From Myxococcota bacterium (lineage in GTDB: Bacteria; Myxococcota_A; UBA9160; UBA4427), in NCBI GenBank assembly GCA_965250285.1, contig OZ252299.1, positions 1,801,222 to 1,865,221 of the forward strand: a stretch of DNA of 64,000 nt. The letters run 5' to 3'. The position numbers were made by a program, and so were the translations under genes. Positions 1-64,000 of the stretch are shown in pieces. The notes under the pieces were generated by a model. That model searched no databases, was not told the DNA's origin, and saw only the letters and a program-made list of their open reading frames with translations. Position 1 is the first letter of the stretch, and each line of letters begins with the position of its first letter.

Positions 1-560
1 TCCTGGCGCCACACGACGCCCTTCGGCATGCCGGTGGTGCCGCCGGTGTACAGGATGTAGCGATCGTCGGGCGAGCGCGGCTCGAAGTCACGCTCGGTCG
101 ACTCGGCGCCGAGCGCCGCTTCGTAGGCCACGGCATCGAGGGTGTTCGAGTCGACGTCGCTCCCGTCGTCGATCTCCACGCAGTGCCCGAGCTTCGGCAT
201 CGTGTCACGCACCGCGAGAATTCGCGGCGCGAAGGCGCGCTCGTACACCAGCGCCTTGAGGTCGGCGTTGTCGAAGATGTACGCGAGCTCTTCTTCGACG
301 TAGCGGTAGTTGATGTTCACCCAGACCGCGCGCAGCTTGAACACCGCCCACAGCGTCTCGACCCACTCGACGCTGTTGAAGCCATAGATGCCGACGTGAT
401 CGCCGGGCCCGACGCCGTTCTTCGCGAGGTGGTGGGCGAGCTGGTTCGCCCTCGCCTCCATCTCGCCGTAGGTGCGGCGCTGCCCTTCGGCGACGAGGTA
501 CTCGCGGTCGGGCCACTCGTCAGCAGCCTGCTCGAAGAGGTCGGCGAGATTGAATTCCAT
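1..560 (-). CDS. AMP-dependent acyl-CoA synthetase/ligase, N-terminal part (gene runs off the window start)
   Basis: Not in the ORF track because it is open at the window edge. Reverse complement from ATG 560-558 reads MEFNLADLFEQAADEWPDREYLVAEGQRRTYGEMEARANQLAHHL...DDRYILYTGGTTGMPKGVVWRQ. The T-G-G-T-T-G-x-P-K-G block is the AMP-binding signature of adenylate-forming enzymes. Confidence 0.85.
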   Translation of the reverse strand, partial: MEFNLADLFEQAADEWPDREYLVAEGQRRTYGEMEARANQLAHHLAKNGVGPGDHVGIYGFNSVEWVETLWAVFKLRAVWVNINYRYVEEELAYIFDNADLKALVYERAFAPRILAVRDTMPKLGHCVEIDDGSDVDSNTLDAVAYEAALGAESTERDFEPRSPDDRYILYTGGTTGMPKGVVWRQ

Positions 561-699
561 GGCGAGCTCCGTGATGCGCTTGAGCGGTTCGGGGGCGAGA
601 GAGATGCGGTTGAAGCGAGAGGGCCGCGCGCGGAGCCCGAACGTACCACCACGGGGTGAGGGAGCGGAGGCGACTGCGCGGGTCAGGTAGCCGGTCGAT

Positions 700-1719
700 T
701 CAGTCGAGGAGGTTCTGCCTCGGGTCACCTCGATCGAAGACGTTGAATCGCAGATTGCGGTCGCCCGAAACCTCCTTCCAACCGATCCGCAGCCCGCGCT
801 GCTCAGCCATGCGACGAGCTGCGAGGTAGACGTCGAAGCTGTCGGGCCAGACGAAGAAACGCACGTACTGCCGGCGTGGATTCAGCGCGTCGAGCGCCGC
901 CGCGAACCGGCTGTTTGGGCCGAGTTCGGCCTCGGTCTCGCCCGGAGCAATGTCGCCCGTCGGCACCAGCTCGGCATTGAGCGAATCGTCGAAGATCCAG
1001 CGGTACCCCTGGTCGCCGATCTGCTCCTTCTTGAAGTGGTTCACGATCCACGGCACGTCGGAGCGCTCGATCAGCATGTTCTCGCGCACAGACCCCGTCG
1101 CGTCTCGCATGCCGGCGATCAGGACGTCACCGAGATCGTCGAGGTCGAGCACGTGCACCTCGCCCCCACGGCAGAAGAAGAACACGCGCTCGAGGCCCGC
1201 GGGCACGGGTCTCGGATCGGGGAGTCGGATCGTGATCGGCTCGCCCGCGGCGGCGGGTTCGGCCAGGATCGCCAGCAGCTTCTCGCGCTCGCCCTCGGCG
1301 CGCTTCACCTCGCCCTCGAGGCGCGCCACCTCGACCTTCAGCTGCTCGCGAGCCTCGAGGCTCGGCTGGTCGCCCGCAGAGGCGCTCGGCCCCGGCAGCG
1401 ACTCGAACTCGTCGAGCAGCGGGCGCGCATCGGCCAGACGCAGGCCCGCGGTCTGTTCGGCCTTGAATCGCTCGAGCTCCGACCGCGCCATCTCGATGTC
1501 GGCCCGCACGTCGTCGCGTTCGCCGACCAGCTCGGCGAGATCGTTCGGGGTCGCCGCTGCGCGCTCCCCGGCGGTCGCGCGAATGCGTTCGACGGCGTCG
1601 CCGAGCGAGAGCTGCGTCACTGCGACGAGCACGACCAGAATGCCGACGACGTTCGCCATCGTATCGAGCAGCGAGTCGATGCTCTGGGCGTCTGCCCGCC
1701 TTCGCGCAGCCCGCGCCAT
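700..1719 (-). CDS. ExbD/TolR-like single-pass membrane protein with long coiled-coil stalk (distal paralog, keeps the TM Asp)
   Basis: 339-aa ORF. ATG 1719-1717 overlaps the upstream stop (TGATG). The N-terminus [30 protein letters not shown] resembles the TolR/ExbD TM entry (..PLLDVLLVLL..). Residues ~40-155 are E/R/A/L-rich and heptad-like. The C-terminus YVRFFVWPDSFDVYLAARRMAEQRGLRIGW resembles the end of the ExbD periplasmic fold. Assigned by eye; no HMM run. Confidence 0.6.
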   Translation of the reverse strand: MARAARRRADAQSIDSLLDTMANVVGILVVLVAVTQLSLGDAVERIRATAGERAAATPNDLAELVGERDDVRADIEMARSELERFKAEQTAGLRLADARPLLDEFESLPGPSASAGDQPSLEAREQLKVEVARLEGEVKRAEGEREKLLAILAEPAAAGEPITIRLPDPRPVPAGLERVFFFCRGGEVHVLDLDDLGDVLIAGMRDATGSVRENMLIERSDVPWIVNHFKKEQIGDQGYRWIFDDSLNAELVPTGDIAPGETEAELGPNSRFAAALDALNPRRQYVRFFVWPDSFDVYLAARRMAEQRGLRIGWKEVSGDRNLRFNVFDRGDPRQNLLD

Positions 1720-2534
1720 CAGCTGCCGAGCTCCGAGTCGGGCACGTCGAACAGGCTGAAGTCGAGCTCGCCGTCACCCGGCAGAGGCAGCTTCGCGAAG
1801 GGCACGTCGAGGCGAGAGGCTGCGACGGCGGCCTTGTTGAAGGTCTCGATGCCGTCCGGTCGGATCAGAAAGACCAGCTTGGTGTTGCGGAGCACTCGAA
1901 TGCGGCGCAGAAATCGCTGAAAGTCGGCGCCGCGCAGCAGATCTTCGGTCGGTACGCGGTATGTGAAGTCGCTGCGCGTGGTGTGCACTTCGACGTAGCC
2001 AGCCGTGCACTCCGCGAAGTACGGGCGGTAGGCCGGGCCGACGCCGGCCGGCGCGATGCGCATGCTCAGATCGCGCTTGGCCTTGTCGCGCGCATCGACG
2101 TCGGCCCGCAGGCCCTGGGTCTGCGCCTCGAGGCTCGCGCGCTTGGCCTGCAATCGGTCGCGCCGGGCGACGACGCGCGCACTGGCCGCAGACGCGCGCC
2201 GCTCGTCGACCAGTCGCTCGAGCTCTTCGAGCGAGATCTCGGGGCTCAGCCCCGCACCATCGAGGCGCGCGAAGAGCTCGTCCTGGTCGGCCTCGCTCGC
2301 CTGCACCGTGTCGAGCTGCTCGTCGAGGTCCTCGAGCTCCTGCTTTGCTTCGACGAGCGCCTGCTGCGCACGGTCGATGCGCTCGCCCAGCCGGACCCCT
2401 GCGAGCGCGCTGCTGCCGACCTGGCTCACCGCCATCGATGCGAGGATCAGCGTCAGCGCACCGATCACGCACGCCAGGACGGAGAGGAACGGAAAGAGCG
2501 AGACCTCGAGGCCTTCGCGTCGCCTGCGCGCCAC
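1719..2534 (-). CDS. ExbD/TolR-like single-pass membrane protein with long coiled-coil stalk (proximal paralog, Ser in place of the TM Asp)
   Basis: 271-aa ORF. GTG 2534-2532 is preceded by GAGGGG, 15 nt after the MotA-like stop. The N-terminus VARRRREGLEVSLFPFLSVLACVIGALTLIL follows the ExbD/TolR pattern but has FLS where TolR has LLD. Residues ~45-160 are E/R/A/Q/D/L-rich coiled-coil-like sequence. The C-terminus reads KLVFLIRPDGIETFNKAAVAASRLDVPFAKL (ExbD-like ending). Confidence 0.6.
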   Translation of the reverse strand: MARRRREGLEVSLFPFLSVLACVIGALTLILASMAVSQVGSSALAGVRLGERIDRAQQALVEAKQELEDLDEQLDTVQASEADQDELFARLDGAGLSPEISLEELERLVDERRASAASARVVARRDRLQAKRASLEAQTQGLRADVDARDKAKRDLSMRIAPAGVGPAYRPYFAECTAGYVEVHTTRSDFTYRVPTEDLLRGADFQRFLRRIRVLRNTKLVFLIRPDGIETFNKAAVAASRLDVPFAKLPLPGDGELDFSLFDVPDSELGS

Positions 2535-2549
2535 GCCCGCGCCCCTCGG

Positions 2550-3641
2550 CTAGCGCCGCCGCTCGAGCGCGGAGAGGAGCTTCTCGGCCACGCGATCGGC
2601 GACGCGATCGATCGTCGCGTCATCGACGTCGCCGCGGGGCTGTGCCTCACCCAGCCGGCGCACGAGGTGACGCGCGCAGTAGTCGTCGATCGCCGCGAGA
2701 TAATCCTCTTCGGCCTTTTGCAGAGAGCTCGTCGGAAACATGATGAAGAGACTCATGACGAGCGCGAGCAGGGTCGTGTCGAACGCGATCCCCAGGCCGC
2801 TCGTGACCGAGCCGATCGACTCCTTCATGACGTCGAGATCGCCGGCGGCCGCGACCGAGTCGGAGAAGCCCGCCACGGAGGCACCGATGCCGAGCACGGT
2901 GCCAATGAAGCCGAGGATCGGCACCGCCCAGATGAAGACGCGCAGCATCGTGTAGCTCGACTCGACGGCGTTCTCGTCGTTCTGCGCCTGGGCGGCGAGC
3001 TGCTCGACCACTTCTTCGGCGCTCTCGCGCGCGGCGTAGTGCTCGAGCGCGCGCGCAATGCGCCCGACCAGGTAGCCACGGCGCTGCTCGTCGGGCAGCG
3101 TGCGCAGGTAGCTGAGGAAGGCGGGCGCGTTCTCGGGCGTGATCGGGTCACCGATGCCCCGTGGCAGCAGGTCGAGGCCGAGGGCGCTGCGCTGGCGGCT
3201 CAGCACGACCGCCTTCGCGACGAGCATGGCCGCTGCCCAAAACGACAGGAAGCTCACGACGTAGGGGACCCAGCCGCGGGCGCCGAGCAGCTGTCCGAAA
3301 GGCGTGTCGGCAAGCGGGCGCACGACGGCGAGGTAGAACACGGCGGTCAGGGCGAAGGCCGCGAGACCGGTCCAGCTGAGGGGCACGTCGGTCGTGCCGC
3401 CGGTGGCGCGCAGCCCGGGTCCGGCGAGCTCGCGCAGGGGCTCGGGCTGCCCGGGGAGCACCGGCCCAGCCTCTTCATCCGCCGCGCGGGTTTGGCCGAC
3501 GACGGCCAGCGGAGCATCGCTCGGCAGGAACGAGTGGCCGCAGGCCTGACAGTCGAGGGGCGCTCGACTGCGCGGGTCGGTCACCGCGTTCTCCGCGCCG
3601 CAGTGCGGACAGATCGCGGCGGTCGATGCACGTTCGGCCAA
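2550..3641 (-). CDS. MotA/TolQ/ExbB-family proton-channel protein with N-terminal zinc ribbon
   Basis: 363-aa ORF (TTG 3641-3639). It has an N-terminal 4-Cys ribbon ICPHC-x16-CQAC, then hydrophobic TM segments. The C-terminal half carries the family signature region VPILGFIGTVLGIGASV ... GLGIAFDTTLLALVMSLFIMF. Confidence 0.75.
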   Translation of the reverse strand: MAERASTAAICPHCGAENAVTDPRSRAPLDCQACGHSFLPSDAPLAVVGQTRAADEEAGPVLPGQPEPLRELAGPGLRATGGTTDVPLSWTGLAAFALTAVFYLAVVRPLADTPFGQLLGARGWVPYVVSFLSFWAAAMLVAKAVVLSRQRSALGLDLLPRGIGDPITPENAPAFLSYLRTLPDEQRRGYLVGRIARALEHYAARESAEEVVEQLAAQAQNDENAVESSYTMLRVFIWAVPILGFIGTVLGIGASVAGFSDSVAAAGDLDVMKESIGSVTSGLGIAFDTTLLALVMSLFIMFPTSSLQKAEEDYLAAIDDYCARHLVRRLGEAQPRGDVDDATIDRVADRVAEKLLSALERRR

Positions 3642-3762
3642 TGCAGATCCTCGTCTCGGCGCGGGAATACGCGCGGCGGGAAGGTAGTCCAGGCCACGGG
3701 TTCGGCCCGCGACCGGTCCGCCCCGCGGCGGCGATCCAGGAGCGGGGATAGAATGCGGCGCG

Positions 3763-5082
3763 ATGGCGTCCTCACCGCACGATTCCGATGCCGCTCAGGC
3801 CCGCCTGGTGCTCGGCCTGTCGGGCGCCGCCAGCGAGGCCGAGCTGCAGGCGGCCTACTGGGCGCTCCGTGCGCACATCGAGTCGCGCGCGGTCACCAGC
3901 GAAGATCCCGGCTTCGTCGCCGCGCGTGTCGCCGAGCTGCAGCAGCTCACCGAGCGGCTCGCCCTCGCCCTCGACGTGCCGCCCGACTCGCTGCCCTCGC
4001 CGCGCATCGAGGCCGTGCAACCCGCTCCGCGCCAGGGCTGGCCGGTCTGGCTCGGCATCGGGGGGTTCGTCGCCGCGCTGCTGATCGGCCTCGTGTACTG
4101 GCTGATGCGAGCCCCGAGCGACGCGACCGACGCATCACCGCTCGCCGCCGTCGCCCAGGGCGACCCGCCTGGGCGACTCGTCTTTGCCGAATCCCCCACG
4201 GCCGCCCGCTTCACCGTGCTCGACGCGGAGGGCACGCGTGTCGTGCGAGCGGGCATCGTCTCGTCCGACCCGGTCGAGCTGGCGCCGGGCCAGTACTCGG
4301 TCTGGCTCTCGGCGCTGGCCTGCGACGCCAGCCGACACAACACGATCCGCGTCGAGACCGACGCCGACATCGAGCTCGTCGCGCCCGAGTGCACGCGCAC
4401 GCTCGCGCTCGTGCTGCGCTCGGACGTGACCGGTGATCGCGTGCGCATCGACGGCGAGGACGTCGGCAGCACGGGGCCGGGTGCGCACATCCTGCAGCCT
4501 GGCTCGCACGAGATCGCGATCGAGCACGGCGGGCGGGAGGCGTGGCGCGCCGAGATCGAGGTCGGCTCGGACGACCGGCTGACGCTGCACGCCGATCTGG
4601 CCGCCAAGGCGAACGCAGCCGACGAGCCGGAGGGCTCGCCCGACGCCGGCGACAGCGCGGAGACAGCGCGGCCGCCGCCTCCGCCGGGCCGCACCGCGGG
4701 GCCGCCGCCTCGGCCGCCCGGCTCGAGTGGTCGGCCCGGTGGTACGCGCGAAGGTCTTCCCGGCGGCACGAGCAGTGAATCACCGGTGCGCGATACCCAG
4801 GTCGCCGGCTCGCGCAGCTGGCACGATGCCGTGCGCCGCCGCTTGATCGACAAGTATGACGAGAACGGATCGCGCAGCCTCGACACCACCATCGAGATCG
4901 CTTCGATTCCCTGCAGCGAGTGGCTCGCGATCGAGAGCCAGTACGAGACCGGGGGGCTGCAGGTGCCGATGACCCGGCTCTACGGTTTCGACGGCTCCGA
5001 ATGGGTCGAAGGGGCGCTCGGAGTCGAACGCGGGCTGCGCGACTTCACGTATCGGCGCATGAAGGAGTGCGGGCTCAAGTAG
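3763..5082 (+). CDS. membrane-anchored PEGA-domain protein with J-domain-like N-terminus (no HPD)
   Basis: 439-aa ORF, ATG 3763. N-terminus LGLSGAASEAELQAAYWALRAHI (J-like helices, HPD absent). TM helix WPVWLGIGGFVAALLIGLVYWL. PEGA-type segments (ARFTVLDAEGTRV..; DRVRIDGEDVGSTGPGAHILQPGSHEIAIEHGGREAWRAEIEV). A Pro/Gly-rich linker, then a ~100-aa C-terminal domain of unknown type. Confidence 0.65.
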   Translation: MASSPHDSDAAQARLVLGLSGAASEAELQAAYWALRAHIESRAVTSEDPGFVAARVAELQQLTERLALALDVPPDSLPSPRIEAVQPAPRQGWPVWLGIGGFVAALLIGLVYWLMRAPSDATDASPLAAVAQGDPPGRLVFAESPTAARFTVLDAEGTRVVRAGIVSSDPVELAPGQYSVWLSALACDASRHNTIRVETDADIELVAPECTRTLALVLRSDVTGDRVRIDGEDVGSTGPGAHILQPGSHEIAIEHGGREAWRAEIEVGSDDRLTLHADLAAKANAADEPEGSPDAGDSAETARPPPPPGRTAGPPPRPPGSSGRPGGTREGLPGGTSSESPVRDTQVAGSRSWHDAVRRRLIDKYDENGSRSLDTTIEIASIPCSEWLAIESQYETGGLQVPMTRLYGFDGSEWVEGALGVERGLRDFTYRRMKECGLK

Positions 5083-5131
5083 CCGCCACGCGACGTCGCC
5101 CCACGCCGCACGCCGTTCGACCTCGCCCGAC

Positions 5132-6583
5132 TCAGTCGGCCGCGTCGCCCGCAGCGCCCTGCCCGATCTGGATACTCGTCCAGCGACCGCCTCGGAAGCG
5201 GGTCACGAGCATCGTGCCCTTGACGATGTAGTCGACGATCAGCGCACCGAAGATCCACTCGACGGGCAGTCCCATCCAGGCGAAGAACCCGGCCGTCACA
5301 CCCCGCACGATGAGCAGGCCCGTGATCGTCGTGACCAGCGGAAAGCGCGTGTCGCCCGCGCCGCGCAGGGCTCCACCGAGGGTGAACTCGATCGCCATCA
5401 GCGGCTGCATCGCGCCGAGGATGTAGATGAAGACCACCGTCAGCCGCACGACCTCTTCGTCCGCGATCATGAAACGCGCGATCTGCTCGGCGAACACGAC
5501 GATGGTGCCGCCCAGCACGATCATGATGCCGATCGAGAACGACATCGCGCGCCAGCCGCTGCGCATGGCACCGGCGGGATCCTGGGCGCCGAGGCGCTGC
5601 CCCACGTGGGTCGAGGCCGCGATCGAGAAGCCGAAGCCCACGACGAACGAGAACGAGAGGATCTGCACCCCGATGCCGTACGCGGCGTAGGGCGCGGTGC
5701 CATAGAACGACACGATCCACAGAAAGAGGATGAAGCCGATCTGCACCGCGCCCGACTCGAGCGCCGCCGGGTAGCCGATATGGAACAGCTGCCGCATGCG
5801 CGCGCGCGTCAGGCTGCCCTTCGCCCGGGTCCCGATCTTGAGCCAGCCCTGCCACCAGAAGAGCAGCGAGAGCAGCGCACCGAACGTGAACGCAGAACCG
5901 GTCGCAATCGCGGCCCCCTTCACGCCGAGCGCCGGCGCCCCGAACATGCCGTACACGAGGGTGTAGACCAGGACGACGTTCACGATGTTCGCGGCCGCGC
6001 CGAGGAAGAGCGGCGTGATCGTGTCGCCTGCGGCGCGCACCGCGGTGCCCAGGATCATCGAGACCGCGAAGCTCACGTTGAAGAGGCTCAGGTAGAAGAT
6101 GAAGTCGGCCGCCGCGTCGACCGTCATCGCATCGAGCTTGAAGATCGACGCGAGGGGGTGCGAGAAGAGCAACCCGGGCAGCGACAGCACGAGCCCCATC
6201 GCCGCGCCGAGGGCGAGCGACGCCTTCGTGACGCGTTCGGCCTCGGCGTAGTCCTGCGCGCCCCACGCGCGCGCGACCATCGCGGTCGTGCCGGCCGAGG
6301 TCGCCATGATCACCGCCTGCAGCACGAAGAAGATGCGGTTGCCGGTGGTGACCGCGGCGACGGCCGACGGGCCGAGCGAACCGACGATCTTGATGTCGAC
6401 GAGCGAGACGGTCGAGTACAGCAGGTTGCCCACGACCGCGGGCCAGGCGAGCTGCAGGATACCGGGCGTCTGCTGCGGGGCTTCCCGCGCACCATGGGGC
6501 ACGGCCGTCTGCCTGCCCTCACCGGCCGCATCGGGCGCGGCGCCGGCGGTGCCAGCATCGAGCGACGCATCGCGCACCGGCAT
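5132..6583 (-). CDS. MATE-family efflux transporter
   Basis: 483-aa polytopic ORF. N-terminal MATE-type block LQLAWPAVVGNLLYSTVSLVDIKIVGSLGPSAVAAVTTGNRIFF. Hydrophobic 12-TM-like profile throughout. Confidence 0.85.
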   Translation of the reverse strand: MPVRDASLDAGTAGAAPDAAGEGRQTAVPHGAREAPQQTPGILQLAWPAVVGNLLYSTVSLVDIKIVGSLGPSAVAAVTTGNRIFFVLQAVIMATSAGTTAMVARAWGAQDYAEAERVTKASLALGAAMGLVLSLPGLLFSHPLASIFKLDAMTVDAAADFIFYLSLFNVSFAVSMILGTAVRAAGDTITPLFLGAAANIVNVVLVYTLVYGMFGAPALGVKGAAIATGSAFTFGALLSLLFWWQGWLKIGTRAKGSLTRARMRQLFHIGYPAALESGAVQIGFILFLWIVSFYGTAPYAAYGIGVQILSFSFVVGFGFSIAASTHVGQRLGAQDPAGAMRSGWRAMSFSIGIMIVLGGTIVVFAEQIARFMIADEEVVRLTVVFIYILGAMQPLMAIEFTLGGALRGAGDTRFPLVTTITGLLIVRGVTAGFFAWMGLPVEWIFGALIVDYIVKGTMLVTRFRGGRWTSIQIGQGAAGDAAD

Positions 6584-6794
6584 GGGAGGGCCCCCGCCCG
6601 AGCGTCGCGTGGAGCGGCCTCGGGGGCGATCAGTGAAAGGCTGGGCGCAGTGGGTGGAAGCGGCAGATTAGCCGCGACCGTCGTGCCGGGAAAGGCGCAG
6701 CGCGCCGCGGGCGACGCATGGGCCAGCGGCCTCGGTGTCGGTTCAGCGGGCGCAGAGCGCTCAGCTTGGTTGCTTCAGACGGCGCCAGCCGGCG

Positions 6795-7817
6795 TCAGAC
6801 GGCGGCGGACACCACGGCCCGAGGCTCAGGGCGCGGCAGCCGTGCCGGTTCGCCGGTCGCCGGATAGAACTGCTTCGCCCACTTGCGATAGGTCGCGACC
6901 GGTCCGTCGCCCACGGCGAGCGCGGGCTGCTCTTTGTAGATCTTGTGCTCCCAGACGTCGATGTCCTGGGTCACCTCGAGGCATAGGAACCAGTGCGTGA
7001 TGTTGCGGATCACATTGTTCAGCGGTCCGAACTTCTTCTTGATCGACGCCCCGAGGCGCAGGTCGATGTGGCCACCGTCCTTCGGCACGGGCATCACGAA
7101 GAACCGAAGCTCGGCGCCGAACTGCGGCAGGTCGACGTTCACCTGGGAGTAACCCAGGCCCCAGACCTGCACGTCGTACTCGACCTCGAGCACGAACTTC
7201 GGCATGAAGCTCAGGTTGAACCACGGCATGAAGCGCTGCACGCCGTACCGCGTGTTCAGGTGGGGGCCCTCGGTCTCGGCCTCGCGCACGATCCGGCCGT
7301 TGTCGAAGCCGTGCACCTGGGTGAAGTGCCCGAAGTCGACACTGTTCTCGGTCGTCTCCTGGGGATGCGTCGCGAGCGCGTACTCCTTCCAGGTGAGTCC
7401 GCTCCAGCCTTCGGTCTCGAGCGGCGGGATCTCCCACTCGGGCTCCCGCCCGAGCGCGTCGTACCAGACCATGACGAAACCGCCGATCTCGCGGACGGTC
7501 CACCGATCGAGCCGCGCGCGCACGGGCGGCGGGCCGTCGTAGGGCGTTGCGGTGCAGCGTCCTTCGGTGTCGAACTGGAAGCCGTGGAAGCCGCAGCGCA
7601 GCGACTCGCCCTTGACCTCGCCGATCTTGCCGAGGTTCGCGCCCATGTGCGGACAGAAGGCGTCGACGACGCGCAGAACGCCCGACTCGGTGCGGAAGAT
7701 GACGAGATCGCTCTCGAAGTACGGCCGCGAGATCAGCTGACCCGGCTTGACCTCGGCGCTCGTCGCGACGGCGTACCAGCCGCTCGGGAGACTCGGAAAC
7801 GGAAAACGCTCGCTCAC
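6795..7817 (-). CDS. Rieske [2Fe-2S] non-heme-iron oxygenase (alpha-subunit type)
   Basis: Rieske motif CPHMGANLG..-x-..CGFHGFQF, plus a mononuclear-iron motif DFGHFTQVH downstream. Start trimmed from the track (7946) to GTG 7817-7815 (VSERFPFPSLPSGWYAV), which is preceded by GAGGGGTGAGGG. The upstream extension is Arg/Ala/Gly-rich. Confidence 0.8.
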   Translation of the reverse strand: MSERFPFPSLPSGWYAVATSAEVKPGQLISRPYFESDLVIFRTESGVLRVVDAFCPHMGANLGKIGEVKGESLRCGFHGFQFDTEGRCTATPYDGPPPVRARLDRWTVREIGGFVMVWYDALGREPEWEIPPLETEGWSGLTWKEYALATHPQETTENSVDFGHFTQVHGFDNGRIVREAETEGPHLNTRYGVQRFMPWFNLSFMPKFVLEVEYDVQVWGLGYSQVNVDLPQFGAELRFFVMPVPKDGGHIDLRLGASIKKKFGPLNNVIRNITHWFLCLEVTQDIDVWEHKIYKEQPALAVGDGPVATYRKWAKQFYPATGEPARLPRPEPRAVVSAAV

Positions 7818-8150
7818 ACCCTCACCCCTCGATCCTCGGACGCGCTCTTGCCGCCCGGCCACCCGTGCCAGGCGAACCGCCGCTCGTGACGGGTCCAAAG
7901 CGGGTCCTGCCCCGGGGGCCGTGGCGCGGCCGCACGAGAGTCGCACCCCGGCTGTCGCGAAGCACCCCGCTCACGGGCGTGAAACCGCCGTGAATCGATG
8001 CTCCGTCGCTGAAACGCCGCTCAGTGCAGTTTCGCGGAATGTGAATCAGACCCGATCCGCCCACGGGTCAGCGAAAGCCGATGGGCGTGCCGACTCGGTG
8101 CGCCGAGACCGGCTCAGCCTGGCGCGCGCGTCGCCCTGCTTCGGGTGGGC

Positions 8151-8816
8151 TCAGAGTGGGCAGTGCTGGCGCAGCAGCTCATCGACGCGCTCGCCATTCA
8201 GGCTGCGGTGCTCGGCGAGCAGCTGCGACAGCTCGTCGACCGCTTCCCAGTTCGCCCGCAGCAGGCGCAGCGCCTCCTCCCAATACTCGCGGTAGAAGTG
8301 CGTCGCCTGTCGGTCGGCCCCGACCAGGCCGGCCAGGCGCTGCAGCTCGAGGCGGTCCGCCACCGCACGATCCCGCACGAACGCGGGCTCCATCTCGAGA
8401 TCGGGCGGCGCAGGCCGCGCGCGACGCGCCTCGCCCTGGGCTGCGTAGAGGCTCTCCGCAGCGAGTCCGGCGTAGGTCATCACACCGTAGGCGTCGACGA
8501 TGCCGTCGATCGAGACCGGGGCCGGCGTGCCGCGCCGCGGGACACCCGCCGGCGGTCGGCACGAGATCGGCACCGGCATGAGCGAGTAGGTCGGGATCCC
8601 CGGCTGCGCTTCGTCCATGAGCTCGAGTCCCTTCACGACGTGTTCCCCGTAGAGGAGGAAGCAGACCACCGAGTGTCCGGCCTCGTGGATGGTGCCCGCG
8701 TTGGGCGCACGGTCGATCTTCGAGGCGGGCGTCGGGGTCGGCGTGGGGGTCGAGGTCGGGCGAGCGGGAACGGCTGCGGTCACGAAAATCTCCAGGTCGA
8801 AGTGGCTCCGGCGCAC
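8151..8816 (-). CDS. stand-alone FtsH-type (peptidase M41-like) zinc metallopeptidase domain protein
   Basis: HEXXH motif in FtsH-like context (GTIHEAGHSVVCFLL). Later MTYAGLAAESLY, and a C-terminal helix bundle YWEEALRLLRANWEAVDELSQLLAEHRSLNGERVDELL resembling the FtsH protease C-terminus. No AAA+ module and no TM helix. A (TP)n linker PTSTPTPTPTPAS lies near the N-terminus. An alternative start is GTG 8783-8781, preceded by GGAG. Confidence 0.6.
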   Translation of the reverse strand: MRRSHFDLEIFVTAAVPARPTSTPTPTPTPASKIDRAPNAGTIHEAGHSVVCFLLYGEHVVKGLELMDEAQPGIPTYSLMPVPISCRPPAGVPRRGTPAPVSIDGIVDAYGVMTYAGLAAESLYAAQGEARRARPAPPDLEMEPAFVRDRAVADRLELQRLAGLVGADRQATHFYREYWEEALRLLRANWEAVDELSQLLAEHRSLNGERVDELLRQHCPL

Positions 8817-9450
8817 ACATCCCGATGTGCATCCGGGCTTTTCTCATCGTCAAACGGCGAAATCAGTTGAGCCTGCGGGGACCTCCGAGCCGCATCTCAT
8901 CCGCCTTGCGTTCAACATGCGAGGGGATCGGGCAACGCATTGTCTGCATTCCGGCCGGATCCGTGTCCGACCGCATCATCCACCCCAGCTGGCCGCATTC
9001 CGACGCATGTTCGACGCACTGCTTCATTCACCGACGTCGCGCACGGCGCGGGGCCGCCCGAGATTCGGCGACGGTCGGGACACCGCATGCGCGGTGCCCG
9101 GGTCGTGCCGCAGCGCGGCGCGGCGCGAGCGACCGCGCACGCTCGGGGCACTTGGCCAACCGGTCTCGGCAAGCGATGTCCGCGTCATCGAGCAGACGTT
9201 CGATCGTTGGCCTCGCTGCGCTCGAACGCGCGAGCGGGTCCCCGCGCCCTCGCCCCGGGGCGCGTCGGAAGCTGCGCGAGCGAACCACTCGCAGGTGCGC
9301 GGCGACCGACCATTGGCTAGCAATGGGGCGGGGAAAGCGTGCCGCGGCCGTTCGGCCGGTGGTGACGATTTCATTTCGACCCGGATCTGCCGAGCCCATG
9401 CCTCAACACATGGGAGTGTGGATCGTTCGCTATTGAGAACGGGGGAACCG

Positions 9451-10284
9451 TTGAAAGCCTTGATTCACGTCTTCGGACAGCGCGGCCGCACCGGCATCGC
9501 CGCCGGCGTCGGAGCGCTCGCACTTGCCGCCGGGGCCACCGTCGCCTCGGTCGCACTCGTGGCCGAGCCCGTCGCGGCGCAGTCGCAGACGCTCGACTCC
9601 GCGATTACGACCAACGCCGAGGGCAACGCCGGCTCCCTCGCGTCCCAGAAGCGCATCGATCAGATCGCCGATGCCACCGACGACATGGCGAGCTCGTACC
9701 GAGCGAGCCTCGAGCAGATCGAGTCGTTGCGTGTCTACAACGCGCAGCTCGAGAAGCTGATCGCCGCGCAGGAAGCCGAGCTCACCTCGCTCGACAATCA
9801 GATCGGTGAGGTCACGGTCATCGGGCGTGAGATGACGCCGCTGATGCTGCGCATGATCGACGCACTCGAAGCCTTCGTCGATGCCGACGTGCCCATGCTG
9901 CTCACCGAGCGCCGCGACCGAATCGCCGAACTGCGCGACCTGATGGATCGCGCCGACGTCGCGGACAGCGAGAAGTATCGCCGCATCACCGAGGCCTATC
10001 AGATCGAGAACGAGTACGGCCGCACGATCGAGGCCTACAACGGCGACGTCGTGATCGACGGCGAGACCCGCACCGGCGACCTGCTCCGCGTCGGCCGCAT
10101 TGCGCTGATCTACAGCGCGCTGGACGGCAGCGATGTGCGCGCGTGGGATCAGCGCCAGGGTGACTGGGTGCCGCTCGACGCCGACGCACGAGACACGATC
10201 CGCAAGGGCATCCGCATCGCCCGCAAGCAGGCCGCGCCCGACCTCGTCCGCCTGCCGATCCTGGCCCCCGAGGAGGCGAACTGA
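9451..10284 (+). CDS. DUF3450-family periplasmic coiled-coil protein (TonB2-system TtpB-like)
   Basis: The conserved DUF3450-like core RDRIAELRDLMDRADVADSEKYRRITEAYQIENEYGRTIEAY is recognised from memory of the family. Signal-peptide-like GIAAGVGALALAAGATVASVALVAEPVAAQ. Start set at TTG 9451. The track ORF extends to 8689, but that part translates to R/P/G-rich non-coding-looking sequence. The stop overlaps the next start (TGATG at 10282-10286). Confidence 0.75.
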   Translation: MKALIHVFGQRGRTGIAAGVGALALAAGATVASVALVAEPVAAQSQTLDSAITTNAEGNAGSLASQKRIDQIADATDDMASSYRASLEQIESLRVYNAQLEKLIAAQEAELTSLDNQIGEVTVIGREMTPLMLRMIDALEAFVDADVPMLLTERRDRIAELRDLMDRADVADSEKYRRITEAYQIENEYGRTIEAYNGDVVIDGETRTGDLLRVGRIALIYSALDGSDVRAWDQRQGDWVPLDADARDTIRKGIRIARKQAAPDLVRLPILAPEEAN

Positions 10285-11678
10285 TGTCCCGCTCCACCCA
10301 GCTCATCGTGGCCCTGCTGGCCGCGGTCATGGTCGCGCTCGCGCCCACGGCCGTCGTCTTCGCCCAGGCCGATCAGAAGCTCACCCTCGACGAGCTGCTC
10401 GCGAAGGTGAAGGAAGGCTGGCGCGCCGAGCGCGCCGCCAATCGTCAGCGTGAGGCCGAGTTCAAGGCCGACCGCGCCAACCAGAAGCAGCTCTTGCAGC
10501 AGGCGCTCGCGACCCAGGCCAAGGAAGAGGACCGCAGCGCCGAGCTCGAGGACCTCTTCGCCGCCAACGAGGTGCGCATCGCCGAGCAGGAGAAGGCCCT
10601 GCAAGAGAAGCTCGGCAGCCTCGGCGAACTCTTCGGCGTCGTGCGGCAGGTCGCGGGTGATACCAAGAGCCAGGTCGAGAACTCGATCATCAGCTCGGAG
10701 TTCCCCGACCGGCAGGCCTTCCTCGACCGACTCGGACAGAGCAAGAAGCTGCCCCAGCTCGAAGACCTCGAAGGTCTCTGGTACGCGCTGCAGCAGGAGA
10801 TGACCGAGCAGAGCAAGGTCGTGCGCTACAACGCGCCGGTCGTGCTCTCGTCGGGCGAGGAATCCGAGCTCGAGGTCGTCCGCATCGGCGCGTTCAACGC
10901 CGTCGCCGACGGCAAGTACCTGACCTGGCAGGACCAGGTGCAGCGACTCGCCGAGATCGGTCGCCAGCCGGCCGCGAAGTACGTCGACACCATCGGGCCC
11001 TTCGTCGCCACGACCACGGGCTTCGCCGAGTTCGCCGTCGACCCCTCGCGCGGCACGATCCTCTCGCTGCTCGTCGATACGCCGACGTTCCGCGAACGCC
11101 TCGAGTTCGGCGGCGTGGTCGGCATGATCATCATCATCCTCGGCAGCTTGACCTTCCTGCTGGCGGTGGTGCGGACGGTCATGATCTTCATCGTCAGCCG
11201 GAAGGTCGCCGCGCAGAAGAAGACGTCGACGCCGAACAAGGGCAACCCGCTCGGTCGACTGCTCCAGGTCTACGCCGACAACCGCAACGTCGACACCGAG
11301 ACCCTCGAGCTGAAGCTCGAAGAGGGCCTGTTGCGCGAGACGGCCAGCCTCGAGCGCTTCCTGTGGCTCATCAAGGTCGTTTCGGCGGTCGCCCCGCTGC
11401 TCGGCCTGCTCGGTACGGTCACCGGCATGATCAACACCTTCCAGATCATCACGCTGTACGGCACCGGTGATCCGAAGATGATGGCGGGTGGTATCTCTGA
11501 GGCCCTGGTCACGACGATGCTCGGCCTGTACGCGGCGATCCCGCTGGTGCTGATGCACAGCGTCGTGTCGAGCCTGTCGACGGGCGTGACCAACGTCCTC
11601 GAGGAGCAGACCACGGGCCTGATCGCCCAGCAGTCCGAGGCCGAAGTGCCCGCGACGCCTCGGCCGGTCGAAGGCTGA
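10284..11678 (+). CDS. large MotA/TolQ/ExbB-family protein with periplasmic coiled-coil N-domain (TtpC-like)
   Basis: 464 aa. Signal peptide LIVALLAAVMVALAPTAVVFAQA, a long periplasmic coiled-coil region, then a TolQ/ExbB core with APLLGLLGTVTGMINTF and GISEALVTTMLGLYAAIPLVL. Confidence 0.85.
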   Translation: MSRSTQLIVALLAAVMVALAPTAVVFAQADQKLTLDELLAKVKEGWRAERAANRQREAEFKADRANQKQLLQQALATQAKEEDRSAELEDLFAANEVRIAEQEKALQEKLGSLGELFGVVRQVAGDTKSQVENSIISSEFPDRQAFLDRLGQSKKLPQLEDLEGLWYALQQEMTEQSKVVRYNAPVVLSSGEESELEVVRIGAFNAVADGKYLTWQDQVQRLAEIGRQPAAKYVDTIGPFVATTTGFAEFAVDPSRGTILSLLVDTPTFRERLEFGGVVGMIIIILGSLTFLLAVVRTVMIFIVSRKVAAQKKTSTPNKGNPLGRLLQVYADNRNVDTETLELKLEEGLLRETASLERFLWLIKVVSAVAPLLGLLGTVTGMINTFQIITLYGTGDPKMMAGGISEALVTTMLGLYAAIPLVLMHSVVSSLSTGVTNVLEEQTTGLIAQQSEAEVPATPRPVEG

Positions 11679-11701
11679 GACGGGGAGCGGAGACAGCGAC
11701 C

Positions 11702-12217
11702 ATGGACATGATTCTCGAGCCCATCGGCGACTTCATGACTGCGGGCGGCGACGTGCTGAAGCTCATCTTCGCCGTCACGCTGGCCATGTGGACGCTGATC
11801 CTCGAGCGCACCTGGTACTACCGCCTTCAGCTCCCGAAGGAGCTGAAGGTGGTGCTCGAGAAGTGGAACGCTCGAGAGGATCAGACCAGCTGGGGCGCGC
11901 ATCAGATCCGGGATCTGTACATCTCGGAGACCTCGATCAACGTGAATCGCAGTCTGCCGATGATCGCGACCCTCGTGGCCGTGTGTCCGCTGCTGGGGCT
12001 GCTCGGCACGGTGACGGGGATGATCGAGGTCTTCGACGTGATGGCGGCCGCGGGCAACAGCAACCCGCGCGCCATGGCGTCGGGTGTCTCGAAGGCCACG
12101 ATCCCGACGATGTCGGGTCTTCTCGCGGCCCTCTCCGGCCTCTACTTCTCGGTCCAGCTCAAACGCTATGCGAACAAACAGACCGATCAGCTCAGCGAGC
12201 ACCTGATCCACAGGTAA
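11702..12217 (+). CDS. exbB: ExbB/TolQ-type proton channel subunit
   Basis: 171 aa. CPLLGLLGTVTGMIEVF and GVSKATIPTMSGLLAALSGLYF are typical ExbB/TolQ signatures. It lies directly upstream of exbD-tonB. Confidence 0.85.
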   Translation: MDMILEPIGDFMTAGGDVLKLIFAVTLAMWTLILERTWYYRLQLPKELKVVLEKWNAREDQTSWGAHQIRDLYISETSINVNRSLPMIATLVAVCPLLGLLGTVTGMIEVFDVMAAAGNSNPRAMASGVSKATIPTMSGLLAALSGLYFSVQLKRYANKQTDQLSEHLIHR

Positions 12218-12271
12218 GCCCCTTCGAACCGAATGCGGCTCACTTCGAGTGAGCGAGAGTCAGGGACGAAC

Positions 12272-12676
12272 ATGCGCCGTAGACGAACGCGAGAGCAGGA
12301 AGAGAGCGAGATCGACATCACCCCGATGCTCGATGTCGTCTTCATCATGCTCATCTTCTTCATCGTGACCGCCAGCTTCGTGAAAGAGGCCGGCATCGAC
12401 GTGAACCGCCCCGACGCCTCGACCGCCGAGGTGAAGGAGCGCGGCAACATTCTCGTCGCCATTACCGAGAACAATCAGGTCTGGATCGACCGTCGCCAGG
12501 TCGACGTACGCTCGGTGCGGGCCAACATCGAGCGGCTCCGAGCGGAGAATCCCGAGGGTGCGGTCGTCGTCCAGGCAGACAAGAACTCGAAGAACGGGCT
12601 TCTGGTCAAGGTGATGGATGCGGCACGGCTGGCCGGCGTCGAGAACGTGTCGCTCGCCGCGACCCAAACGGAGTAG
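12272..12676 (+). CDS. exbD: ExbD/TolR-type biopolymer transport protein
   Basis: MRRRRTREQEESEIDITPMLDVVFIMLIFFIVTASF is the canonical ExbD N-terminus with the TM Asp. The C-terminus reads AVVVQADKNSKNGLLVKVMDAARLAGVENVSL. Start trimmed to ATG 12272 (track 12233). Confidence 0.9.
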   Translation: MRRRRTREQEESEIDITPMLDVVFIMLIFFIVTASFVKEAGIDVNRPDASTAEVKERGNILVAITENNQVWIDRRQVDVRSVRANIERLRAENPEGAVVVQADKNSKNGLLVKVMDAARLAGVENVSLAATQTE

Positions 12677-12685
12677 CGCTCCAGA

Positions 12686-13294
12686 ATGGCCATCCGCAGC
12701 GTCAGCGCTTTCCTGCTCGCCATGGGCATCACCATGGGGCTGTTCTTTCTCATGCAGTCGCTGATCTCGCAGGATCCGAGCGTCGGCGAAAAGCGCAAGA
12801 ACAAGTCGATCGAGTTCGTCCGAATCAAGCGAGAATCGACGCTTCAGGAGAAAGAGCGCAAGCTCCCCGACAAGCCCAAGAAGGAAGAGCCGCCGCCGCC
12901 CCCGCAGCTCGATTTCTCGACGCCGGACGACGCAGCGGGCGAGACCATGTCGATCGCGGCGTCGGGCATCGACACGGGTGTCAGCCTCGGCACGGGCATG
13001 GGCGGCCTCGCCACCGCCGACAGCGACGTCGCGCCGATGGTGCGCGTGCTCCCGCAGTACCCCGCTCGCGCCCAGGAGCGTGGCATCGAGGGCTACGTGA
13101 TCGTCGAGTTCACCATCGCCGTTGACGGGACAGTGAAGGACGCCATCGTCCTCGACTCGCAGCCCTCGAAGATCTTCGATCGCGCGGCCCTGCGCGCCAT
13201 TCGCAAGTGGAAGTACAAGCCCAAGGTCGAAGACGGCCAGGCCGTCGAGCGATCGGGCGTTCGCGTGCGCATGCCGTTCGAGCTCGAGAAGTAG
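12686..13294 (+). CDS. tonB: TonB-family energy transducer
   Basis: N-terminal TM anchor, a Pro/Lys/Glu-rich spacer (KPKKEEPPPPPQ), and a TonB C-terminal domain (PQYPARAQERGIEGYVIVEFTIAVDGTVKDAIVLDSQPSKIFDRAALRAIRKWKYKP). Confidence 0.9.
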   Translation: MAIRSVSAFLLAMGITMGLFFLMQSLISQDPSVGEKRKNKSIEFVRIKRESTLQEKERKLPDKPKKEEPPPPPQLDFSTPDDAAGETMSIAASGIDTGVSLGTGMGGLATADSDVAPMVRVLPQYPARAQERGIEGYVIVEFTIAVDGTVKDAIVLDSQPSKIFDRAALRAIRKWKYKPKVEDGQAVERSGVRVRMPFELEK

Positions 13295-13318
13295 GAAAGA
13301 ACGTTCGGAGGACTCCCC

Positions 13319-14680
13319 ATGTCCATCGCATCCATGAAGTCGACTCACTCATTCCGCCGCATCGCCGCCCTCCTCACGATGGTGGCTTTCGTCTGCACCC
13401 TTCCGCTCGCCGCGCTGGCCCAGGACGACGCCGCGCCGAAAAAGAAGCGGAAGAAAGAGAAGACGTACACGATGCAGCCGACGACGATGAAGAAGTTGGC
13501 GAAGTTCTACGAGTACGCCGAAGAGGAAGACTTCGACAGCGCCCTCGACGTGCTGATCTCTCTTGCGAAGCGCAAGAGCCTGAAGAAGCACGATCGCGCC
13601 ATGGTCTATCAGTTCATGGGCTTCATGTACGCCCAGAAGGAAGACTACGGCAGGGCAACGAAGGCGATGGAGCGCGCGCTCAAGCAGAACGCGCTGCCCT
13701 TCTCGACGACACAACAGGTCAAATTCGCGCTCGGTCAGCTCTACATGGCCGAAGACCGCATGGATGACGCGATCGTCGTGCTTCAGGACTGGTACGACCA
13801 GGAGGAGGAGCCCGGCGCCGACGCCAACTTCAGGCTGGCCGCGGCGTATATGGCCACCGAACAGTTCGCGAAGGCGCTGCCCTACGCCCGCAAGTCCGTG
13901 GCCATGTCGACGGAGGAGCCGAAAGAGCGCTTCCTCGCAGTCAACCTGATGACCGAGTTCCAGCTCGGCAACTTCATGGAGAGCCTCGAGCTCTTGAAGG
14001 TGCTCGCGAGCTACTTTCCCAAGAAGCGCTACTACACGCAGCTCGCGTTCGGCTACACCGAGCTCGGCGAGATGGAGACGGCGCTGGCCGTTCTGCAGCT
14101 GGCCTACGCCGAGGGCTGGCTCGACAAGGAGAGCGAGCTGCTGAGCCTGGCGCAGCGCCTCTATTCGGCCGATCTGCCCTACCAGGCCTCGCTCGTGATC
14201 AGCAAGGGCATCGACGACGAGATCATCGAGCCCACCGAGAAGAACCTCGAGTTCCTCTCGAGTGCCCTGCTCTCGGCCCGAGAGTACGAGGAGAGCCTCG
14301 AGCCCCTCGAGCAGGCCGCCGAGATCTCCGACAGTGGCGACCTGTACGTCCGCCTCGCCCAGGTGCACCTGCAGGTCGAACGCTGGCCGGCCGCTCAGCA
14401 GGCCCTCGAGAAGGCCGTGCAGAAGGGCGAACTCGACGACGCCGGCCGGGCCCAGCTGCTGCTCGGCATCACCCAGTTCAACCAGAAGCGCTACCAGTCG
14501 GCCCGCGCCGCCTTTGGGCGAGCCGCCAAGGACGAAAACCTGGCCGCCAGCGCGAACCAGTGGATCGAGCACACCGATCGGCAGATCGCGATTGCCGAGC
14601 TCGAAGCGCAGCAGCAGGCTGACGCCGAGCAGCGTCGGGCGGAGGCCGAGGCCGGCAAGTCGGCCTTCGAGCAGCTCTAG
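13319..14680 (+). CDS. secreted TPR-repeat protein (TonB2-system TtpD-like)
   Basis: 453 aa. Signal peptide IAALLTMVAFVCTLPLAALAQ. Repeated TPR-like A/Y/L-patterned helices throughout. It occupies the last position of a TonB2-type cluster. Confidence 0.7.
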   Translation: MSIASMKSTHSFRRIAALLTMVAFVCTLPLAALAQDDAAPKKKRKKEKTYTMQPTTMKKLAKFYEYAEEEDFDSALDVLISLAKRKSLKKHDRAMVYQFMGFMYAQKEDYGRATKAMERALKQNALPFSTTQQVKFALGQLYMAEDRMDDAIVVLQDWYDQEEEPGADANFRLAAAYMATEQFAKALPYARKSVAMSTEEPKERFLAVNLMTEFQLGNFMESLELLKVLASYFPKKRYYTQLAFGYTELGEMETALAVLQLAYAEGWLDKESELLSLAQRLYSADLPYQASLVISKGIDDEIIEPTEKNLEFLSSALLSAREYEESLEPLEQAAEISDSGDLYVRLAQVHLQVERWPAAQQALEKAVQKGELDDAGRAQLLLGITQFNQKRYQSARAAFGRAAKDENLAASANQWIEHTDRQIAIAELEAQQQADAEQRRAEAEAGKSAFEQL

Positions 14681-14754
14681 CGCGCGCGTCCCTGCGCGAC
14701 CGTCCCCTTCCTCCACGCGTGATCCGCGCGAGCGGGTGAAGGGACCGGTGTGCC

Positions 14755-15717
14755 ATGCTCTCGAGCATGGACACCCGCGGCGGCGACCCGACTCTCGAAG
14801 ACCTCGGCCAGGGCAACTGGGCCTACCTGCAGCCCGATGGTTCCTGGGGCTACAGCAACGCCGGCTTGATCAGCGACGGCGAGGCGTCTCTGCTCGTCGA
14901 CACCCTCTTCGATCTGCCCCACACCGACCGCATGCTGGCCCGCCTGCGGGACGCGTGTCCGGCCGCCGCGTCGATCGAGACCGTCGTGAACACGCATGCG
15001 AACGGCGATCACTGCTACGGCAACCAGCTGCTACCCGAAGCCCGGGTCGTCGCCTCGAAGGCCAGTGCCGAAGAGATGAGCGAGCTCCCGCCGGCCACGC
15101 TCGCGGCGTTCCTCGAGAACGCGGAGGCGCTCGGCCCGGCCGGCCTCTTCTTCAAGCAGTGTTTCTCGCCCTTCGACTTTCGAAACATCGAGCTTTCGCC
15201 CCCCGATGAGACGTTCTCGGGCGAGCTCGAACTCAAGGTCGGCGACAAGCGCGTCCGGCTGATCGAGGTGGGGCCCGCCCACACGAAGGGCGACGTGCTC
15301 GTCGAAGCGCCCGACGACGGCGTCGTCTATACGGGCGACATCTTGTTCATCGAGGGCACCCCGATCATCTGGGAAGGCCCGGTGCAGAACTGGATCGACG
15401 CGTGCGACCGAATCCTCGCGATGAATGCCAAGACGATCGTGCCCGGGCACGGGCCGCTCACAGACGCGGCGGGCGTGAATGGCGTCCGCGACTACCTCGT
15501 CTGGGTGCGCGACGAGGCGCGAGCGCGCTTCGACGCCGGTGTGCCGGTGCGCGATGCGATTCGCGACATCGGCTTCGGCGCGTTCAGCGGCTGGCTCGAT
15601 CGCGAACGCCTCGCGGTGAACGTCTCGACGCTCTACCGCGAGTTCGGTGACCCGGCCGAAGCGCCGAACGCCATCGAGCTCTTTGGCATGATGGCCGAGC
15701 TCGCAGGGGTCGAGTAG
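14755..15717 (+). CDS. MBL-fold metallo-hydrolase
   Basis: 320 aa. Metal-binding motif VVNTHANGDHCYGN (H-x-[HN]-x-D-H type), then later HTKGD and VPGHGP, typical of the metallo-beta-lactamase fold. Confidence 0.8.
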   Translation: MLSSMDTRGGDPTLEDLGQGNWAYLQPDGSWGYSNAGLISDGEASLLVDTLFDLPHTDRMLARLRDACPAAASIETVVNTHANGDHCYGNQLLPEARVVASKASAEEMSELPPATLAAFLENAEALGPAGLFFKQCFSPFDFRNIELSPPDETFSGELELKVGDKRVRLIEVGPAHTKGDVLVEAPDDGVVYTGDILFIEGTPIIWEGPVQNWIDACDRILAMNAKTIVPGHGPLTDAAGVNGVRDYLVWVRDEARARFDAGVPVRDAIRDIGFGAFSGWLDRERLAVNVSTLYREFGDPAEAPNAIELFGMMAELAGVE

Positions 15718-15729
15718 CGCGGGCAGCCC

Positions 15730-16542
15730 TCACACCGAGAACAGCACCGGATTGAGGCGACTCGCCGCCAGCTCGCCCGGCTCGCAGCCGGGCAGCCAGA
15801 CGTCGCGGTCGAAGCGACGACTCGCGTGATCGAGCGGCGTCACGCGCGCGCCGTCCGCGAAGTAGATCACCGTCATCACCTCTCGCATCCGATCCGTCTG
15901 GTTGCCTGGAGCACGGTGAAGCGTCCAACCGCTGTGAAACGTGACGTCACCCGCTGCGAATGCGCCGTAGTCGGCGACCTCGAAGCCCTGCTCGGCCACG
16001 CAGTCACCGAGCGCACGCTCCGAGGCGTCGCCGATCGCGTGATCCCCCAGGCTCCCCCGTCGGTGCGAGCCCGATGCGAACTGCATCGGGCCCATCTCGG
16101 CGGAGACATCGACGAGCGGCATCCACATCGTGATCGTCTTGTCGGTGTCGAGGGGCCAGTAGAACTGGTCCTGGTGCCAAGGCGTGAAGCCCCCGCCCGG
16201 CTCCTTGAAGAGCGCCTGGTCGTGGTAGAGGCGCACCCCGTCGACGCCCAGCAGAGCGGCGGCGACCGACGCAAAGCGGCGCGCGAACACGAAGGCGCGC
16301 GCCTCGTCGTCGTGGGTCCAGAGGTTGAACATCTGCACGAACGCCCGACCGTAGACATCGCGCTCCTCGAGAGGCCGGTGGTCGTAGCGGCCCTTCGGTG
16401 CGGCGCGCAGCAGCCCCGGACGGTACGCCGCCACCTCTTCGGGTGAAGCGAGGCCGCGCACGACCGCGTGGCCGTGCTCGCGAAAGCCCTGGGCGATGGG
16501 TTCGGACACCTCGAAGCGGTCATCGAGATCGGGCAGCGGCAT
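15730..16542 (-). CDS. phytanoyl-CoA dioxygenase (PhyH) family Fe(II)/2-oxoglutarate oxygenase
   Basis: 270 aa. FTPWHQDQFYWPLD (the H-x-D of the facial triad) and later VTFHSGWTLHRAPGN, typical of the PhyH family. Confidence 0.8.
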   Translation of the reverse strand: MPLPDLDDRFEVSEPIAQGFREHGHAVVRGLASPEEVAAYRPGLLRAAPKGRYDHRPLEERDVYGRAFVQMFNLWTHDDEARAFVFARRFASVAAALLGVDGVRLYHDQALFKEPGGGFTPWHQDQFYWPLDTDKTITMWMPLVDVSAEMGPMQFASGSHRRGSLGDHAIGDASERALGDCVAEQGFEVADYGAFAAGDVTFHSGWTLHRAPGNQTDRMREVMTVIYFADGARVTPLDHASRRFDRDVWLPGCEPGELAASRLNPVLFSV

Positions 16543-16596
16543 GCCTCCGGCTCCTCCCTTGCGACGAGCGAGCTTCCGTTCGGCCCTTCGGCGCGT

Positions 16597-18063
16597 TCAT
16601 AGCAGCGGCGAACTCACCCGCGCCACGGCCTCGAGGCCGCGCTGGGTGCCGCTCAGATCGGACCGGTCGGGTTCGGTGACGGGCTGCGCGCCGTGGGCAT
16701 CGCGCTCGAACCAGCGGGCCAGCTCGGCGTTGACGCCGGGGTCGTAGAACATCGCCGTGATCTCGTAGTTCAGATGAAAGCTGCGGATGTCCATGTTCGC
16801 CGAGCCGACGGCCGCCACGTTGTCGTCGATCAACAGATACTTGCTGTGGATCATGCGGGGCGATTCGAAGATTCTGCAACCCGCGCCGAGGAGCTCGTCG
16901 TAATAGCTGAGCGAGGCCCAGCGAACCCAGGCGTGATCGCCTTCGGCGGGCACGAGCAGCCGCACGTCGACACCCATTCGAGCCGCGCTCGTGAGCGCGA
17001 GCCGCAGGGCGTCGTCGGGGATCAGATACGGGGTCGCGATCCAACAGCGATCGAAGGCCTGCGCGATGGCGGCCGTGAACTGGGCCGAGATCGCGCCGGC
17101 GAGCCGAGCGTCGGGACCACTCGGGATGATCTGCACGAGTGGTCCCTCCCCCGCCCACGGGTCGACCTCGCTCTCGGCAGCGACGAGCGCGTCGGCCTCG
17201 CCGTCGAGCTCGCCGCCGGCGTCGATCCAGTCGCTCGCGAAGACCACCTCGAGCTCACGCACGGCCGGGCCTTCGAGCCGGACGACGAGGTCTTCCCAGG
17301 TGTCCGACTTCGGGCCGACCCCGAGGTACTCGTCCGCGATGTTGGCGCCGCCGAGGATCCCGATCTCGCCGTCGAAGAGCGCAATCTTGCGGTGGTTGCG
17401 AAAGTTCGCGCGCGCGGTGCGCAGCGAGGCCGCGAAGATCGGCGCGAACGCCCGCACCTCGCCGCCTGCGCTCACGAGCTCGGCGAAGTGCGACGCCGGC
17501 AGCCCGAAGCTCCCCAGGTGGTCATAGAGCACCCGCACGCCCACACCGGCGCGCGCGCGCCGCGTGAGCGCCTCGGTGACCGATCGCCCCGCCGCGTCGT
17601 CCCGCCAGATGTAGAACTCGAAGTGGATCGTCTCGCGGGCCGTCTCGATGCGCTCGAGCAGCAGCGCATGCGCCGCGGCATCGGCTCGGATGAGCCGCAC
17701 CTCGTGCGCGCGCCGCAGCGGCGTGGGCCCGCTCGAGAGCGCCAGCCGCACGAGCCCCCTCTGGCGCTTGTCGAGCTCGGCCGGCAGCCGGCCCGGGTGC
17801 GTTCGCTGGGCTTCGGCGAGGGCCGTGGCGTGAATGCGGGCGCGGCCGCGACGCGCGTGGCGCCGGGCCGGGCGTCGGCCAATGGCGAGGTAGAGCAGCA
17901 GGCCGACGACGGGCATCAGCACCATGGCGAGGACCCACACGAGGGTGGTGCGCGGATGACGGCGTTCGAGCACGACGTAGCCGATGCCCGTGACGAGATA
18001 GGCAAAGAACCCCGCCTCGAGGGCCCAGCGCGGTACCTCGACCCAGCCGGGCAGCCAATCCAC
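16597..18063 (-). CDS. cls: cardiolipin synthase (PLD superfamily, two HKD motifs)
   Basis: HKD motifs HRKIALFDGEIGILGGANIADEY and HSKYLLIDDNVAAVGSANMDIRS. Two N-terminal TM helices. Start trimmed to GTG 18063-18061 (VDWLPGWVEVPRW), preceded by GAGGGGGG; the track ORF runs to 18207. Confidence 0.9.
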   Translation of the reverse strand: MDWLPGWVEVPRWALEAGFFAYLVTGIGYVVLERRHPRTTLVWVLAMVLMPVVGLLLYLAIGRRPARRHARRGRARIHATALAEAQRTHPGRLPAELDKRQRGLVRLALSSGPTPLRRAHEVRLIRADAAAHALLLERIETARETIHFEFYIWRDDAAGRSVTEALTRRARAGVGVRVLYDHLGSFGLPASHFAELVSAGGEVRAFAPIFAASLRTARANFRNHRKIALFDGEIGILGGANIADEYLGVGPKSDTWEDLVVRLEGPAVRELEVVFASDWIDAGGELDGEADALVAAESEVDPWAGEGPLVQIIPSGPDARLAGAISAQFTAAIAQAFDRCWIATPYLIPDDALRLALTSAARMGVDVRLLVPAEGDHAWVRWASLSYYDELLGAGCRIFESPRMIHSKYLLIDDNVAAVGSANMDIRSFHLNYEITAMFYDPGVNAELARWFERDAHGAQPVTEPDRSDLSGTQRGLEAVARVSSPLL

Positions 18064-18277
18064 CTCGCCCCCCTCTTCGCGCCCCGCCGATGCCCCACTC
18101 GATCCGCGGTGCCCTTCGGTCGCCCGTCCCCATCGTATCGCCTTCGCGCGCAAGCGGTGTCGCCCATTGCGCGACGCGCCCGGCGCCGCCGCACGGTCTC
18201 TTCCCACGAGCGAGCGCGGCCGGCCGGGCTATGGTTCGCCGCCGCCCTTCCACCCCCAACGCCCGACGGAGCCCATC

Positions 18278-19609
18278 GTGTGGGACGAGCTCAGGCGCCT
18301 CGCCCGGCTCGCCATGCCCGTCATGGCGGCGCAGGTGGGCGGCATGCTGATCGGCACCGTCGACACGATGATGGTGGGCCGTGTCAGCGTCGATGCCCTC
18401 GCGGCCGCGGCCATCGCGAACGCGTGGATCCACGGCCTGCTGCTGATGGCGCAAGGGGTCGTGTGGGGGATCGATCCCCTGGTGAGTCAAGCCCACGGTG
18501 CTCGCCGGCCCGACCTCGCGGCCGAGGCGATGCAGCGCGGCGTGCTGCTCGGCATCGCCGTGAGCGTGCCCGTGAGCGCGGCGCTCTACTTCACCGAGGA
18601 GGCGCTGCTCCTGCTCGGACAGGCCCCTGAACTCGCCGCAGAGGCCGAGCGCTACTCGGTCGTACAGATCCCGTCGGTGCCGTGCTTCCTCGTCTTCATG
18701 GCGGTCCGCCAGTGGCTGCAGGGGCGCGAGATCGTACGACCCGGCATGTGGATCATGCTCGTCGCTAACGTCTTCAACGTCGCCGCGAACTACGTGCTGA
18801 TCTTCGGCGCGCTGGGGGTGCCGGCGCTCGGGCTCGTGGGGGCGGGGATCGCATCAGGGGCGACGCGCATCTTCATCATGCTGGCGCTGATGGCGTGGGT
18901 ATGGGGCTTCAAGCTGCACGTGGGAGCCTGGTCGAAGCCCGGCCGATACCTGTTCGAGCGGGCCGAGCTCGCCCGTATTCTGAGGGTCGGCATTGCGGTC
19001 TCGATCCAGCTCGCGCTCGAGATCTGGGCCTTCGGCGGCTCGACCCTGCTCGCGGGGCTGCTCGATCCGGTTGCGCTGGCGGCCCATACGATCGCCCTCA
19101 ACCTCGCGGCGCTCTCGTTCATGATGCCGCTCGGCATCTCGCAGGCCGCGGCCGTGCGCGTCGGCAACCTGATCGGCGCGGGCGATCGCGCGGGGGCCCA
19201 ACACGCTGCAACGGTCGCCATGGCCCTCGGTGGCGGCGTCATGGCCGTGGCGGCCGTCGTGTTCGTCTTCGGGCGCGCGCTGCTGCCGCGCCTGTACACG
19301 GGCGACGCCACCGCGATCGCGGCCGCCGCCGCCGTGCTGCCGATCGCGGCGGCGTTCCAGGTCTTCGACGGCGTCCAGGTGGTCGGCTGCGGCGTGTTGC
19401 GGGGCATGGGGCACACGCGCCCCGCCGCCGTGTTCAACTTCGTGGGCTACTGGGTCGTGGGCCTGCCGCTCGGGGCTGCGCTGGCGCTGCGGTTCGGATG
19501 GGGCCTGCCCGGCATCTGGTGGGGGCTCGCGACCGGCCTGCTGCTCGTCGCCTCGTCGCTCGTCGTGTACGTGCGGCGACGAGGTCCGGCGCACGCCCGG
19601 GCCATCTGA
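18278..19609 (+). CDS. MATE-family efflux transporter (second copy)
   Basis: LARLAMPVMAAQVGGMLIGTVDTMMVGRVSVDALAAAAIANAW is MATE-type. Polytopic. Start trimmed to GTG 18278, preceded by GACGGAG; track start is 18167. Confidence 0.85.
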   Translation: MWDELRRLARLAMPVMAAQVGGMLIGTVDTMMVGRVSVDALAAAAIANAWIHGLLLMAQGVVWGIDPLVSQAHGARRPDLAAEAMQRGVLLGIAVSVPVSAALYFTEEALLLLGQAPELAAEAERYSVVQIPSVPCFLVFMAVRQWLQGREIVRPGMWIMLVANVFNVAANYVLIFGALGVPALGLVGAGIASGATRIFIMLALMAWVWGFKLHVGAWSKPGRYLFERAELARILRVGIAVSIQLALEIWAFGGSTLLAGLLDPVALAAHTIALNLAALSFMMPLGISQAAAVRVGNLIGAGDRAGAQHAATVAMALGGGVMAVAAVVFVFGRALLPRLYTGDATAIAAAAAVLPIAAAFQVFDGVQVVGCGVLRGMGHTRPAAVFNFVGYWVVGLPLGAALALRFGWGLPGIWWGLATGLLLVASSLVVYVRRRGPAHARAI

Positions 19610-19650
19610 CTCGCGCGCGGGCTGTCGTCGCCGCGGCGGTGGACCTTCCG

Positions 19651-19725
19651 ATGCAGCGGCACCCGACGGAGCGGCGCCTGATCCAGCAGCACCCGATGCT
19701 GCAGCGCCCGATGCAGCAGCGCCCG
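19651..19725. repeat. degenerate 15-bp tandem repeat x5 (consensus atgcagcagcgcccg)
   Basis: Units: atgcagcggcacccg / acggagcggcgcctg / atccagcagcacccg / atgctgcagcgcccg / atgcagcagcgcccg. It lies in the convergent intergenic region between the MATE gene (stop 19609) and the hydroxylase gene (stop 20056). Confidence 0.8.
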
Positions 19726-20055
19726 AGGGAGAGATGGGGTCTCCGCTCGGGCGCCTACCGTTCGTTCGGGTCGCGGCTCCATGGCCGACCACGACCGACC
19801 ATGTGGGGCGCGGCGGCCGGCTCGATACCCCGGATACTCATGGGGGGAAACGAGGTTCGAGTCGTCGCGCGCAGACGTCGGCTGCGTTCGAAGGCAGCGA
19901 TCGACGACCAGCACACGGTGCTTCGGGCCGAACGGCCAGCCCGTACGAGGATGATGCGCCTCGTCCCGACGGCCGTCAACTTCGAAAGCGTTGATCGACA
20001 AAGAATCGTGTCGGCGTGCCACCTGGCGCACCTAGAACCGCGCGCGTGTCGCGGG

Positions 20056-20970
20056 TCACGAAGCCTGGGGCGAAGAGCGTGTGGGCTCGGCCCGGCGGTC
20101 GCGTGGCGTTCGTGCGGCGGCCCGACGCAGCTGGCCGGCCGTGAGCGTGCGCCCGTCGGGGCTCCACCCCGGAGGCCACAGCGCATATCGCAGCGCATCG
20201 GCGAGGGACGCGGCGCCGGCCACATCCCGCCCGATCGCAGCGAACTCGTGAAACGCGATGCGAACGGGGTTGAACGTGTCGATCTGCGTGGTGAGCCCGT
20301 AGTCGACGGGCGCGCGCTCGGGCTCGAACGTGCCGAAGAGCCGATCCCAGACGATCAGGATGCCGCCGTGGTTGCGGTCGAGATACTCCACGTTGCGGCC
20401 GTGGTGCACGCGGTGGTGCGACGGGGTGTTGAAGAGCCACTCGAAGGGGCCGAGTCGGCCGATCAGCTCAGTGTGGATCCAGAACTGGTACACGAGACTG
20501 ATCGCCTGAGCGGTGAAGATCATCGCGGGTGTGAAGCCGACGAACGCGAGCGGCGTCCAGAAGACCGGGCCCGTGAGCGGCGTCGTCCACGACTGCCGCA
20601 GCGCCGTCGACAGATTGTAATGGCGGCTCGAGTGGTGGTTCTCGTGCGCCGCCCACAGCAAGCGCACCTCGTGATGCGCGCGGTGGAACCAGTAGTAACA
20701 GAAGTCTTCGAGCGGGATGAGCAGCAGCCAGGCCACCGCAGTCTCACCGAGCGAGAGCACCCGGTGCTCGTAGCAGAATGCGAAGAGTGCGGCCGTGCCC
20801 AGCTTTGCAACGAAGCTCACGACCACGTTGCCGATGCCCATCGCGAGGCTCGCCGCTGTGTCCTTCGGCGCATAGCCGCGCGCCCCTGCTTCGCCGCGAT
20901 GCGACGCCCAGGCCTCGACGATCATCAGCAGCACGAACGCCGGGACGGCGTAGTAGACGAGCTCACTCAC
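20056..20970 (-). CDS. fatty-acid hydroxylase / sterol desaturase family membrane di-iron enzyme
   Basis: Histidine boxes HRAHHEVRLLW, HENHHSSRHYN and HHRVHHGRN in a polytopic protein. It follows tetR by 27 nt on the same strand. Confidence 0.85.
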   Translation of the reverse strand: MSELVYYAVPAFVLLMIVEAWASHRGEAGARGYAPKDTAASLAMGIGNVVVSFVAKLGTAALFAFCYEHRVLSLGETAVAWLLLIPLEDFCYYWFHRAHHEVRLLWAAHENHHSSRHYNLSTALRQSWTTPLTGPVFWTPLAFVGFTPAMIFTAQAISLVYQFWIHTELIGRLGPFEWLFNTPSHHRVHHGRNVEYLDRNHGGILIVWDRLFGTFEPERAPVDYGLTTQIDTFNPVRIAFHEFAAIGRDVAGAASLADALRYALWPPGWSPDGRTLTAGQLRRAAARTPRDRRAEPTRSSPQAS

Positions 20971-20997
20971 GCCGGGATGCTCGGACGGCTCGGGCGC

Positions 20998-21711
20998 TCA
21001 CGCGACATGGCCACCGGTCACGACGAGCTGGAGGATCGACGCGGTCGTGCGGATCAGCTCGTCGCGCCGGACGCCCCGGTCGCCGAGCAGGCGCACGTGA
21101 GCGGCGAGCTTCTCGAGCATCGAGACCAGGGCCGCCGCCGCGGCGTACGGGTGCATGCCCGGCCGCTCGGGGTTCTCGGCCTCGATCTTCTCGGCGAGCG
21201 CATCGAGCACGGGCGCAAGCGCCTTACGGCGCGCCTCCTGAAACCGCACGTCGCCGCGGTCGGCCGCGAGATTGCGCACCGTCAGCACCGGATGGTGCGT
21301 CTCCCAGTGCTCGATGAAACGATCGGCGAGGTCGCGCGAGGTCGTCTCGCCGGCGGTGCCGTGCCACTCGCCGGAGATCAACGCCAGCAATGCCGGCGTC
21401 TCCTCGGCGGCCTGGGCCGCGAGCAGCAGCGCGGCCTCCTCGACATCCTTGAAGTAGTGGTAGAACGTGGCGGGCGAAGTCTCGGCTCGGCGGGCGATAT
21501 CAACGACGGCGATGTCGAGGATGCTGCGCTCGCGCAGCAGCTCCTCGGTCGCGTCGAGCAGACGCTGGCGCGTCTTGAGCGCACGGGGGCCCAGCGTGCG
21601 GCCCGTCTGAGCCACCGCCTCCTCGGTCACGACCGGCTCCGCTCCGCTCGCGTCGTGCGCGCTTCCAGGCGCATTCGCTCGAGCCGCGCTCTGGGGATCG
21701 CTCCCGCTCAC
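20998..21711 (-). CDS. TetR/AcrR-family transcriptional regulator
   Basis: N-terminal HTH LLDATEELLRERSILDIAVVDIARRAETSPATFYHYFKDVEEA. Divergent from an ACAD gene. Confidence 0.9.
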   Translation of the reverse strand: MSGSDPQSAARANAPGSAHDASGAEPVVTEEAVAQTGRTLGPRALKTRQRLLDATEELLRERSILDIAVVDIARRAETSPATFYHYFKDVEEAALLLAAQAAEETPALLALISGEWHGTAGETTSRDLADRFIEHWETHHPVLTVRNLAADRGDVRFQEARRKALAPVLDALAEKIEAENPERPGMHPYAAAAALVSMLEKLAAHVRLLGDRGVRRDELIRTTASILQLVVTGGHVA

Positions 21712-21922
21712 CTCTTCACTCCTCCCTCTCTCCTCTGCGCCGCGGCCCAGTCGCCCCTGCTTCGATCAAACTAGCGAACGCCTCTGGGCCTCCGCCGCGG
21801 CGGCGCGCCCCGAGCATCGACACGGCGTTCGAAGCGGTGCTCGAGATGCCCCCTCCCGCACGACACGCCTTGGCATCGTGGGGCGCCGGGACGCGCTGGC
21901 GGCCCCACGGCCCGTCTGCAAA

Positions 21923-21939
21923 TCTAACGACCCGTCAGC
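21923..21939. promoter_or_regulatory. imperfect copy (TCTAACGA-C-CCGTCAGC) of the 17-bp palindrome; candidate operator in the tetR/ACAD divergent region
   Basis: 13 of 16 arm positions match TCTGACGG-n-CCGTCAGA. It lies 57 nt upstream of the ACAD ATG at 21996. Confidence 0.4.
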
Positions 21940-21995
21940 TCGCTGGCCGCAGCCGAGCGAGTCGCCCACCCCGCGCACGGAGCCCGAGTCGCCCC

Positions 21996-23123
21996 ATGGA
22001 CGTCCAGCTCGACGAAGCGCAGCTGCTGCTCCGCGACACCGCCCGCGAGTTCCTCGCGACCGAGTGCCCGGTCGAAATCGCGCGCGCGCGGATGGACGAT
22101 CCTCACTCGTTTGCCGAGGCCGTCTGGAAGCAGATGGCCGAGCTCGGCTGGGCGGGCCTCTACGTGCCGGCCGAACGCGGGGGCGCCGGCCTCGACCTCG
22201 TCACGGTCTCGCTTCTGCTCGAAGAGCTCGGTCGGGTGCTCGCCCCCACGCCCTTTCTGATGTCGGCGCTCGTCGCACCCGGCACCATCACCCGCTTCGG
22301 CTCGATCGCTCAGCAGGCCGACTGGCTGCCCGCGCTCGCCGCCGGCGAGTGGCGCGTCGCCTTCGCACATCTCGGCGACGAGCCGCGCTGGGACGTCGCA
22401 GGATGCGGCGTCGAGGGCCACCTCGAAGGCGACCGACTGCGCCTCGATGGCCACGCGCGCTTCGTGCAGGACGGCCTGACGGCCTCCCATCTGCTGGTCA
22501 CGTGTCGGCTGGGCGACCGGATCGGGCTCGCGCTGGTGAACAACCAGCAGCCGCGCCTCGCGCACCGCGCCATCGACTTCAACGAAAAGACGCGCAGCTG
22601 GGCCGACATTCGGTTCGATGGCGTGAACGTGCGAAGCGCCGCATTGATCGGCGGTTCGGAGCGCGGTGGCGACGCCTTCGCGTACGCGCTCGACCTCGCG
22701 CGAGCGGGCCTCGCCGCCGAACTCGCCGGGGCCGGTCGCCAGGTGCTCGAGATGTCGGTCCTCTACGCGAAGCAGCGCGAGCAGTTCGGTCAGCCGATCG
22801 GCCAGTTCCAGGCGATCGCCCACAAATGCGCCGACATGCTCGTCGCGGTCGAGAGCATGAGCTCGGCGGCGACCTACGCGGCGTGGAGCGTCGGCACCGA
22901 CGAGGCCGATGCACGCACGTCGGCCTGCCTCGCGAAGTCGTTCTGCAGCGACGCCGCGACGCGCGTCGCAGGCGACGGGATCCAGGTCCACGGCGGTCTC
23001 GGCTTCACCTGGGAGCAGGATCTCCACCTGTACTTCAAGCACGCCAAGGCGGCCGAGTTTCTCTACGGCAACAGCCACGCGCTGCGTGAGATCGCCGCTC
23101 GCGATCTGATCGACGGGGCTTGA
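21996..23123 (+). CDS. acyl-CoA dehydrogenase family protein
   Basis: MDVQLDEAQLLLRDTAREFLATECP... and a C-terminus GDGIQVHGGLGFTWEQDLHLYFKHAKAAEFLYG typical of ACADs. Start trimmed to ATG 21996 (track 21837). Confidence 0.85.
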   Translation: MDVQLDEAQLLLRDTAREFLATECPVEIARARMDDPHSFAEAVWKQMAELGWAGLYVPAERGGAGLDLVTVSLLLEELGRVLAPTPFLMSALVAPGTITRFGSIAQQADWLPALAAGEWRVAFAHLGDEPRWDVAGCGVEGHLEGDRLRLDGHARFVQDGLTASHLLVTCRLGDRIGLALVNNQQPRLAHRAIDFNEKTRSWADIRFDGVNVRSAALIGGSERGGDAFAYALDLARAGLAAELAGAGRQVLEMSVLYAKQREQFGQPIGQFQAIAHKCADMLVAVESMSSAATYAAWSVGTDEADARTSACLAKSFCSDAATRVAGDGIQVHGGLGFTWEQDLHLYFKHAKAAEFLYGNSHALREIAARDLIDGA

Positions 23124-23153
23124 ACCGCTCGCCGGCCCGCCGAGCGCTTCGCC

Positions 23154-24347
23154 CTAGCGGCCCCGCGGCAGCCCCAGCACGCGGTGGGCGATGATGCCCC
23201 GCTGCACTTCCGACGTCCCGGCGTAGATCGTGGCAGCCCGGCTCCAGAGCGACTCGTAGGCCCAGTAGCCGTCGTCGATCGCGAGGGGATCGCCCTCGGC
23301 GACCAGGCCGGCCGGGCCGAGCATGTCGAGGGCGGTTTGCTTGACCTGCTGGTCGAGCTCGCTCCAGATGATCTTGAGCGTCGACCCTTCGGGCCCTGGG
23401 ATGCCCTTGTCCTTCAAGGCCGACACGTTCCGGTAGGCCGACATCTTCATCACCAGGGTGCGCGCGGCGAAATCCATGAGCTTCTGACGCAGCTCAGGGT
23501 CCTGATCGGCCGTCGAGGCGCCGCGGGGGGTGCGTTTCGCCGCGGCGATCATCAGATCGAGATCGGCCGTCAAGCGGGCATGCTGGGCCGATGAGCCGCG
23601 CTCGACGGCGAGCGTCGTCATCACGATGTCCCAGCCTCGATCGATCTCGCCCACCACGTTGCCGATGGGCACGGCGACGTCGTCGAAGAAGACCTCGTTG
23701 AACCAGGCGTGGCCCGTCATCTCGACCAGAGGACGAATCGTGATGCCCGGCGAATCCATGTCGACGAGCAGAAACGAGAGCCCGCGATGCTTCACCGAGT
23801 CGGGGTCGGTGCGAACGACCAGAATGCACCACTGCGACTGGTGCGCGAAGCTCGTCCAGATCTTCTGACCATTCACGATGATCTCGTCGCCGCGCACCTC
23901 GCCACGCGTGCGCAGCGCCGCGAGATCGCTGCCCGCACCCGGCTCCGAGAAGCCCTGGCACCAGATCTCCTCGCCGCGCAGAATCGGACCGAGAAAGCGC
24001 TCCTTCTGCCACTCGGCGCCTTCGGCGATCAGAGTCGGCCCGACGAGCGACGTGCCCACCGACAGGCTGATCAGGTTCGGGCCACGCGCGCGGGTGTACT
24101 CCTCGAGCCAGATCATGTTCTCGACCAGGCCCACCTCCTGACCGCCGTAGGCCTTCGGCCAGTCGAGACCGGCCCAACCGCCTTCGTAGAGCTGCCCCTG
24201 CCATTGCTTCAGAAACGCCACCTCTTCGGCGGGGGTCGAGGGCTTGGGAAACGCTGCCGTGCCCCAGCCCTCGGGCAGGTTCGCCTCGAGCCATTCGCGC
24301 GCCTTGGCGCGGAACTTCGCCTCTTCGGGGGAGTCGTTCAGATCCAC
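23154..24347 (-). CDS. acyl-CoA dehydrogenase
   Basis: 397 aa. WCQGFSEPGAGSDLAALRTRGE, KIWTSFAHQSQWCILVVRTD and a C-terminal YAGTSEVQRGIIAHRVLGLPR are canonical ACAD blocks. Confidence 0.9.
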   Translation of the reverse strand: MDLNDSPEEAKFRAKAREWLEANLPEGWGTAAFPKPSTPAEEVAFLKQWQGQLYEGGWAGLDWPKAYGGQEVGLVENMIWLEEYTRARGPNLISLSVGTSLVGPTLIAEGAEWQKERFLGPILRGEEIWCQGFSEPGAGSDLAALRTRGEVRGDEIIVNGQKIWTSFAHQSQWCILVVRTDPDSVKHRGLSFLLVDMDSPGITIRPLVEMTGHAWFNEVFFDDVAVPIGNVVGEIDRGWDIVMTTLAVERGSSAQHARLTADLDLMIAAAKRTPRGASTADQDPELRQKLMDFAARTLVMKMSAYRNVSALKDKGIPGPEGSTLKIIWSELDQQVKQTALDMLGPAGLVAEGDPLAIDDGYWAYESLWSRAATIYAGTSEVQRGIIAHRVLGLPRGR

Positions 24348-24363
24348 GACGCTGCGACCTCGC

Positions 24364-24843
24364 TCAGCCGCCGAGCGGCGGGTTGTACATCGTCAGGCCC
24401 TTGTAGACGAGCGCCGGGCGATCGCTGCCCACGACGTGCACCGCGGTCTCGTTCGTGAGCAGCGTGCCCTTCGGCTTCGCCTGCACGTCGATCAGTCGGC
24501 TGTGGGCATGGACCGATGCCCCGCACGGCACCGGCGAGAGAAAGCGCAGACCGTCGGCCCCGTAGTTGGTCGCGTTGCCATAGCCGGTCACCACGAAGCC
24601 CGCTGCGCCGCCGATGTAGGGCAACAGCGACAGCGTGAAGAAGCCGTGCACGATCGGCCCGCCAAACGGGCTCTGCTCCTTCGCCCGTTCGACGTCGATG
24701 TGGATCCACTGGTGATCCCCCGTCAGGTCGGCGAACTGATTCACCATCTCCTGGGTCACGGTCATCTCACGACCCCAGTCACCGTAGTCTTCGCTGATCT
24801 TGGCCTTCAGTGCGTCGATGTCGTCGAAGCGGATCTGATCCAA
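24364..24843 (-). CDS. MaoC-like (R)-specific enoyl-CoA hydratase (hot-dog fold)
   Basis: 159 aa. FADLTGDHQWIHIDVERAKEQSPFGGPIVHGFFTLSLL is the MaoC dehydratase signature. Confidence 0.85.
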   Translation of the reverse strand: MDQIRFDDIDALKAKISEDYGDWGREMTVTQEMVNQFADLTGDHQWIHIDVERAKEQSPFGGPIVHGFFTLSLLPYIGGAAGFVVTGYGNATNYGADGLRFLSPVPCGASVHAHSRLIDVQAKPKGTLLTNETAVHVVGSDRPALVYKGLTMYNPPLGG

Positions 24844-24883
24844 GGCTCTGGCTCTCCTCTCGCCGCAGGCACGGGTGCCGGCC

Positions 24884-27370
24884 CTAGGCCGTCACACCTG
24901 CGGCGTGCAAGCGGTCGATCTCGTCGTCGGGCAGCCCGAGCACCTTGCTCAGGATGTGGCGCGTGTGCTCGCCCAGCAGCGGCCCAGCGGTGCGCGGGCC
25001 GCCGGGGGTCTCGGAGAGACGGTAGCCCCGTCGCTCGAATGCGAGAGGCCCGAGCGCCGCATGCTCGAGCTCGACGAAATGGCCGCGATGCGCCAGCTGA
25101 GGATCGCGCACGAGGTCGTCGAAGTCCTGAACCGGCCCCGCCTCGATGCCCAGCGCCTGCAGCCTCTCGACCATGCCGTCGAGATCCTGTGTCCGCGTCC
25201 AGGCTTCGACCCCCTGCTCGATTTCATCGCGCGCGCCCAGCCGCCCCTCGAGCCAGGCGTAGGCCGCGAGCGCGGCCCAGTCGGGGCGCCCCATCGCCTC
25301 GACCAGCGCAGCCCACGCGGCGTCGTCGCGGACCGCGATGGCGATCCAACGTTCGCGGCCCGTATCGGCTTCGGCGCGTGCAGCGAACACCCCATGCGGC
25401 ACCGCGACTTCGCTCGCGTTGCCCATCCGAGCCGGCACCTCACCGGTCGCAGAGTGCCGCGCGATCGCTTCGCTCAGGCAGTACACACCGGTCTCGATCT
25501 GCGAGACGTCGAGACACTGCCCCACGCCGGTGCGCTCCCGCTCGAACATCGCAGCGAGCAGCGTCGCAGCGACGAAGCGCGGCGAGAGCGAGTCGGTGAT
25601 GGTCGCGTAGGGGCCGAGGGCCTCGGCATCGGGCCAACCCGTCAGGTGATTGAAGCCCGCGATCGCTGCACCCTGCCCGCCGAAGCCGGGGTATGCCCGC
25701 TGTGGACCGGTCTGGCCGAACAGACAGCCCCGCACCATGATCACCGTCGCGTCGAGTGCGTGCACGCGGTCCCAGCCGAGGCCGAAGCGCTCCATCACGC
25801 CCGGCGCGAAGTTCTCGGCGACGACGTCGGCCCACTCGGCGATCAGGCGTTCGACGATCGCGATGGCCTCGGGCGACTTCATGTCGAGCGTCAGACTCTG
25901 CTTGTCTGCATTCAGCAGCGCGAACATCGGCGCCTGATCGTAGATGCCCGGCTCGTCTCGGTTCTTCGCGGTGACGTGGAGCAGCCGCAAGAAGTCGGGG
26001 CGCCTCGCCGACTCGATGCGAATCACCTCGGCGCCCTGCTCGGCGAGATAGCCGGTGGCGACGGGCCCGGCGGCGCCCGCGCCGAGCTCGAGCACCTTCA
26101 GGCCGGCGAACACCCCAGCCTCGCCGCTCTCGAGCCCGTACGGCGCGGTCGAGCCGTGAAAGGCAACCCGCTCCCGTGACGTCGATCCGCGACGCAGCTC
26201 GTCTCCGTCGGCATCGAGCACCGGCGCGGGCCCGCGCACGGCGATCTCGGCTGCGCTCGCCCGTGCGAAGAACGCGGGCGTCTCGAAGACGCGATCGCGC
26301 TCCTGCAGCGTCGTGAAGAAGTCGCGCGACCGCAGCTGGGGCTGCGCGAGGATCTCGCGGGCGTCGTTGCACGGCGCGAGCAGGATGCGCCGCTCGATCG
26401 CCGTCTCATACAGCTCGCGCATGGTCTTCGTCGCGAAGAACGCACCGAACGCGGCCTCGAGTCGCGCGAGCTCGTCTTCGGTCAGCGTGAGCGGCGAGTA
26501 CGCCGACCAGTCCATCGTGCGCAGCCAGTCGGGCGCGAGCTCGCTCTCGGCCATGTAGTCGACGGTGGCGCTCAGGCTCGGGATGCGCGCGGGCCCGCCC
26601 CGCAAGCCGTACGACACGAAGCCATCGGCACAGCGCCAGATTTCACGCGTCCGCCCCGTCCGCGCGCCACTGCGCGTGGCGAGCGGTGCGCCGCTGGCGC
26701 GCTGGCCCGGCCCGGAGAGCAACGTCGTCAGCTGAGTCTCCTGCAGCGCACAGTCGACGAACTGCCCTCGCCCGATCCGCGGTCGCGCATGAAGCGCCGT
26801 GAGGATCGCAACGACCGCCTCGGCGCCGCCGTGAAACGTGGACGTGGGCAAGCTGCAGCGAAGCGGCGCGCGCGCCGGATCCCCGGTCATCGCCATGTTG
26901 CCGCCCATCGCCACGATCACCAGATCGCCGGCCCACCAATCGGCTCGAGGTCCCGTCTGGCCGAACGGACTGATGGCGCAGTGGACGAGGCCGGGATGGC
27001 TCGGCGGGCACGCGGCTTCGAGGTCGGCCGTGCGCAGCCGACGCGCGGCTCGCTCGCCGGGGCGACACGTGTCGATCACGACGTCGGCCGAGCCGACCAG
27101 GTCACCCAGCCCCGCGCGACCATCGGCCGAATCGAGATCGAGCACCACGCTGCGCTTGCCCGCGTTGAGCACCGAGTATCGGAGGCTCGGTGCGTCGGCC
27201 GACGCGCCGCCGCGCGACCGCACGGCGACGCCGCCCGTCGGCTCGACCAGGATCACTTCGGCGCCGAGGTCGGCGAGGATGCGGCCCGCGAGTTGGCCCC
27301 GCTCATCGGTCAGGTCGAGCACGCGCAGGCCGCCAAGCACGTCGATCCGCCTCACATCGCCCCGGGGCAC
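24884..27370 (-). CDS. fused tandem family-III (CaiB/BaiF) CoA-transferase
   Basis: 828 aa with two complete N-terminal family-III signatures: LRVLDLTDERGQLAGRILADLGAEVILVEP (aa ~15) and LKVLELGAGAAGPVATGYLAEQGAEVIRIES (aa ~430). GTG start. Confidence 0.8.
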   Translation of the reverse strand: MPRGDVRRIDVLGGLRVLDLTDERGQLAGRILADLGAEVILVEPTGGVAVRSRGGASADAPSLRYSVLNAGKRSVVLDLDSADGRAGLGDLVGSADVVIDTCRPGERAARRLRTADLEAACPPSHPGLVHCAISPFGQTGPRADWWAGDLVIVAMGGNMAMTGDPARAPLRCSLPTSTFHGGAEAVVAILTALHARPRIGRGQFVDCALQETQLTTLLSGPGQRASGAPLATRSGARTGRTREIWRCADGFVSYGLRGGPARIPSLSATVDYMAESELAPDWLRTMDWSAYSPLTLTEDELARLEAAFGAFFATKTMRELYETAIERRILLAPCNDAREILAQPQLRSRDFFTTLQERDRVFETPAFFARASAAEIAVRGPAPVLDADGDELRRGSTSRERVAFHGSTAPYGLESGEAGVFAGLKVLELGAGAAGPVATGYLAEQGAEVIRIESARRPDFLRLLHVTAKNRDEPGIYDQAPMFALLNADKQSLTLDMKSPEAIAIVERLIAEWADVVAENFAPGVMERFGLGWDRVHALDATVIMVRGCLFGQTGPQRAYPGFGGQGAAIAGFNHLTGWPDAEALGPYATITDSLSPRFVAATLLAAMFERERTGVGQCLDVSQIETGVYCLSEAIARHSATGEVPARMGNASEVAVPHGVFAARAEADTGRERWIAIAVRDDAAWAALVEAMGRPDWAALAAYAWLEGRLGARDEIEQGVEAWTRTQDLDGMVERLQALGIEAGPVQDFDDLVRDPQLAHRGHFVELEHAALGPLAFERRGYRLSETPGGPRTAGPLLGEHTRHILSKVLGLPDDEIDRLHAAGVTA

Positions 27371-27538
27371 GATGGCCGCAGGGGTGGGTTCGGCACGGGC
27401 CGCCTCATGAACCGAGACGCCACGCGCTCCGTCGAACTCGATCTTCGAATGTAGTTCAGGGGGCCCCGCACCGGGGCGACCGTGCCGATGATCGAAGGCG
27501 TTTCGAATGAGGGAGGCCGGGGGCGTCGGCGCCTCTCA

Positions 27539-27592
27539 ACTCGCCTGACTCGCCTGACTCGCCCAGCTCGCCCGACTCGCCCAACTCGCCAA
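27539..27592. repeat. 9-bp tandem repeat x6 (actcgcctg-type)
   Basis: Units: actcgcctg actcgcctg actcgccca gctcgcccg actcgccca actcgccaa. It lies in the non-coding region between the CoA-transferase start (27370) and the small secreted-peptide gene. Confidence 0.85.
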
Positions 27593-27660
27593 CGCGTCCA
27601 CGCGCGGCTCGCGGGGTTCCGGGCGATCGGACAGCGACGGGGGGTGCAATCGAACTCGAC

Positions 27661-27689
27661 GAACGGGGCAGTGCGGTCCCGCCCCGTTC
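27661..27689 (-). terminator. stem-loop downstream of the small peptide gene (9-bp perfect stem)
   Basis: gaacggggc-(11 nt)-gccccgttc, 45 nt past the stop of the 27734-27901 ORF. On the minus-strand transcript it is followed by a U-containing but not U-rich tail. Confidence 0.4.
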
Positions 27690-27733
27690 GCCGGTCGATT
27701 CGGATCGGAACGCCGGGCCTTCGCCCGACGGGG

Positions 27734-27901
27734 CTACTTCGACTCGTCGCCCTCGGGCGAAGCCGGGGGCGGCGTCTCGTCGCCGGTGTCCTCGGACGAC
27801 GTTCCGTCCGAGCCCGAACCGGTGGCGTCGTCCGACGCCAGCGCGGGCCATCCGATCATCAGTGCGGCCAACAAGCTCAGAAGAATCACGATGCGCTTCA
27901 T
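27734..27901 (-). CDS. small secreted acidic peptide precursor (55 aa), function unknown
   Basis: Below the ORF-track size cutoff; read manually. AAGAGGAGG lies 9 nt upstream of the ATG (27901-27899). Product: MKRIVILLSLLAALMIGWPALA|SDDATGSGSDGTSSEDTGDETPPPASPEGDESK, ending in TAG. This is a typical Sec signal peptide with an A-L-A cleavage site. The third-codon positions are GC-rich, and a hairpin follows downstream. Confidence 0.6.
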   Translation of the reverse strand: MKRIVILLSLLAALMIGWPALASDDATGSGSDGTSSEDTGDETPPPASPEGDESK

Positions 27902-27950
27902 GGGGGATCGCCTCCTCTTTCTGGGTTCGACCGAGATTCAGAGATGACTG

Positions 27951-27976
27951 CACCGACGTCGGTGACCCGGGTCACC
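27951..27976. promoter_or_regulatory. two overlapping perfect palindromes (CACCGACGTCGGTG and GGTGACCCGGGTCACC) in a divergent promoter region
   Basis: The 14-bp palindrome is at 27951-27964 and the 16-bp palindrome at 27961-27976. They lie between the small peptide gene (start 27901, minus) and the SDR gene (start 28112, plus). Confidence 0.3.
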
Positions 27977-28111
27977 CGGGGACGCTCGCGTGAGACCCTG
28001 CCTGAATCGAGTGACACGCGAAGGGGTCGGCGCATGGCCGCGCAAAGCCGCTCGAACAGGCGAGGCGACGCTGCGCAGCGCCTCGACTATCGTCCGCGCG
28101 AGGAGGCGCTC

Positions 28112-28903
28112 TTGCACACGCGAGATCTGTTCGATTTGAGCGGCCGCACGGCCATCGTGACGGGCGGCGGCCGCGGAATCGGGCGCCACCTCTCGATCGG
28201 CCTGGCCGAGGCCGGCGCCCGGGTCGTCGCGGTGTCGCGTCAAGTCGAGGCCTGCGAAGAAGTGGCGGCCCACATCCAAGCATCGGGCGGCGAAGCCCTC
28301 GCCCTCGCCTGCGACGTGTCGAAGCCCGAAGCCATCGATCGGCTCGTCCCCGAGGTCGTCGACCGCTGCGGCGCGATCGATGTACTCGTGAACAACGCGG
28401 GCATGGTCTGGGCGGCGCCCACACTCGACTATCCGCTCGAGGGCTGGGATCGCGTCTTCGACCTGAACGTCCGCGGGCTCTTCTATCTGACTCAGCAGGT
28501 GGCGCGCCACATGGCCGAACGTGAGCGGGGATCGATCGTGCAGGTCAGCTCGATTTCGGCCTTCCGCTCGGCGGGCGACGATCGTGAACCGGTCGTCGCC
28601 TACAACGCGAGCAAGGGCGCCGTCGTCTCGCTCACGCAGGATCTCGCGGTGAAGCTCGCGCCCCGCGGCATCCGGGTGAACGGCATCGCGCCGGGCCCCT
28701 TCATGACCTCCATGATGGATCACGTCCGACACGACGACGCAGCGCTCGCGCGCTTCAACCGTCAGATCCCGATGGCGCGCTCCGGCGACGAGGACGACAT
28801 CAAGGGCGCCGTCGTGTTCCTCGCGAGCGACGCGTCGGCCTTCGTGACGGGCCATACCCTGGTCGTCGACGGCGGCATGCTCTGCGCATCACCCGCGCTC
28901 TGA
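28112..28903 (+). CDS. short-chain dehydrogenase/reductase (SDR)
   Basis: Cofactor motif AIVTGGGRGIG, NNAG, and active-site Y-x3-K in VAYNASKGAV. Start set at TTG 28112, 5 nt after AGGAGG. The track ORF (from 27482) and ATG 28034 give improbable N-terminal extensions. Confidence 0.85.
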   Translation: MHTRDLFDLSGRTAIVTGGGRGIGRHLSIGLAEAGARVVAVSRQVEACEEVAAHIQASGGEALALACDVSKPEAIDRLVPEVVDRCGAIDVLVNNAGMVWAAPTLDYPLEGWDRVFDLNVRGLFYLTQQVARHMAERERGSIVQVSSISAFRSAGDDREPVVAYNASKGAVVSLTQDLAVKLAPRGIRVNGIAPGPFMTSMMDHVRHDDAALARFNRQIPMARSGDEDDIKGAVVFLASDASAFVTGHTLVVDGGMLCASPAL

Positions 28904-28941
28904 GCTTCGACCGACGTCGCGGTGTCGCTCCCTTGCGCAGG

Positions 28942-30678
28942 CTAGGCCTCGGCCTGTGCCCGGTACGTCACGCCGTCGATCGTCACGCCGTCCGTCTCCA
29001 GGCGTGCGAGGGCGCGTTCGCGCAGCTCGCCGACCTGAAGCTTCGCATTCGCCGTGAACGAGAGCTCGTCGGTGCCGAACTCGAGGATGTGCTTGGGGCG
29101 CTTGTACGCCGCCAGTCTCTCCTTCAGCTGCGCGTGGATCGAGTCGGCATCGAGCGTCACACCGCGGGCGGCGACCACACAGAGCACGATCACCTCGCCG
29201 AGCACCGGGTGCGGTACGCCCACCGCCTGTGCCAGGCGCAGGTCGTCGCGCCCGGCGAGCGCCTGCTCGATCTCGAGCGGTGACACGTTCGCGCCGCCGG
29301 TCTTGATCAGATTCGAGAGTCGGCCCGACCAGTGCAGATAGCCCGCATCGTCGAAGTGCCCTCCATCCTGGGTGTGAAAGAAGCCGTTCTCGTCGAGGAA
29401 GAGTTCGGGGGCAACCTTGTAGTAGCCCCGCATCAGGCGCACACCGCGCACCGCGATCTCGCCCTTCGAGCCGGGCTCGGCGAGATCGGCTCCCGTTTCG
29501 GGATCGACGATCTTGAGCCGCATGCCGGGCAGGGGCTTGCCGCTCGTGTCGCGCCGCAGCTCCGGCGGGGCCGAGGCCGGTAGCGACGACGCGAGCGTGA
29601 ACGTCTCGCTCATGCCGTACGAGCCGTAAGTGCCCCACTCGTCCCTCTCGATGCCGGCCAACGGCGCGAGCGGTGACGAGTACTCGATGTGCCGGAGACT
29701 CGAGAGGTTGCGCGTCGGAGCGCTCTCGTGCTCGGCCATCGCCTTTTCTTGGTGGGGCCAGGCGTTGAGCGTCGTCACCTGGCAGGCCTCGACGAGCGCG
29801 AGATAGCGCTCGGCATCGAACTTCTCTTCGAGGATCAGCGTGGCGCCCGACGTGAGCGAGGCCCCGAGCGACATCGTCATGCCGGCCGTCCAGAAGAACG
29901 GCTGGGCCGTGAGCATCACGTCGTCGGGTGTGAGCGCCATGCTCTCCCCGAAGTGCCAACCCATGATCACGCCGGCGCGCTGCAGATGCAGCACGCCCTT
30001 CGGATGGGCTGTGGTGCCCGACGTATAGATCAGCACGCCTTCGTCGGCCGGATGCACCTCGTCGGCGATCGCTTCGACCAGGCCGGCATCGACGTCTTCT
30101 CCGGCGGCGAGCAACTCTGCATAGCCCTGTGCAGCCCCCCGCGCCCGAGCCATCCCGAGAACGAAAACCGACCTCAGGCACGGCAGCTCCGCGCAGCGCA
30201 CGCGGCCCGGCGCGCTCGACGCGATCGCTGGATGCGAGGCCACGAGATCGTCGACGAGATCCTTGCCGAGCAGCGAACCCTGTAGGAGCAGGATGGCGGC
30301 GTCGCTGTGGCGCAGGATGAACGCGCGCTCGTCGCGGGTCGCAAACGTGTTGACGGGGATCAGCACCCCGCCTGCGAGCCCGACGGCATAGGCTGCAACG
30401 ACCCAGTCGATGTTGTTGCCGATCAGCACCGCCACCCGGGTGCCCTTGCCGACGCCGACGCCCACGAGGCCTCGCGCGAGCTGCATGGCCGCATCGCGCA
30501 GCTGCTCGAAGCTCAGCTCGCGCGCCACCGCGAAGTCCGCGTCCAGCTCACGCAGGGCCGGTCGATCGCCGAAGCGCTCGGCGACGTCGAAGAGCTGGCG
30601 CGGCACCGTCATGCGCGATGCGTCGGGCTGACGCTCGAGCTCGAGCGAGACCTCCATGCCGTCTCCTTGGCGCGACAC
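28942..30678 (-). CDS. AMP-dependent acyl-CoA synthetase/ligase
   Basis: 578 aa. AMP-binding motif LIYTSGTTAHPKGVLH, later YGMSET and the C-terminal KTGGANVSPLEIE. It lies 22 nt downstream of the hot-dog protein gene. Confidence 0.9.
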   Translation of the reverse strand: MSRQGDGMEVSLELERQPDASRMTVPRQLFDVAERFGDRPALRELDADFAVARELSFEQLRDAAMQLARGLVGVGVGKGTRVAVLIGNNIDWVVAAYAVGLAGGVLIPVNTFATRDERAFILRHSDAAILLLQGSLLGKDLVDDLVASHPAIASSAPGRVRCAELPCLRSVFVLGMARARGAAQGYAELLAAGEDVDAGLVEAIADEVHPADEGVLIYTSGTTAHPKGVLHLQRAGVIMGWHFGESMALTPDDVMLTAQPFFWTAGMTMSLGASLTSGATLILEEKFDAERYLALVEACQVTTLNAWPHQEKAMAEHESAPTRNLSSLRHIEYSSPLAPLAGIERDEWGTYGSYGMSETFTLASSLPASAPPELRRDTSGKPLPGMRLKIVDPETGADLAEPGSKGEIAVRGVRLMRGYYKVAPELFLDENGFFHTQDGGHFDDAGYLHWSGRLSNLIKTGGANVSPLEIEQALAGRDDLRLAQAVGVPHPVLGEVIVLCVVAARGVTLDADSIHAQLKERLAAYKRPKHILEFGTDELSFTANAKLQVGELRERALARLETDGVTIDGVTYRAQAEA

Positions 30679-30700
30679 CGATCGACACGAGCAGATCGGG

Positions 30701-31894
30701 TCAGTCGCGCCGCCAGGGCTGCGGCTGCGTCTCGGTCGGCAGCCGCACCTTGACCTCGGCGGTCGCGTTCACGTCGCCGTTCTGGTTCGACATCGTGACC
30801 GAGACGGTCGCCACCGGCTGTCCCGTCGGGTCGTTGAAGTCGACGTGCGAGACCTCGCCGTCGAGGTACGTCAGATCGCCGGTCATCGCGGGCGATCGGT
30901 ACGACGCGTTCGAGTGGATGATGTCGGCCCACTCGCCGCCCCAGTTCGCGACGTAGTCGAGGATCCACGCGCCCATCGACGCGCCGTAGCCATAGCCGCG
31001 GGGCAGACCGATCAGCTGGGCGTACTTCTGCTGCACGTGGCCGCGCGACGGGCCGTGATAGAGCCCGTCGCCCAGCGTCGGATCGAACTCGACCGCTTCG
31101 AGGTCGCGCGACATCTCGGGCAGCCAGCCCGCGTCGTAGAGCGAGCTCGGCCCCCCGTCGGCCCGAAACGCGCTCCAGACCGTCATCGTGTAGGCGCGCC
31201 ACTCCGTGGTGAAGCTCGCGATCGTGTGCGGGCCGATCGGGCGGCGCGGCAGCTTCTCGCCTTCCTTCACGACGGTGCGTCTTTCGTGGCCGAGCTCGTA
31301 GAACGTGCGGTAGTACTCGAACTTCTCTTCTTCGATGGCCATCAGCTGGTCTTCGGTCCACTCGGGATCCTTGTCGTCACTGAACAGCTGGCGCTTGCGC
31401 GCCTCTTCGGCGAGGTAGCGAATCGAGGTCGAGCGTTGTTTGCAGATGAACTCGCCGTTCTGATTCACGTAGGTCGTGTCGCCGCGCGAGAACATCGTCG
31501 GGCCGGCAAACTTCGTGTTCGCCACCTTGTAGTCGAAGAGCATGCGATCGCGCTTGATGAGGTCGCCGGGCCGGATCCGCGGCCCGAAGAACCACCACTC
31601 GTCACCGCCGAAGAGCATGTGGGTGCCGGGGATCGTGCCCTGGATCGCCGGCGCTGCGCCGTGGCTGTCGTCGGTCACCACCGCGAACGACTGCGGCGCC
31701 ACGAACTCGCCGAACCGCGACTCGGCCGCCGTCTCCTCCTTGAAGAAGAGCGGGTTCGGGTTCTGCATTGCCTGGGCCCAGCGGCGGATGTCGTTGGGCG
31801 CCACGGGATCCTTCGCCTGGCCTCCCCCGAGCGGCACGCCGATCCACGGATCCACGTGACTGGTATCGAACTCGACTTCTTCGTCCGCGCTCAT
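30701..31894 (-). CDS. MaoC/FAS1-like double hot-dog dehydratase family protein
   Basis: Start at ATG 31894 (MSADEEVEFDTSHVDPWIGVPLGG...). The N-terminal half (IRRWAQAMQNPNPLFF..FVAPQSF) and the C-terminal half resemble N-terminal and C-terminal MaoC-like hot-dog repeats. The track ORF (to 32575) over-extends across the divergent promoter. Confidence 0.65.
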   Translation of the reverse strand: MSADEEVEFDTSHVDPWIGVPLGGGQAKDPVAPNDIRRWAQAMQNPNPLFFKEETAAESRFGEFVAPQSFAVVTDDSHGAAPAIQGTIPGTHMLFGGDEWWFFGPRIRPGDLIKRDRMLFDYKVANTKFAGPTMFSRGDTTYVNQNGEFICKQRSTSIRYLAEEARKRQLFSDDKDPEWTEDQLMAIEEEKFEYYRTFYELGHERRTVVKEGEKLPRRPIGPHTIASFTTEWRAYTMTVWSAFRADGGPSSLYDAGWLPEMSRDLEAVEFDPTLGDGLYHGPSRGHVQQKYAQLIGLPRGYGYGASMGAWILDYVANWGGEWADIIHSNASYRSPAMTGDLTYLDGEVSHVDFNDPTGQPVATVSVTMSNQNGDVNATAEVKVRLPTETQPQPWRRD

Positions 31895-31935
31895 CTCGGG
31901 GCTCCGGTCAGGGGGTTCGGGTCGAAGCGGGATTA

Positions 31936-31952
31936 TCTGACGGACCGTCAGA
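31936..31952. promoter_or_regulatory. perfect 17-bp palindrome TCTGACGG-A-CCGTCAGA; candidate TetR-family operator
   Basis: It lies in the 117-nt divergent region between the hot-dog/ACS operon (ATG 31894, minus) and the VOC gene (ATG 32012, plus). Related copies are at 21923-21939 and 39418-39434. Confidence 0.5.
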
Positions 31953-32011
31953 AGCGTCAAGCGGCGCTTCGAGACGGGCCTGGGGCCCCTTTCGGCCGCT
32001 ACTCTCGCCCG

Positions 32012-32476
32012 ATGCCGATCGAAGCCTTCTCGCACGTGGGGGTCTGCGTCGCCGACCTCGACCGCTCCATCGCGTTCTACCGAGACGCGCTCGGCTTCGA
32101 AGAGCTGCACCACATGTCGGTGCGCGGTGCCGATGCGGCGCGTCTGCTCGCGCTCGACGATGTCGAGCTCGAGGCGGTGTATCTGCGGCGGGATGGCGTC
32201 GTCGTCGAGCTGCTCGCCTACGGCGCACCGGGCGTCGAGCGGGTCGACACACCCCGCCCGATGAACCGCGCCGGGCTGACGCACCTGTCGCTGCGGGTCA
32301 GCGACTTCGACGCCGTGCTGGTGCGCATCGAGGCGCACGGCGGCCACGTGCTCCGTGACACCGAGACCCGGCAGCCCGCCTACGACATGGCCGTCGTGTT
32401 CGTGACCGACCCCGACGGCGCCCGCATCGAGCTGCTCCAGGCGCCCGGAGACCCGACGCAGCTGCCCGGCGCCTGA
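32012..32476 (+). CDS. VOC (glyoxalase/bleomycin-resistance/dioxygenase) family protein
   Basis: 154 aa. MPIEAFSHVGVCVADLDRSIAFYRDALGFE ... GLTHLSLRVSDFDAVLVRIEAHGG ... FVTDPDGARIELLQ is the classic paired beta-alpha-beta-beta-beta VOC pattern. Confidence 0.85.
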   Translation: MPIEAFSHVGVCVADLDRSIAFYRDALGFEELHHMSVRGADAARLLALDDVELEAVYLRRDGVVVELLAYGAPGVERVDTPRPMNRAGLTHLSLRVSDFDAVLVRIEAHGGHVLRDTETRQPAYDMAVVFVTDPDGARIELLQAPGDPTQLPGA

Positions 32477-32578
32477 TCGGCGGCCAAGGCCGCGCCGACG
32501 TGTCGGCCGCGCCCCATGCGATCCACGCTCAAGGGCCCGTCCCGTCCATCCGACACCAGGCTGTGGAGGGACCACCCC

Positions 32579-33334
32579 ATGCAGGCACTCGCCGGCGTCT
32601 CGTTCACGCTGCTGATCGGCGTCTCACTCGTCGTCGGCGTGCGCATGCTCGCGCTCGCCGCCCGCACCCGTGAGGTGCCCGAGTGGGCGCTGGGGGCGAA
32701 CCTGGTGCTGGTGATGGGCGTCGCCTACCCGGGGATGATTCTGCTCGAGAGCGATCTCGGGTGGAGCCTCGGCGTACAGCGCGCGCTGATGATCGGGTTG
32801 AATCTCACGATCAATACCGGCTTCCTGCTGCTCTTCGTCTTCACGGCCCACGTGTTTCGGCCGGGCGTTCGCTGGGCGCACTGGCTGATCGCAGCCGCGG
32901 CGTGCGCGTTCATCGTGCACGTCTCGCTCGTCGCGCACATCCTGTACACGGCCGAAGACCTCGCGGCGAGCCGGCCCGCGGCCACGCAGGCCGGCCTGAT
33001 CTCACTCGGCACGGCATCGATCGGCTACGCGTGGTCAGGCTTCGAGGCGTTCGCCCACTGGAATCGCTTGCGCCGGCGCGAGCGGCTGGGTCTCATCGAC
33101 CCGGTGCTGCGCGATCGCATGTGGCTCTGGGCGATGATGATCACGGCGTCGCTCCTCGGCGCAGCGGCCAACTGGGTCTACCTGCTGCTCGGGATCGACG
33201 TGCTCGTGACCCCGTCGGCGATGCTGATCACGTCGCTCACCGGGCTGGCGCAGGGCGTCTTTCTCTGGCTCACGTTCATGCCGCCTGCCGCCTACGTCGC
33301 GTGGGTTCGGCGCCGCGCCGAGCCGGCGGCCTAG
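32579..33334 (+). CDS. polytopic (about 7-TM) membrane protein, unknown function
   Basis: ATG 32579 (MQALAGVSFTLLIGVSLVVGV...). About seven hydrophobic segments, with a cytoplasmic-looking loop WNRLRRRERLG. No family recognised. Confidence 0.5.
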   Translation: MQALAGVSFTLLIGVSLVVGVRMLALAARTREVPEWALGANLVLVMGVAYPGMILLESDLGWSLGVQRALMIGLNLTINTGFLLLFVFTAHVFRPGVRWAHWLIAAAACAFIVHVSLVAHILYTAEDLAASRPAATQAGLISLGTASIGYAWSGFEAFAHWNRLRRRERLGLIDPVLRDRMWLWAMMITASLLGAAANWVYLLLGIDVLVTPSAMLITSLTGLAQGVFLWLTFMPPAAYVAWVRRRAEPAA

Positions 33335-33353
33335 CGCTCCCACCCGCTCGGCT

Positions 33354-34313
33354 TCAGACCGCCGCCCAGGCTTCGAGCGCCGCATCGAGGTCGCCGCCGA
33401 AGACGGTCGGCGCGATCACCGGCAGATCGACCCCCGCCCGTCGAAACGCAGCGAGCCGACTGGCAATGCGCTCGGCATCACCGATCGCGAAGACGCCCTC
33501 GATCCACGCGTCGGGCACGAGCGACCGCGCTTCGGCGTGCGCCCCCGCCGCCCACGCCGACGCGATCGCATCGATGCGTTGGCCCTGCCCGAGCCCGCGG
33601 TAGAGCGCGGCGTACGTCGGCACCGCGAGATACGCGGCCAGGGTGCGGCGGGCATGGGCGCGGCCGCGCTCTTCGTCGGGGTCGAGCAGACACCCGACGC
33701 GCAAACACACCTCGCCTCGGCCGCGCGCAGGCTCGGCCGCGCGGAATCGCTCGACGATGCGCGCCGCATGGTCGGGCCCGACGAGCGAGAGCCACACGCC
33801 GTCGGCCTCCCGTGCGGCCAGCTCGAGCATGCGGGGCCCGAGGGCCGCGAGATGGATCGGCGGCGGCGCGTCCAGCGCCACGCCGAGTCGAAAGCCCTGC
33901 ACGCCGAGCGCTTGCCCCGCGTCGTCGGCGCGCGCCCCGGCGAGCGTCGCCCTCAGCCAGCGCAGCGTGTCGCGCATGCGCGCGTAGGCGCGCCGAAGCG
34001 GCAGGCCGTTCCAGCCCTCGACGATCGGCGCCGACGAGGTGCCGAGGCCGAGCGTGAAGCGCCCCGGGGCCGCATCGGTGAGCGACGCGGCCTGCATCGC
34101 GAGCAAGGCCGGCCCGCGCGTGAAGATCGACGCGATGGCCGTCCCCAGCCGAACGCGCTGTGTCTGGGCCGCGGCCGCCGAGAGCGGCGTGAAGGCATCG
34201 TACGCGTCGGTCTCCTGGCTCCAGAGATCGGTGAAGCCGAGCGCTTCGATCCGGCTGAGACGTTCGCCATCCGCGGCGAGGGAATCGCCCGCGACCGGGC
34301 AGTTCAGCCCGAT
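33354..34313 (-). CDS. luciferase-like (LLM-class) flavin/F420-dependent oxidoreductase; start codon unresolved
   Basis: GRFTLGLGTSSAPIVEGWNGLPL and the downstream blocks are LLM-typical. The same open frame upstream of the track start (TTG 34106) encodes RIGLN..RLSRIEALGFTDLWSQETDAYDAFTPLSAAAAQTQRVRLGTAIAS, the conserved LLM N-terminus, but contains no in-frame ATG/GTG/TTG. The upper coordinate is the ATC codon of RIGLN. Confidence 0.65.
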   Translation of the reverse strand: MGLNCPVAGDSLAADGERLSRIEALGFTDLWSQETDAYDAFTPLSAAAAQTQRVRLGTAIASIFTRGPALLAMQAASLTDAAPGRFTLGLGTSSAPIVEGWNGLPLRRAYARMRDTLRWLRATLAGARADDAGQALGVQGFRLGVALDAPPPIHLAALGPRMLELAAREADGVWLSLVGPDHAARIVERFRAAEPARGRGEVCLRVGCLLDPDEERGRAHARRTLAAYLAVPTYAALYRGLGQGQRIDAIASAWAAGAHAEARSLVPDAWIEGVFAIGDAERIASRLAAFRRAGVDLPVIAPTVFGGDLDAALEAWAAV

Positions 34314-34329
34314 CCGCCGCTCGACGCGG

Positions 34330-35451
34330 TCAGCCGCGACCGGAGAGCCCCAGTGCGGCCTGGGCCACGACGCTGCGCATGATCTCCGTGGTGCCGCCGC
34401 CGATCGTCTCCCACAGGCTCTGGCGCCACAGAAACTCGGGCCGTTCGCCCACGACGAGCGCCTCGGGCCCGCCGAGCTCGAGTACGGCCGTCGCGATGTG
34501 CTGGCTCGCCAGCGTATGCGCCACTTTGTTGGCCGCGGCCTCGGCCGCCGCCGGGCGCCCCGCGATCATCGCGTCGAGCACGAGCAGGCCGTGCATCTCG
34601 ACCTCTTCGGCCTCGACCACGAGCTCGGCCATGCGCCGCTGCACCACCGGGTCACGGTGCAACCCCCGCGCTTCGAGCCAGTCGCGCATCTCTTCGATGT
34701 CTCGGCGCACACGGCCGGGCGGAAACTGGATGTGCCGCTCGTCGGCCAGCGCCTCGCCCATGATCGTCCAGGCTCCGTTCTCGGGGCCCACGCGCTGCGC
34801 CTCGGGGACGAACGCACCGTCGAAATGCACCTCGTTCAGCTGATCATCGTCGAGCAGCGGCAGGGGCGTCACCGTCACGCCCGGCGTCTCCTTCGGCACG
34901 ATGAAGAGCGAGAGCCCCCGGCCGCGGCTCTCCTGATCGCCGGTGCGCGCGAGCAGCCAGAAGCAGTCCATGTCCTGGGCGTAGCTCTGCCAGCACTTCT
35001 GCCCCTCGATCCGGTAGCCGCCCTCAGCGGGGATCGCGCGGCAGCGCAGACTCGCCAGATCGCTGCCGGCCTCGGGTTCGGAGTACGCCAGCGAGAAGTG
35101 AAGCGACCCGCTTCGAATCTCGGGCAGCCACTGTGCTTTCTGCGCTTCGGTGCCGACGCGGATGAGCGAGCGGGCCACGATCCCCGCCGAGAGTGGGTTG
35201 CGGGCGGCGCGGGCATACGCGACCTCGTCCCAGAGGATGTACTCGTAGGCCGGGCCCCGGCCGAGTCCGCCGTCGACCTCGGGCCAGGCGAGCGAGAGCC
35301 AGCCGCGCTCACCCATCGCTTCAAAGAGCTGCTTCACTCGGGGCCACTGGTGGCCCTGCTTGAAGAACCCGTCGAGGTCGCGGTAGTCGGCCAGCAGCGC
35401 CCGAACGTCCGTGCGAAACGCTTCTTCGGCCTCGCTGAAGCGGGGGTTCAC
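34330..35451 (-). CDS. acyl-CoA dehydrogenase
   Basis: GTG 35451-35449 overlaps the crotonase stop (GTGA). VNPRFSEAEEAFRTDVRALL..., LAYSEPEAGSDLASLRCRA, and a C-terminal ETIGGGTTEIMRSVVAQAALGL are ACAD blocks. Confidence 0.9.
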   Translation of the reverse strand: MNPRFSEAEEAFRTDVRALLADYRDLDGFFKQGHQWPRVKQLFEAMGERGWLSLAWPEVDGGLGRGPAYEYILWDEVAYARAARNPLSAGIVARSLIRVGTEAQKAQWLPEIRSGSLHFSLAYSEPEAGSDLASLRCRAIPAEGGYRIEGQKCWQSYAQDMDCFWLLARTGDQESRGRGLSLFIVPKETPGVTVTPLPLLDDDQLNEVHFDGAFVPEAQRVGPENGAWTIMGEALADERHIQFPPGRVRRDIEEMRDWLEARGLHRDPVVQRRMAELVVEAEEVEMHGLLVLDAMIAGRPAAAEAAANKVAHTLASQHIATAVLELGGPEALVVGERPEFLWRQSLWETIGGGTTEIMRSVVAQAALGLSGRG

Positions 35452-36293
35452 TCGTCCTCCCCACTGCGCGCGTTCGGGTCGGGGTTCCAACGCGGAGCGC
35501 GCTTCTCCATGAACGCGCGCGGCCCCTCTTCGAAGTCGGGATGCGCCCAGTGCAGGCGCAGCAACGCCCAGGCGTGCTCGAGCGCCTGGTTGTAGCCCTG
35601 CTCGCGCGCGCCCCACACGGCCTGCTTGCTGAGCGCCACCGCCTGGGGCGAGTTCTCGCAGATCTGCGCAGCGATCTCGCGTGCCGCCTCGAGCGCCGCT
35701 GCCGGATCTTCGGCCAGCTCGTCGACCAGTCCGAGCTGATACGCGCGCTCGGCCTTCATGCGGTAGCCCTTGCCCTGCAGCGTCAGGCGCAGCGCGGCCC
35801 CGAGCGGCAGCCGCATCGCGAGGCCGACGTTCTCGAGCGCACCGACCATGCCGACGTTCACGTGGGTATCGGTGAACGCGGCGTTCTTCGACGCCACGAC
35901 GATGTCGGCGTCGACGACGAAGTGGTGGCCGCCCCCGACGCACAGCCCCTGCACCACGCAGAGGACCGGCTTCATGACGCGATTCTGATACGGAGACCAG
36001 AAAACGGCCTCGCTGAGCGGGCGGTTCGCGAACACCTCGTCGGCCTCGTCGCCTTCGGCCTCGGGCACGTCGAAGCCCGTGCAGAAGTGACGCTCGCCGC
36101 TGGCAGTCACGATCGCCACGCGCACCTCCGGGTCGTCACGGACGTCGCTCCAGATCGCACGGACGATGGGCTGCATGCCCGGCGTCAGTGCGTTGCCGCG
36201 CTCGGGTCGATCGAGGGTGATCGTGGCGATGCCTCCGGCCTTCTCGTAGCGAAGCCCCGGCAACGCACCCGAGAGATCGATGTCACTCGCCAT
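35448..36293 (-). CDS. enoyl-CoA hydratase/isomerase (crotonase) family protein
   Basis: ATG 36293. GIATITLDRPERGNALT..VRVAIVTASGERHFCTGFDV..KPVLCVVQGLCVGGGHHFVVDADIVVAS are crotonase-fold signatures. Confidence 0.9.
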   Translation of the reverse strand: MASDIDLSGALPGLRYEKAGGIATITLDRPERGNALTPGMQPIVRAIWSDVRDDPEVRVAIVTASGERHFCTGFDVPEAEGDEADEVFANRPLSEAVFWSPYQNRVMKPVLCVVQGLCVGGGHHFVVDADIVVASKNAAFTDTHVNVGMVGALENVGLAMRLPLGAALRLTLQGKGYRMKAERAYQLGLVDELAEDPAAALEAAREIAAQICENSPQAVALSKQAVWGAREQGYNQALEHAWALLRLHWAHPDFEEGPRAFMEKRAPRWNPDPNARSGEDE

Positions 36294-37243
36294 CACGGCT
36301 CCTCCGCGCCCGTCGACCAACCGAGACCTTCGAGCACGGCGCCCAGGGCGTGGCGCTCGGTCGGCGCATCGGCCACCCACTGGCGCGCCCGCCGAGTGAG
36401 ATGGTAGATCGGTCCTTCGAGCGTGATCCCGACGGCGCCGAACACCTGGTGGGCGACGTGAATCGTGTCGAGCACTGCGCGAGCCGACGACAGCCGAGCC
36501 TTTGCAGCTGTTCGTCGCGGCGCAGCGATGTCGTGATCGAACGCGTAGGCCGCGGCGCGGGCCAGCCCCGTGGCAGCAGAGAGCGCCATGTGGACATCGG
36601 CCAGCGGATGCGCCACGGCCTGAAAGTCGCCGATCGGCTTGCGAAACTGCTTGCGCGTGCGCGCATGCTCGGCCGCCAGGCCAACGAGCGCGCGACCGCA
36701 GCCCGCCAACTTCGCCGCCCGAGCGATGTCGGCCAGGGTCGAGGCGCGCTCCACGGCGCCGAGCGCGCGCGAATCGACCAGCTGCACTCGAGCGACGGGG
36801 TCGCCGCCGAGGCTCGCCACGGCTTCGGGATCGCCGTTCGGCGTGCCGGCGCGCGCGCCGTCCGAGCCGATCTCGATGACGACATCGGCGTCGGAGCCGT
36901 ACGGAAAGAGCCCGCCCTCGCCGAGCGCGACGAGCGCCTGGCCGTCGGCGACCCGCGCGACCACGTCGGCGTCGCCGAGGGCCTGGGTGGCGAAATAGGT
37001 CGCCGTGAACGGGCCCGGAAACCCACCGGCGCCGAGCGCTTCCATGGCGGCGACGATCTCGAGCGCCCCGCCCTCGCCCCCCGGCGTGCACGGTGCAAAG
37101 ACGCCGAGCTCCCCCAGCTCGCTCCAGAGCCCACGCGACCACGCGATGCGGCCCACCGCGTCGTCGGCTCGCTCGGCGCAGTAGCCCGCGAGCGCGTCGT
37201 GGATCGCCTGCTGGCCGTCGTCGAACGCGAGCGAGAGGGTCAT
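36293..37243 (-). CDS. short acyl-CoA dehydrogenase-family protein (second member of a coupled pair)
   Basis: 316 aa from ATG 37243 (ATGA overlap with the upstream gene). ACAD C-terminal-domain blocks RKQFRKPIGDFQAVAHPLADV and GAVGITLEGPIYHLTRRARQW. It is shorter than typical ~380-aa ACADs. Confidence 0.75.
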   Translation of the reverse strand: MTLSLAFDDGQQAIHDALAGYCAERADDAVGRIAWSRGLWSELGELGVFAPCTPGGEGGALEIVAAMEALGAGGFPGPFTATYFATQALGDADVVARVADGQALVALGEGGLFPYGSDADVVIEIGSDGARAGTPNGDPEAVASLGGDPVARVQLVDSRALGAVERASTLADIARAAKLAGCGRALVGLAAEHARTRKQFRKPIGDFQAVAHPLADVHMALSAATGLARAAAYAFDHDIAAPRRTAAKARLSSARAVLDTIHVAHQVFGAVGITLEGPIYHLTRRARQWVADAPTERHALGAVLEGLGWSTGAEEP

Positions 37244-38178
37244 GCGGGCGAAGCGGTCCAGCGCGCTTCGGCGAGCGCGCGTCGGTGACCGCGAACGCCG
37301 CCCATTTCGAGGCGCAGCGCCTGGAGCCGCATCGACCACACGTGCAGGTCGTGCTCGCGGGTGAAGCCGATCGCGCCCGAGAGTTGATGCGTCTCGCCGA
37401 AGACACGCTCGGCGGCGGCGATGGCGAAACTCGCCGCGGCGGCGACCCCCTCGCTCGGTGCACCGCGGTGGGCCGCTTCGCGAGCCAGCCAGCGGGCCCC
37501 TTCGATGTGGATGGCGCACTCGGCGAGCCGATGCTGCACGGCCTGGAACGATCCGATGGTGCGGCCGAACTGACGGCGCTGCTTCAGGTAGTCGACCGTC
37601 TCGTTGAGAGACGCCTCCATCGTGCCCACCGCTTCGACCGCGAGTGAGAGCCGCCAGAGGTCGGCCACGCGCTCGGCCGAGGCACCCGGCAAGGTTTCAC
37701 CGGCCGGCGGGGCACCGGTGAGGCGCCCCATCGGATAGCCGAAGTTCGAGGGCACGGGCTCGACCGCGCCCGGCTCGATCTCGATGGCCCGCACCGAGTC
37801 GGGCGCGACGACGAGCAGGGTGCGCGCGACCCCGAGAAACCGGATCGGCACCGTGAGCGAGCCGACTTCGGTGATCGCGAGCGCGCCCTCGGTCGAGAGG
37901 TCGGTCGTCGGCGCCGCGACCAGCGCGCAGGCCCCGGCCGACACGACGGCCCCGGCCCGCGCGGCCGCTTCGGTCACGAGCGCCGCTTCGAGCAGGCCCA
38001 TGCCGCCACCGGCGGCGACGTCGAGAAAGCCCGCATCGGCGAGCGCGGCGTGCAGCTGGTTGTCGTACTCGCCCGCTCCACCGAGCGCGATCGCACGGGC
38101 GGCGCCAGCCTGCTCAACGAGCAGGCGCTCGACGGCCTCCATCACGGCCGCCTGATCCGAGTCGAGCTCGAAATCCAC
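37240..38178 (-). CDS. short acyl-CoA dehydrogenase-family protein (first member of a coupled pair)
   Basis: 312 aa. MDFELDSDQAAVMEAVERLL..., RRQFGRTIGSFQAVQHRLAECAI and GAIGFTREHDLHVWSMRLQALRLEMGG are ACAD-type. Confidence 0.75.
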   Translation of the reverse strand: MDFELDSDQAAVMEAVERLLVEQAGAARAIALGGAGEYDNQLHAALADAGFLDVAAGGGMGLLEAALVTEAAARAGAVVSAGACALVAAPTTDLSTEGALAITEVGSLTVPIRFLGVARTLLVVAPDSVRAIEIEPGAVEPVPSNFGYPMGRLTGAPPAGETLPGASAERVADLWRLSLAVEAVGTMEASLNETVDYLKQRRQFGRTIGSFQAVQHRLAECAIHIEGARWLAREAAHRGAPSEGVAAAASFAIAAAERVFGETHQLSGAIGFTREHDLHVWSMRLQALRLEMGGVRGHRRALAEARWTASPA

Positions 38179-38204
38179 GCCCTACGCCTCTGCGTCCACG
38201 GTGA

Positions 38205-39350
38205 TCACTCCTTCGGCAGTCCGAGAAAGCGCGCGGCGATGAGATTGAGCTGCACCTCGGTGGCCCCGACGGCGACGCCCGCCGTCATCGCGAGCCGAAA
38301 GTTTGCATCGGCGAACGAGCCGTACTCCATCGCGTCGAGGCCGAGGATGTCGAGCGCCAGAGCGCCGACCGCCGTGTCGGCGGTGGTGCCGAGCACCCGC
38401 GCGAGCTGGGTGTCTGCGGTCGGCGGCCGATCCTTCGCGCGAATGTCGATCACCTTGTACGTCAGCACGCGGGCGGCTTCGCAAAGCGCCCGGGCTTCGG
38501 CCAGCTGGTCGACCACCATCGGGTCGGAGAGCAGCCCGCGCTCGCGGGCCATGTCGGCGAGGCGATCGAGGGTGACAGCCGCCCGCGCATAGCGCGCGGC
38601 CCCGACGCGCTCGTACTGCAGGGCGTAGTTGACGACGTCCCAGCCGTCGTGCTCGGGCCCCAGCAGCGTCGACGCCGGCACCTCGACGTCGGTGAAGAAC
38701 ACCTCGTGGAAGTAGCGCTTGCCCACGACCGACGGGATCTCGCGCACCTCGATGCCCGGTGTATCCATCGGAACCAGCAGGACCGAGATGCCGCGATGCC
38801 GCGCGCTGTTCGGGTCGGTGCGCACGAGCAAGAAACAGAAGTCGGCGTGATTGCAGTACGACGTCCAGATCTTGCTGCCATGGATGACGTAATGATCCCC
38901 GACCTTCAGCGCCTGAGTGCGCAGCGCCGCGAGGTCGCTGCCCGCCTCGGGTTCGCTGAAGCCCTGACACCAGAGCACCTGCCCCGACGAGATCTTCGGC
39001 AGGTGAAAGGCCTGCTGCTCGGCGGTGCCGAACTTCATGATCGCCGGGCCGATCCAGTTCACGTTCATGTACTGAGCGCCGCGGGGCTCGCCGATCGCCC
39101 AGCACTCTTCGCCGATGATCGAGTGACGCCATGGTGCGGCGTCTTTGCCGCCGAAAGCGCTCGGCCAGTGCTGGGTCAGCCAGCCTCGCTCGGCGAGCTG
39201 GCCGCAGAAGATGCGCGAGAAGTCGGATTGCAGGTCGCTGCCCGGGCCGTCCTTCGAGAGCTCCTCCCAATCTTCGGGGAGCGTCTCGTCGAGGAACGCG
39301 CGCACCTCGGCTCGGTGCTGCTCGTCTTCGGGGGACCAGTCGAAATCCAC
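38205..39350 (-). CDS. acyl-CoA dehydrogenase
   Basis: WCQGFSEPEAGSDLAALRTQA, KIWTSYCNHADFCFLLVRTD and a C-terminal VGATEVQLNLIAARFLGLPKE. Start set at GTG 39350 (VDFDWSPEDEQHRAEV, the usual ACAD N-terminus). The track's ATG 39404 is also possible. Confidence 0.9.
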   Translation of the reverse strand: MDFDWSPEDEQHRAEVRAFLDETLPEDWEELSKDGPGSDLQSDFSRIFCGQLAERGWLTQHWPSAFGGKDAAPWRHSIIGEECWAIGEPRGAQYMNVNWIGPAIMKFGTAEQQAFHLPKISSGQVLWCQGFSEPEAGSDLAALRTQALKVGDHYVIHGSKIWTSYCNHADFCFLLVRTDPNSARHRGISVLLVPMDTPGIEVREIPSVVGKRYFHEVFFTDVEVPASTLLGPEHDGWDVVNYALQYERVGAARYARAAVTLDRLADMARERGLLSDPMVVDQLAEARALCEAARVLTYKVIDIRAKDRPPTADTQLARVLGTTADTAVGALALDILGLDAMEYGSFADANFRLAMTAGVAVGATEVQLNLIAARFLGLPKE

Positions 39351-39417
39351 AGGGGCTGCCCTCGCCGTGGCGGCGCGATCCAACAGCGGAGGCGCGCCCG
39401 GCACGGGTAGCGAACGA

Positions 39418-39434
39418 TCTGACGGTGCGTCAAA
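39418..39434. promoter_or_regulatory. imperfect copy (TCTGACGG-T-GCGTCAAA) of the 17-bp palindrome; candidate operator upstream of the six-gene ACAD operon
   Basis: 14 of 16 arm positions match TCTGACGG-n-CCGTCAGA. It lies ~70 nt upstream of GTG 39350. Confidence 0.4.
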
Positions 39435-39464
39435 TCCAGCTTCGACGAGGGTCTCTGGGCCAAT

Positions 39465-40118
39465 TCAAGGCTGTGGGTTCGCCACTCGCCGGAACCGGGC
39501 GCAGGCCGTCACACCGACGGCGAAGGCCGCCGCGATCAATCCCACCGGTGCGAGCAACGGCACCTCGGTGCCGCCCACAACCTCGACCGAGGTCGAGCCG
39601 AGCGTGGTCACCTGATCGGTGACGTCCGTCCCCGGGTCGAGTAGGAAGATCCCGTCCCCCGAATCGAGCGAGAGGCCGAATTCGCCCGGGCCGGGCGTCG
39701 AGAGCGCGCGAAAGGTCACCGTCGCGAGCCAGAGGTGCTCGGCCGATGCGCCCGGGTGCAGACTCAGATCGTTGCCGATGAAGGCCACGTTGACTTGATT
39801 GAACGGGGGGACCGGCCAGAGGATCGGTGGATCTGCATTCGGCACGAGATACCAATACCTGGGCGTATACAACACGTAGCTCGGCATGGTCGAGAGGGTC
39901 GGCTCGTAGGCGAACCGGGTCGGATCGAAGATCACTCCGACGCTGAACATCCAGAGTGGCTGCTCGCCCTGGGTGTCCAGGTACACCTCGAACTCGACGA
40001 GATCGCCGGCCTCGACCGATGCGGGCGCGCGGCTGACGAGCTCGAACTCGATCGCAGCCGCAGGAGAAGCGAGTGCAAGACCGACCGAGACGAGGACGAT
40101 CGCGTTCGACCATCTCAT
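39465..40118 (-). CDS. secreted cohesin-like domain protein with C-terminal TM/basic sorting-signal-like tail
   Basis: ATG 40118, preceded by GGAGG. Signal peptide MRWSNAIVLVSVGLALASPAAA. Beta-rich domain with a cohesin-like pattern (VEAGDLVEFEVYLDT..LWMFSVGVIFDPTRFAY). The C-terminus GGTEVPLLAPVGLIAAAFAVGVTACARFRR resembles PEP-CTERM/IPTL-CTERM-type sorting signals. Confidence 0.5.
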   Translation of the reverse strand: MRWSNAIVLVSVGLALASPAAAIEFELVSRAPASVEAGDLVEFEVYLDTQGEQPLWMFSVGVIFDPTRFAYEPTLSTMPSYVLYTPRYWYLVPNADPPILWPVPPFNQVNVAFIGNDLSLHPGASAEHLWLATVTFRALSTPGPGEFGLSLDSGDGIFLLDPGTDVTDQVTTLGSTSVEVVGGTEVPLLAPVGLIAAAFAVGVTACARFRRVANPQP

Positions 40119-40170
40119 TCTTCCCGGCCTCCACTCTCGATCAAGGTCTCGGTGCCCGCGCGCTCGGGGG

Positions 40171-40587
40171 TCATGAGCCAGCGGGAGGGCACGTGCCCTT
40201 CTCGTTCGCGGCCGCGCAAGCGAGCCCTGAGGGCCCGGGGAGCGTGTACTGCCCGTTGAAGACGATCGAGATGTCGGCGAGATCGACGAATCCATCTCCG
40301 TCGACGTCGTACTCCGTGTTCGTTCCGTTGATCTCGGTGTAGATCACGTACACATCCTGCAGCGCCGAGACTCCGTCGTTGTTGAAGTCGCGATCACACA
40401 AGGTGCCGTAGCCATCCTCGTCTTCATCGCGTTGGTCGCGGTTCGGGACCAGGGTGCAGTTGTCGAGCGCGTCGGGGACGCCGTCCGCGTCTGAATCCGT
40501 CGCTCCCTGGGTGCGGGCAGATAGTGGGAAGACGCAGATCACGCCCAGCAGACCGGTCATGGCCAGGCAGCGGACCGTGCGGTTCAT
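40171..40587 (-). CDS. secreted TSP type-3 repeat / dockerin-like calcium-binding protein
   Basis: ATG 40587, preceded by GGAGG. Signal peptide MNRTVRCLAMTGLLGVICVFPLSA. TSP3-like DSDADGVPDALDNCTLVPNRDQRDEDEDGYGTLCD. Two dockerin/EF-hand-like segments DFNNDGVSALQDVYVIY and DVDGDGFVDLADISIVF. Confidence 0.6.
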   Translation of the reverse strand: MNRTVRCLAMTGLLGVICVFPLSARTQGATDSDADGVPDALDNCTLVPNRDQRDEDEDGYGTLCDRDFNNDGVSALQDVYVIYTEINGTNTEYDVDGDGFVDLADISIVFNGQYTLPGPSGLACAAANEKGTCPPAGS

Positions 40588-40643
40588 GGGGCACCTCCGT
40601 ATCCAGCGTGAGATCGAAAGCATGAAACACCGCGTGGAAGGAT

Positions 40644-40671
40644 GTCAACGCGTCGCAGAAGACGCGTTGAC
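40644..40671. promoter_or_regulatory. 11-bp perfect inverted repeat GTCAACGCGTC-(6)-GACGCGTTGAC in a divergent promoter region
   Basis: It lies between the dockerin-like gene start (40587, minus) and the acyl-CoA synthetase start (40759, plus). Confidence 0.35.
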
Positions 40672-40758
40672 GCGTCGCTCGATCTCGCATGAAATAGGTC
40701 AGCCGCACTCTATTCGCCCCGGGGCGCCCCACCGCCCCTCGCCCGACCGGAGCTCCGT

Positions 40759-42381
40759 GTGCCCTTCCCCACCGAAACGCCCACGATCCCCATCTTCCTG
40801 CGCCGCATCGCCGCCGAGCGCGGCGGCACCGACATGATCGTGCTCGACGAGCGGAGGCTGTCCTACACCCAGGTCGAGCGTCAGTCGGCGCGGCTCGCCC
40901 GGGCGCTGCTCGCGCGCGGCGTCGGCAAGGGCACCCGCGTGGCCGTGCTCATGCCGAACGGGCCCGACTGGCTCGTCGCGTTCCTTGCGACGACGCGGAT
41001 CGGCGCGCTGCTCGTGCCGCTCAATACCTTCTTTCAGACGCGCGAGCTGCACTGGATCCTGCGGCACGCCGACGTCGACACGCTGCTCACGGTCGACCGG
41101 TTTCTGAGTCATGACTACCTCGAGCGGCTCGAGGCGGCCGCGCCGTCACTGGCTGAGGCCAGCGGCGCACCGTTGCGCTTGCCCGAGCTGCCCTTCCTGC
41201 GCCGCGTGATCGTGTGGGGTGAAGGCGAACGCACGTGGACCGAGCCGGGGCCGCCGCTCACGGCCGCCGAACCGCCCGACGTCGACGAGGCCTTTCTCGA
41301 GGCTGTCGAAGCCCAGGTCACGCCGGCTGACCCGTTGGCCCTCTTCTACAGCTCCGGCAGCACCGCCGATCCGAAGGGCGCGATCCATACCCATGGCACG
41401 GTGCTTCGTCATTCGTTCAATCTCGCCGCCGGTCGCGACGTCGTCGCCTCGGATCGTGTGTGGTCGCCCATGCCCTTCTTTTGGGTGGGCGGCTTCGTCT
41501 TCGCGTTGGTCGGCAACCTGCAGGCGGGCGCCACGACCCTCTGCGAGGAGGTGTTCGACCCCGAGCAGACCCTGCGCTTTCTCGAGCGCGAGCGCGTGAC
41601 GGTCGCCATCGGCTGGCCGCACTTCGGCAAGGCGCTCGCCGAACACCCGACCCGGGCCGACCGCGATCTGTCGTCGCTCCGGGCCGGCAACGTGCCCGAC
41701 ATCCTGCCCGAAGAGATCTGCTCGACCGACCCCGAGCTGCGATCGAATGCCCTCGGCATGACCGAGACCTGCGGACCCCACACGTGGAGTCCGACCGTCG
41801 GTCGCCTCTCCGAAGATGAGCGCGGCACGTTCGGGATCCCCGTCGAAGGCGTCACGCATCGCGTCATCGACCCCGAGACCGGCGAAGACCTGCCGTCTGG
41901 CGAGGTCGGCGAGCTGAGTGTCCGGGGCTACAGCCTGATGCAGGGGCTCTACAAGCTCGAGCGTGAAGACGTCTTCGAGCCCGACGGCTTCTACCGCACC
42001 GGCGACGCAGGCTACTTCGACGCCCACGGGCAGCTCGTCTTCAAGGGTCGGCTCGGTGACATGATCAAGACCGGCGGCGCGAACGTGACCCCGAGCGAGA
42101 TCGAACAGGTGCTCGTCAGCTACGACGAGGTGAAGGAGGCCTACGTCGTCGGCGTCGACCACCCCGACAAGGGGCAGACGGTCGAGGCGGCGGTGACACT
42201 CGAGATCGGCCAGACGATCGAAGGCGACGCTCTGCGGTCACGGCTCAAGCAGGATCTCTCGGCCTACAAGGTGCCGCAGCACGTGTTCGTTTACGCGAGC
42301 GGGACGCTGCCCTTCACGACGACGGGCAAGATCGACAAACGCGGGCTCACGGCCGAGTTGAAGGATCGACTCGGCCGCTAG
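40759..42381 (+). CDS. AMP-dependent acyl-CoA synthetase/ligase
   Basis: 540 aa, GTG start with GGAG 7 nt upstream. LFYSSGSTADPKGAIHTHG, GMTETCG and KTGGANVTPSEIE are adenylate-forming enzyme motifs. Confidence 0.9.
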   Translation: MPFPTETPTIPIFLRRIAAERGGTDMIVLDERRLSYTQVERQSARLARALLARGVGKGTRVAVLMPNGPDWLVAFLATTRIGALLVPLNTFFQTRELHWILRHADVDTLLTVDRFLSHDYLERLEAAAPSLAEASGAPLRLPELPFLRRVIVWGEGERTWTEPGPPLTAAEPPDVDEAFLEAVEAQVTPADPLALFYSSGSTADPKGAIHTHGTVLRHSFNLAAGRDVVASDRVWSPMPFFWVGGFVFALVGNLQAGATTLCEEVFDPEQTLRFLERERVTVAIGWPHFGKALAEHPTRADRDLSSLRAGNVPDILPEEICSTDPELRSNALGMTETCGPHTWSPTVGRLSEDERGTFGIPVEGVTHRVIDPETGEDLPSGEVGELSVRGYSLMQGLYKLEREDVFEPDGFYRTGDAGYFDAHGQLVFKGRLGDMIKTGGANVTPSEIEQVLVSYDEVKEAYVVGVDHPDKGQTVEAAVTLEIGQTIEGDALRSRLKQDLSAYKVPQHVFVYASGTLPFTTTGKIDKRGLTAELKDRLGR

Positions 42382-42409
42382 CCCGTTCGCTCGACAGTCA
42401 GCGGTTGCG

Positions 42410-42427
42410 GCGCCGCGGTCGCGGCGC
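42410..42427. terminator. GC hairpin (7-bp stem GCGCCGC/GCGGCGC) between convergent genes
   Basis: gcgccgc-ggtc-gcggcgc lies in the 51-nt gap between the ACS stop (42381) and the DsbA-like stop (42433). No U-tract. Confidence 0.3.
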
Positions 42428-42432
42428 TCACC

Positions 42433-43170
42433 TCACCCCTGCTGCTCGCGCAGCTGCTGGTCGATGATGCGCTTGAACTCGCTGAACGGCTTGGCGCCCG
42501 ACGTGAACTTGCCATTGATGAAGAAGCCCGGCGTGCCGGTCACGCCCAGGCGATTCGCCTCGGCGACGTCGGAGTCGACGCGCTTGCGGGTGTCGGCCGA
42601 GGCCATGTCGGCCTTGAACTGGTCGATGTCGAGATCGAGCTGACTCGCGTACTCGAGATACTTCGCGCCGCTCATCTCGCGCTGGTTCGAGAAGATCAGG
42701 TCGTGCATCTCCCAGAAGCGGCCCTGGTTCGCGGCCGCCTGGGCGGCGGCGTGGGCCTCGGGGGCCTTCGTGTGCATCGCGAGCGGCAGGTGCTTGAAGA
42801 CGATCCGCACGTCGTCGCCGTATTCCTTCTCGATCTGCTTCATGGTGCCGACGACGCGGCCACAGAAGGGGCACTGGAAGTCGGAGAACTCGACGACGGT
42901 GATGGCGGCATCCTCGGGGCCGATCGAGGGCGAGCCCGCCGTATTCACGGCGTAGACGCGATCGGGGTCGGGGCCGCGCCGCGGACGACGAGTGGGCGCC
43001 TGGGCCGCCGCGCCGGCGCCGCCGGCCTTTGCGAGGGCCACGACCGCCTCACCGAGCTGGGCGATCTGCTGCGAATTCTGGCCGAGCGACTGGGTCATCA
43101 TGTAGGCGCTGCCCAGAATGCTGAAGCCGATGATCGTGGCGGCGATGACGATGGAGCTGCCATTGTTCAC
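42433..43170 (-). CDS. DsbA-family thiol:disulfide oxidoreductase (membrane-anchored or secreted)
   Basis: Active site FQCPFCGR within a thioredoxin fold, plus the DsbA helical insert (RFWEMHDLIFSNQ) and GVTGTPGFFINGK. N-terminal hydrophobic anchor SSIVIAATIIGFSILGSAYMM. Start trimmed to GTG 43170. Confidence 0.85.
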   Translation of the reverse strand: MNNGSSIVIAATIIGFSILGSAYMMTQSLGQNSQQIAQLGEAVVALAKAGGAGAAAQAPTRRPRRGPDPDRVYAVNTAGSPSIGPEDAAITVVEFSDFQCPFCGRVVGTMKQIEKEYGDDVRIVFKHLPLAMHTKAPEAHAAAQAAANQGRFWEMHDLIFSNQREMSGAKYLEYASQLDLDIDQFKADMASADTRKRVDSDVAEANRLGVTGTPGFFINGKFTSGAKPFSEFKRIIDQQLREQQG

Positions 43171-43471
43171 GGTTCGAATCTCCAATGATGCCTGAGAGTG
43201 AGTGCGATGATGTGACTGCGGCGGATCGAGGTCGCAGCGTGAGTCGAAATCGAGAGGGATACGGGGCTGGCCCGTGAGCGGCGCGAGGCGGCAGCATACC
43301 ACGAGGGCAATCGGCCAGGATACGCAGCGCCGGACCGCTGCCCAGCCCTGAGGGCGCGGCTACGCGGCTCCGCACGGATGCGCCCATCGGTTTCGACGCC
43401 GCCCGGCGAAGCCGGTTCCCGGCTACCGGTCCACTTCAGCCCTTCTGCCCGCATGGCAATGGCGCAGGGCG

Positions 43472-43714
43472 TCAGAGCTCCTCGTCTTCGTCGACGTCCT
43501 TGATGCAGACCGGATGCGGCGCGTGCTCGGGGCCGTCGTCCCAGCCCGGCAACGAGGCGGCCTGCGCCATCCACGAGTCGGCCAGCGATTCGTCGAGCAC
43601 GACGTCGTTGTTGTCGAACCCCTCGATCAACGCATCCCAGAGATCCTGCCCCCCGCTTTCCCACCACTCGCGGCCGGGGTGCTCGAAGTCGATCGCGAGC
43701 CGCACCATCTTCAT
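43472..43714 (-). CDS. small acidic hypothetical protein (80 aa)
   Basis: ATG 43714 with GAGGA upstream. MKMVRLAIDFEHPGREWWESGGQDLWDALIEGFDNNDVVLDESLADSWMAQAASLPGWDDGPEHAPHPVCIKDVDEDEEL. No family recognised. Confidence 0.45.
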   Translation of the reverse strand: MKMVRLAIDFEHPGREWWESGGQDLWDALIEGFDNNDVVLDESLADSWMAQAASLPGWDDGPEHAPHPVCIKDVDEDEEL

Positions 43715-43822
43715 CGTTCGAAATCCTCGTCTGCGGCGCCCGAGCGGGGCCAACCGCGCGGGAGCGTAGCGCGAGGGGATCGCCGTGGCGGGGCGGAGCC
43801 TGCGGCCTCCGCCGGCCTCTTC

Positions 43823-44161
43823 TCAGCCGCGCGGGCGCCAGCGATGACGGCCCAGATCCACGCGACCTCGGGCGTCGAAGGCGACGCCCTCACGCTCGAG
43901 CATCTGTCGCTGGACGTGCTCGGCGCCGGGCTCAGACCGCGCGCTGCACTCGCCCCGGGCGTTGATCACACGCTGCCACGGCACGCGCCGCTGCTCGTTT
44001 CGCAGGGCATGGAGTGCGTAGCCGACCTGACGCGCATGGCCCTTCAGGCCGGCGAGCTCGGCGACCTGTCCGTACGTGGCGACGCGACCTTTCGGGATGC
44101 GGCGCACGACGGCATAGATCCGGTCGTACGTGTTCGCCTGGGCGCCCGGCGACGCCGTCAC
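43823..44161 (-). CDS. MGMT-family alkyltransferase-like (ATL) DNA-binding protein lacking the active-site Cys
   Basis: YAVVRRIPKGRVATYGQVAELAG...VPWQRVINARG. The family's P-C-H-R acceptor motif is replaced by P-W-Q-R, as in ATL/YbaZ-type proteins. GTG 44161 overlaps the prlC stop (GTGA). Confidence 0.75.
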   Translation of the reverse strand: MTASPGAQANTYDRIYAVVRRIPKGRVATYGQVAELAGLKGHARQVGYALHALRNEQRRVPWQRVINARGECSARSEPGAEHVQRQMLEREGVAFDARGRVDLGRHRWRPRG

Positions 44162-46269
44162 GCCGCCGACTTCGCCTCGAGCCCGGCGTGGCGCAGCAGC
44201 GCCTCGGCCGACGGCGCCCGACCGCGGAACGCCTCGAAGACCTCCGACGGCGAGACACTGCCGCCGAGCGCCAGCACGGTTTCTCGATAGCGTCGCCCGG
44301 TCGAGGTCAAGGCCTGCTCGTCTTCGAGGCCGGCCTCTTCGAAGGCCGCGAACGCATCGGCCGACAACACCTCGGCCCATTTGTAGCTGTAGTAGCCCGC
44401 CGCATATCCACCGGCGAAGATGTGACCGAAGCTGCAGAGAAATCGATCCTCGGGCAGCGGCGCGAGCACAGTCGTGCGCTCCGCAATGCGGCGTTGAAGG
44501 TCGAAAGGCGACAGGTCGCCGCCGGGCACGTATTCGTCGTGCAGGGCCAGATCGGTCGACGCGAAGTAGAGCTGTCGCAGCATGTCGCTCCCAGCGCGAT
44601 ACGTGCGCGCGGCTTCGACCTTCTCGAAGAGCGCATCCGGCAGCGGTTCGCCCGTCTCGAAGTGCGCCGAGAGGCCGCGGATCGTCGCACGGTCGTAGCA
44701 GAAGTTCTCCATGAACTGGCTCGGCAGTTCGACGGCGTCCCACTCGACGTTGCGGATGCCCGAGGCGAGGCCCTCGTCGACCCGCGTCAGCATGTGCTGC
44801 AGACCGTGACCGAATTCGTGGAAGAGCGTCGTGACCTCGTCGAAGCTCATGAGCGAAGGCCGATCGTCGACCGGCGGCGTCTGGTTGCAGACGAGGTAGG
44901 CCACCGGCAAGCGCACGGCCTGGCCCACCGGAGCCAGCGCGCGGCTGCGCCCGAGGCACTCGTCCATCCACGCGCCGCCCCGCTTCTCGGCCGGCCGCGA
45001 GTACGGGTCGAGATAGAAGGCCGCGATCGGCCCCCCCGCTTCGTCGGCGACGCGAAAGAACCGCACGTCGTCGTGCCACGTCGGCGCCTCGCCATCGGCC
45101 GCCTCGATCCGCACGCCAAAGAGGCGCTCGGCGAGCCCGAACAGCCCCTCGAGCACCTGCGGCAGCGGAAAGTAGGGCCGAAGCTCTTCTTCGCTGTAGT
45201 CGAAGCGCTGCTCGCGAATGCGCTCGGCCCAGTACGCGACGTCCCACGGCCGGGGCTCGAAGTCGTCGCCCTCGCGCTCGCGCGCGAACGCGGTCAGCTC
45301 CTCCAGGTCACGCTCGGCCGCCGCGTACGACACCCGGCGCAGGTCTTCCAGCAGGTGCTTCACCGCATCCACATCGGGAGCCATCTTGCTGGCGAGGCTG
45401 ACCTCGGCAAAGTTGCGATAGCCGAGGATCTTCGACTCTTCGAGCCGCAGCGCCAGGATCTCCTCGATGATCTGCGTGTTGTCGTGCTTCCCCTCGCTCG
45501 CTCGCGTTACGTAGGCGCGGTAGAGCTGCTCGCGCAGCGGACGGCTGCGCGCGTGCTCCATGAAGGGGCCGAAGCACGGAAAGTCGAGCGTCAGCCGCCA
45601 CGGACCGGCGTCGGCCGTCGCCTCGGCCTCACCCGCTTCGCGTGCGTTCTGAGCGGCGAGCTCGCGTAGGCTTTCGGGGGTGCCTTCCATGTCGGCGGCA
45701 TCGGTCAGCGTCAGCGAGAACGCGGCCGTCGCGTCGAGCACGTGGTTGCTGAAGTGCATCGCTCGCTGGGCCAGCTCGTTCTGAATCTCGTTGAAGCGCT
45801 CGCGCACCTCGCCATCGAGCCCGACGCCCGCGTGCTTCGCGTCTCGAATCAGACTCTCGACGATGCGCTTGCGGGCGGGCGCGAGCGCGTCCCAGTCGGC
45901 GCCTTCGCGGAGCGTCACCAATGCGTCGTAGATCGGTCGGCTCTGGGCCTGGCGTAGGCCGAAGCTCACGACCTGCGGCTGCACCGCTTCGTACACCTCG
46001 CGCAGCGCATCGCTGTTCTGCACGCCCATCAGGTGCCCGACGACCCCCCAGGCGAACCCCAATCGGTCTCCCATGCGCTCGAGGGGCTCGATCAACGCTT
46101 CCCAGGTCGGCGCCGCGTTCGCCTCGACGGCTTCGAGCTCGGCGGCGAGCTCGCCGAGCAGATGCTCGATGGCGGCGGGCACGGTCTCGGGATCGACGTC
46201 GCGAAAACGCGGCAGCTGGCCCGAGGCGAGCAGCGGGTGATCGTTGAGCAGGTTCGAATCGGCGGACAA
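44158..46269 (-). CDS. prlC: oligopeptidase A (M3 family zinc metallopeptidase)
   Basis: TLFHEFGHGLQHMLT zinc motif and ~700-aa M3A architecture. Start set at TTG 46269, 5 nt after GGAGG (LSADSNLLNDHPLL...). The track ORF extends to 46764. Confidence 0.9.
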   Translation of the reverse strand: MSADSNLLNDHPLLASGQLPRFRDVDPETVPAAIEHLLGELAAELEAVEANAAPTWEALIEPLERMGDRLGFAWGVVGHLMGVQNSDALREVYEAVQPQVVSFGLRQAQSRPIYDALVTLREGADWDALAPARKRIVESLIRDAKHAGVGLDGEVRERFNEIQNELAQRAMHFSNHVLDATAAFSLTLTDAADMEGTPESLRELAAQNAREAGEAEATADAGPWRLTLDFPCFGPFMEHARSRPLREQLYRAYVTRASEGKHDNTQIIEEILALRLEESKILGYRNFAEVSLASKMAPDVDAVKHLLEDLRRVSYAAAERDLEELTAFAREREGDDFEPRPWDVAYWAERIREQRFDYSEEELRPYFPLPQVLEGLFGLAERLFGVRIEAADGEAPTWHDDVRFFRVADEAGGPIAAFYLDPYSRPAEKRGGAWMDECLGRSRALAPVGQAVRLPVAYLVCNQTPPVDDRPSLMSFDEVTTLFHEFGHGLQHMLTRVDEGLASGIRNVEWDAVELPSQFMENFCYDRATIRGLSAHFETGEPLPDALFEKVEAARTYRAGSDMLRQLYFASTDLALHDEYVPGGDLSPFDLQRRIAERTTVLAPLPEDRFLCSFGHIFAGGYAAGYYSYKWAEVLSADAFAAFEEAGLEDEQALTSTGRRYRETVLALGGSVSPSEVFEAFRGRAPSAEALLRHAGLEAKSAA

Positions 46270-46381
46270 GGTCGCCTCCAGTGTTGCGGGGACGCGCAAA
46301 AGTAGCAGCTGGACGAAGGGGCTCCCGCCATTCGCTGACGTCGACGTGCTTCGCGGGCCGGGGCGGTACACTGCGCGCCGC

Positions 46382-47794
46382 ATGTCTTCCCCGTCGTCGC
46401 GCGATCGAGCAGTGCAGACCGAGCCGGTCCCGGCCACGGCGCCCCCGCTGCTGCTCGAACGCCCGCCCGCCCCCGAGCCCGATGCGCCCGACGTCTGGCT
46501 GGTGGTCCGCCGATCCGTACAGATGATCGTCGGAGCCGGGGTCTTCGCGGGGGCCTTCGTCGGTGCGTGGGGCCGAGCCCGGCTGCGACGCGACCCCCAG
46601 CCCGCCCTGCGCGGGCTCGGCGTGGCGCTGCGTGTGACGTTCACCCGCCTGGGCGCGACCTTCATCAAGGTCGGCCAGATCGCGTCGACGCGAGGCGACC
46701 TGCTGCCGCGCCCGATGACTGAAGAGCTCGCGCAGCTGCAGGACAGCGTCCCGCCCGAGCGCACGGCCGTGATCCGCGAGCGTCTCGAACGCGAGCTCGG
46801 CGGCCCGATCGATCAGCACTTCGCGCGCTTCGACCTCGAGCCCGTCGCCGCGGCCAGCGTCGCCCAGGTCCACCGAGCCGAGCTGCCTGGCGGCCGTGCG
46901 GTGGCCGTCAAGATCCGACGGCCCGGCCTCACACAGACGGTCCATCTCGACCGATCGATTCTGCTCTTTCTCACGCGGGTGCTCGAACGCGTGGTGCCTT
47001 CGCTGCGCCTGATCTCGATGCCCGAAGGCGTCATGACCTTCTGTGACGCGGTCGAGGCCCAGCTTTCGCTTCGCGCCGAGGCCGAGCACAACCGTCGCTT
47101 CACCGAGATGTTCGACGACGACGACGACATCGCGTTTCCGACGCTGCACCCCGCCCTTTCGACCGACGCGGTCCTGACCATGGACTTCGTCGAAGGCGTG
47201 CACGAACGCGACGTCGAGAGCACCGACGTCGACCTGAAGCGCGTCGTCGACGCGGGGATGCGGGCCGTCTCTCGCATGATCTTCGATCACGGCTTCGTGC
47301 ATGCCGATCTGCATCCGGGCAATCTGCTCTTTCGGCCGCCGGGACGGATCGTCATGCTCGATCTGGGGCTCGTCGCCGACATCGACGACGTCGATCGTGT
47401 GACCACCGTTCGCATCTTCTACGCGCTCGCAACCGGCGACGGCCGCACCTGTGCCCGCATCTTCTACGAGAACGCACCCCACGCTGCCTGCGACGACTAC
47501 GCGGCGTACGAGGCCGAGGTGGCCGCCATGGTGGACGACATCGTCGGGCAGGGCCTGATGAACATTCAGGTGACGGGTGAGATCGCGCGCATCTTCGACA
47601 TCCTGCGGCGGCACCGCGTGCAGGCGCGGGCCCACATGACGATGGTGAATCTCGCTTTGATGACGGCGGAGGGGCTCGGCAAGCGACTGGCGCCCGACTT
47701 CAACCTCACGCGCGAGGCGCTGCCCCACCTGCAGCGGGCGCTGATGACCGCCCAGCGAGAAGGACGGATCCCAGCCATGCCACCGCCGCGTTGA
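46382..47794 (+). CDS. ABC1/UbiB-family atypical kinase
   Basis: LGATFIKVGQIASTRGDLLPRPMTEELAQLQDSVPP..PVAAASVAQVHRAEL..AVKIRRPG..HADLHPGNLL is the UbiB/ABC1 signature. Start at ATG 46382. Confidence 0.85.
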   Translation: MSSPSSRDRAVQTEPVPATAPPLLLERPPAPEPDAPDVWLVVRRSVQMIVGAGVFAGAFVGAWGRARLRRDPQPALRGLGVALRVTFTRLGATFIKVGQIASTRGDLLPRPMTEELAQLQDSVPPERTAVIRERLERELGGPIDQHFARFDLEPVAAASVAQVHRAELPGGRAVAVKIRRPGLTQTVHLDRSILLFLTRVLERVVPSLRLISMPEGVMTFCDAVEAQLSLRAEAEHNRRFTEMFDDDDDIAFPTLHPALSTDAVLTMDFVEGVHERDVESTDVDLKRVVDAGMRAVSRMIFDHGFVHADLHPGNLLFRPPGRIVMLDLGLVADIDDVDRVTTVRIFYALATGDGRTCARIFYENAPHAACDDYAAYEAEVAAMVDDIVGQGLMNIQVTGEIARIFDILRRHRVQARAHMTMVNLALMTAEGLGKRLAPDFNLTREALPHLQRALMTAQREGRIPAMPPPR

Positions 47795-49181
47795 TCGCGA
47801 CGGCCACCACCCCCATGTGTACGCCCTCGAGGCGTGAGTAGCCCGCGAAGTTGCCCGCGACGGCGACCAAGGTCCCCACGACGATCCCCGCGAGCGTGGG
47901 CCCGGCCCGCAGCCCCGCCCAGTGAATGCCAACGAGAAAGGCCGGCGCGCACTGGATCAGCAGCTCGAGCTTGAGCTCGAGCAGGCGCCACAGCGTGACG
48001 TCGGGCGCGAGGGCCAGGGGGATCGTCGCCACGAGCATGCCGGCGGCCCAGAGCTTGCCGATGCGCGTGCTCGCCGCGTCGTCTCCGGTGCGACCGAGCA
48101 GATCGCGCGAGAGCAGCGAGCCCAGCGAGAGCAGACACGAATCGGCGGTCGACATGATCGCCGAGAGCGCACCGATGAAGACGATCACCGCGCCGATGCG
48201 CCCGACGAAGCCCGAGCTCGCCCAGTCGGTGAGCATCATCGGCAGAACCTGGTCGCTCGCGACGCCGGTGCCGAGATCGACCCGACCGATCGCCGCGATG
48301 CCGATCAGAGTGACGACGAGCGTGGTCACGAAGGGCATGAACGTCATGAGCGCGAACGAGCGCGTGAGCGTGCGACCGGAGCGGGCCGCAAAGATCCGCT
48401 GGATCGCCTGGGGATACACGACGCTCGCGATGCCGAGCAGCGCGATCGTGCTGAACCAGCCGTTGCGCGTGGCGCCGGTCGGCACCGCGACCGCCGCGGG
48501 GCGCGTCTCGGCGACCTCCTGCGTCATCGCGGCGAGTCCGCCCTCGCCGACCAGGAGCCAAGACGCGAGCGCCGCGAGCCCGACGACCATGAGGATGCCC
48601 TGCACCGCATCGGTCCACGCCACGGCGCGCATGCCTCCGCGCGTCTCGTAGTAGAGGATCAGCGCTGCGAGCCCGACGACCCCCGCCTCGTACGGCACCA
48701 CGCCACCCGTCACCAGGCTGGTGACGTTGCCCATCGCCCTCAGCTGGGCGAGCAGAAAGTTCGCCAGCGCGATCGCCATCAGCGCCCCGATCACGATCCG
48801 CAGCGCTCCGAGCTCGGCCTCGCCGGCGAAGCGCGTGCGCACGAAGTCGCCCGGTGTCACGAAACCGTGGCGGACGGCGAGTGGTCTCAGTTTGGGCGCG
48901 AGCGCGTGGAACATCACGATGATCGACATCATGAAGCCGGTCGACATGATGAAGGGGAAGCCGCTCACATAGGCTCGCCCCGGATACGCGAGCAGCGAGT
49001 TGCCCGAGTACGCCGTCGCGTAGAGCGTCAGGAAGAGGACGAAGACGCCGAGGTCGCGACCACCGAGGAAGTGTTCGCCGGGCGACTCGCGTCGCTTCTG
49101 GCGATTGGCCCACTCGGCGATCACCAGCACGAAGACGATGTAGAGGCCGAGGGCCACGAGCCCCTGCTGCTCGAAGCTCAT
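47706..49181 (-). CDS. sodium:solute symporter (SSF) family transporter
   Basis: 491 aa, polytopic. N-terminus EHFLGGRDLGVFVLFLTLYATAYSGNSLLAYPG is typical of SSF. It is preceded by a DUF3311-like small membrane protein with an ATGA overlap. Confidence 0.85.
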   Translation of the reverse strand: MSFEQQGLVALGLYIVFVLVIAEWANRQKRRESPGEHFLGGRDLGVFVLFLTLYATAYSGNSLLAYPGRAYVSGFPFIMSTGFMMSIIVMFHALAPKLRPLAVRHGFVTPGDFVRTRFAGEAELGALRIVIGALMAIALANFLLAQLRAMGNVTSLVTGGVVPYEAGVVGLAALILYYETRGGMRAVAWTDAVQGILMVVGLAALASWLLVGEGGLAAMTQEVAETRPAAVAVPTGATRNGWFSTIALLGIASVVYPQAIQRIFAARSGRTLTRSFALMTFMPFVTTLVVTLIGIAAIGRVDLGTGVASDQVLPMMLTDWASSGFVGRIGAVIVFIGALSAIMSTADSCLLSLGSLLSRDLLGRTGDDAASTRIGKLWAAGMLVATIPLALAPDVTLWRLLELKLELLIQCAPAFLVGIHWAGLRAGPTLAGIVVGTLVAVAGNFAGYSRLEGVHMGVVAVAINAAVAWLGSVLLAGRSSAPAAGGAAPRA

Positions 49182-49459
49182 GGCGCGGACTCCGACGACT
49201 CCACGACCTCACCGGTGGCCTCTTCGGGGTCGCGCACGTCGGTGATCCACCAGGCCCAGGCGTTGAGGATCGCAGCCGCGAAGTAGCAGAGGATGGCCGT
49301 CGTCACCCAGTCGGGCAGCCCGAGCCAGACCCGCACCGGCTCGTCGGCCGAGCGGTACCAGGGCACGGAGAACACGTAGAGCACGCAGATGATCGCGAGC
49401 AGCCACAGGCGAAGTCGGCCTGCACGGCGACGCTGCTCACCGGCTTCGGAGTCGGCCAT
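49178..49459 (-). CDS. small two-TM membrane protein (DUF3311-like) coupled to the SSF transporter
   Basis: ATG 49459. MADSEAGEQRRRAGRLRLWLLAIICVLYVFSVPWY...LPDWVTTAILCYFAAAILNAWAWW. The stop overlaps the transporter start. Confidence 0.65.
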   Translation of the reverse strand: MADSEAGEQRRRAGRLRLWLLAIICVLYVFSVPWYRSADEPVRVWLGLPDWVTTAILCYFAAAILNAWAWWITDVRDPEEATGEVVESSESAP

Positions 49460-49565
49460 GGCCTGGGTGTAGCATGCCGCCCGCTCTTCAGGCCGACGCG
49501 CGGTGCGCCGAAAGGCGATAGGCTCCGCCGACCTCCGCCCCCGAGCCCGGGAGAACGCTCCGACG

Positions 49566-50603
49566 ATGTCCGCGCCCGAAGCCGATCCGCACCAGCACCA
49601 TCTCACCGAGGGGCTCGATCGCCCCCTCACCCCGGTCTTCATGGCCCGGGGCGTGCTGGGGGGCATTCTCATGGGGCTGGCCAACCTGGTGCCCGGCATC
49701 AGCGGCGGGACGATGCTGCTCGCTGCGGGGGTCTATCCCGACTTCGTCGATTCGATCGCGCGGCTGTCGCGACTCGACCTGAAGATGCGCCCGATCGCGG
49801 TGCTCGGGGTGATCGCCGGCAGCGCAGCCCTCGCGATCCTCTTGCTCGCCGGCCTGATGAAGAGCCTCGTCGTCGAAGAACGCTGGATCATGTACAGCCT
49901 CTTCATCGGCCTGACCCTCGGCGGTGTGCCCCTCGTCTGGCGCATCGCCAAGCCCGCAACGACCGCCACCTGGGTCGGCGCGGGCGCCGCATTCGCGCTG
50001 ATGGTGGCGATGGCATTCGGCAGCGAGAGCAGCGGACGCGAGGCCAACCCGCTGCTGCTCATGCTGTCGGGGCTCGCCGGCGCCAGCGCGATGATTCTGC
50101 CGGGTGTGAGCGGCGGCTACCTGCTGCTGCTGCTCGGGCAGTACGAGCCGATTCTCGGTGCCATCGACGACTTGAAGGAGGGCCTGGTCGGCGACGGAGG
50201 GCCGCATCTCGAGCAGATCATCGAGGCCGGTTGGGTCGTGGTGCCCGTCGGGATCGGCGTCGTGGTGGGCGTGATCGGCGTCAGCAACCTGCTGCGCTGG
50301 CTGATGGACCGCTACGAGGCCGCCACCCTCGGCGCGCTGCTCGGGCTCCTGCTCGGTGCGGTGGTGGGTCTGTACCCCTTTCAGCAGCCGGTCGAGCCCG
50401 AGCTCGGCTTCATGCACCGGGGGCGCGTGCTCGAGGCCCATGAGCTCGCCGAGATCGAGATGGACGACTGGCCCCTCGAGCGATTCTCACCGAGCGGCGG
50501 TCAGCTCGCCGCATCACTGGGGCTCGTGCTCGCGGGGCTCGGCGCCACGCTCGCGATCGCCCGGCTCGGCCAGACGGACGACGAGACGTCGGGCGACGCC
50601 TGA
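49566..50603 (+). CDS. DUF368-family polytopic membrane protein (family linked in recent literature to undecaprenyl-phosphate recycling)
   Basis: GILMGLANLVPGISGGTMLLAAGVYP and the second-half repeat GASAMILPGVSGGYLLLLLGQYE are the duplicated DUF368 signature. Confidence 0.8.
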   Translation: MSAPEADPHQHHLTEGLDRPLTPVFMARGVLGGILMGLANLVPGISGGTMLLAAGVYPDFVDSIARLSRLDLKMRPIAVLGVIAGSAALAILLLAGLMKSLVVEERWIMYSLFIGLTLGGVPLVWRIAKPATTATWVGAGAAFALMVAMAFGSESSGREANPLLLMLSGLAGASAMILPGVSGGYLLLLLGQYEPILGAIDDLKEGLVGDGGPHLEQIIEAGWVVVPVGIGVVVGVIGVSNLLRWLMDRYEAATLGALLGLLLGAVVGLYPFQQPVEPELGFMHRGRVLEAHELAEIEMDDWPLERFSPSGGQLAASLGLVLAGLGATLAIARLGQTDDETSGDA

Positions 50604-50623
50604 CGCGCTCTCGGCAGCGTCGA

Positions 50624-50641
50624 CCGCACCGACGGGTGCGG
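50624..50641 (+). terminator. 7-bp perfect hairpin CCGCACC-GACG-GGTGCGG just after the DUF368 stop
   Basis: It lies 21 nt downstream of the stop at 50603, in a convergent intergenic region. No U-tract. Confidence 0.3.
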
Positions 50642-50819
50642 AAGCGCGATTCCCACATCGGGCACCCCGCCGACCTCATCGCCCTGCTCGGCGGTGTGCA
50701 TCGCACGTGCAGCGACGCGTGTACGGCTCGGATCCACAAGTGAGAAGACCGGGCCTGCGACATGTGCGCACGCATCTTGCATTGCCCTTGGGTATGCCGC
50801 GTACCTACGTCCAGGGCCT

Positions 50820-51833
50820 CTACTTCCTGTTGGGCCTCTTGCTCGCCTTCTTCTTCCTGGCGCCCTTCCTCGCGACCCGAGGCTGATTGGTCCGGCCGTC
50901 GGCCCGACGGCTCGCGGCCTTCTTTCGAGATGCGCCCTGCTTCGGCTTCGTGCCCCTGGCGGCGACCCGAGGCGGCGCCACGATCTCGGGCTCCTCGCCG
51001 CTGCGCAGGCGATCGACGTACGCCTTGAGCGCGGCGACCTCTCCGGCGCGCAGCGGCCTCGCCTCGCCGCGGCGCAGTCGACCGAGCGTGATCGGGCCGA
51101 CCCGCGTCCGGGCCAGGCTCTTCACGGGTCGGCCGATCGCGAGCATCATGCGCCGGATCTGCCGATTCTTTCCCTCGGTCAGCACGAGCTTGAAGTGGGT
51201 CACGCCGCGGTCGGCGTCGTAGCGTGCCGACTCGACGCGTGCGGGCTTCGTGCGCCCCTCCTCGAGCTGAATGCCGCGCTCGAGCCGACCGATGTCGTTC
51301 GGCTTGAGCTCGCCCTTCAACACGACCCGGTACTCCTTCTCGCCGCCGGTCGATGGGTGAAGCAGCGTCTGCGCCATGGCGCCATCGTTGGTCATCAAGA
51401 CCAGCCCGGTCGTCTCGACATCGAGGCGACCGACGGGGAACACGCCCGCGGCCCGCGGCGGCAACATGTCGGCGACGGTCGGTCGGCCTTCGGGGTCGTT
51501 CATCGTGGTGACGACGCCCACCGGCTTGTGGAGGATCCAGTAGCTCGGTCGCTGAAGCGCGAGCCGCTCGCCGTCGACGGCGATCACGTCGGTCGCGGGG
51601 TCGGCCGAGTCGCCGAGCTGCGCCGTCTGGCCGTTGACGGTCACGCGCCCGTCGCGCAGATACTGCTCGGTGGCCCGGCGCGACCCGAGCCCGGCGGCGG
51701 CCAGGAGCTTTTGCAGGCGGGCGCGACCGCTCACGAGCTCGGGCCCGGCCGGCTTCGACACGCGGGAGCGACGTGCGCTCTTCGCGCCCTTCTTCGGGCG
51801 GCGCACGTGCCGCGGTGTGCGGGCTGCAGGCAT
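50820..51833 (-). CDS. rluB: 23S rRNA pseudouridine synthase, RsuA/RluB family, with basic N- and C-terminal tails
   Basis: S4 domain RLQKLLAAAGLGSRRATEQYLRDGRVTVNG. Catalytic GRLDVETTGLVLMTNDG and KEYRVVL. Lys/Arg-rich C-terminal tail. Position after scpA-scpB is the usual synteny. Confidence 0.9.
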   Translation of the reverse strand: MPAARTPRHVRRPKKGAKSARRSRVSKPAGPELVSGRARLQKLLAAAGLGSRRATEQYLRDGRVTVNGQTAQLGDSADPATDVIAVDGERLALQRPSYWILHKPVGVVTTMNDPEGRPTVADMLPPRAAGVFPVGRLDVETTGLVLMTNDGAMAQTLLHPSTGGEKEYRVVLKGELKPNDIGRLERGIQLEEGRTKPARVESARYDADRGVTHFKLVLTEGKNRQIRRMMLAIGRPVKSLARTRVGPITLGRLRRGEARPLRAGEVAALKAYVDRLRSGEEPEIVAPPRVAARGTKPKQGASRKKAASRRADGRTNQPRVARKGARKKKASKRPNRK

Positions 51834-51886
51834 CGGTCTGCACCTCGGGCAGGTTCGGAGTCGGGCCTTGGGGCGCGACGTGCGGA

Positions 51887-52693
51887 TCAGTCGGTGCGTG
51901 TCTCGTCGTCGTTCGCGTCGCCCGCAGTCTCGGCCGCGGCCTCCCCGTCGACGTCGGAGGCCGGGTCGGCCGCGCTCGCATCGAGATCGACGACCTGCTC
52001 GGCCGGCGGCTCGGGGGCGGGCGCGAGTGCGTCGGCGTCGACCTCGCGCACGCCGAGATCCTTCGCGACGGCCTCGGCGCTCAGCGCCTCGCCCTCGGCG
52101 AGCTCGGTGATCGGCGCGTCGGCGTCGCTGGCGCCTTCGCCGACGTCTTCCCGGCCGACTCCGTGCTCCTTGGCCAGCTCGTCGAGCTCGCGCAGCGCCG
52201 GCAGATCCTTCAACGACTTGAGGCCGAAGACCTCGAGGAAGCGCTTGCTCGTGCCGTAGAGCATCGGTCGCCCCGGCACCTCGCGGTGCCCCACGATGCG
52301 CACGAGGCGGCGCTCGAGCAGGCTCTTCACGACCGGACCCGTATCGACCCCGCGCACCGCGTCGACCTCGGCGCGGGTCATCGGCTGCTTGTAGGCGATG
52401 ATCGCGAGGCTCTCGAGCGCAGCGCGCGAGAGTCGCAGGGCGCGCGTCTTGCGCAGCTTCTGCAGGTAGCCCGAGAACTCGGCGAGCGTGCGAATCTGGT
52501 AGCCGCCCGCGACCTCCCAGATCTCGAACGAGCGATCCTGCTCCTGGTACTCGGTGTTCAGCTCGTTCACGAGATCCTTCGCCTGCGCCGTCGTGCAGTA
52601 CGGGATCAGGTCGGCCAGCTTCGCGGCCGAAATCGGATCGGGCGAGGCGAGAATCAGGGCTTCGATGATGCGGCGCTTCTCTTTGGCGTCCAT
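51887..52693 (-). CDS. scpB: SMC-ScpAB complex subunit ScpB
   Basis: IIEALILASPDPISAAKLADLIP...GYQIRTLAEFSGYLQKL..LSRAALESLAIIAYKQPMTRAEVDAVRGV are ScpB winged-helix repeats. Acidic C-terminal tail. Confidence 0.9.
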   Translation of the reverse strand: MDAKEKRRIIEALILASPDPISAAKLADLIPYCTTAQAKDLVNELNTEYQEQDRSFEIWEVAGGYQIRTLAEFSGYLQKLRKTRALRLSRAALESLAIIAYKQPMTRAEVDAVRGVDTGPVVKSLLERRLVRIVGHREVPGRPMLYGTSKRFLEVFGLKSLKDLPALRELDELAKEHGVGREDVGEGASDADAPITELAEGEALSAEAVAKDLGVREVDADALAPAPEPPAEQVVDLDASAADPASDVDGEAAAETAGDANDDETRTD

Positions 52694-52781
52694 GTCGGCC
52701 GGTCCTTCGTGGGGTTTCGGTGCGGGGCTTCGACGCGCTCGCGACCGGCTCGATCGAGCCGGTCGCCGAACCCTGCGCGCG

Positions 52782-53645
52782 TCACATGGTCTCGGTGATG
52801 CGTTCGTGCCAGCTGAGTGCCGTGTCGTCCTGCGGAACCGCCTTCAGGCGAATCGGCCCAGCCGGTGCACCGGTCTCGTTCGCGCCCTGATAGACGTGCA
52901 GCGCGTGGAGGCGTGCCAGCTCGAGCAGCGCGAGAAACGTGGCGACGAGCAAAGGCCGCGATGCACTGCGTCCATGATCGGGCCCGAAGAGGTCGAGGAA
53001 CTCGATGCTCTCGACCTGCTCCAGCTGATCCATCACTTCGATCATGCGCTCGCGAACCGTGACGACCTCGGTCTCGACCTCGTGGGTCAAGACGTCGTCG
53101 CTGCGATCGAGCACCTGCTTGAAGGCTTCGATCAGGTCGAAGAGACCGACCTCGATCTGACGCTCCGAGTCGGGCACCGCCTCGGGCGCAGGCCCCTGGG
53201 CCTCGAACACGTCGCGCCCGAGCAGACGCTTCTGGCCGAGGCTGTCGGCGACCTCCTTGAAGCGCTGATACTCGAGCAGTCGAAGCACAAGCTCGGTGCG
53301 CGGGTCGAGCGTCTCGCCGTCGTCCTCTTCGGCTTCGTCGGGGGGCAGCAGCATGCGCGACTTGATCAGCGCGAGCGTCGCCGCCATGACCAGGTACTCG
53401 GCCGCGACGTCGAGATTGAGCTCTTGCATGAGCTCGATGTAACCGAGGTACTGCTCCGCGATCAGCGCGATCGGGATGTCGGTGACATCCACCTCGTTCT
53501 GACGGATCAGATGCAGCAGAAGATCGAGGGGGCCCTCGAAGACCTCGAGCTTGACGGCGTAATCGGCGCCTGCGCCCGCGTGTCCGAGGGCAGCCCCGAT
53601 CGCCGCCCCGAGCGGGGCGTCGTCATGGGTGTCGGAAAGGCTCAT
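52782..53645 (-). CDS. scpA: segregation and condensation protein A
   Basis: VKLEVFEGPLDLLLHLIRQNEVDVTDIPIALIAEQYLGYI is the canonical ScpA N-terminus. Confidence 0.9.
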   Translation of the reverse strand: MSLSDTHDDAPLGAAIGAALGHAGAGADYAVKLEVFEGPLDLLLHLIRQNEVDVTDIPIALIAEQYLGYIELMQELNLDVAAEYLVMAATLALIKSRMLLPPDEAEEDDGETLDPRTELVLRLLEYQRFKEVADSLGQKRLLGRDVFEAQGPAPEAVPDSERQIEVGLFDLIEAFKQVLDRSDDVLTHEVETEVVTVRERMIEVMDQLEQVESIEFLDLFGPDHGRSASRPLLVATFLALLELARLHALHVYQGANETGAPAGPIRLKAVPQDDTALSWHERITETM

Positions 53646-53778
53646 GGCTCCGGCCGGCCTGGGGGGTGAGGGTCAAGGGGATGGGCACGACGTGGCCTTG
53701 CTCGAGCCACTGGAGTATGGGCAATCTCCCGCGCAGCGGCAACGAGATGCGCGTCACAGAGCGCGGCGGCAGACGCGA

Positions 53779-55332
53779 TCAGCCGTCCGACCCGGGCTTC
53801 TTTCCACGGCGCGCCTCGGGGCTCGCGCGGCGCGTCGACGCAGCGGAGGCCTTCGCTTGCCGGCCCGTCGACGGCTTCTTCTTCGCCGTTCGCTTCCCGG
53901 CCGCCGGCTTCTTGGCCACCCGCCTGCCAGCGGCGCGCTGCCGCGGCTGGCCCGCCCCGGCGACACGCGACCGGGCCGATCCCCGCTGCGAGAGTTCTTG
54001 CGCCAGCGCGAGCGCCTCCTCGCGGTTCGCGACGTCGCCGTCGAGAAAAGCGGCGCGCACGCGGGCGAGCACGCGGCCGACGTCGGGGCCGGCCAGACCG
54101 AGCGCCGTGACGTCGGCACCCGTCACGGGCGAGCGACGCGGACGATCCTCGGCGGCCCAGCGCACGATCCGCTTGCGCTCGGCGGGCTCACTCCAGGCCC
54201 ACAGTGCTTCGAGCACGCCCTCTTCGAGCGGCGCGAGCAGCTCATCGACCCCCCCGCGCCCGCGCAGCATGCGAAGCTTCGGCAGCAGTCGATCACGCTG
54301 TTTGCGAAAGCCACCGATCCGGCGTGCGACGTCGCCGCGGATCGACATGCGGCCGAGCGTGCGTTGTCCGAGGCCCGACGGCAGCGATGCGAGCCAGATC
54401 GCCATCCCGGCCTGCCACGGGGGCGTCGCGCCGGTCTTCCAGAGCGGCGCCTCGACGAAGCGGCCGAACCGGCGCAGCGGCGCGATGGCCTCCTTCGGCA
54501 GCTTCAGGCCGGGTTCGAGCGCGGGCAGCACGTGCCATTGGTCGAGCAGCCTCAGCGCCGCCGCCGGATTCAGACCGAGGCGCGCATCGGAGAAGCAGCG
54601 CTGAATCTCGCGGCGCAGGCGCTCCCCTGACACGCCCCCGAACGCTCCGTCGCGCAGAGCCCCGCGCAGGGCCGAGCGCGTCCCGCGCGCGAGTGAGAAG
54701 CCGAGCCGGGCGCCGAGGCGCGCGGCTCGGAGCGCGCGCGTCGGATCGTCGTGGAAGCTCCGTTCGTGCAGCACGCGCAGACGTGCCGACTCGAGATCGA
54801 CGAGGCCGTCCAGCGGATCGTGGACCCGTGCCTCCCCGCCCCCCTTCGCCGCCAGGGGAATCGTCATGGCGTTGACCGAGAAGTCGCGACGCAGGAGATC
54901 CTCGTCGATCGTCGCCCACGCGACCTCGGGCAGCGCGCCCGGCCGCCGGTAGGTCTCGGTGCGAGCCGAGGCGAGGTCGACGTGGGCGCCTTCTTCTTCG
55001 ATTCGCACCGTGCCGAATCGGCCATGGGTCACGACGCGGCCCCCCGATGAGGCGAGCTGCTCGGCCAGTCCGCCCGCCGGCGACGCGTCGGCGTCGAACG
55101 TCGCGAACCCGTTCGGGTCGCGCGGCGCGATCAAGAGGTCGACGTCGCGAATCTCTCGGTCCAGCAGCAGGTCGCGCACCGGGCCGCCCACGAGATGCGC
55201 CTCGAGCCCCGCTTCGGCCGCGGCGGCGACCGCACGACGCACCATGCGCTGGGTGTCGACGGGCAGCGCGGCGAGCAGCTCGGAGGTGCGCCAGCTCGTC
55301 GATGCGGGCCGGCGTGCCGCGCTCACCGGCAT
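53779..55332 (-). CDS. CCA tRNA nucleotidyltransferase / poly(A) polymerase family protein with Lys/Arg-rich C-terminal tail
   Basis: Class-II nucleotidyltransferase head [31 protein letters not shown]. The ~60-aa basic tail ([21 protein letters not shown]) is unusual for CCA enzymes. I cannot separate CCA-adding from poly(A) polymerase activity by eye. Confidence 0.75.
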
Positions 55333-55357
55333 CTGCCTGCGAGGTCGAAACGACGGC

Positions 55358-56299
55358 TCACCGTCGACCCCCTGGGCCGGCCCCGCGCGGATGACGGGCC
55401 TCGACCGTTTCGCGCAAGCGCCCTCGGCTCACGTGGGTGTAGACCTCGGTCGTCGCGAGGTCGGCGTGTCCGAGCATGGCCTGGATCGCGCGCAGGTCGG
55501 CGCCTCCCTCGAGCAGATCCGTCGCGAAGGCATGCCTCAAGACGTGCGGTGAGACCTTCTCGGCGGGTAAGTCAGCCTGCAGCGCTCGTTTGCGAATGAG
55601 CGCGAAGAAGTTCTGCCGGGTCATCGCGCCGCCCCGCCGCGTGACGAAGACCGATGGTGAGCGCCCGCGGCTGCGCTCGAGGAGCCGCGGACGCCCGTCG
55701 GCCAAGTACGCCTCGAGGGCATCGAGCGCCGCTTCTCCGATCGGCACCCAGCGCTCCTTGCGCCCCTTGCCCTCGACCCGCAGCAGGCCGCCGCGCCGAT
55801 CGACGGCAGCCAGCGGCAAGGCCACCAGCTCACTGACGCGCAGGCCCGCGCCATAGAGCATCTCGAGCATCGACCGGTCGCGAAGACCCAGCGGCGTCCC
55901 GTCGTCACAGACGCCGATCAGGCGATCGGTCTCGTCGGGCAGCAGGACCTTGGGCAGCGTGCGAGCCGACTTGCCCGCGGTCACGCCTTCGAGGGGGTCG
56001 GTATCGAGCCAGCCCTCGGTCTGCGCATACGTAAACATGCGGCGCACGGCGGAGAGCATCCGCTGGCGCGTCCGCGGCGCGAGGCCGGCGTCGTCGAGGT
56101 CGTGCAAGAAGCCGACGACGTGGGTCCGCGTCACGTCGGCCACCCGGTCGACCCCCCGCGACGCGAGCGACGCATCGAGTCGCGCGAGGTCCGATGCGTA
56201 CGCCGCCACCGTCGCCGGCGACAACCCTCGCTCGACCTTCACGTGCACCAGAAAGGCGTCGCGCAAGGCTTCGATGCTGCGCGCGCCTGCGCCGCTCAC
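55358..56299 (-). CDS. xerD: site-specific tyrosine recombinase XerD-type
   Basis: [42 protein letters not shown] (the R-H-R-Y catalytic region) and an N-terminal SAM-like core-binding domain. GTG 56299 overlaps the glnD stop (GTGA). The XerC versus XerD assignment is tentative. Confidence 0.8.
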
Positions 56300-59091
56300 G
56301 CGCCTTCCTCGTCGCTCTTCCCCTTGGCCGCCACGAGCAGGGCGTCGCGCAGCGAGGCGAGCATCTCGGGGTCGGTCGGCTTTCGTCCTTCGCCGTCCTT
56401 CAGGTAGAACGTGTCGGTGACCTGATCCTTGATCGTCGCAGCCTTCGAGATGTAGATCTCGAGGCCGAACTCGCCGATGCACTTCGTCACGTCGTGCAGC
56501 AGGCCGAGCCGGTCGTCGGCAATCACGTCGACCACCGTATAGAAGTCACTCTCTTCGGTCGTGATCGCGACACGCGGTGCCTTGCGCGTCGGCAAGGTGG
56601 CCTGGTACGAGCCGGGCAGGCGCCGGGCCCGCAGGTCTTCGACGCGAACGTCCCCTCGCACGACCCCTTCGAGCGACTCTCGAAGCTGTTCGAACGCGAG
56701 CTCCCGCTCGGCGTCACCACCCAGTGGCGTCGAGATGCGGTAGATCTCGAGCGCGAGCCCCTCGCGCGTCGTGTAGACGTGCGAGCCGAGGATGTTCAAC
56801 CCATGGGCCGCGAGCGTGCCGGCCACCATCGAGTAGAGCCCGTGCACATCTCGGGTGCAGAGGATGAACTCGGTGAAGTCGGCACGCATTGGCCGAAACG
56901 CCGTCGTCACCGCCTTCTCTGGACCGTAGTCGAGCGCCACCTTCGCGTGGCGCGCGATCTGACGCGGCGTGTGGTTGACGAAGTAGCGCCGATGCAGCCC
57001 GGCGAAGAAGGCTTCGGTTGCGCCGGGGTCGATGCCTTGCTCGGTCAGCTCCTGCTGGGCCCCATCACGGCGCTTCTCGACCCGCGCCTCGATCAGATCC
57101 ATCGCCTGATCGGCATCCGCGCCCGTCTCGAGCATCTCGGCCGCGCGCTCGTAGAGCTCGGCCAGGAGCTGGCCCTTCCAGTCGGTCCACGCGTCTCGGC
57201 TGCTCGCGCGAATGTCCGCAAAAGTGGAAAGGTAGAGATTGCGCAGGTTCGTCCGATCGCCGCAGAGCTGCGAGAACTCGTACAGCAGCTTCGGGTCGGA
57301 CAGGTCTCGGCTCTGCGCGAGATGCGACATCAGCAGGTGATGTTCGACGACGAAGATGACGCGCTTCGACCGCTCCTCGTCGAGGCCGAGGCGCTCGACG
57401 AGCGGAATCGCTCGCACGACACCCTTCCTCGAGTGATCGCCGCCAAAACCCTTGCCGATGTCGTGCAACAGGCAGCCCAGAAAGAGCGCCGGGCGATCGT
57501 CGACCGACTGCATCAGCTGCGTCAACTCGGGCATGCCCCGCTCATACTTGCCCCGCCACAGGCGTCGCAGCTCTTCGACGAGGAAGATCGAGTGCACGTC
57601 GACCGTGTACGTGTGGTAGATGACGTGCTGCCAGCGGCACACGATGTGCTGCCACTCGGGCAGGAACGTGCCGAGGAAGCCGACCTCGTTCATCGCCATC
57701 AGGCTGCGTGTCACGCGCTTCTCGCCGTTCAGGATGCGCTCGAACCCGGCCACCCAGGATGGATCGCTCCGCTCGACGTCGGTCACGAGGTCGAGGTTCT
57801 CCCGCACGAATCGCCGAGCCATGCGCGAAAGCGGTACGTCGTGCTTCTGAGCCACCTCGAAGGCGAGCAGCAGACGAATCGGGCGCTCTCGCAGATGGGC
57901 CGAGTGCGGGATCTCGAGGTGGTCGTTCGCGAGCCGGAACCCGTCTTCGACGTCGACCGCGACGCGATCGGCCGGGTCGGCCCCCGACACCCGCGCCTGA
58001 CACTGATCGATGATCAGCTCGCTGAAGTTCTGGATCACGCGCGCATGCATGTAGTACTCGCGCATGAACCGCTCGACCGGCAGGTCGGGATCATCGGCTT
58101 CGAGTCGCATCTCGAGCAGGCCGGTCTCGGCCGGCTGCGGAGGCTCGGGACGGTGGTTCATCGCGTAGGCCTCGGTCGAGCCGTACCCGAGTCCGTCGGC
58201 GACGAGTTCCTGAAGCTCGAAGCTCATCTGGTCAGTCGCGCGCTTCGTGCGCAGATGCAGCTCGTTGCGCACCCGCCAGAGAAAGTCGAGCGCCGCGCGG
58301 TAAGTCTGCATCTCGCCGTCGGTCAACAGTCCGAAGTGCAGCAGATCGTCGAGATCGCGCAGCGAGGGCTGGGCGGCGCGCGCCACCCAGTACGCCGTGT
58401 GGTAGTCGCGCAGCGTACCCGCGCCCTCCTTGACGTTGGGCTGGAGCAGGAAGAGAGATTCGCCAAAGTCTTCGTGGCGTGCCTGCTTCGTCTCGACGAC
58501 CTCGGCGATGAACGCGGGCACGTCGGGCACCAGCTCACTGCGCATCCGGTCGGCAAAGACGTGAAAGAACTCGCCATCGCCGCACAGGAAGCGGGCCGTG
58601 AGGATGCCCGTTCGCACGGTGACATCCTCGCGGCCGAGCGAGACGGTGTCGTCGAGCGTGCGGGTCGCGCAGCCGACGGAGAGCCCCGAATCCCAGAGCC
58701 AGTACTGAAGCCGCTCCGCGATGCCGGCGACGTAGGGGCTGAGCTCGTCGCGGTAGAGGATCAACAGATCGACGTCGCTGTGGATCGACATCTCGCGGCG
58801 GGCATAGCCGCCGACCGCGAGGACCGACAGCCCCCGCTCGACCTGCCCCCCGTCGCGCAGGTGATGCTCCTCGGCCAGAATGAAGAGGCGGCGCACGAGG
58901 CGATCCATGAAATCGGAGTTCGCCTCGTTGACGGCCCGCCCCGACGCCGATTCGGCGTGCACCTCGGCCAGTCGGGCACGGGCGTGCTCGAGATACGCCC
59001 GCACCGCCATCGGCACCTTGCGGCTGATCGGCCCGTCTTCGGCCAGCGCCTTATCGAGCTCGGCGTCGATGTTCGGCTGCGTCGTGCTCAT
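56296..59091 (-). CDS. glnD: [protein-PII] uridylyltransferase/uridylyl-removing enzyme
   Basis: 931 aa. Nucleotidyltransferase domain (GGYARREMSIHSDVDLLIL), HD domain (LLHDIGKG), and two C-terminal ACT-like repeats. Confidence 0.9.
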   Translation of the reverse strand: MSTTQPNIDAELDKALAEDGPISRKVPMAVRAYLEHARARLAEVHAESASGRAVNEANSDFMDRLVRRLFILAEEHHLRDGGQVERGLSVLAVGGYARREMSIHSDVDLLILYRDELSPYVAGIAERLQYWLWDSGLSVGCATRTLDDTVSLGREDVTVRTGILTARFLCGDGEFFHVFADRMRSELVPDVPAFIAEVVETKQARHEDFGESLFLLQPNVKEGAGTLRDYHTAYWVARAAQPSLRDLDDLLHFGLLTDGEMQTYRAALDFLWRVRNELHLRTKRATDQMSFELQELVADGLGYGSTEAYAMNHRPEPPQPAETGLLEMRLEADDPDLPVERFMREYYMHARVIQNFSELIIDQCQARVSGADPADRVAVDVEDGFRLANDHLEIPHSAHLRERPIRLLLAFEVAQKHDVPLSRMARRFVRENLDLVTDVERSDPSWVAGFERILNGEKRVTRSLMAMNEVGFLGTFLPEWQHIVCRWQHVIYHTYTVDVHSIFLVEELRRLWRGKYERGMPELTQLMQSVDDRPALFLGCLLHDIGKGFGGDHSRKGVVRAIPLVERLGLDEERSKRVIFVVEHHLLMSHLAQSRDLSDPKLLYEFSQLCGDRTNLRNLYLSTFADIRASSRDAWTDWKGQLLAELYERAAEMLETGADADQAMDLIEARVEKRRDGAQQELTEQGIDPGATEAFFAGLHRRYFVNHTPRQIARHAKVALDYGPEKAVTTAFRPMRADFTEFILCTRDVHGLYSMVAGTLAAHGLNILGSHVYTTREGLALEIYRISTPLGGDAERELAFEQLRESLEGVVRGDVRVEDLRARRLPGSYQATLPTRKAPRVAITTEESDFYTVVDVIADDRLGLLHDVTKCIGEFGLEIYISKAATIKDQVTDTFYLKDGEGRKPTDPEMLASLRDALLVAAKGKSDEEGA

Positions 59092-60359
59092 CTTGCCCCC
59101 ACGGCCGGCAGTCGATCACCGTCGGACGAGGCTCGAAGCGTATCGGTTTTCGAGACCGAGTTGCGGTAGTGGCCGAGTCCGGCCGCGATCTGGGCAGCGA
59201 ACGTGTCGAGATAGCGCTCACTTCGCAAGAGCGACGCGTCGCGCTTGTTCGTCAGGAACCCCGTCTCGACCAGGATCGAGGGCATGCTCGACATGAACAG
59301 CACGTAGAACGGGCCACGCTTCACGCCGAGATCGGGGCTGCCCCGGTAGACCGAATCCAGCCCCGTGATCACGTCGTGATGAACGATCTCGGCCAGCTTC
59401 TTCGAGTGGACGGAGGCCTCCGAAACCCGCAGCTTCGCGAGCGTCCGCTGCAGCCCGTCGACGTGGCGCGGCTGGATGCCGTTCTCACGCGCGGCCACCT
59501 CGATCGAGTGGCGCTCGTGATTCTCGTCGAGATAGTAGATCTCGATGCCCCGCGTCGAGCGCCGGCGCGACGCGTTGGCATGGATCGATACGAAGACATC
59601 CCCGCCAGCCGATTCGGCGATGGCCGTCCGCTCTTCGAGGTCGACGAACCGATCGTCGTCCCGCGTCATGAACACCCGAAAGCTGCGCGCCTCGAGCCGA
59701 CGTTTGAGCAGCTTCGCGAGCTTCAGGTTGACGACCTTCTCGAACATCCCGCCATGGCCCACGGCACCAGGATCCTTCCCGCCGTGCCCCGGGTCGATCA
59801 CGACCGTGCGCACCCGCCGAGCCGTCACGGGCAGGCGGCCGCTCTTGCTCTTGGAAGTCGACACCGAACGCGTCGGCGCGCCGACATTCGCGCCCCTCTC
59901 GCCGAACACGTCGATCACCAGACGATGGGGTGCCTCGAGGGTGAAGAGCCGGTGGCGACCGTAGCTCTGGAGGTCGATCACGAGTCGCGAGTTGTGCAGG
60001 GTGTACTGGCCGAGGCGAACGTCCTGCAGCAGACCGTCTTCGATCGGGATGCCCTCGAGGTAGTCGCGTCCGACCCACACGCCGGCGATGTCGATGTAGA
60101 GCCGATCCGGCCGATTCGCCTTGCGGTTCGCCGCGAGTCGCGTGAGATCCTCCGACACCAGATCGACCGGCGCCGTCAGCTCGACGACGACCCGCGTGTA
60201 GTCGGGATACGACCATGTACGCACCTCGCGCACGTCGGCGAGGCCCTTCGGCCGCTCGGCGGCGATCGCCACGAGCGCCACGAAGGCGAGCACAGCGATC
60301 CAACCGAGCCGCCGCGCGTCCTTCCGGTTCGCAGTCTTGCGAGCGGAACGACCCGTCAC
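59088..60359 (-). CDS. N-acetylmuramoyl-L-alanine amidase (AMIN domain + Amidase_3)
   Basis: AMIN-like VREVRTWSYPDYTRVVVEL. Amidase_3 core VVIDPGHGGKDPGAVG...VFVSIHANA...GFLTN. Confidence 0.9.
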   Translation of the reverse strand: MTGRSARKTANRKDARRLGWIAVLAFVALVAIAAERPKGLADVREVRTWSYPDYTRVVVELTAPVDLVSEDLTRLAANRKANRPDRLYIDIAGVWVGRDYLEGIPIEDGLLQDVRLGQYTLHNSRLVIDLQSYGRHRLFTLEAPHRLVIDVFGERGANVGAPTRSVSTSKSKSGRLPVTARRVRTVVIDPGHGGKDPGAVGHGGMFEKVVNLKLAKLLKRRLEARSFRVFMTRDDDRFVDLEERTAIAESAGGDVFVSIHANASRRRSTRGIEIYYLDENHERHSIEVAARENGIQPRHVDGLQRTLAKLRVSEASVHSKKLAEIVHHDVITGLDSVYRGSPDLGVKRGPFYVLFMSSMPSILVETGFLTNKRDASLLRSERYLDTFAAQIAAGLGHYRNSVSKTDTLRASSDGDRLPAVGAR

Positions 60360-63061
60360 GCATCCCCCTTCTTCGGCCCGAGCCGTGCGCTCAACCGCTC
60401 GATCAGAAGCAGCGCGTCCATGGGGGTGGTCTGGTTGGGATCGATCTCACGAAGCGCTTCGAGCGCCTCCTGCTCCTCGGCGCTCGGTGCCGCCATCTCT
60501 CCGCCAAGGGCGAGGGTCAGCTGGCCGTCGTCGGGTCGCGTGCGGACCCGCCCGTGCACTGCGCCGCTCGCCGAGGCCCCGCCCGCCTCGAGCTCGGCCA
60601 GGATCTCACGGGCGCGCTTCGTCACGCTCTCGGGCAGCCCCGCGAGCTGAGCGACCTGGATGCCGTAGCTGCGGTTCGCGCCGCCCGGCACCAGGCGACG
60701 CAGAAAGACCACCTCGTCCTTCCACTCGCGCACCTGGAAGTGGTAGTTCGCCAGCCGCGGTCGAGACTCTGCGAGCTCGACGAGCTCGTGATAGTGCGTC
60801 GCGAAGAGCGTGCGCGCTTCGAGCCCCTTCGTATCGTGCAGGTGCTCGGCGACCGACCACGCGATCGAGAGGCCGTCGAACGTGCTCGTGCCGCGACCGA
60901 TCTCGTCGAGAATGATCAGACTGCGCCGCGATGCCTGACGAAGGATGTCGGCGGTTTCGCGCATCTCGACCATGAACGTCGATTCGCCGCGCGCCAGACG
61001 ATCCGAAGCGCCCACGCGCGTGAAGATGCGGTCGACGACGCCGACCTTGGCCGCCGCCGCCGGCACGTAGCTGCCAATCTGCGCCATCAACACGATGAGC
61101 GCGACCTGGCGCAGGTAGGTGCTCTTGCCCGACATGTTCGGGCCGGTCAACAAGAGGATCTGCTGCCCATCGCAGTCGAGGTGTGCGTCGTTCGCGACGA
61201 AACCGTCGCCGTGGGCCGAACGCAGCATCGCCTCGACGACGGGGTGACGGCCGTCCTTCACGTCGATCACGAAGCCCGCGTCGACCTCGGGGCGCGACCA
61301 GCCCTCGCGGCGCGCGCAGGTGGCGAGAGACTGCAGGGCGTCGAGCTCGGCGACCCGGTCGGCGGCGGCACGCACCCGCTCGGCGACCCCGACCACCGCT
61401 TGACGCAGCGACTCGAAGATCTCGCGCTCGAGGGCCGCGGCGCGTTCGTTCGCCCCCATGACCGTGCTCTCGACCTCTCGCAGCTCGGGTGTCGTGAAGC
61501 GTTCGACGTTGGCGAGGGTCTGTTTTCGCTCGTACTCGGCGGGCACCTTGTCGAGCTGTGCCTTCGAGACCTCGAGTGAGTAGCCGTGCACGGGGTGGTA
61601 CCGGACCTTCAGGTTCGTGATGCCGCTGCGCTCGCGCTCGGTCGCTTCGAGGCCGGCGATCCACTCGCGGCCCTTGGTCGCGCCCTCGCGAATCGCGTCG
61701 AGCTCACCGCGGAAGCCGGCGCGGATGTAGCCCGTCTCGTTCGCCCCTCGCGAACCCTTGGCGATCACGGGCGGATCATCGATCAGCGCCTCCTCCAGCA
61801 GCTGTGTCAGGTCGGGCAGCGGCTCGGGGCCCACGAGCCCGGCGGGCGGCGACGGCGCAACGGCCGCTTCGATCGCACCCCCAGCCGCCTCGGCGAGCGC
61901 GGCGTTGACCCTGGGCAGCGCCGCCAGGCTCGCACGCAGGAGCCCGAGATCGCGCGGCACTGCACCGGGTCGGATCGCCTTGGCCAGCAGCCGCTCGAGA
62001 TCGCGCACGTCGCCCAGCGCATCGCGCACGCCATCGCGTATCCGATCGTGATCGTGCAGCCACGCGACGCTCTCTTGCCGTGCGAGCACGTCGGCGACGG
62101 CGTTCAGCGGGTAGGCGACCCAGCGCGCGAGCCTGCGCGCGCCGAGGGCCGTACGCGTCGCGTCGAGCTGCGCGATGAGCGTGCCTTTGCGGCCGCGGTC
62201 TTCGCTGTTCTCGAAGAGCTCGAGGTGCGTTCGCGTCGCGGTGTCGAGCACGACCGTCGATCCGAGCTCATACGCCCGCAGGCGCGGGATCGCGTCTCGA
62301 AAGGCGGGCTGATGCTCACCGACGTAGCCGATGATCGCCGCCGCTGCGCGCATGCCCGGGTCGCTGTCACTCGCTTCGAAGCCTTCGGGTGCCTCGGCGA
62401 CCCCGGCGGGCTCGAAGGTCACGGCGTCGACCTCGGCGAGCACGGTATCGGGGATGCGCTCGTTCGCAGCGGGCGCGAGCTGTGCCCGCGCGGTGCCCTC
62501 GACCAGCAGCTCGCGCGGACCGATGCGCTCGAGCTCGGCCCACACCGACAGGGGGAGGCCGGCTTCGTGGCCGCCACTCGCCGGAATCGTCGTGCAGCGA
62601 AAATCGCCCGTCGACGCGTCGAGCGCGGCGATGCCAATCGCGTCGTCGCCGACGTCGAGCGCGGCCAGGGCCACCTCGACCCGCCCGTCGAGGCCCTCGG
62701 GATCCCCCACCAGGCCCGGCGTCACGACCTCGACCACTTCACGTCGCACGAGCCGCCGACCACCGGCCTGCTTCGGGTCTTCGACCTGCTCGCACACGGC
62801 GACACGATGACCGAGCCCCGCAAGCTGCCGGATGTACTGATCGGCGCTGTGCACCGGCACACCACACATCGGCACAGCGTCGGCCTTGCCCTTGTCGCGC
62901 GTCGTGAGTGCGATGTCGAGGAGCGGCGCCGCCCGCTCGGCGTCGTCCATGAACATCTCGTAGAAGTCGCCCATGCGATAGAAGATGATCGCGTCGGGAT
63001 GCTCGGCCTTGATCGCGAGGAACTGCTTCATCATGGGTGTGTCGAGCGCCGACTTGGTCAC
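60356..63061 (-). CDS. mutS: DNA mismatch repair protein MutS
   Basis: TPMMKQFLAIKAEHPDAIIFYRMGDFYEMF N-terminus. Walker A LLTGPNMSGKSTYLRQ. ILDEIGRGTSTFDGLSIAW. 901 aa. GTG start overlapping the upstream stop. Confidence 0.95.
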   Translation of the reverse strand: MTKSALDTPMMKQFLAIKAEHPDAIIFYRMGDFYEMFMDDAERAAPLLDIALTTRDKGKADAVPMCGVPVHSADQYIRQLAGLGHRVAVCEQVEDPKQAGGRRLVRREVVEVVTPGLVGDPEGLDGRVEVALAALDVGDDAIGIAALDASTGDFRCTTIPASGGHEAGLPLSVWAELERIGPRELLVEGTARAQLAPAANERIPDTVLAEVDAVTFEPAGVAEAPEGFEASDSDPGMRAAAAIIGYVGEHQPAFRDAIPRLRAYELGSTVVLDTATRTHLELFENSEDRGRKGTLIAQLDATRTALGARRLARWVAYPLNAVADVLARQESVAWLHDHDRIRDGVRDALGDVRDLERLLAKAIRPGAVPRDLGLLRASLAALPRVNAALAEAAGGAIEAAVAPSPPAGLVGPEPLPDLTQLLEEALIDDPPVIAKGSRGANETGYIRAGFRGELDAIREGATKGREWIAGLEATERERSGITNLKVRYHPVHGYSLEVSKAQLDKVPAEYERKQTLANVERFTTPELREVESTVMGANERAAALEREIFESLRQAVVGVAERVRAAADRVAELDALQSLATCARREGWSRPEVDAGFVIDVKDGRHPVVEAMLRSAHGDGFVANDAHLDCDGQQILLLTGPNMSGKSTYLRQVALIVLMAQIGSYVPAAAAKVGVVDRIFTRVGASDRLARGESTFMVEMRETADILRQASRRSLIILDEIGRGTSTFDGLSIAWSVAEHLHDTKGLEARTLFATHYHELVELAESRPRLANYHFQVREWKDEVVFLRRLVPGGANRSYGIQVAQLAGLPESVTKRAREILAELEAGGASASGAVHGRVRTRPDDGQLTLALGGEMAAPSAEEQEALEALREIDPNQTTPMDALLLIERLSARLGPKKGDA

Positions 63062-64000
63062 GCGTCGCCTCCCGACCCGCCGCTCGCATCCTGCGCCCGC
63101 TTCTCGAGCTGGTCGAGCATCGACTCGTATGCGGTCAGGGCGTCGTCGTAGCGGCCCTGATCGAGCAGGATCCGGCCCAGCCGCATGCGCAGTGCGTCGT
63201 CATTCGGCCAGCGCACGAGCCCGGCCTCGATCACCTCGAGCGCTTCATCGACCCGATCTGCGTCGGCGAGCGCGCGGGCGAGCGCATCGACGAGCGCGCT
63301 TCGGTCCGAGTGCTGGCGCGCGGCTTCGCGCAGATAGCCGATGTAGTCGCCGCGACGCCCGGCCCCTTCCGGCCATGCCCGTTCGAGCCGCGGCAGGATC
63401 TCTCGCGCCCGACCGGGATCGGCGTCGAGCGCCTTCGCCAGCTGATCGACGACCCGCTTTGGCCGCTGCGCTCGCTCTTCGATGTCGGCCAGGATCAGCC
63501 GGGGATCGGCCTGGCCGAAGTCGGCCTTGATCGCGCGCTTCGCCGCGTCTCGCGCGACGTCGTCCCGCCCCTCTGAGAATCGCTTGCGCGCGATCGACGT
63601 GAGCAGTTGGCCCTCTGTCTCGCGATCGCGAGCGCCGCGCAGCTTCGCCCGGCGCCGCTCGATCACGAGCGCGCGCTCTTCATCGCCGTGCGCCGGCAGC
63701 AGACGCGCGAGTCCGGCCAGCGCCGCGGCGTGGTCGGCATCGCGCTCGAGGACCTGCTCGAACGTTGCGATCGCGCGCGCGACGTAGCCGCCCGCGTCGA
63801 AAGTCTGGCCGAGGCCTGCGAGCACAGCGATGCGCTGCTCGTCGTCGAGGTCGTTGCGCAGGTTGAGGTTCTCGTAGAGCGCGATGGCGCGTCCGGTTTC
63901 GCCCCGACGACGGAACACCTCGGCGAGGCCGAGATAGGCGTCGATCTCGTTTGAGTGATCGCGCACCAACCCCTTCAACACCCCCTCGGCTGCGACGTCG
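63058..64000 (-). CDS. TPR-repeat protein (C-terminal part; gene continues past window end)
   Basis: An open frame to the window edge encodes repeated TPR-like units (YLGLAEVFRRRGETGRAIALYENL..; AGLGQTFDAGGYVARAIATFEQVL..). It resembles the LapB/YciM TPR part, but no C-terminal Cys-rich metal site is present. The stop overlaps the mutS start. Confidence 0.6.
   Translation of the reverse strand, partial: DVAAEGVLKGLVRDHSNEIDAYLGLAEVFRRRGETGRAIALYENLNLRNDLDDEQRIAVLAGLGQTFDAGGYVARAIATFEQVLERDADHAAALAGLARLLPAHGDEERALVIERRRAKLRGARDRETEGQLLTSIARKRFSEGRDDVARDAAKRAIKADFGQADPRLILADIEERAQRPKRVVDQLAKALDADPGRAREILPRLERAWPEGAGRRGDYIGYLREAARQHSDRSALVDALARALADADRVDEALEVIEAGLVRWPNDDALRMRLGRILLDQGRYDDALTAYESMLDQLEKRAQDASGGSGGDA

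Follow-up and report, generated by a model that had tools for sequence, protein, structure and literature searches.

The 64,000-nucleotide window analysed here, from a Myxococcota genome, contains near its start three genes, termed g1, g2 and g3, which look like a self-contained, unnamed and previously undescribed module of wide conservation. The reading favoured here, with a probability of roughly 0.5, is that they encode an asymmetric ion-driven motor of the MotA/ExbB class with a 5:1:1 composition, anchored in the envelope via a stalk.

All three open reading frames lie on the minus strand, at the coordinates reported in the first-pass annotation. Gene g1 (2550..3641, 363 aa) encodes a MotA/ExbB-family subunit according to its reading frame, Pfam, homologs and TM prediction, while g2 (1719..2534, 271 aa; reading frame, homologs and paralogy with g3) and g3 (700..1719, 339 aa; reading frame and homologs) encode putative axle subunits, without and with a TM Asp, respectively. 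The start codons are TTG (preceded by GAGGA), GTG and ATG. The stop codon of g1 (TAG, 2552-2550) is followed by a 15-nt gap (2535..2549, minus strand) with GAGGGG at 2547-2542, 7 nt upstream of the GTG (2534) that starts g2, and g2 and g3 overlap in a TGATG stop/start (1717..1721, minus strand); both junctions read from the sequence exactly as previously described. An unrelated AMP-binding gene follows g3 on its downstream side and extends past the window start. The separate TonB2-type set noted earlier is indeed present at 9.5-14.7 kb (DUF3450, two MotA_ExbB, ExbD, TonB_C and TPR), and genes for an OmpA domain, TonB/TolA, TolB/Pal or ZorC/D do not adjoin the triad, again as first reported.

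The proposed affiliation of g1 with the MotA/ExbB family is borne out by a Pfam MotA_ExbB match at aa 197-311, whose 38.3 bits exceed the cutoff of 22.9, and 1143 homologs share 47-91% identity with it. This core (2709..3053, minus strand), delimited by the Pfam envelope, invariant columns and TM prediction, contains TM3 and TM4 of the four predicted TM helices. T248 is invariant within the PILGFIGTV of TM3 (aa 235-253), as are D288, T289 and T290 within the AFDTT of TM4 (aa 283-301). The canonical pore motifs PxLGxxGTV and AFxTT are retained, all pore-lining polar residues are invariant across phyla, and T248 and T289/T290 align with the polar-ring residues of ZorA (IGT / AFLTS). The protein is presumed to form a pentameric ion channel or rotor. 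Its N-terminal 4-Cys ribbon, CPHC-x16-CQAC (aa 11-34; 3540..3611, minus strand), predicted to be cytoplasmic, was found as annotated, C11, C14, C31 and C34 being invariant or nearly so among all short-form homologs; it may bind zinc, zinc-ribbon matches in Pfam and PDB being sub-threshold. The C-terminal tail is only 55 aa long in the window, while many relatives have helical tails of 200-270 aa. The cytoplasmic appendage differs by lineage (ribbon, tail, or both), and the periplasmic parts of the triad do not. The ZorA-like nature of these tails was not anticipated in the first-pass annotation. A profile including tail-containing sequences matched a single solved structure, type I ZorA (8vvn, E 7e-8), and the match was lost once long-tail sequences were left out. 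The ZorA scores of g1 are far under the family cut-offs (17 bits against 100).

The products of g2 and g3 share one architecture, as originally claimed, and hhalign identifies them as true paralogs over their full length (97.7%, E 1.7e-12). Their homologs, 332 for g2 and at least 145 for g3, are all unnamed and belong to no Pfam family. Each protein begins with an Arg-rich N-terminus followed by one predicted TM helix. The g2 helix (aa 11-36; 2427..2504, minus strand; motif VSLFPFLSVLACVIG) has invariant S12, L13, P15, F16, L17, S18, C22 and G25, and in register with ExbD IDITPMLDV its Ser18 takes the position of the ExbD Asp. The g3 helix (aa 13-38; 1606..1683, minus strand; motif DSLLDTMANVVGILV) has near-invariant D15, L17, L18, D19 and T20 and invariant M21, N23, G26 and Q36, Asp19 being the candidate ion-binding residue. 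The earlier statement that only g3 keeps the TM Asp holds for every locus examined, with Asp in the DSLLDTMxN signature of g3 at 84/84 loci and Ser in the SLFPFLS signature of g2 at 75/75. Across phyla the helices are nearly invariant in proteins of ~30% overall identity, as would be expected of helices packed within a conserved pore.

The helices lead into periplasmic stalks composed to 70-76% of E/D/R/K/Q/A/L, with a periodicity of ~3.4 residues. The g2 stalk (aa 40-158; 2061..2417, minus strand) has a hinge near GAGLSPE (~aa 94-103) and a periodicity peak at 3.4 residues (peak/median 10-22), and its sole Pfam and PDB matches are to coiled coils; that of g3 (aa 40-160; 1240..1602, minus strand), recognised by composition and periodicity, is divided into segments by Pro/Gly hinges. 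The two are similar in length (mean difference 7 +/- 5 aa), and at one locus, L036, both are shorter together (118 and 124 aa); within the PVC clade the covariation is not significant (r 0.31, n 40). At the stalk-head junction of g3 lies an LPDPRP motif (aa 166-171; 1207..1224, minus strand), in which P167 and P169 are invariant and L166, D168, R170 and P171, like the preceding R165, near-invariant. The C-terminal head of g2 (aa 160-262; 1749..2057, minus strand) is an alpha/beta domain of the order beta-beta-beta-alpha-beta-alpha-beta-beta with invariant C176, modelled by AF2 with pLDDT 85 and pTM 0.79, and is homologous to a 153-aa protein of Microcystis. According to hhalign, the g3 head (aa 172-339; 703..1206, minus strand; pLDDT 93, pTM 0.85) is a homolog of the g2 head with an insertion of ~70-80 aa. 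It ends in Asp339, a terminal Asp being present at 84/85 loci, and in the AF2 model the C-terminus is packed into its own domain rather than free. Neither a peptidoglycan-binding motif nor an OmpA-like domain was found by Pfam or by Foldseek of the g2 head.

The description of g2 and g3 as ExbD/TolR-like is weakly supported. Direct membership failed: none of the 77 family members matches Pfam ExbD even at E<=10, and profile-profile comparison with a 79-sequence ExbD family gave probabilities of 0.1-18%. In a Foldseek search with the g2 head TolR (5by4) ranked second (E 0.026, TM 0.47/0.51), with no match below 1e-3 and with uS11 and RNase-H-like folds also among the top ranks; the g3 head had no significant fold match in PDB. 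Cyanobacterial cousins of the proteins are stalk-less and ExbD-sized, and one aligns sub-threshold to Pfam ExbD over the TM helix and the domain (E 0.0036). Together with the register of the TM motif, these observations make a remote kinship plausible, and the heads are probably distantly related to the periplasmic domain of TolR/ExbD.

The arrangement is strongly conserved in relatives and across phyla. The genes are adjacent, in the same orientation and order, at ~70 of the 80 fetched loci, and 170 loci were confirmed in reference genomes; the carriers belong to Myxococcota, Planctomycetota and Verrucomicrobiota/Lentisphaeria. No fourth conserved gene adjoins the triad among the fetched loci. 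Genes g2 and g3 always occur together, which argues for a heteromer. The divergent PEGA-domain membrane protein (3763..5082, plus strand; 439 aa, Pfam PEGA 36.3 bits), previously suggested as the envelope partner or load, lies beside the triad at only 11/82 loci, all in one Myxococcota subclade, and is thus a lineage-specific neighbour outside the core module; its supposedly J-like N-terminus gave no DnaJ match at E<=1.

The 121 genes flanking stalked triads are ordinary chromosomal ones (sulfatases, gyrB, tRNA synthetases, kinases), and synteny with housekeeping genes is kept within the window's subclade. No copies of the stalked triad were found on phage, viral contigs or plasmids. The sole recurrent PADLOC match among the flanking genes, a GajB/UvrD-like helicase near relatives' triads, proved to be housekeeping HelD (6wvk_H, 1.4e-47). 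The stalk-less cousin triads, unlike the stalked ones, occupy cyanobacterial defence islands, a location that the first-pass annotation did not foresee. In Microcystis the triad adjoins a PLD+SNF2 helicase-nuclease (PADLOC HKD+Snf2 3e-65, ZorD 3e-14), with methylase, SLATT, HNH and GIY-YIG genes in the vicinity; that of Anabaena comes directly downstream of a cmr operon of type III-B, and viperin is close by.

If the solved 5:2 motors are a guide, two TM helices would be enclosed by a ring of five g1 copies. These helices would not come from a homodimer but from a single g2 and a single g3, as paralogs that pair obligatorily. The only carboxylate would come from g3 Asp19, facing the g1 polar ring (T248, T289 and T290, beside invariant D288), with g2 always offering Ser at the same position. 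The paired helical stalks, of ~120 aa, would reach into the periplasm and carry one alpha/beta head apiece at their ends; these heads may grip the cell wall or an outer layer of the envelope, with the stalk setting the height. Ion flow could then turn or switch the g1 ring relative to the fixed g2/g3 axle, the output passing to the cytoplasm via the g1 appendage, here the ribbon and in many relatives the long tail. Such a scheme would follow MotAB/ZorAB logic. A motor is favoured by the Pfam assignment and pore motifs of g1, by the translational coupling of g2 and g3 directly downstream of it in a conserved order, by stalks that are alike in length, shorten together and are both absent in the cyanobacterial cousins, by the TolR and ExbD matches of the g2 head and the stalk-less cousin, and by the resemblance of the long tails to type I ZorA (PMC11890865). 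It is weakened by the failed direct ExbD/TolR tests and the weak or absent fold matches of the heads, by the loss of ZorA affinity without long-tail sequences and the short tail in the window, and by the non-significant covariation within PVC and the lack of a peptidoglycan-binding motif or OmpA-like domain in the searches. To our knowledge, the two helices are identical and each bears an Asp in all solved 5:2 motors, so an axle with one Asp might be wholly unable to rotate; a two-protein axle with a single usual ion-binding aspartate is a natural test case for the motor mechanism.

The same parts could also work in the opposite sense, as a periplasmic force transducer of the GldLM or Ton/Tol kind, in which g1 is fixed and the axle of g2/g3 is rotated or pulled. 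The stalk would then transmit work to a target in the outer membrane or periplasm, with the heads and the g3 C-terminal Asp docking that target. This is the less likely direction, although long stalks with heads are the most distinctive and most conserved elaboration of the stalked family, the terminal Asp and LPDPRP could serve docking, the cytoplasmic rather than the periplasmic parts vary by lineage, and TolQ-like motors with heterologous pore-inserting pairs have been proposed to transduce force directly (PMC12204202). In no clade, however, does a conserved outer-membrane or periplasmic partner gene lie beside the triad; hinged stalks of 120-165 aa may fail to bridge the periplasm, the cousins in cyanobacteria manage without them, and the modelled g3 C-terminus packs into its own domain. 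A mechanism in which the heads are anchored and the g1 ring moves is considered most likely.

The defence islands of Microcystis and Anabaena, the ZorA-like tails, and the fact that ZorA models are the only PADLOC/NCBIfam defence models touched by g1 would fit a Zorya-like anti-phage sensor, whose heads detect envelope damage and which passes the signal inside to an effector with its gene at another genomic location. For the stalked form this is rather improbable in view of its housekeeping surroundings and conserved synteny, the HelD identity of the one recurrent defence match, the absence of phage, viral-contig or plasmid copies, the low ZorA score of g1, and the lack of a ZorB-type OmpA domain and of ZorC/D/E genes. 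There is a still smaller chance that the triad is not a motor. In that case g1 would be degenerate and MotA-like, acting as a scaffold or gated channel, and g2/g3 would form a periplasmic coiled-coil complex with a structural role, such as an envelope spacer or a PilN/PilO-type alignment complex. The carboxylate on just one of two presumed axle helices, the TM, coiled-coil and alpha/beta layout typical of bitopic scaffold pairs, and a weak PDB hit to the coiled coil of PilN (E 0.72) would agree with this, but the invariance of the g1 pore-lining residues across phyla is unexpected in a degenerate scaffold, the g3 Asp is invariant as well, and PilN, PilO and GspM folds are absent from the Foldseek top 50.

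Comparison with AglRQS, TolQRA, ZorAB and GldLM showed that the triad maps onto none of them. AglRQS, the gliding motor of Myxococcus, consists of one TolQ-like and two different TolR-like subunits, of which AglQ and AglS belong to the canonical small proteins of the TolR/ExbD family. The triad likewise encodes one A subunit with two distinct B-type subunits, here in a member of Myxococcota, but its B-type subunits lack Pfam ExbD, bear stalks and in one case have no Asp; gliding (glt) genes are missing from the vicinity, and the carriers are mostly non-gliding PVC bacteria. In GldLM/PorLM of type IX secretion and gliding, a 5:2-type motor also has an axle subunit from which a long structure projects into the periplasm in the direction of the outer membrane. 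However, GldL forms a family of its own, and GldM makes a homodimeric axle whose periplasmic part consists of several domains, not a coiled coil; the triad has no GldL- or GldM-family Pfam match, and g1 passes MotA_ExbB.

With ExbB-ExbD as well as TolQ-TolR, the triad shares the pore motifs of g1, N-in bitopic B subunits encoded just downstream, the register of the ExbD TM motif (LFPFLSV in g2, ITPMLDV in ExbD), TolR among the top fold matches of the g2 head, and the ExbD-sized cousins with their sub-threshold Pfam ExbD match. It differs in having four TM helices in g1 instead of three, no significant sequence similarity of g2/g3 to ExbD/TolR, an inserted stalk of ~120 aa, and a heteromeric axle with a single Asp; it has no TonB/TolA-type third protein, no TM motif of the His-bearing SHLS type, and neither TolB nor Pal. 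In the uncharacterised TolQ-like motors of PVC and Proteobacteria, TolR/ExbD is replaced by heterologous vWA pairs with terminal vWA domains and a pore helix predicted to enter the pentamer, both proteins keeping the Asp (PMC12204202). There, too, a TolQ-like gene precedes two different proteins, but g2 and g3 have coiled-coil stalks and TolR-like heads with no vWA match, and no TPR gene adjoins the triad. Compared with the 5:2 motor ZorAB of Zorya (PMC11890865), the triad has an axle of two different paralogs, one without Asp, a g1 with a 4-Cys ribbon, a short tail and scores far below threshold, no OmpA-like peptidoglycan-binding domain, no ZorC/D/E/F/G genes and, in its stalked form, a housekeeping context. 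Common to both are a MotA-family A subunit with a Ser/Thr polar ring, the long C-terminal helical tail of many g1 relatives, for which ZorA 8vvn is the sole solved chain matched, the ~120 residues between the TM helix and the periplasmic domain, as in type I ZorB (PMC11890865), and, in the defence islands of the stalk-less cousins, an adjoining SNF2 nuclease-helicase in the manner of ZorD.

The three linked genes on the minus strand encode a subunit of the MotA/ExbB family (g1, 2550-3641, 363 aa) and two candidate axle subunits (g2, 1719-2534, 271 aa; g3, 700-1719, 339 aa). The TAG stop codon of g1 (2552-2550) is followed by 15 nt that contain GAGGGG (2547-2542), located 7 nt from the GTG start of g2, and the stop of g2 overlaps the start of g3 in TGATG (1721-1717). 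The three ORFs and both junctions, read from the sequence, agree exactly with the first-pass annotation. An unrelated gene for an AMP-binding acyl-CoA synthetase lies 3' of g3 and extends past the window start; therefore, the operon comprises three genes. A scan for sigma-70 promoters and intrinsic terminators found none, a result that is uninformative in DNA of 70% GC. The separate TonB2-type set reported earlier was recovered at 9.5-14.7 kb; this cluster (9508-14680, plus strand) encodes DUF3450, two MotA_ExbB proteins of 464 and 171 aa, ExbD, TonB_C and TPR proteins. A DUF3450 gene is also present near the triad in L003, one of the homologous loci fetched from other genomes.

The g1 product matches Pfam MotA_ExbB (PF01618) above the gathering threshold (38.3 bits, cutoff 22.9, aa 197-311), is predicted to have four transmembrane helices, and carries the PF01618 annotation throughout its homologs. 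Of the four-cysteine ribbon claimed for it, the motif CPHC-x16-CQAC is sound, its Cys residues being conserved in all short-form homologs (those without a long C-terminal helical tail); the matches to zinc-ribbon families were sub-threshold only. The architecture varies between lineages, comprising ribbon, core and short tail in the window's type, core and a C-terminal helical tail of ~270 aa without the ribbon in other Myxococcota, ribbon, core and a ~200-aa tail in the Planctomycetota/Verrucomicrobiota (PVC) group, and core plus tail in cyanobacteria. Residues P241, T248, D288, T289 and T290 are invariant across phyla. Among them, the pore-lining T248, T289 and T290 of the last two transmembrane helices, invariant in 34 homologs, align with the IGT / AFLTS residues of ZorA, which form a polar ring around the Asp of ZorB (PMC11890865). 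D288 (window 2778-2780), an Asp that stands beside the Thr-Thr of the last transmembrane helix (AFDTT) in all homologs, would place five extra carboxylates around the presumed pore. Given this Asp, the pair of Thr residues and the frequency of marine carriers, the coupling ion could be either Na+ or H+.

A g1 profile containing the tail matched one MotA-family structure only, Shewanella type I ZorA (8vvn, E 7e-8), and gave no score with the structures of ExbB, TolQ, MotA and PomA. The window's g1 alone reached 8vvn at E 0.045, over the core only, and a tail-free profile matched zero MotA-family chains. Since the 8vvn match was lost with the tail-free profile, the affinity to ZorA is treated as weak, and ZorA was dropped as the closest relative of g1. 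Overall, g1 is a deeply divergent branch of the MotA/ExbB superfamily, and its likeness to ZorA is mainly architectural.

Searches of g2 and g3 against Pfam, NCBIfam and PADLOC returned no family, coiled-coil noise aside, and their hundreds of homologs are all labelled 'hypothetical' in public sources. Comparison of the two family alignments with hhalign (97.7% probability, E 1.7e-12, full length) indicates that g2 and g3 are genuine paralogs, g3 having an extra insertion in the C-terminal domain relative to g2. Both consist of an Arg-rich N-terminus, one predicted transmembrane helix, a periplasmic helical segment of ~120 aa (the stalk) and a C-terminal alpha/beta domain (the head). E, D, R, K, Q, A and L make up 70-76% of the stalks, which show a hydrophobic periodicity of ~3.4 residues that is absent from the C-terminal domains. 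The latter fold confidently in AlphaFold2 (117-sequence alignment), with a pLDDT of 85 for g2 and 93 for g3; the order of elements in the g2 head is beta-beta-beta-alpha-beta-alpha-beta. In g3, an LPDPRP motif marks the boundary between stalk and head, and 84 of 85 loci have a C-terminal Asp, the sole exception lying at a contig edge.

Overall identity between phyla is ~30%, yet the transmembrane helices of both proteins are almost unchanged, with the motif (V/I)SLFPFLS(V/I)LAC in g2 and LDSLLDTM(A/T)NVVGILV in g3; neither helix contains His. Such conservation would be expected of two helices packed in a conserved pore. The Ser/Asp asymmetry noticed at first reading extends to every locus compared: the protonatable Asp is present in g3 (84/84 loci) and is replaced at the critical position of g2 by Ser (75/75 loci). 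That the two paralogs always occur together speaks for an axle that is heteromeric and bears only one carboxylate.

An ExbD/TolR-like nature had been claimed for g2 and g3. Pfam ExbD (PF02472) gave no match to either protein at E<=1 and none in 77 family members at E<=10, and sequence-profile searches of the PDB with g2 and g3 returned coiled coils only. An ExbD alignment of 79 sequences (A6), narrow because its members were collected by a full-library search starting from the ExbD of the window, gave hhalign probabilities of 0.8% for g2 and 9.4% for g3, and of 0.1-18% when the stalk and insertion were excised (3-18% for the transmembrane segment only, 0.1-0.2% for the heads only). With these five tests (two with Pfam, one with PDB profiles, two with hhalign) all negative or non-significant, membership in ExbD was rejected. 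A fold of the PilN/PilO or GspM type was also discarded, being absent from the top 50 Foldseek matches. Several indirect signs point towards ExbD/TolR. Short transmembrane alignments set VSLFPFLSV of g2 on IDITPMLDV of ExbD, so Ser18 of g2 falls on the ExbD Asp. A Foldseek search of the PDB with the g2 head placed TolR (5by4) at rank 2 of 852, a weak match (E 0.026, TM 0.47-0.51) whose neighbours in the ranking are uS11 and RNase-H-like folds; the same search with the g3 head gave no useful match. Homologs without the stalk, found in cyanobacteria, have about the length of ExbD. One of them, the 153-aa g2-like protein of Anabaena, 52.6% identical to its Microcystis ortholog, matches Pfam ExbD below threshold over both the transmembrane segment and the domain (aa 8-118, E 0.0036, 17.8 bits, cutoff 25.4). 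A remote kinship of g2 and g3 to ExbD/TolR is plausible. Given negative direct tests and indirect signs, both are described here as B-subunit-like, that is, as proteins that would work like the B subunits of a MotA-type motor, and are not assigned to the ExbD/TolR family.

In total, 170 g3 loci were confirmed, with one genome per species. By record title, the best 80 of the 170 belong to Planctomycetota (47, including Kolteria novifilia, Roseimaritima sediminicola, Planctomycetales ZRK34 with two copies, Gimesia and Rhodopirellula), Myxococcota or 'Deltaproteobacteria' (13), Verrucomicrobiota, Lentisphaeria or Kiritimatiellia (9) and poorly classified MAGs (11). Family HMMs found g1, g2 and g3 adjacent, co-oriented and in the same order in ~70 of these best 80 loci, so that the gene arrangement, a point raised for checking in the first pass, is conserved across phyla. 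Even distant homologs of g2 (33-43% identity) have a MotA_ExbB gene and a homolog of g3 as neighbours. No fourth conserved gene was found beside the triad among the flanking genes of the fetched loci, and a hidden fourth component 3' of g3 in PVC loci was rejected on the lack of phmmer clustering and of common Pfam matches.

The divergent gene for a PEGA protein (3763-5082, plus strand), suggested earlier as the envelope partner of the triad, loses this role: it adjoins the triad in 11 of 82 loci only, which all belong to the Myxococcota subclade of the window, and in other clades its position is taken by an ankyrin-repeat gene, sulfatases, kinases and others. The N-terminus of this protein (also encoded in L003, 5387-6775, minus strand) has the conserved pattern LLGI..ASP.QLE..YW.LRAHIESRA and resembles J-domain helix II without HPD; Pfam DnaJ gave no match at E<=1. 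Past a linker rich in Pro, the C-terminal domain is likewise conserved, and it belongs to no known family.

Some loci depart from the common arrangement. A lone full-length g3 with all motifs, and with no g1 or g2 within 7 kb, occurs in Gimesia and other Planctomycetaceae (loci L043, L045, L049, L051, L060, L063 and L065, at ~6989-8100); it is flanked by dethiobiotin-synthase-like and FHA-like (Yop-YscD_cpl) genes in all of these except L049, which has different neighbours. The complete genome of Planctomycetales bacterium ZRK34 (CP050848.1) contains two full triads (L017 and L073) at distant chromosomal positions. In Kolteria novifilia Pan216 (L023), a gene for a VgrG-like protein with Phage_GPD, Phage_base_V and gp5 C-terminal domains is located upstream of the triad (756-3524, minus strand) on the opposite strand, with a 140-aa ORF between them; it was seen in this locus only.

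A tblastn search of plasmids with g3 yielded a partial match on plasmid p1 of Microcystis aeruginosa NIES-2481, where a stalk-less triad is encoded (L085/L086; NZ_CP025929.1, record 41267-47301). Its 470-aa MotA-family protein has the VWAIPLLGFIGTV and AFDTTLLAL motifs as in g1, plus a helical tail, and is accompanied by a g2-like protein of 153 aa (DLFPFLSILAC) and a g3-like protein of 236 aa (LDSFLDIMTN), both without the stalk. The heads of these proteins align with those of g2 and g3 in hhalign at 98.2% and 97.8% probability, respectively. Homologous heads without a stalk therefore indicate that the stalk represents a concerted insertion into, or a concerted loss from, both paralogs. Stalk lengths in g2 and g3 differ by a mean of 7 +/- 5 aa and correlate overall (r 0.81, n 60), with r 0.88 in Myxococcota-like loci (n 20) and a non-significant r 0.31 in PVC loci (n 40). 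As the correlation is not significant within PVC, only the matched absence in the cyanobacterial cousins and the shortening of both stalks in one locus (L036, 118 and 124 aa) are counted as evidence.

The Microcystis triad is located directly 3' of a gene for a PLD+SNF2 helicase-nuclease (PADLOC HKD+Snf2 3e-65; ZorD 3e-14), in a defence island that also carries N6-methylase, nucleotidyltransferase+SLATT, DUF559, NUDIX, HNH and GIY-YIG genes, and may constitute an undescribed Zorya-like defence system. The same stalk-less triad is found on plasmid pANACY.03 of Anabaena cylindrica PCC 7122 (L088; NC_019773.1, locus 1-10175), directly 3' and on the same strand of a type III-B cmr2-cmr3-cmr4-cmr6 operon, with a viperin gene a few kb further; an unannotated 510-aa gene without a Pfam match also lies 5' of it with the cmr operon. 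Here, the triad is possibly a CRISPR-associated membrane module.

For the window's own triad, the evidence speaks against a typical defence system. All 121 genes examined around stalked triads are of an ordinary chromosomal kind, and the sole recurrent PADLOC match among them is a GajB/UvrD-like gene in seven loci, which in the window's closest relative (L087) lies two genes 3' of g3. Its product was rejected as a defence effector, being an ortholog of HelD / helicase IV (6wvk_H 1.4e-47, 6yxu_H 1.9e-23). HelD is an RNA-polymerase recycling factor. These orthologs of ~700 aa (L087, 7107-9221; L003, 11752-13845; L006, a further homologous locus, 8125-10212) have a mean column identity of 79%, and a GajB-like label on them would mislead. 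In the window's Myxococcota subclade the gene is on the strand of the triad, directly after it or past the AMP-binding gene, and a HelD ortholog is probably located just past the window start. The stalked form was not found in phage records, viral contigs or plasmids; a mobile or phage origin was rejected, with no phage or viral-contig homologs and with stalk-less cyanobacterial plasmid cousins only.

The data establish gene linkage, paralogy, topology, conservation and the family to which g1 belongs; the mechanism proposed here goes further and is inferred by analogy with the solved 5:2 motors. A pentamer of g1 would enclose one helix of g2 and one of g3, with ions passing via Asp19 of g3 and the polar ring of g1. 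The paired stalks would hold the heads at a fixed height, gripping the wall or outer layer, and the g1 ring would move relative to the g2/g3 axle, with the output delivered through the cytoplasmic ribbon or tail. The main rival explanation makes the g2/g3 axle itself the output, as in GldLM or in the pore-helix vWA pairs recently proposed to work with TolQ-like motors (PMC12204202). A bolder reading, given a probability of roughly one in three (0.35), is a new asymmetric 5:1:1 class of ion-driven motors in which one axle carboxylate would be enough, opposite an invariant Ser on the partner helix, and which would derive from an ExbD-sized ancestor by concerted stalk insertion. Its core would serve envelope-to-cytoplasm signalling, working in cyanobacteria with type III-B CRISPR or SNF2-nuclease defence and in Myxococcota and PVC bacteria as a domesticated chromosomal envelope sensor or actuator. 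If this 5:1:1 class is real, an unnamed family without a Pfam model would be added to the few known envelope energy transducers. The triad is of interest for its proposed heteromeric axle with one invariant Asp, for the stalks inserted in concert into both paralogs and for how widely it is carried. Its carriers comprise at least 170 reference species of Myxococcota, Planctomycetota and Verrucomicrobiota relatives, the envelope biology of which is poorly understood. The cousins in defence islands suggest that sensing of the ZorAB kind arose more than once in evolution or exists in more than one form.

Full-text searches led to surveys of MotA diversity (PMC12505986, PMC9389320, PMC12204202) and to the Zorya structures (PMC11890865), in none of which the triad is described. 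The vWA pairs (PMC12204202) have a C-terminal vWA domain, unlike g2 and g3, which have no vWA match; identity with that PVC system was rejected, since the PVC triads have neither vWA nor TPR genes as neighbours. In the comparison with Zorya, g1 scores 17 bits against NCBIfam antiphage_ZorA_2 (cutoff 100), and PADLOC ZorA2 covers its core only (E 4.8e-6). ZorB has an OmpA/Pal-like domain, whereas g2 and g3 gave no OmpA match in Pfam, no PADLOC ZorB match and no OmpA-like Foldseek match. The effectors ZorC/ZorD, ZorE and ZorF/ZorG are encoded neither in the window nor among the 121 flanking genes of related loci; the Pfam and PADLOC scans thus bear out the earlier report that ZorC/ZorD-type genes and an OmpA domain are missing nearby. 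Tol-Pal and Ton systems include, besides TolB/Pal or a TonB C-terminal domain, a third bitopic protein, TolA or TonB, which is absent here (no TonB_C or TolA match in g2, g3 or the PEGA protein), and the window's canonical TonB set lies apart from the triad, at 9.5-14.7 kb. AglRQS has two B subunits of the TolR/ExbD family, whereas neither of the two B-type proteins of the triad matches ExbD. As to GldLM/PorLM, g1 matched MotA_ExbB in the Pfam scan, and none of the three proteins matched a GldL or GldM family. The first-pass view that the triad does not map onto AglRQS, TolQRA, ZorAB or GldLM is therefore upheld, the signature tests for these systems having failed. To our knowledge, the axle of all structurally characterised MotA-type motors (MotAB, ExbBD, TolQR, GldLM and ZorAB) is formed by two identical helices, and in current rotary models two identical Asp residues take turns. 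An axle made of one Asp helix and one Ser helix would, if the proposed 5:1:1 assembly is true, directly test the need for a second carboxylate and the way in which a symmetry mismatch powers the steps.
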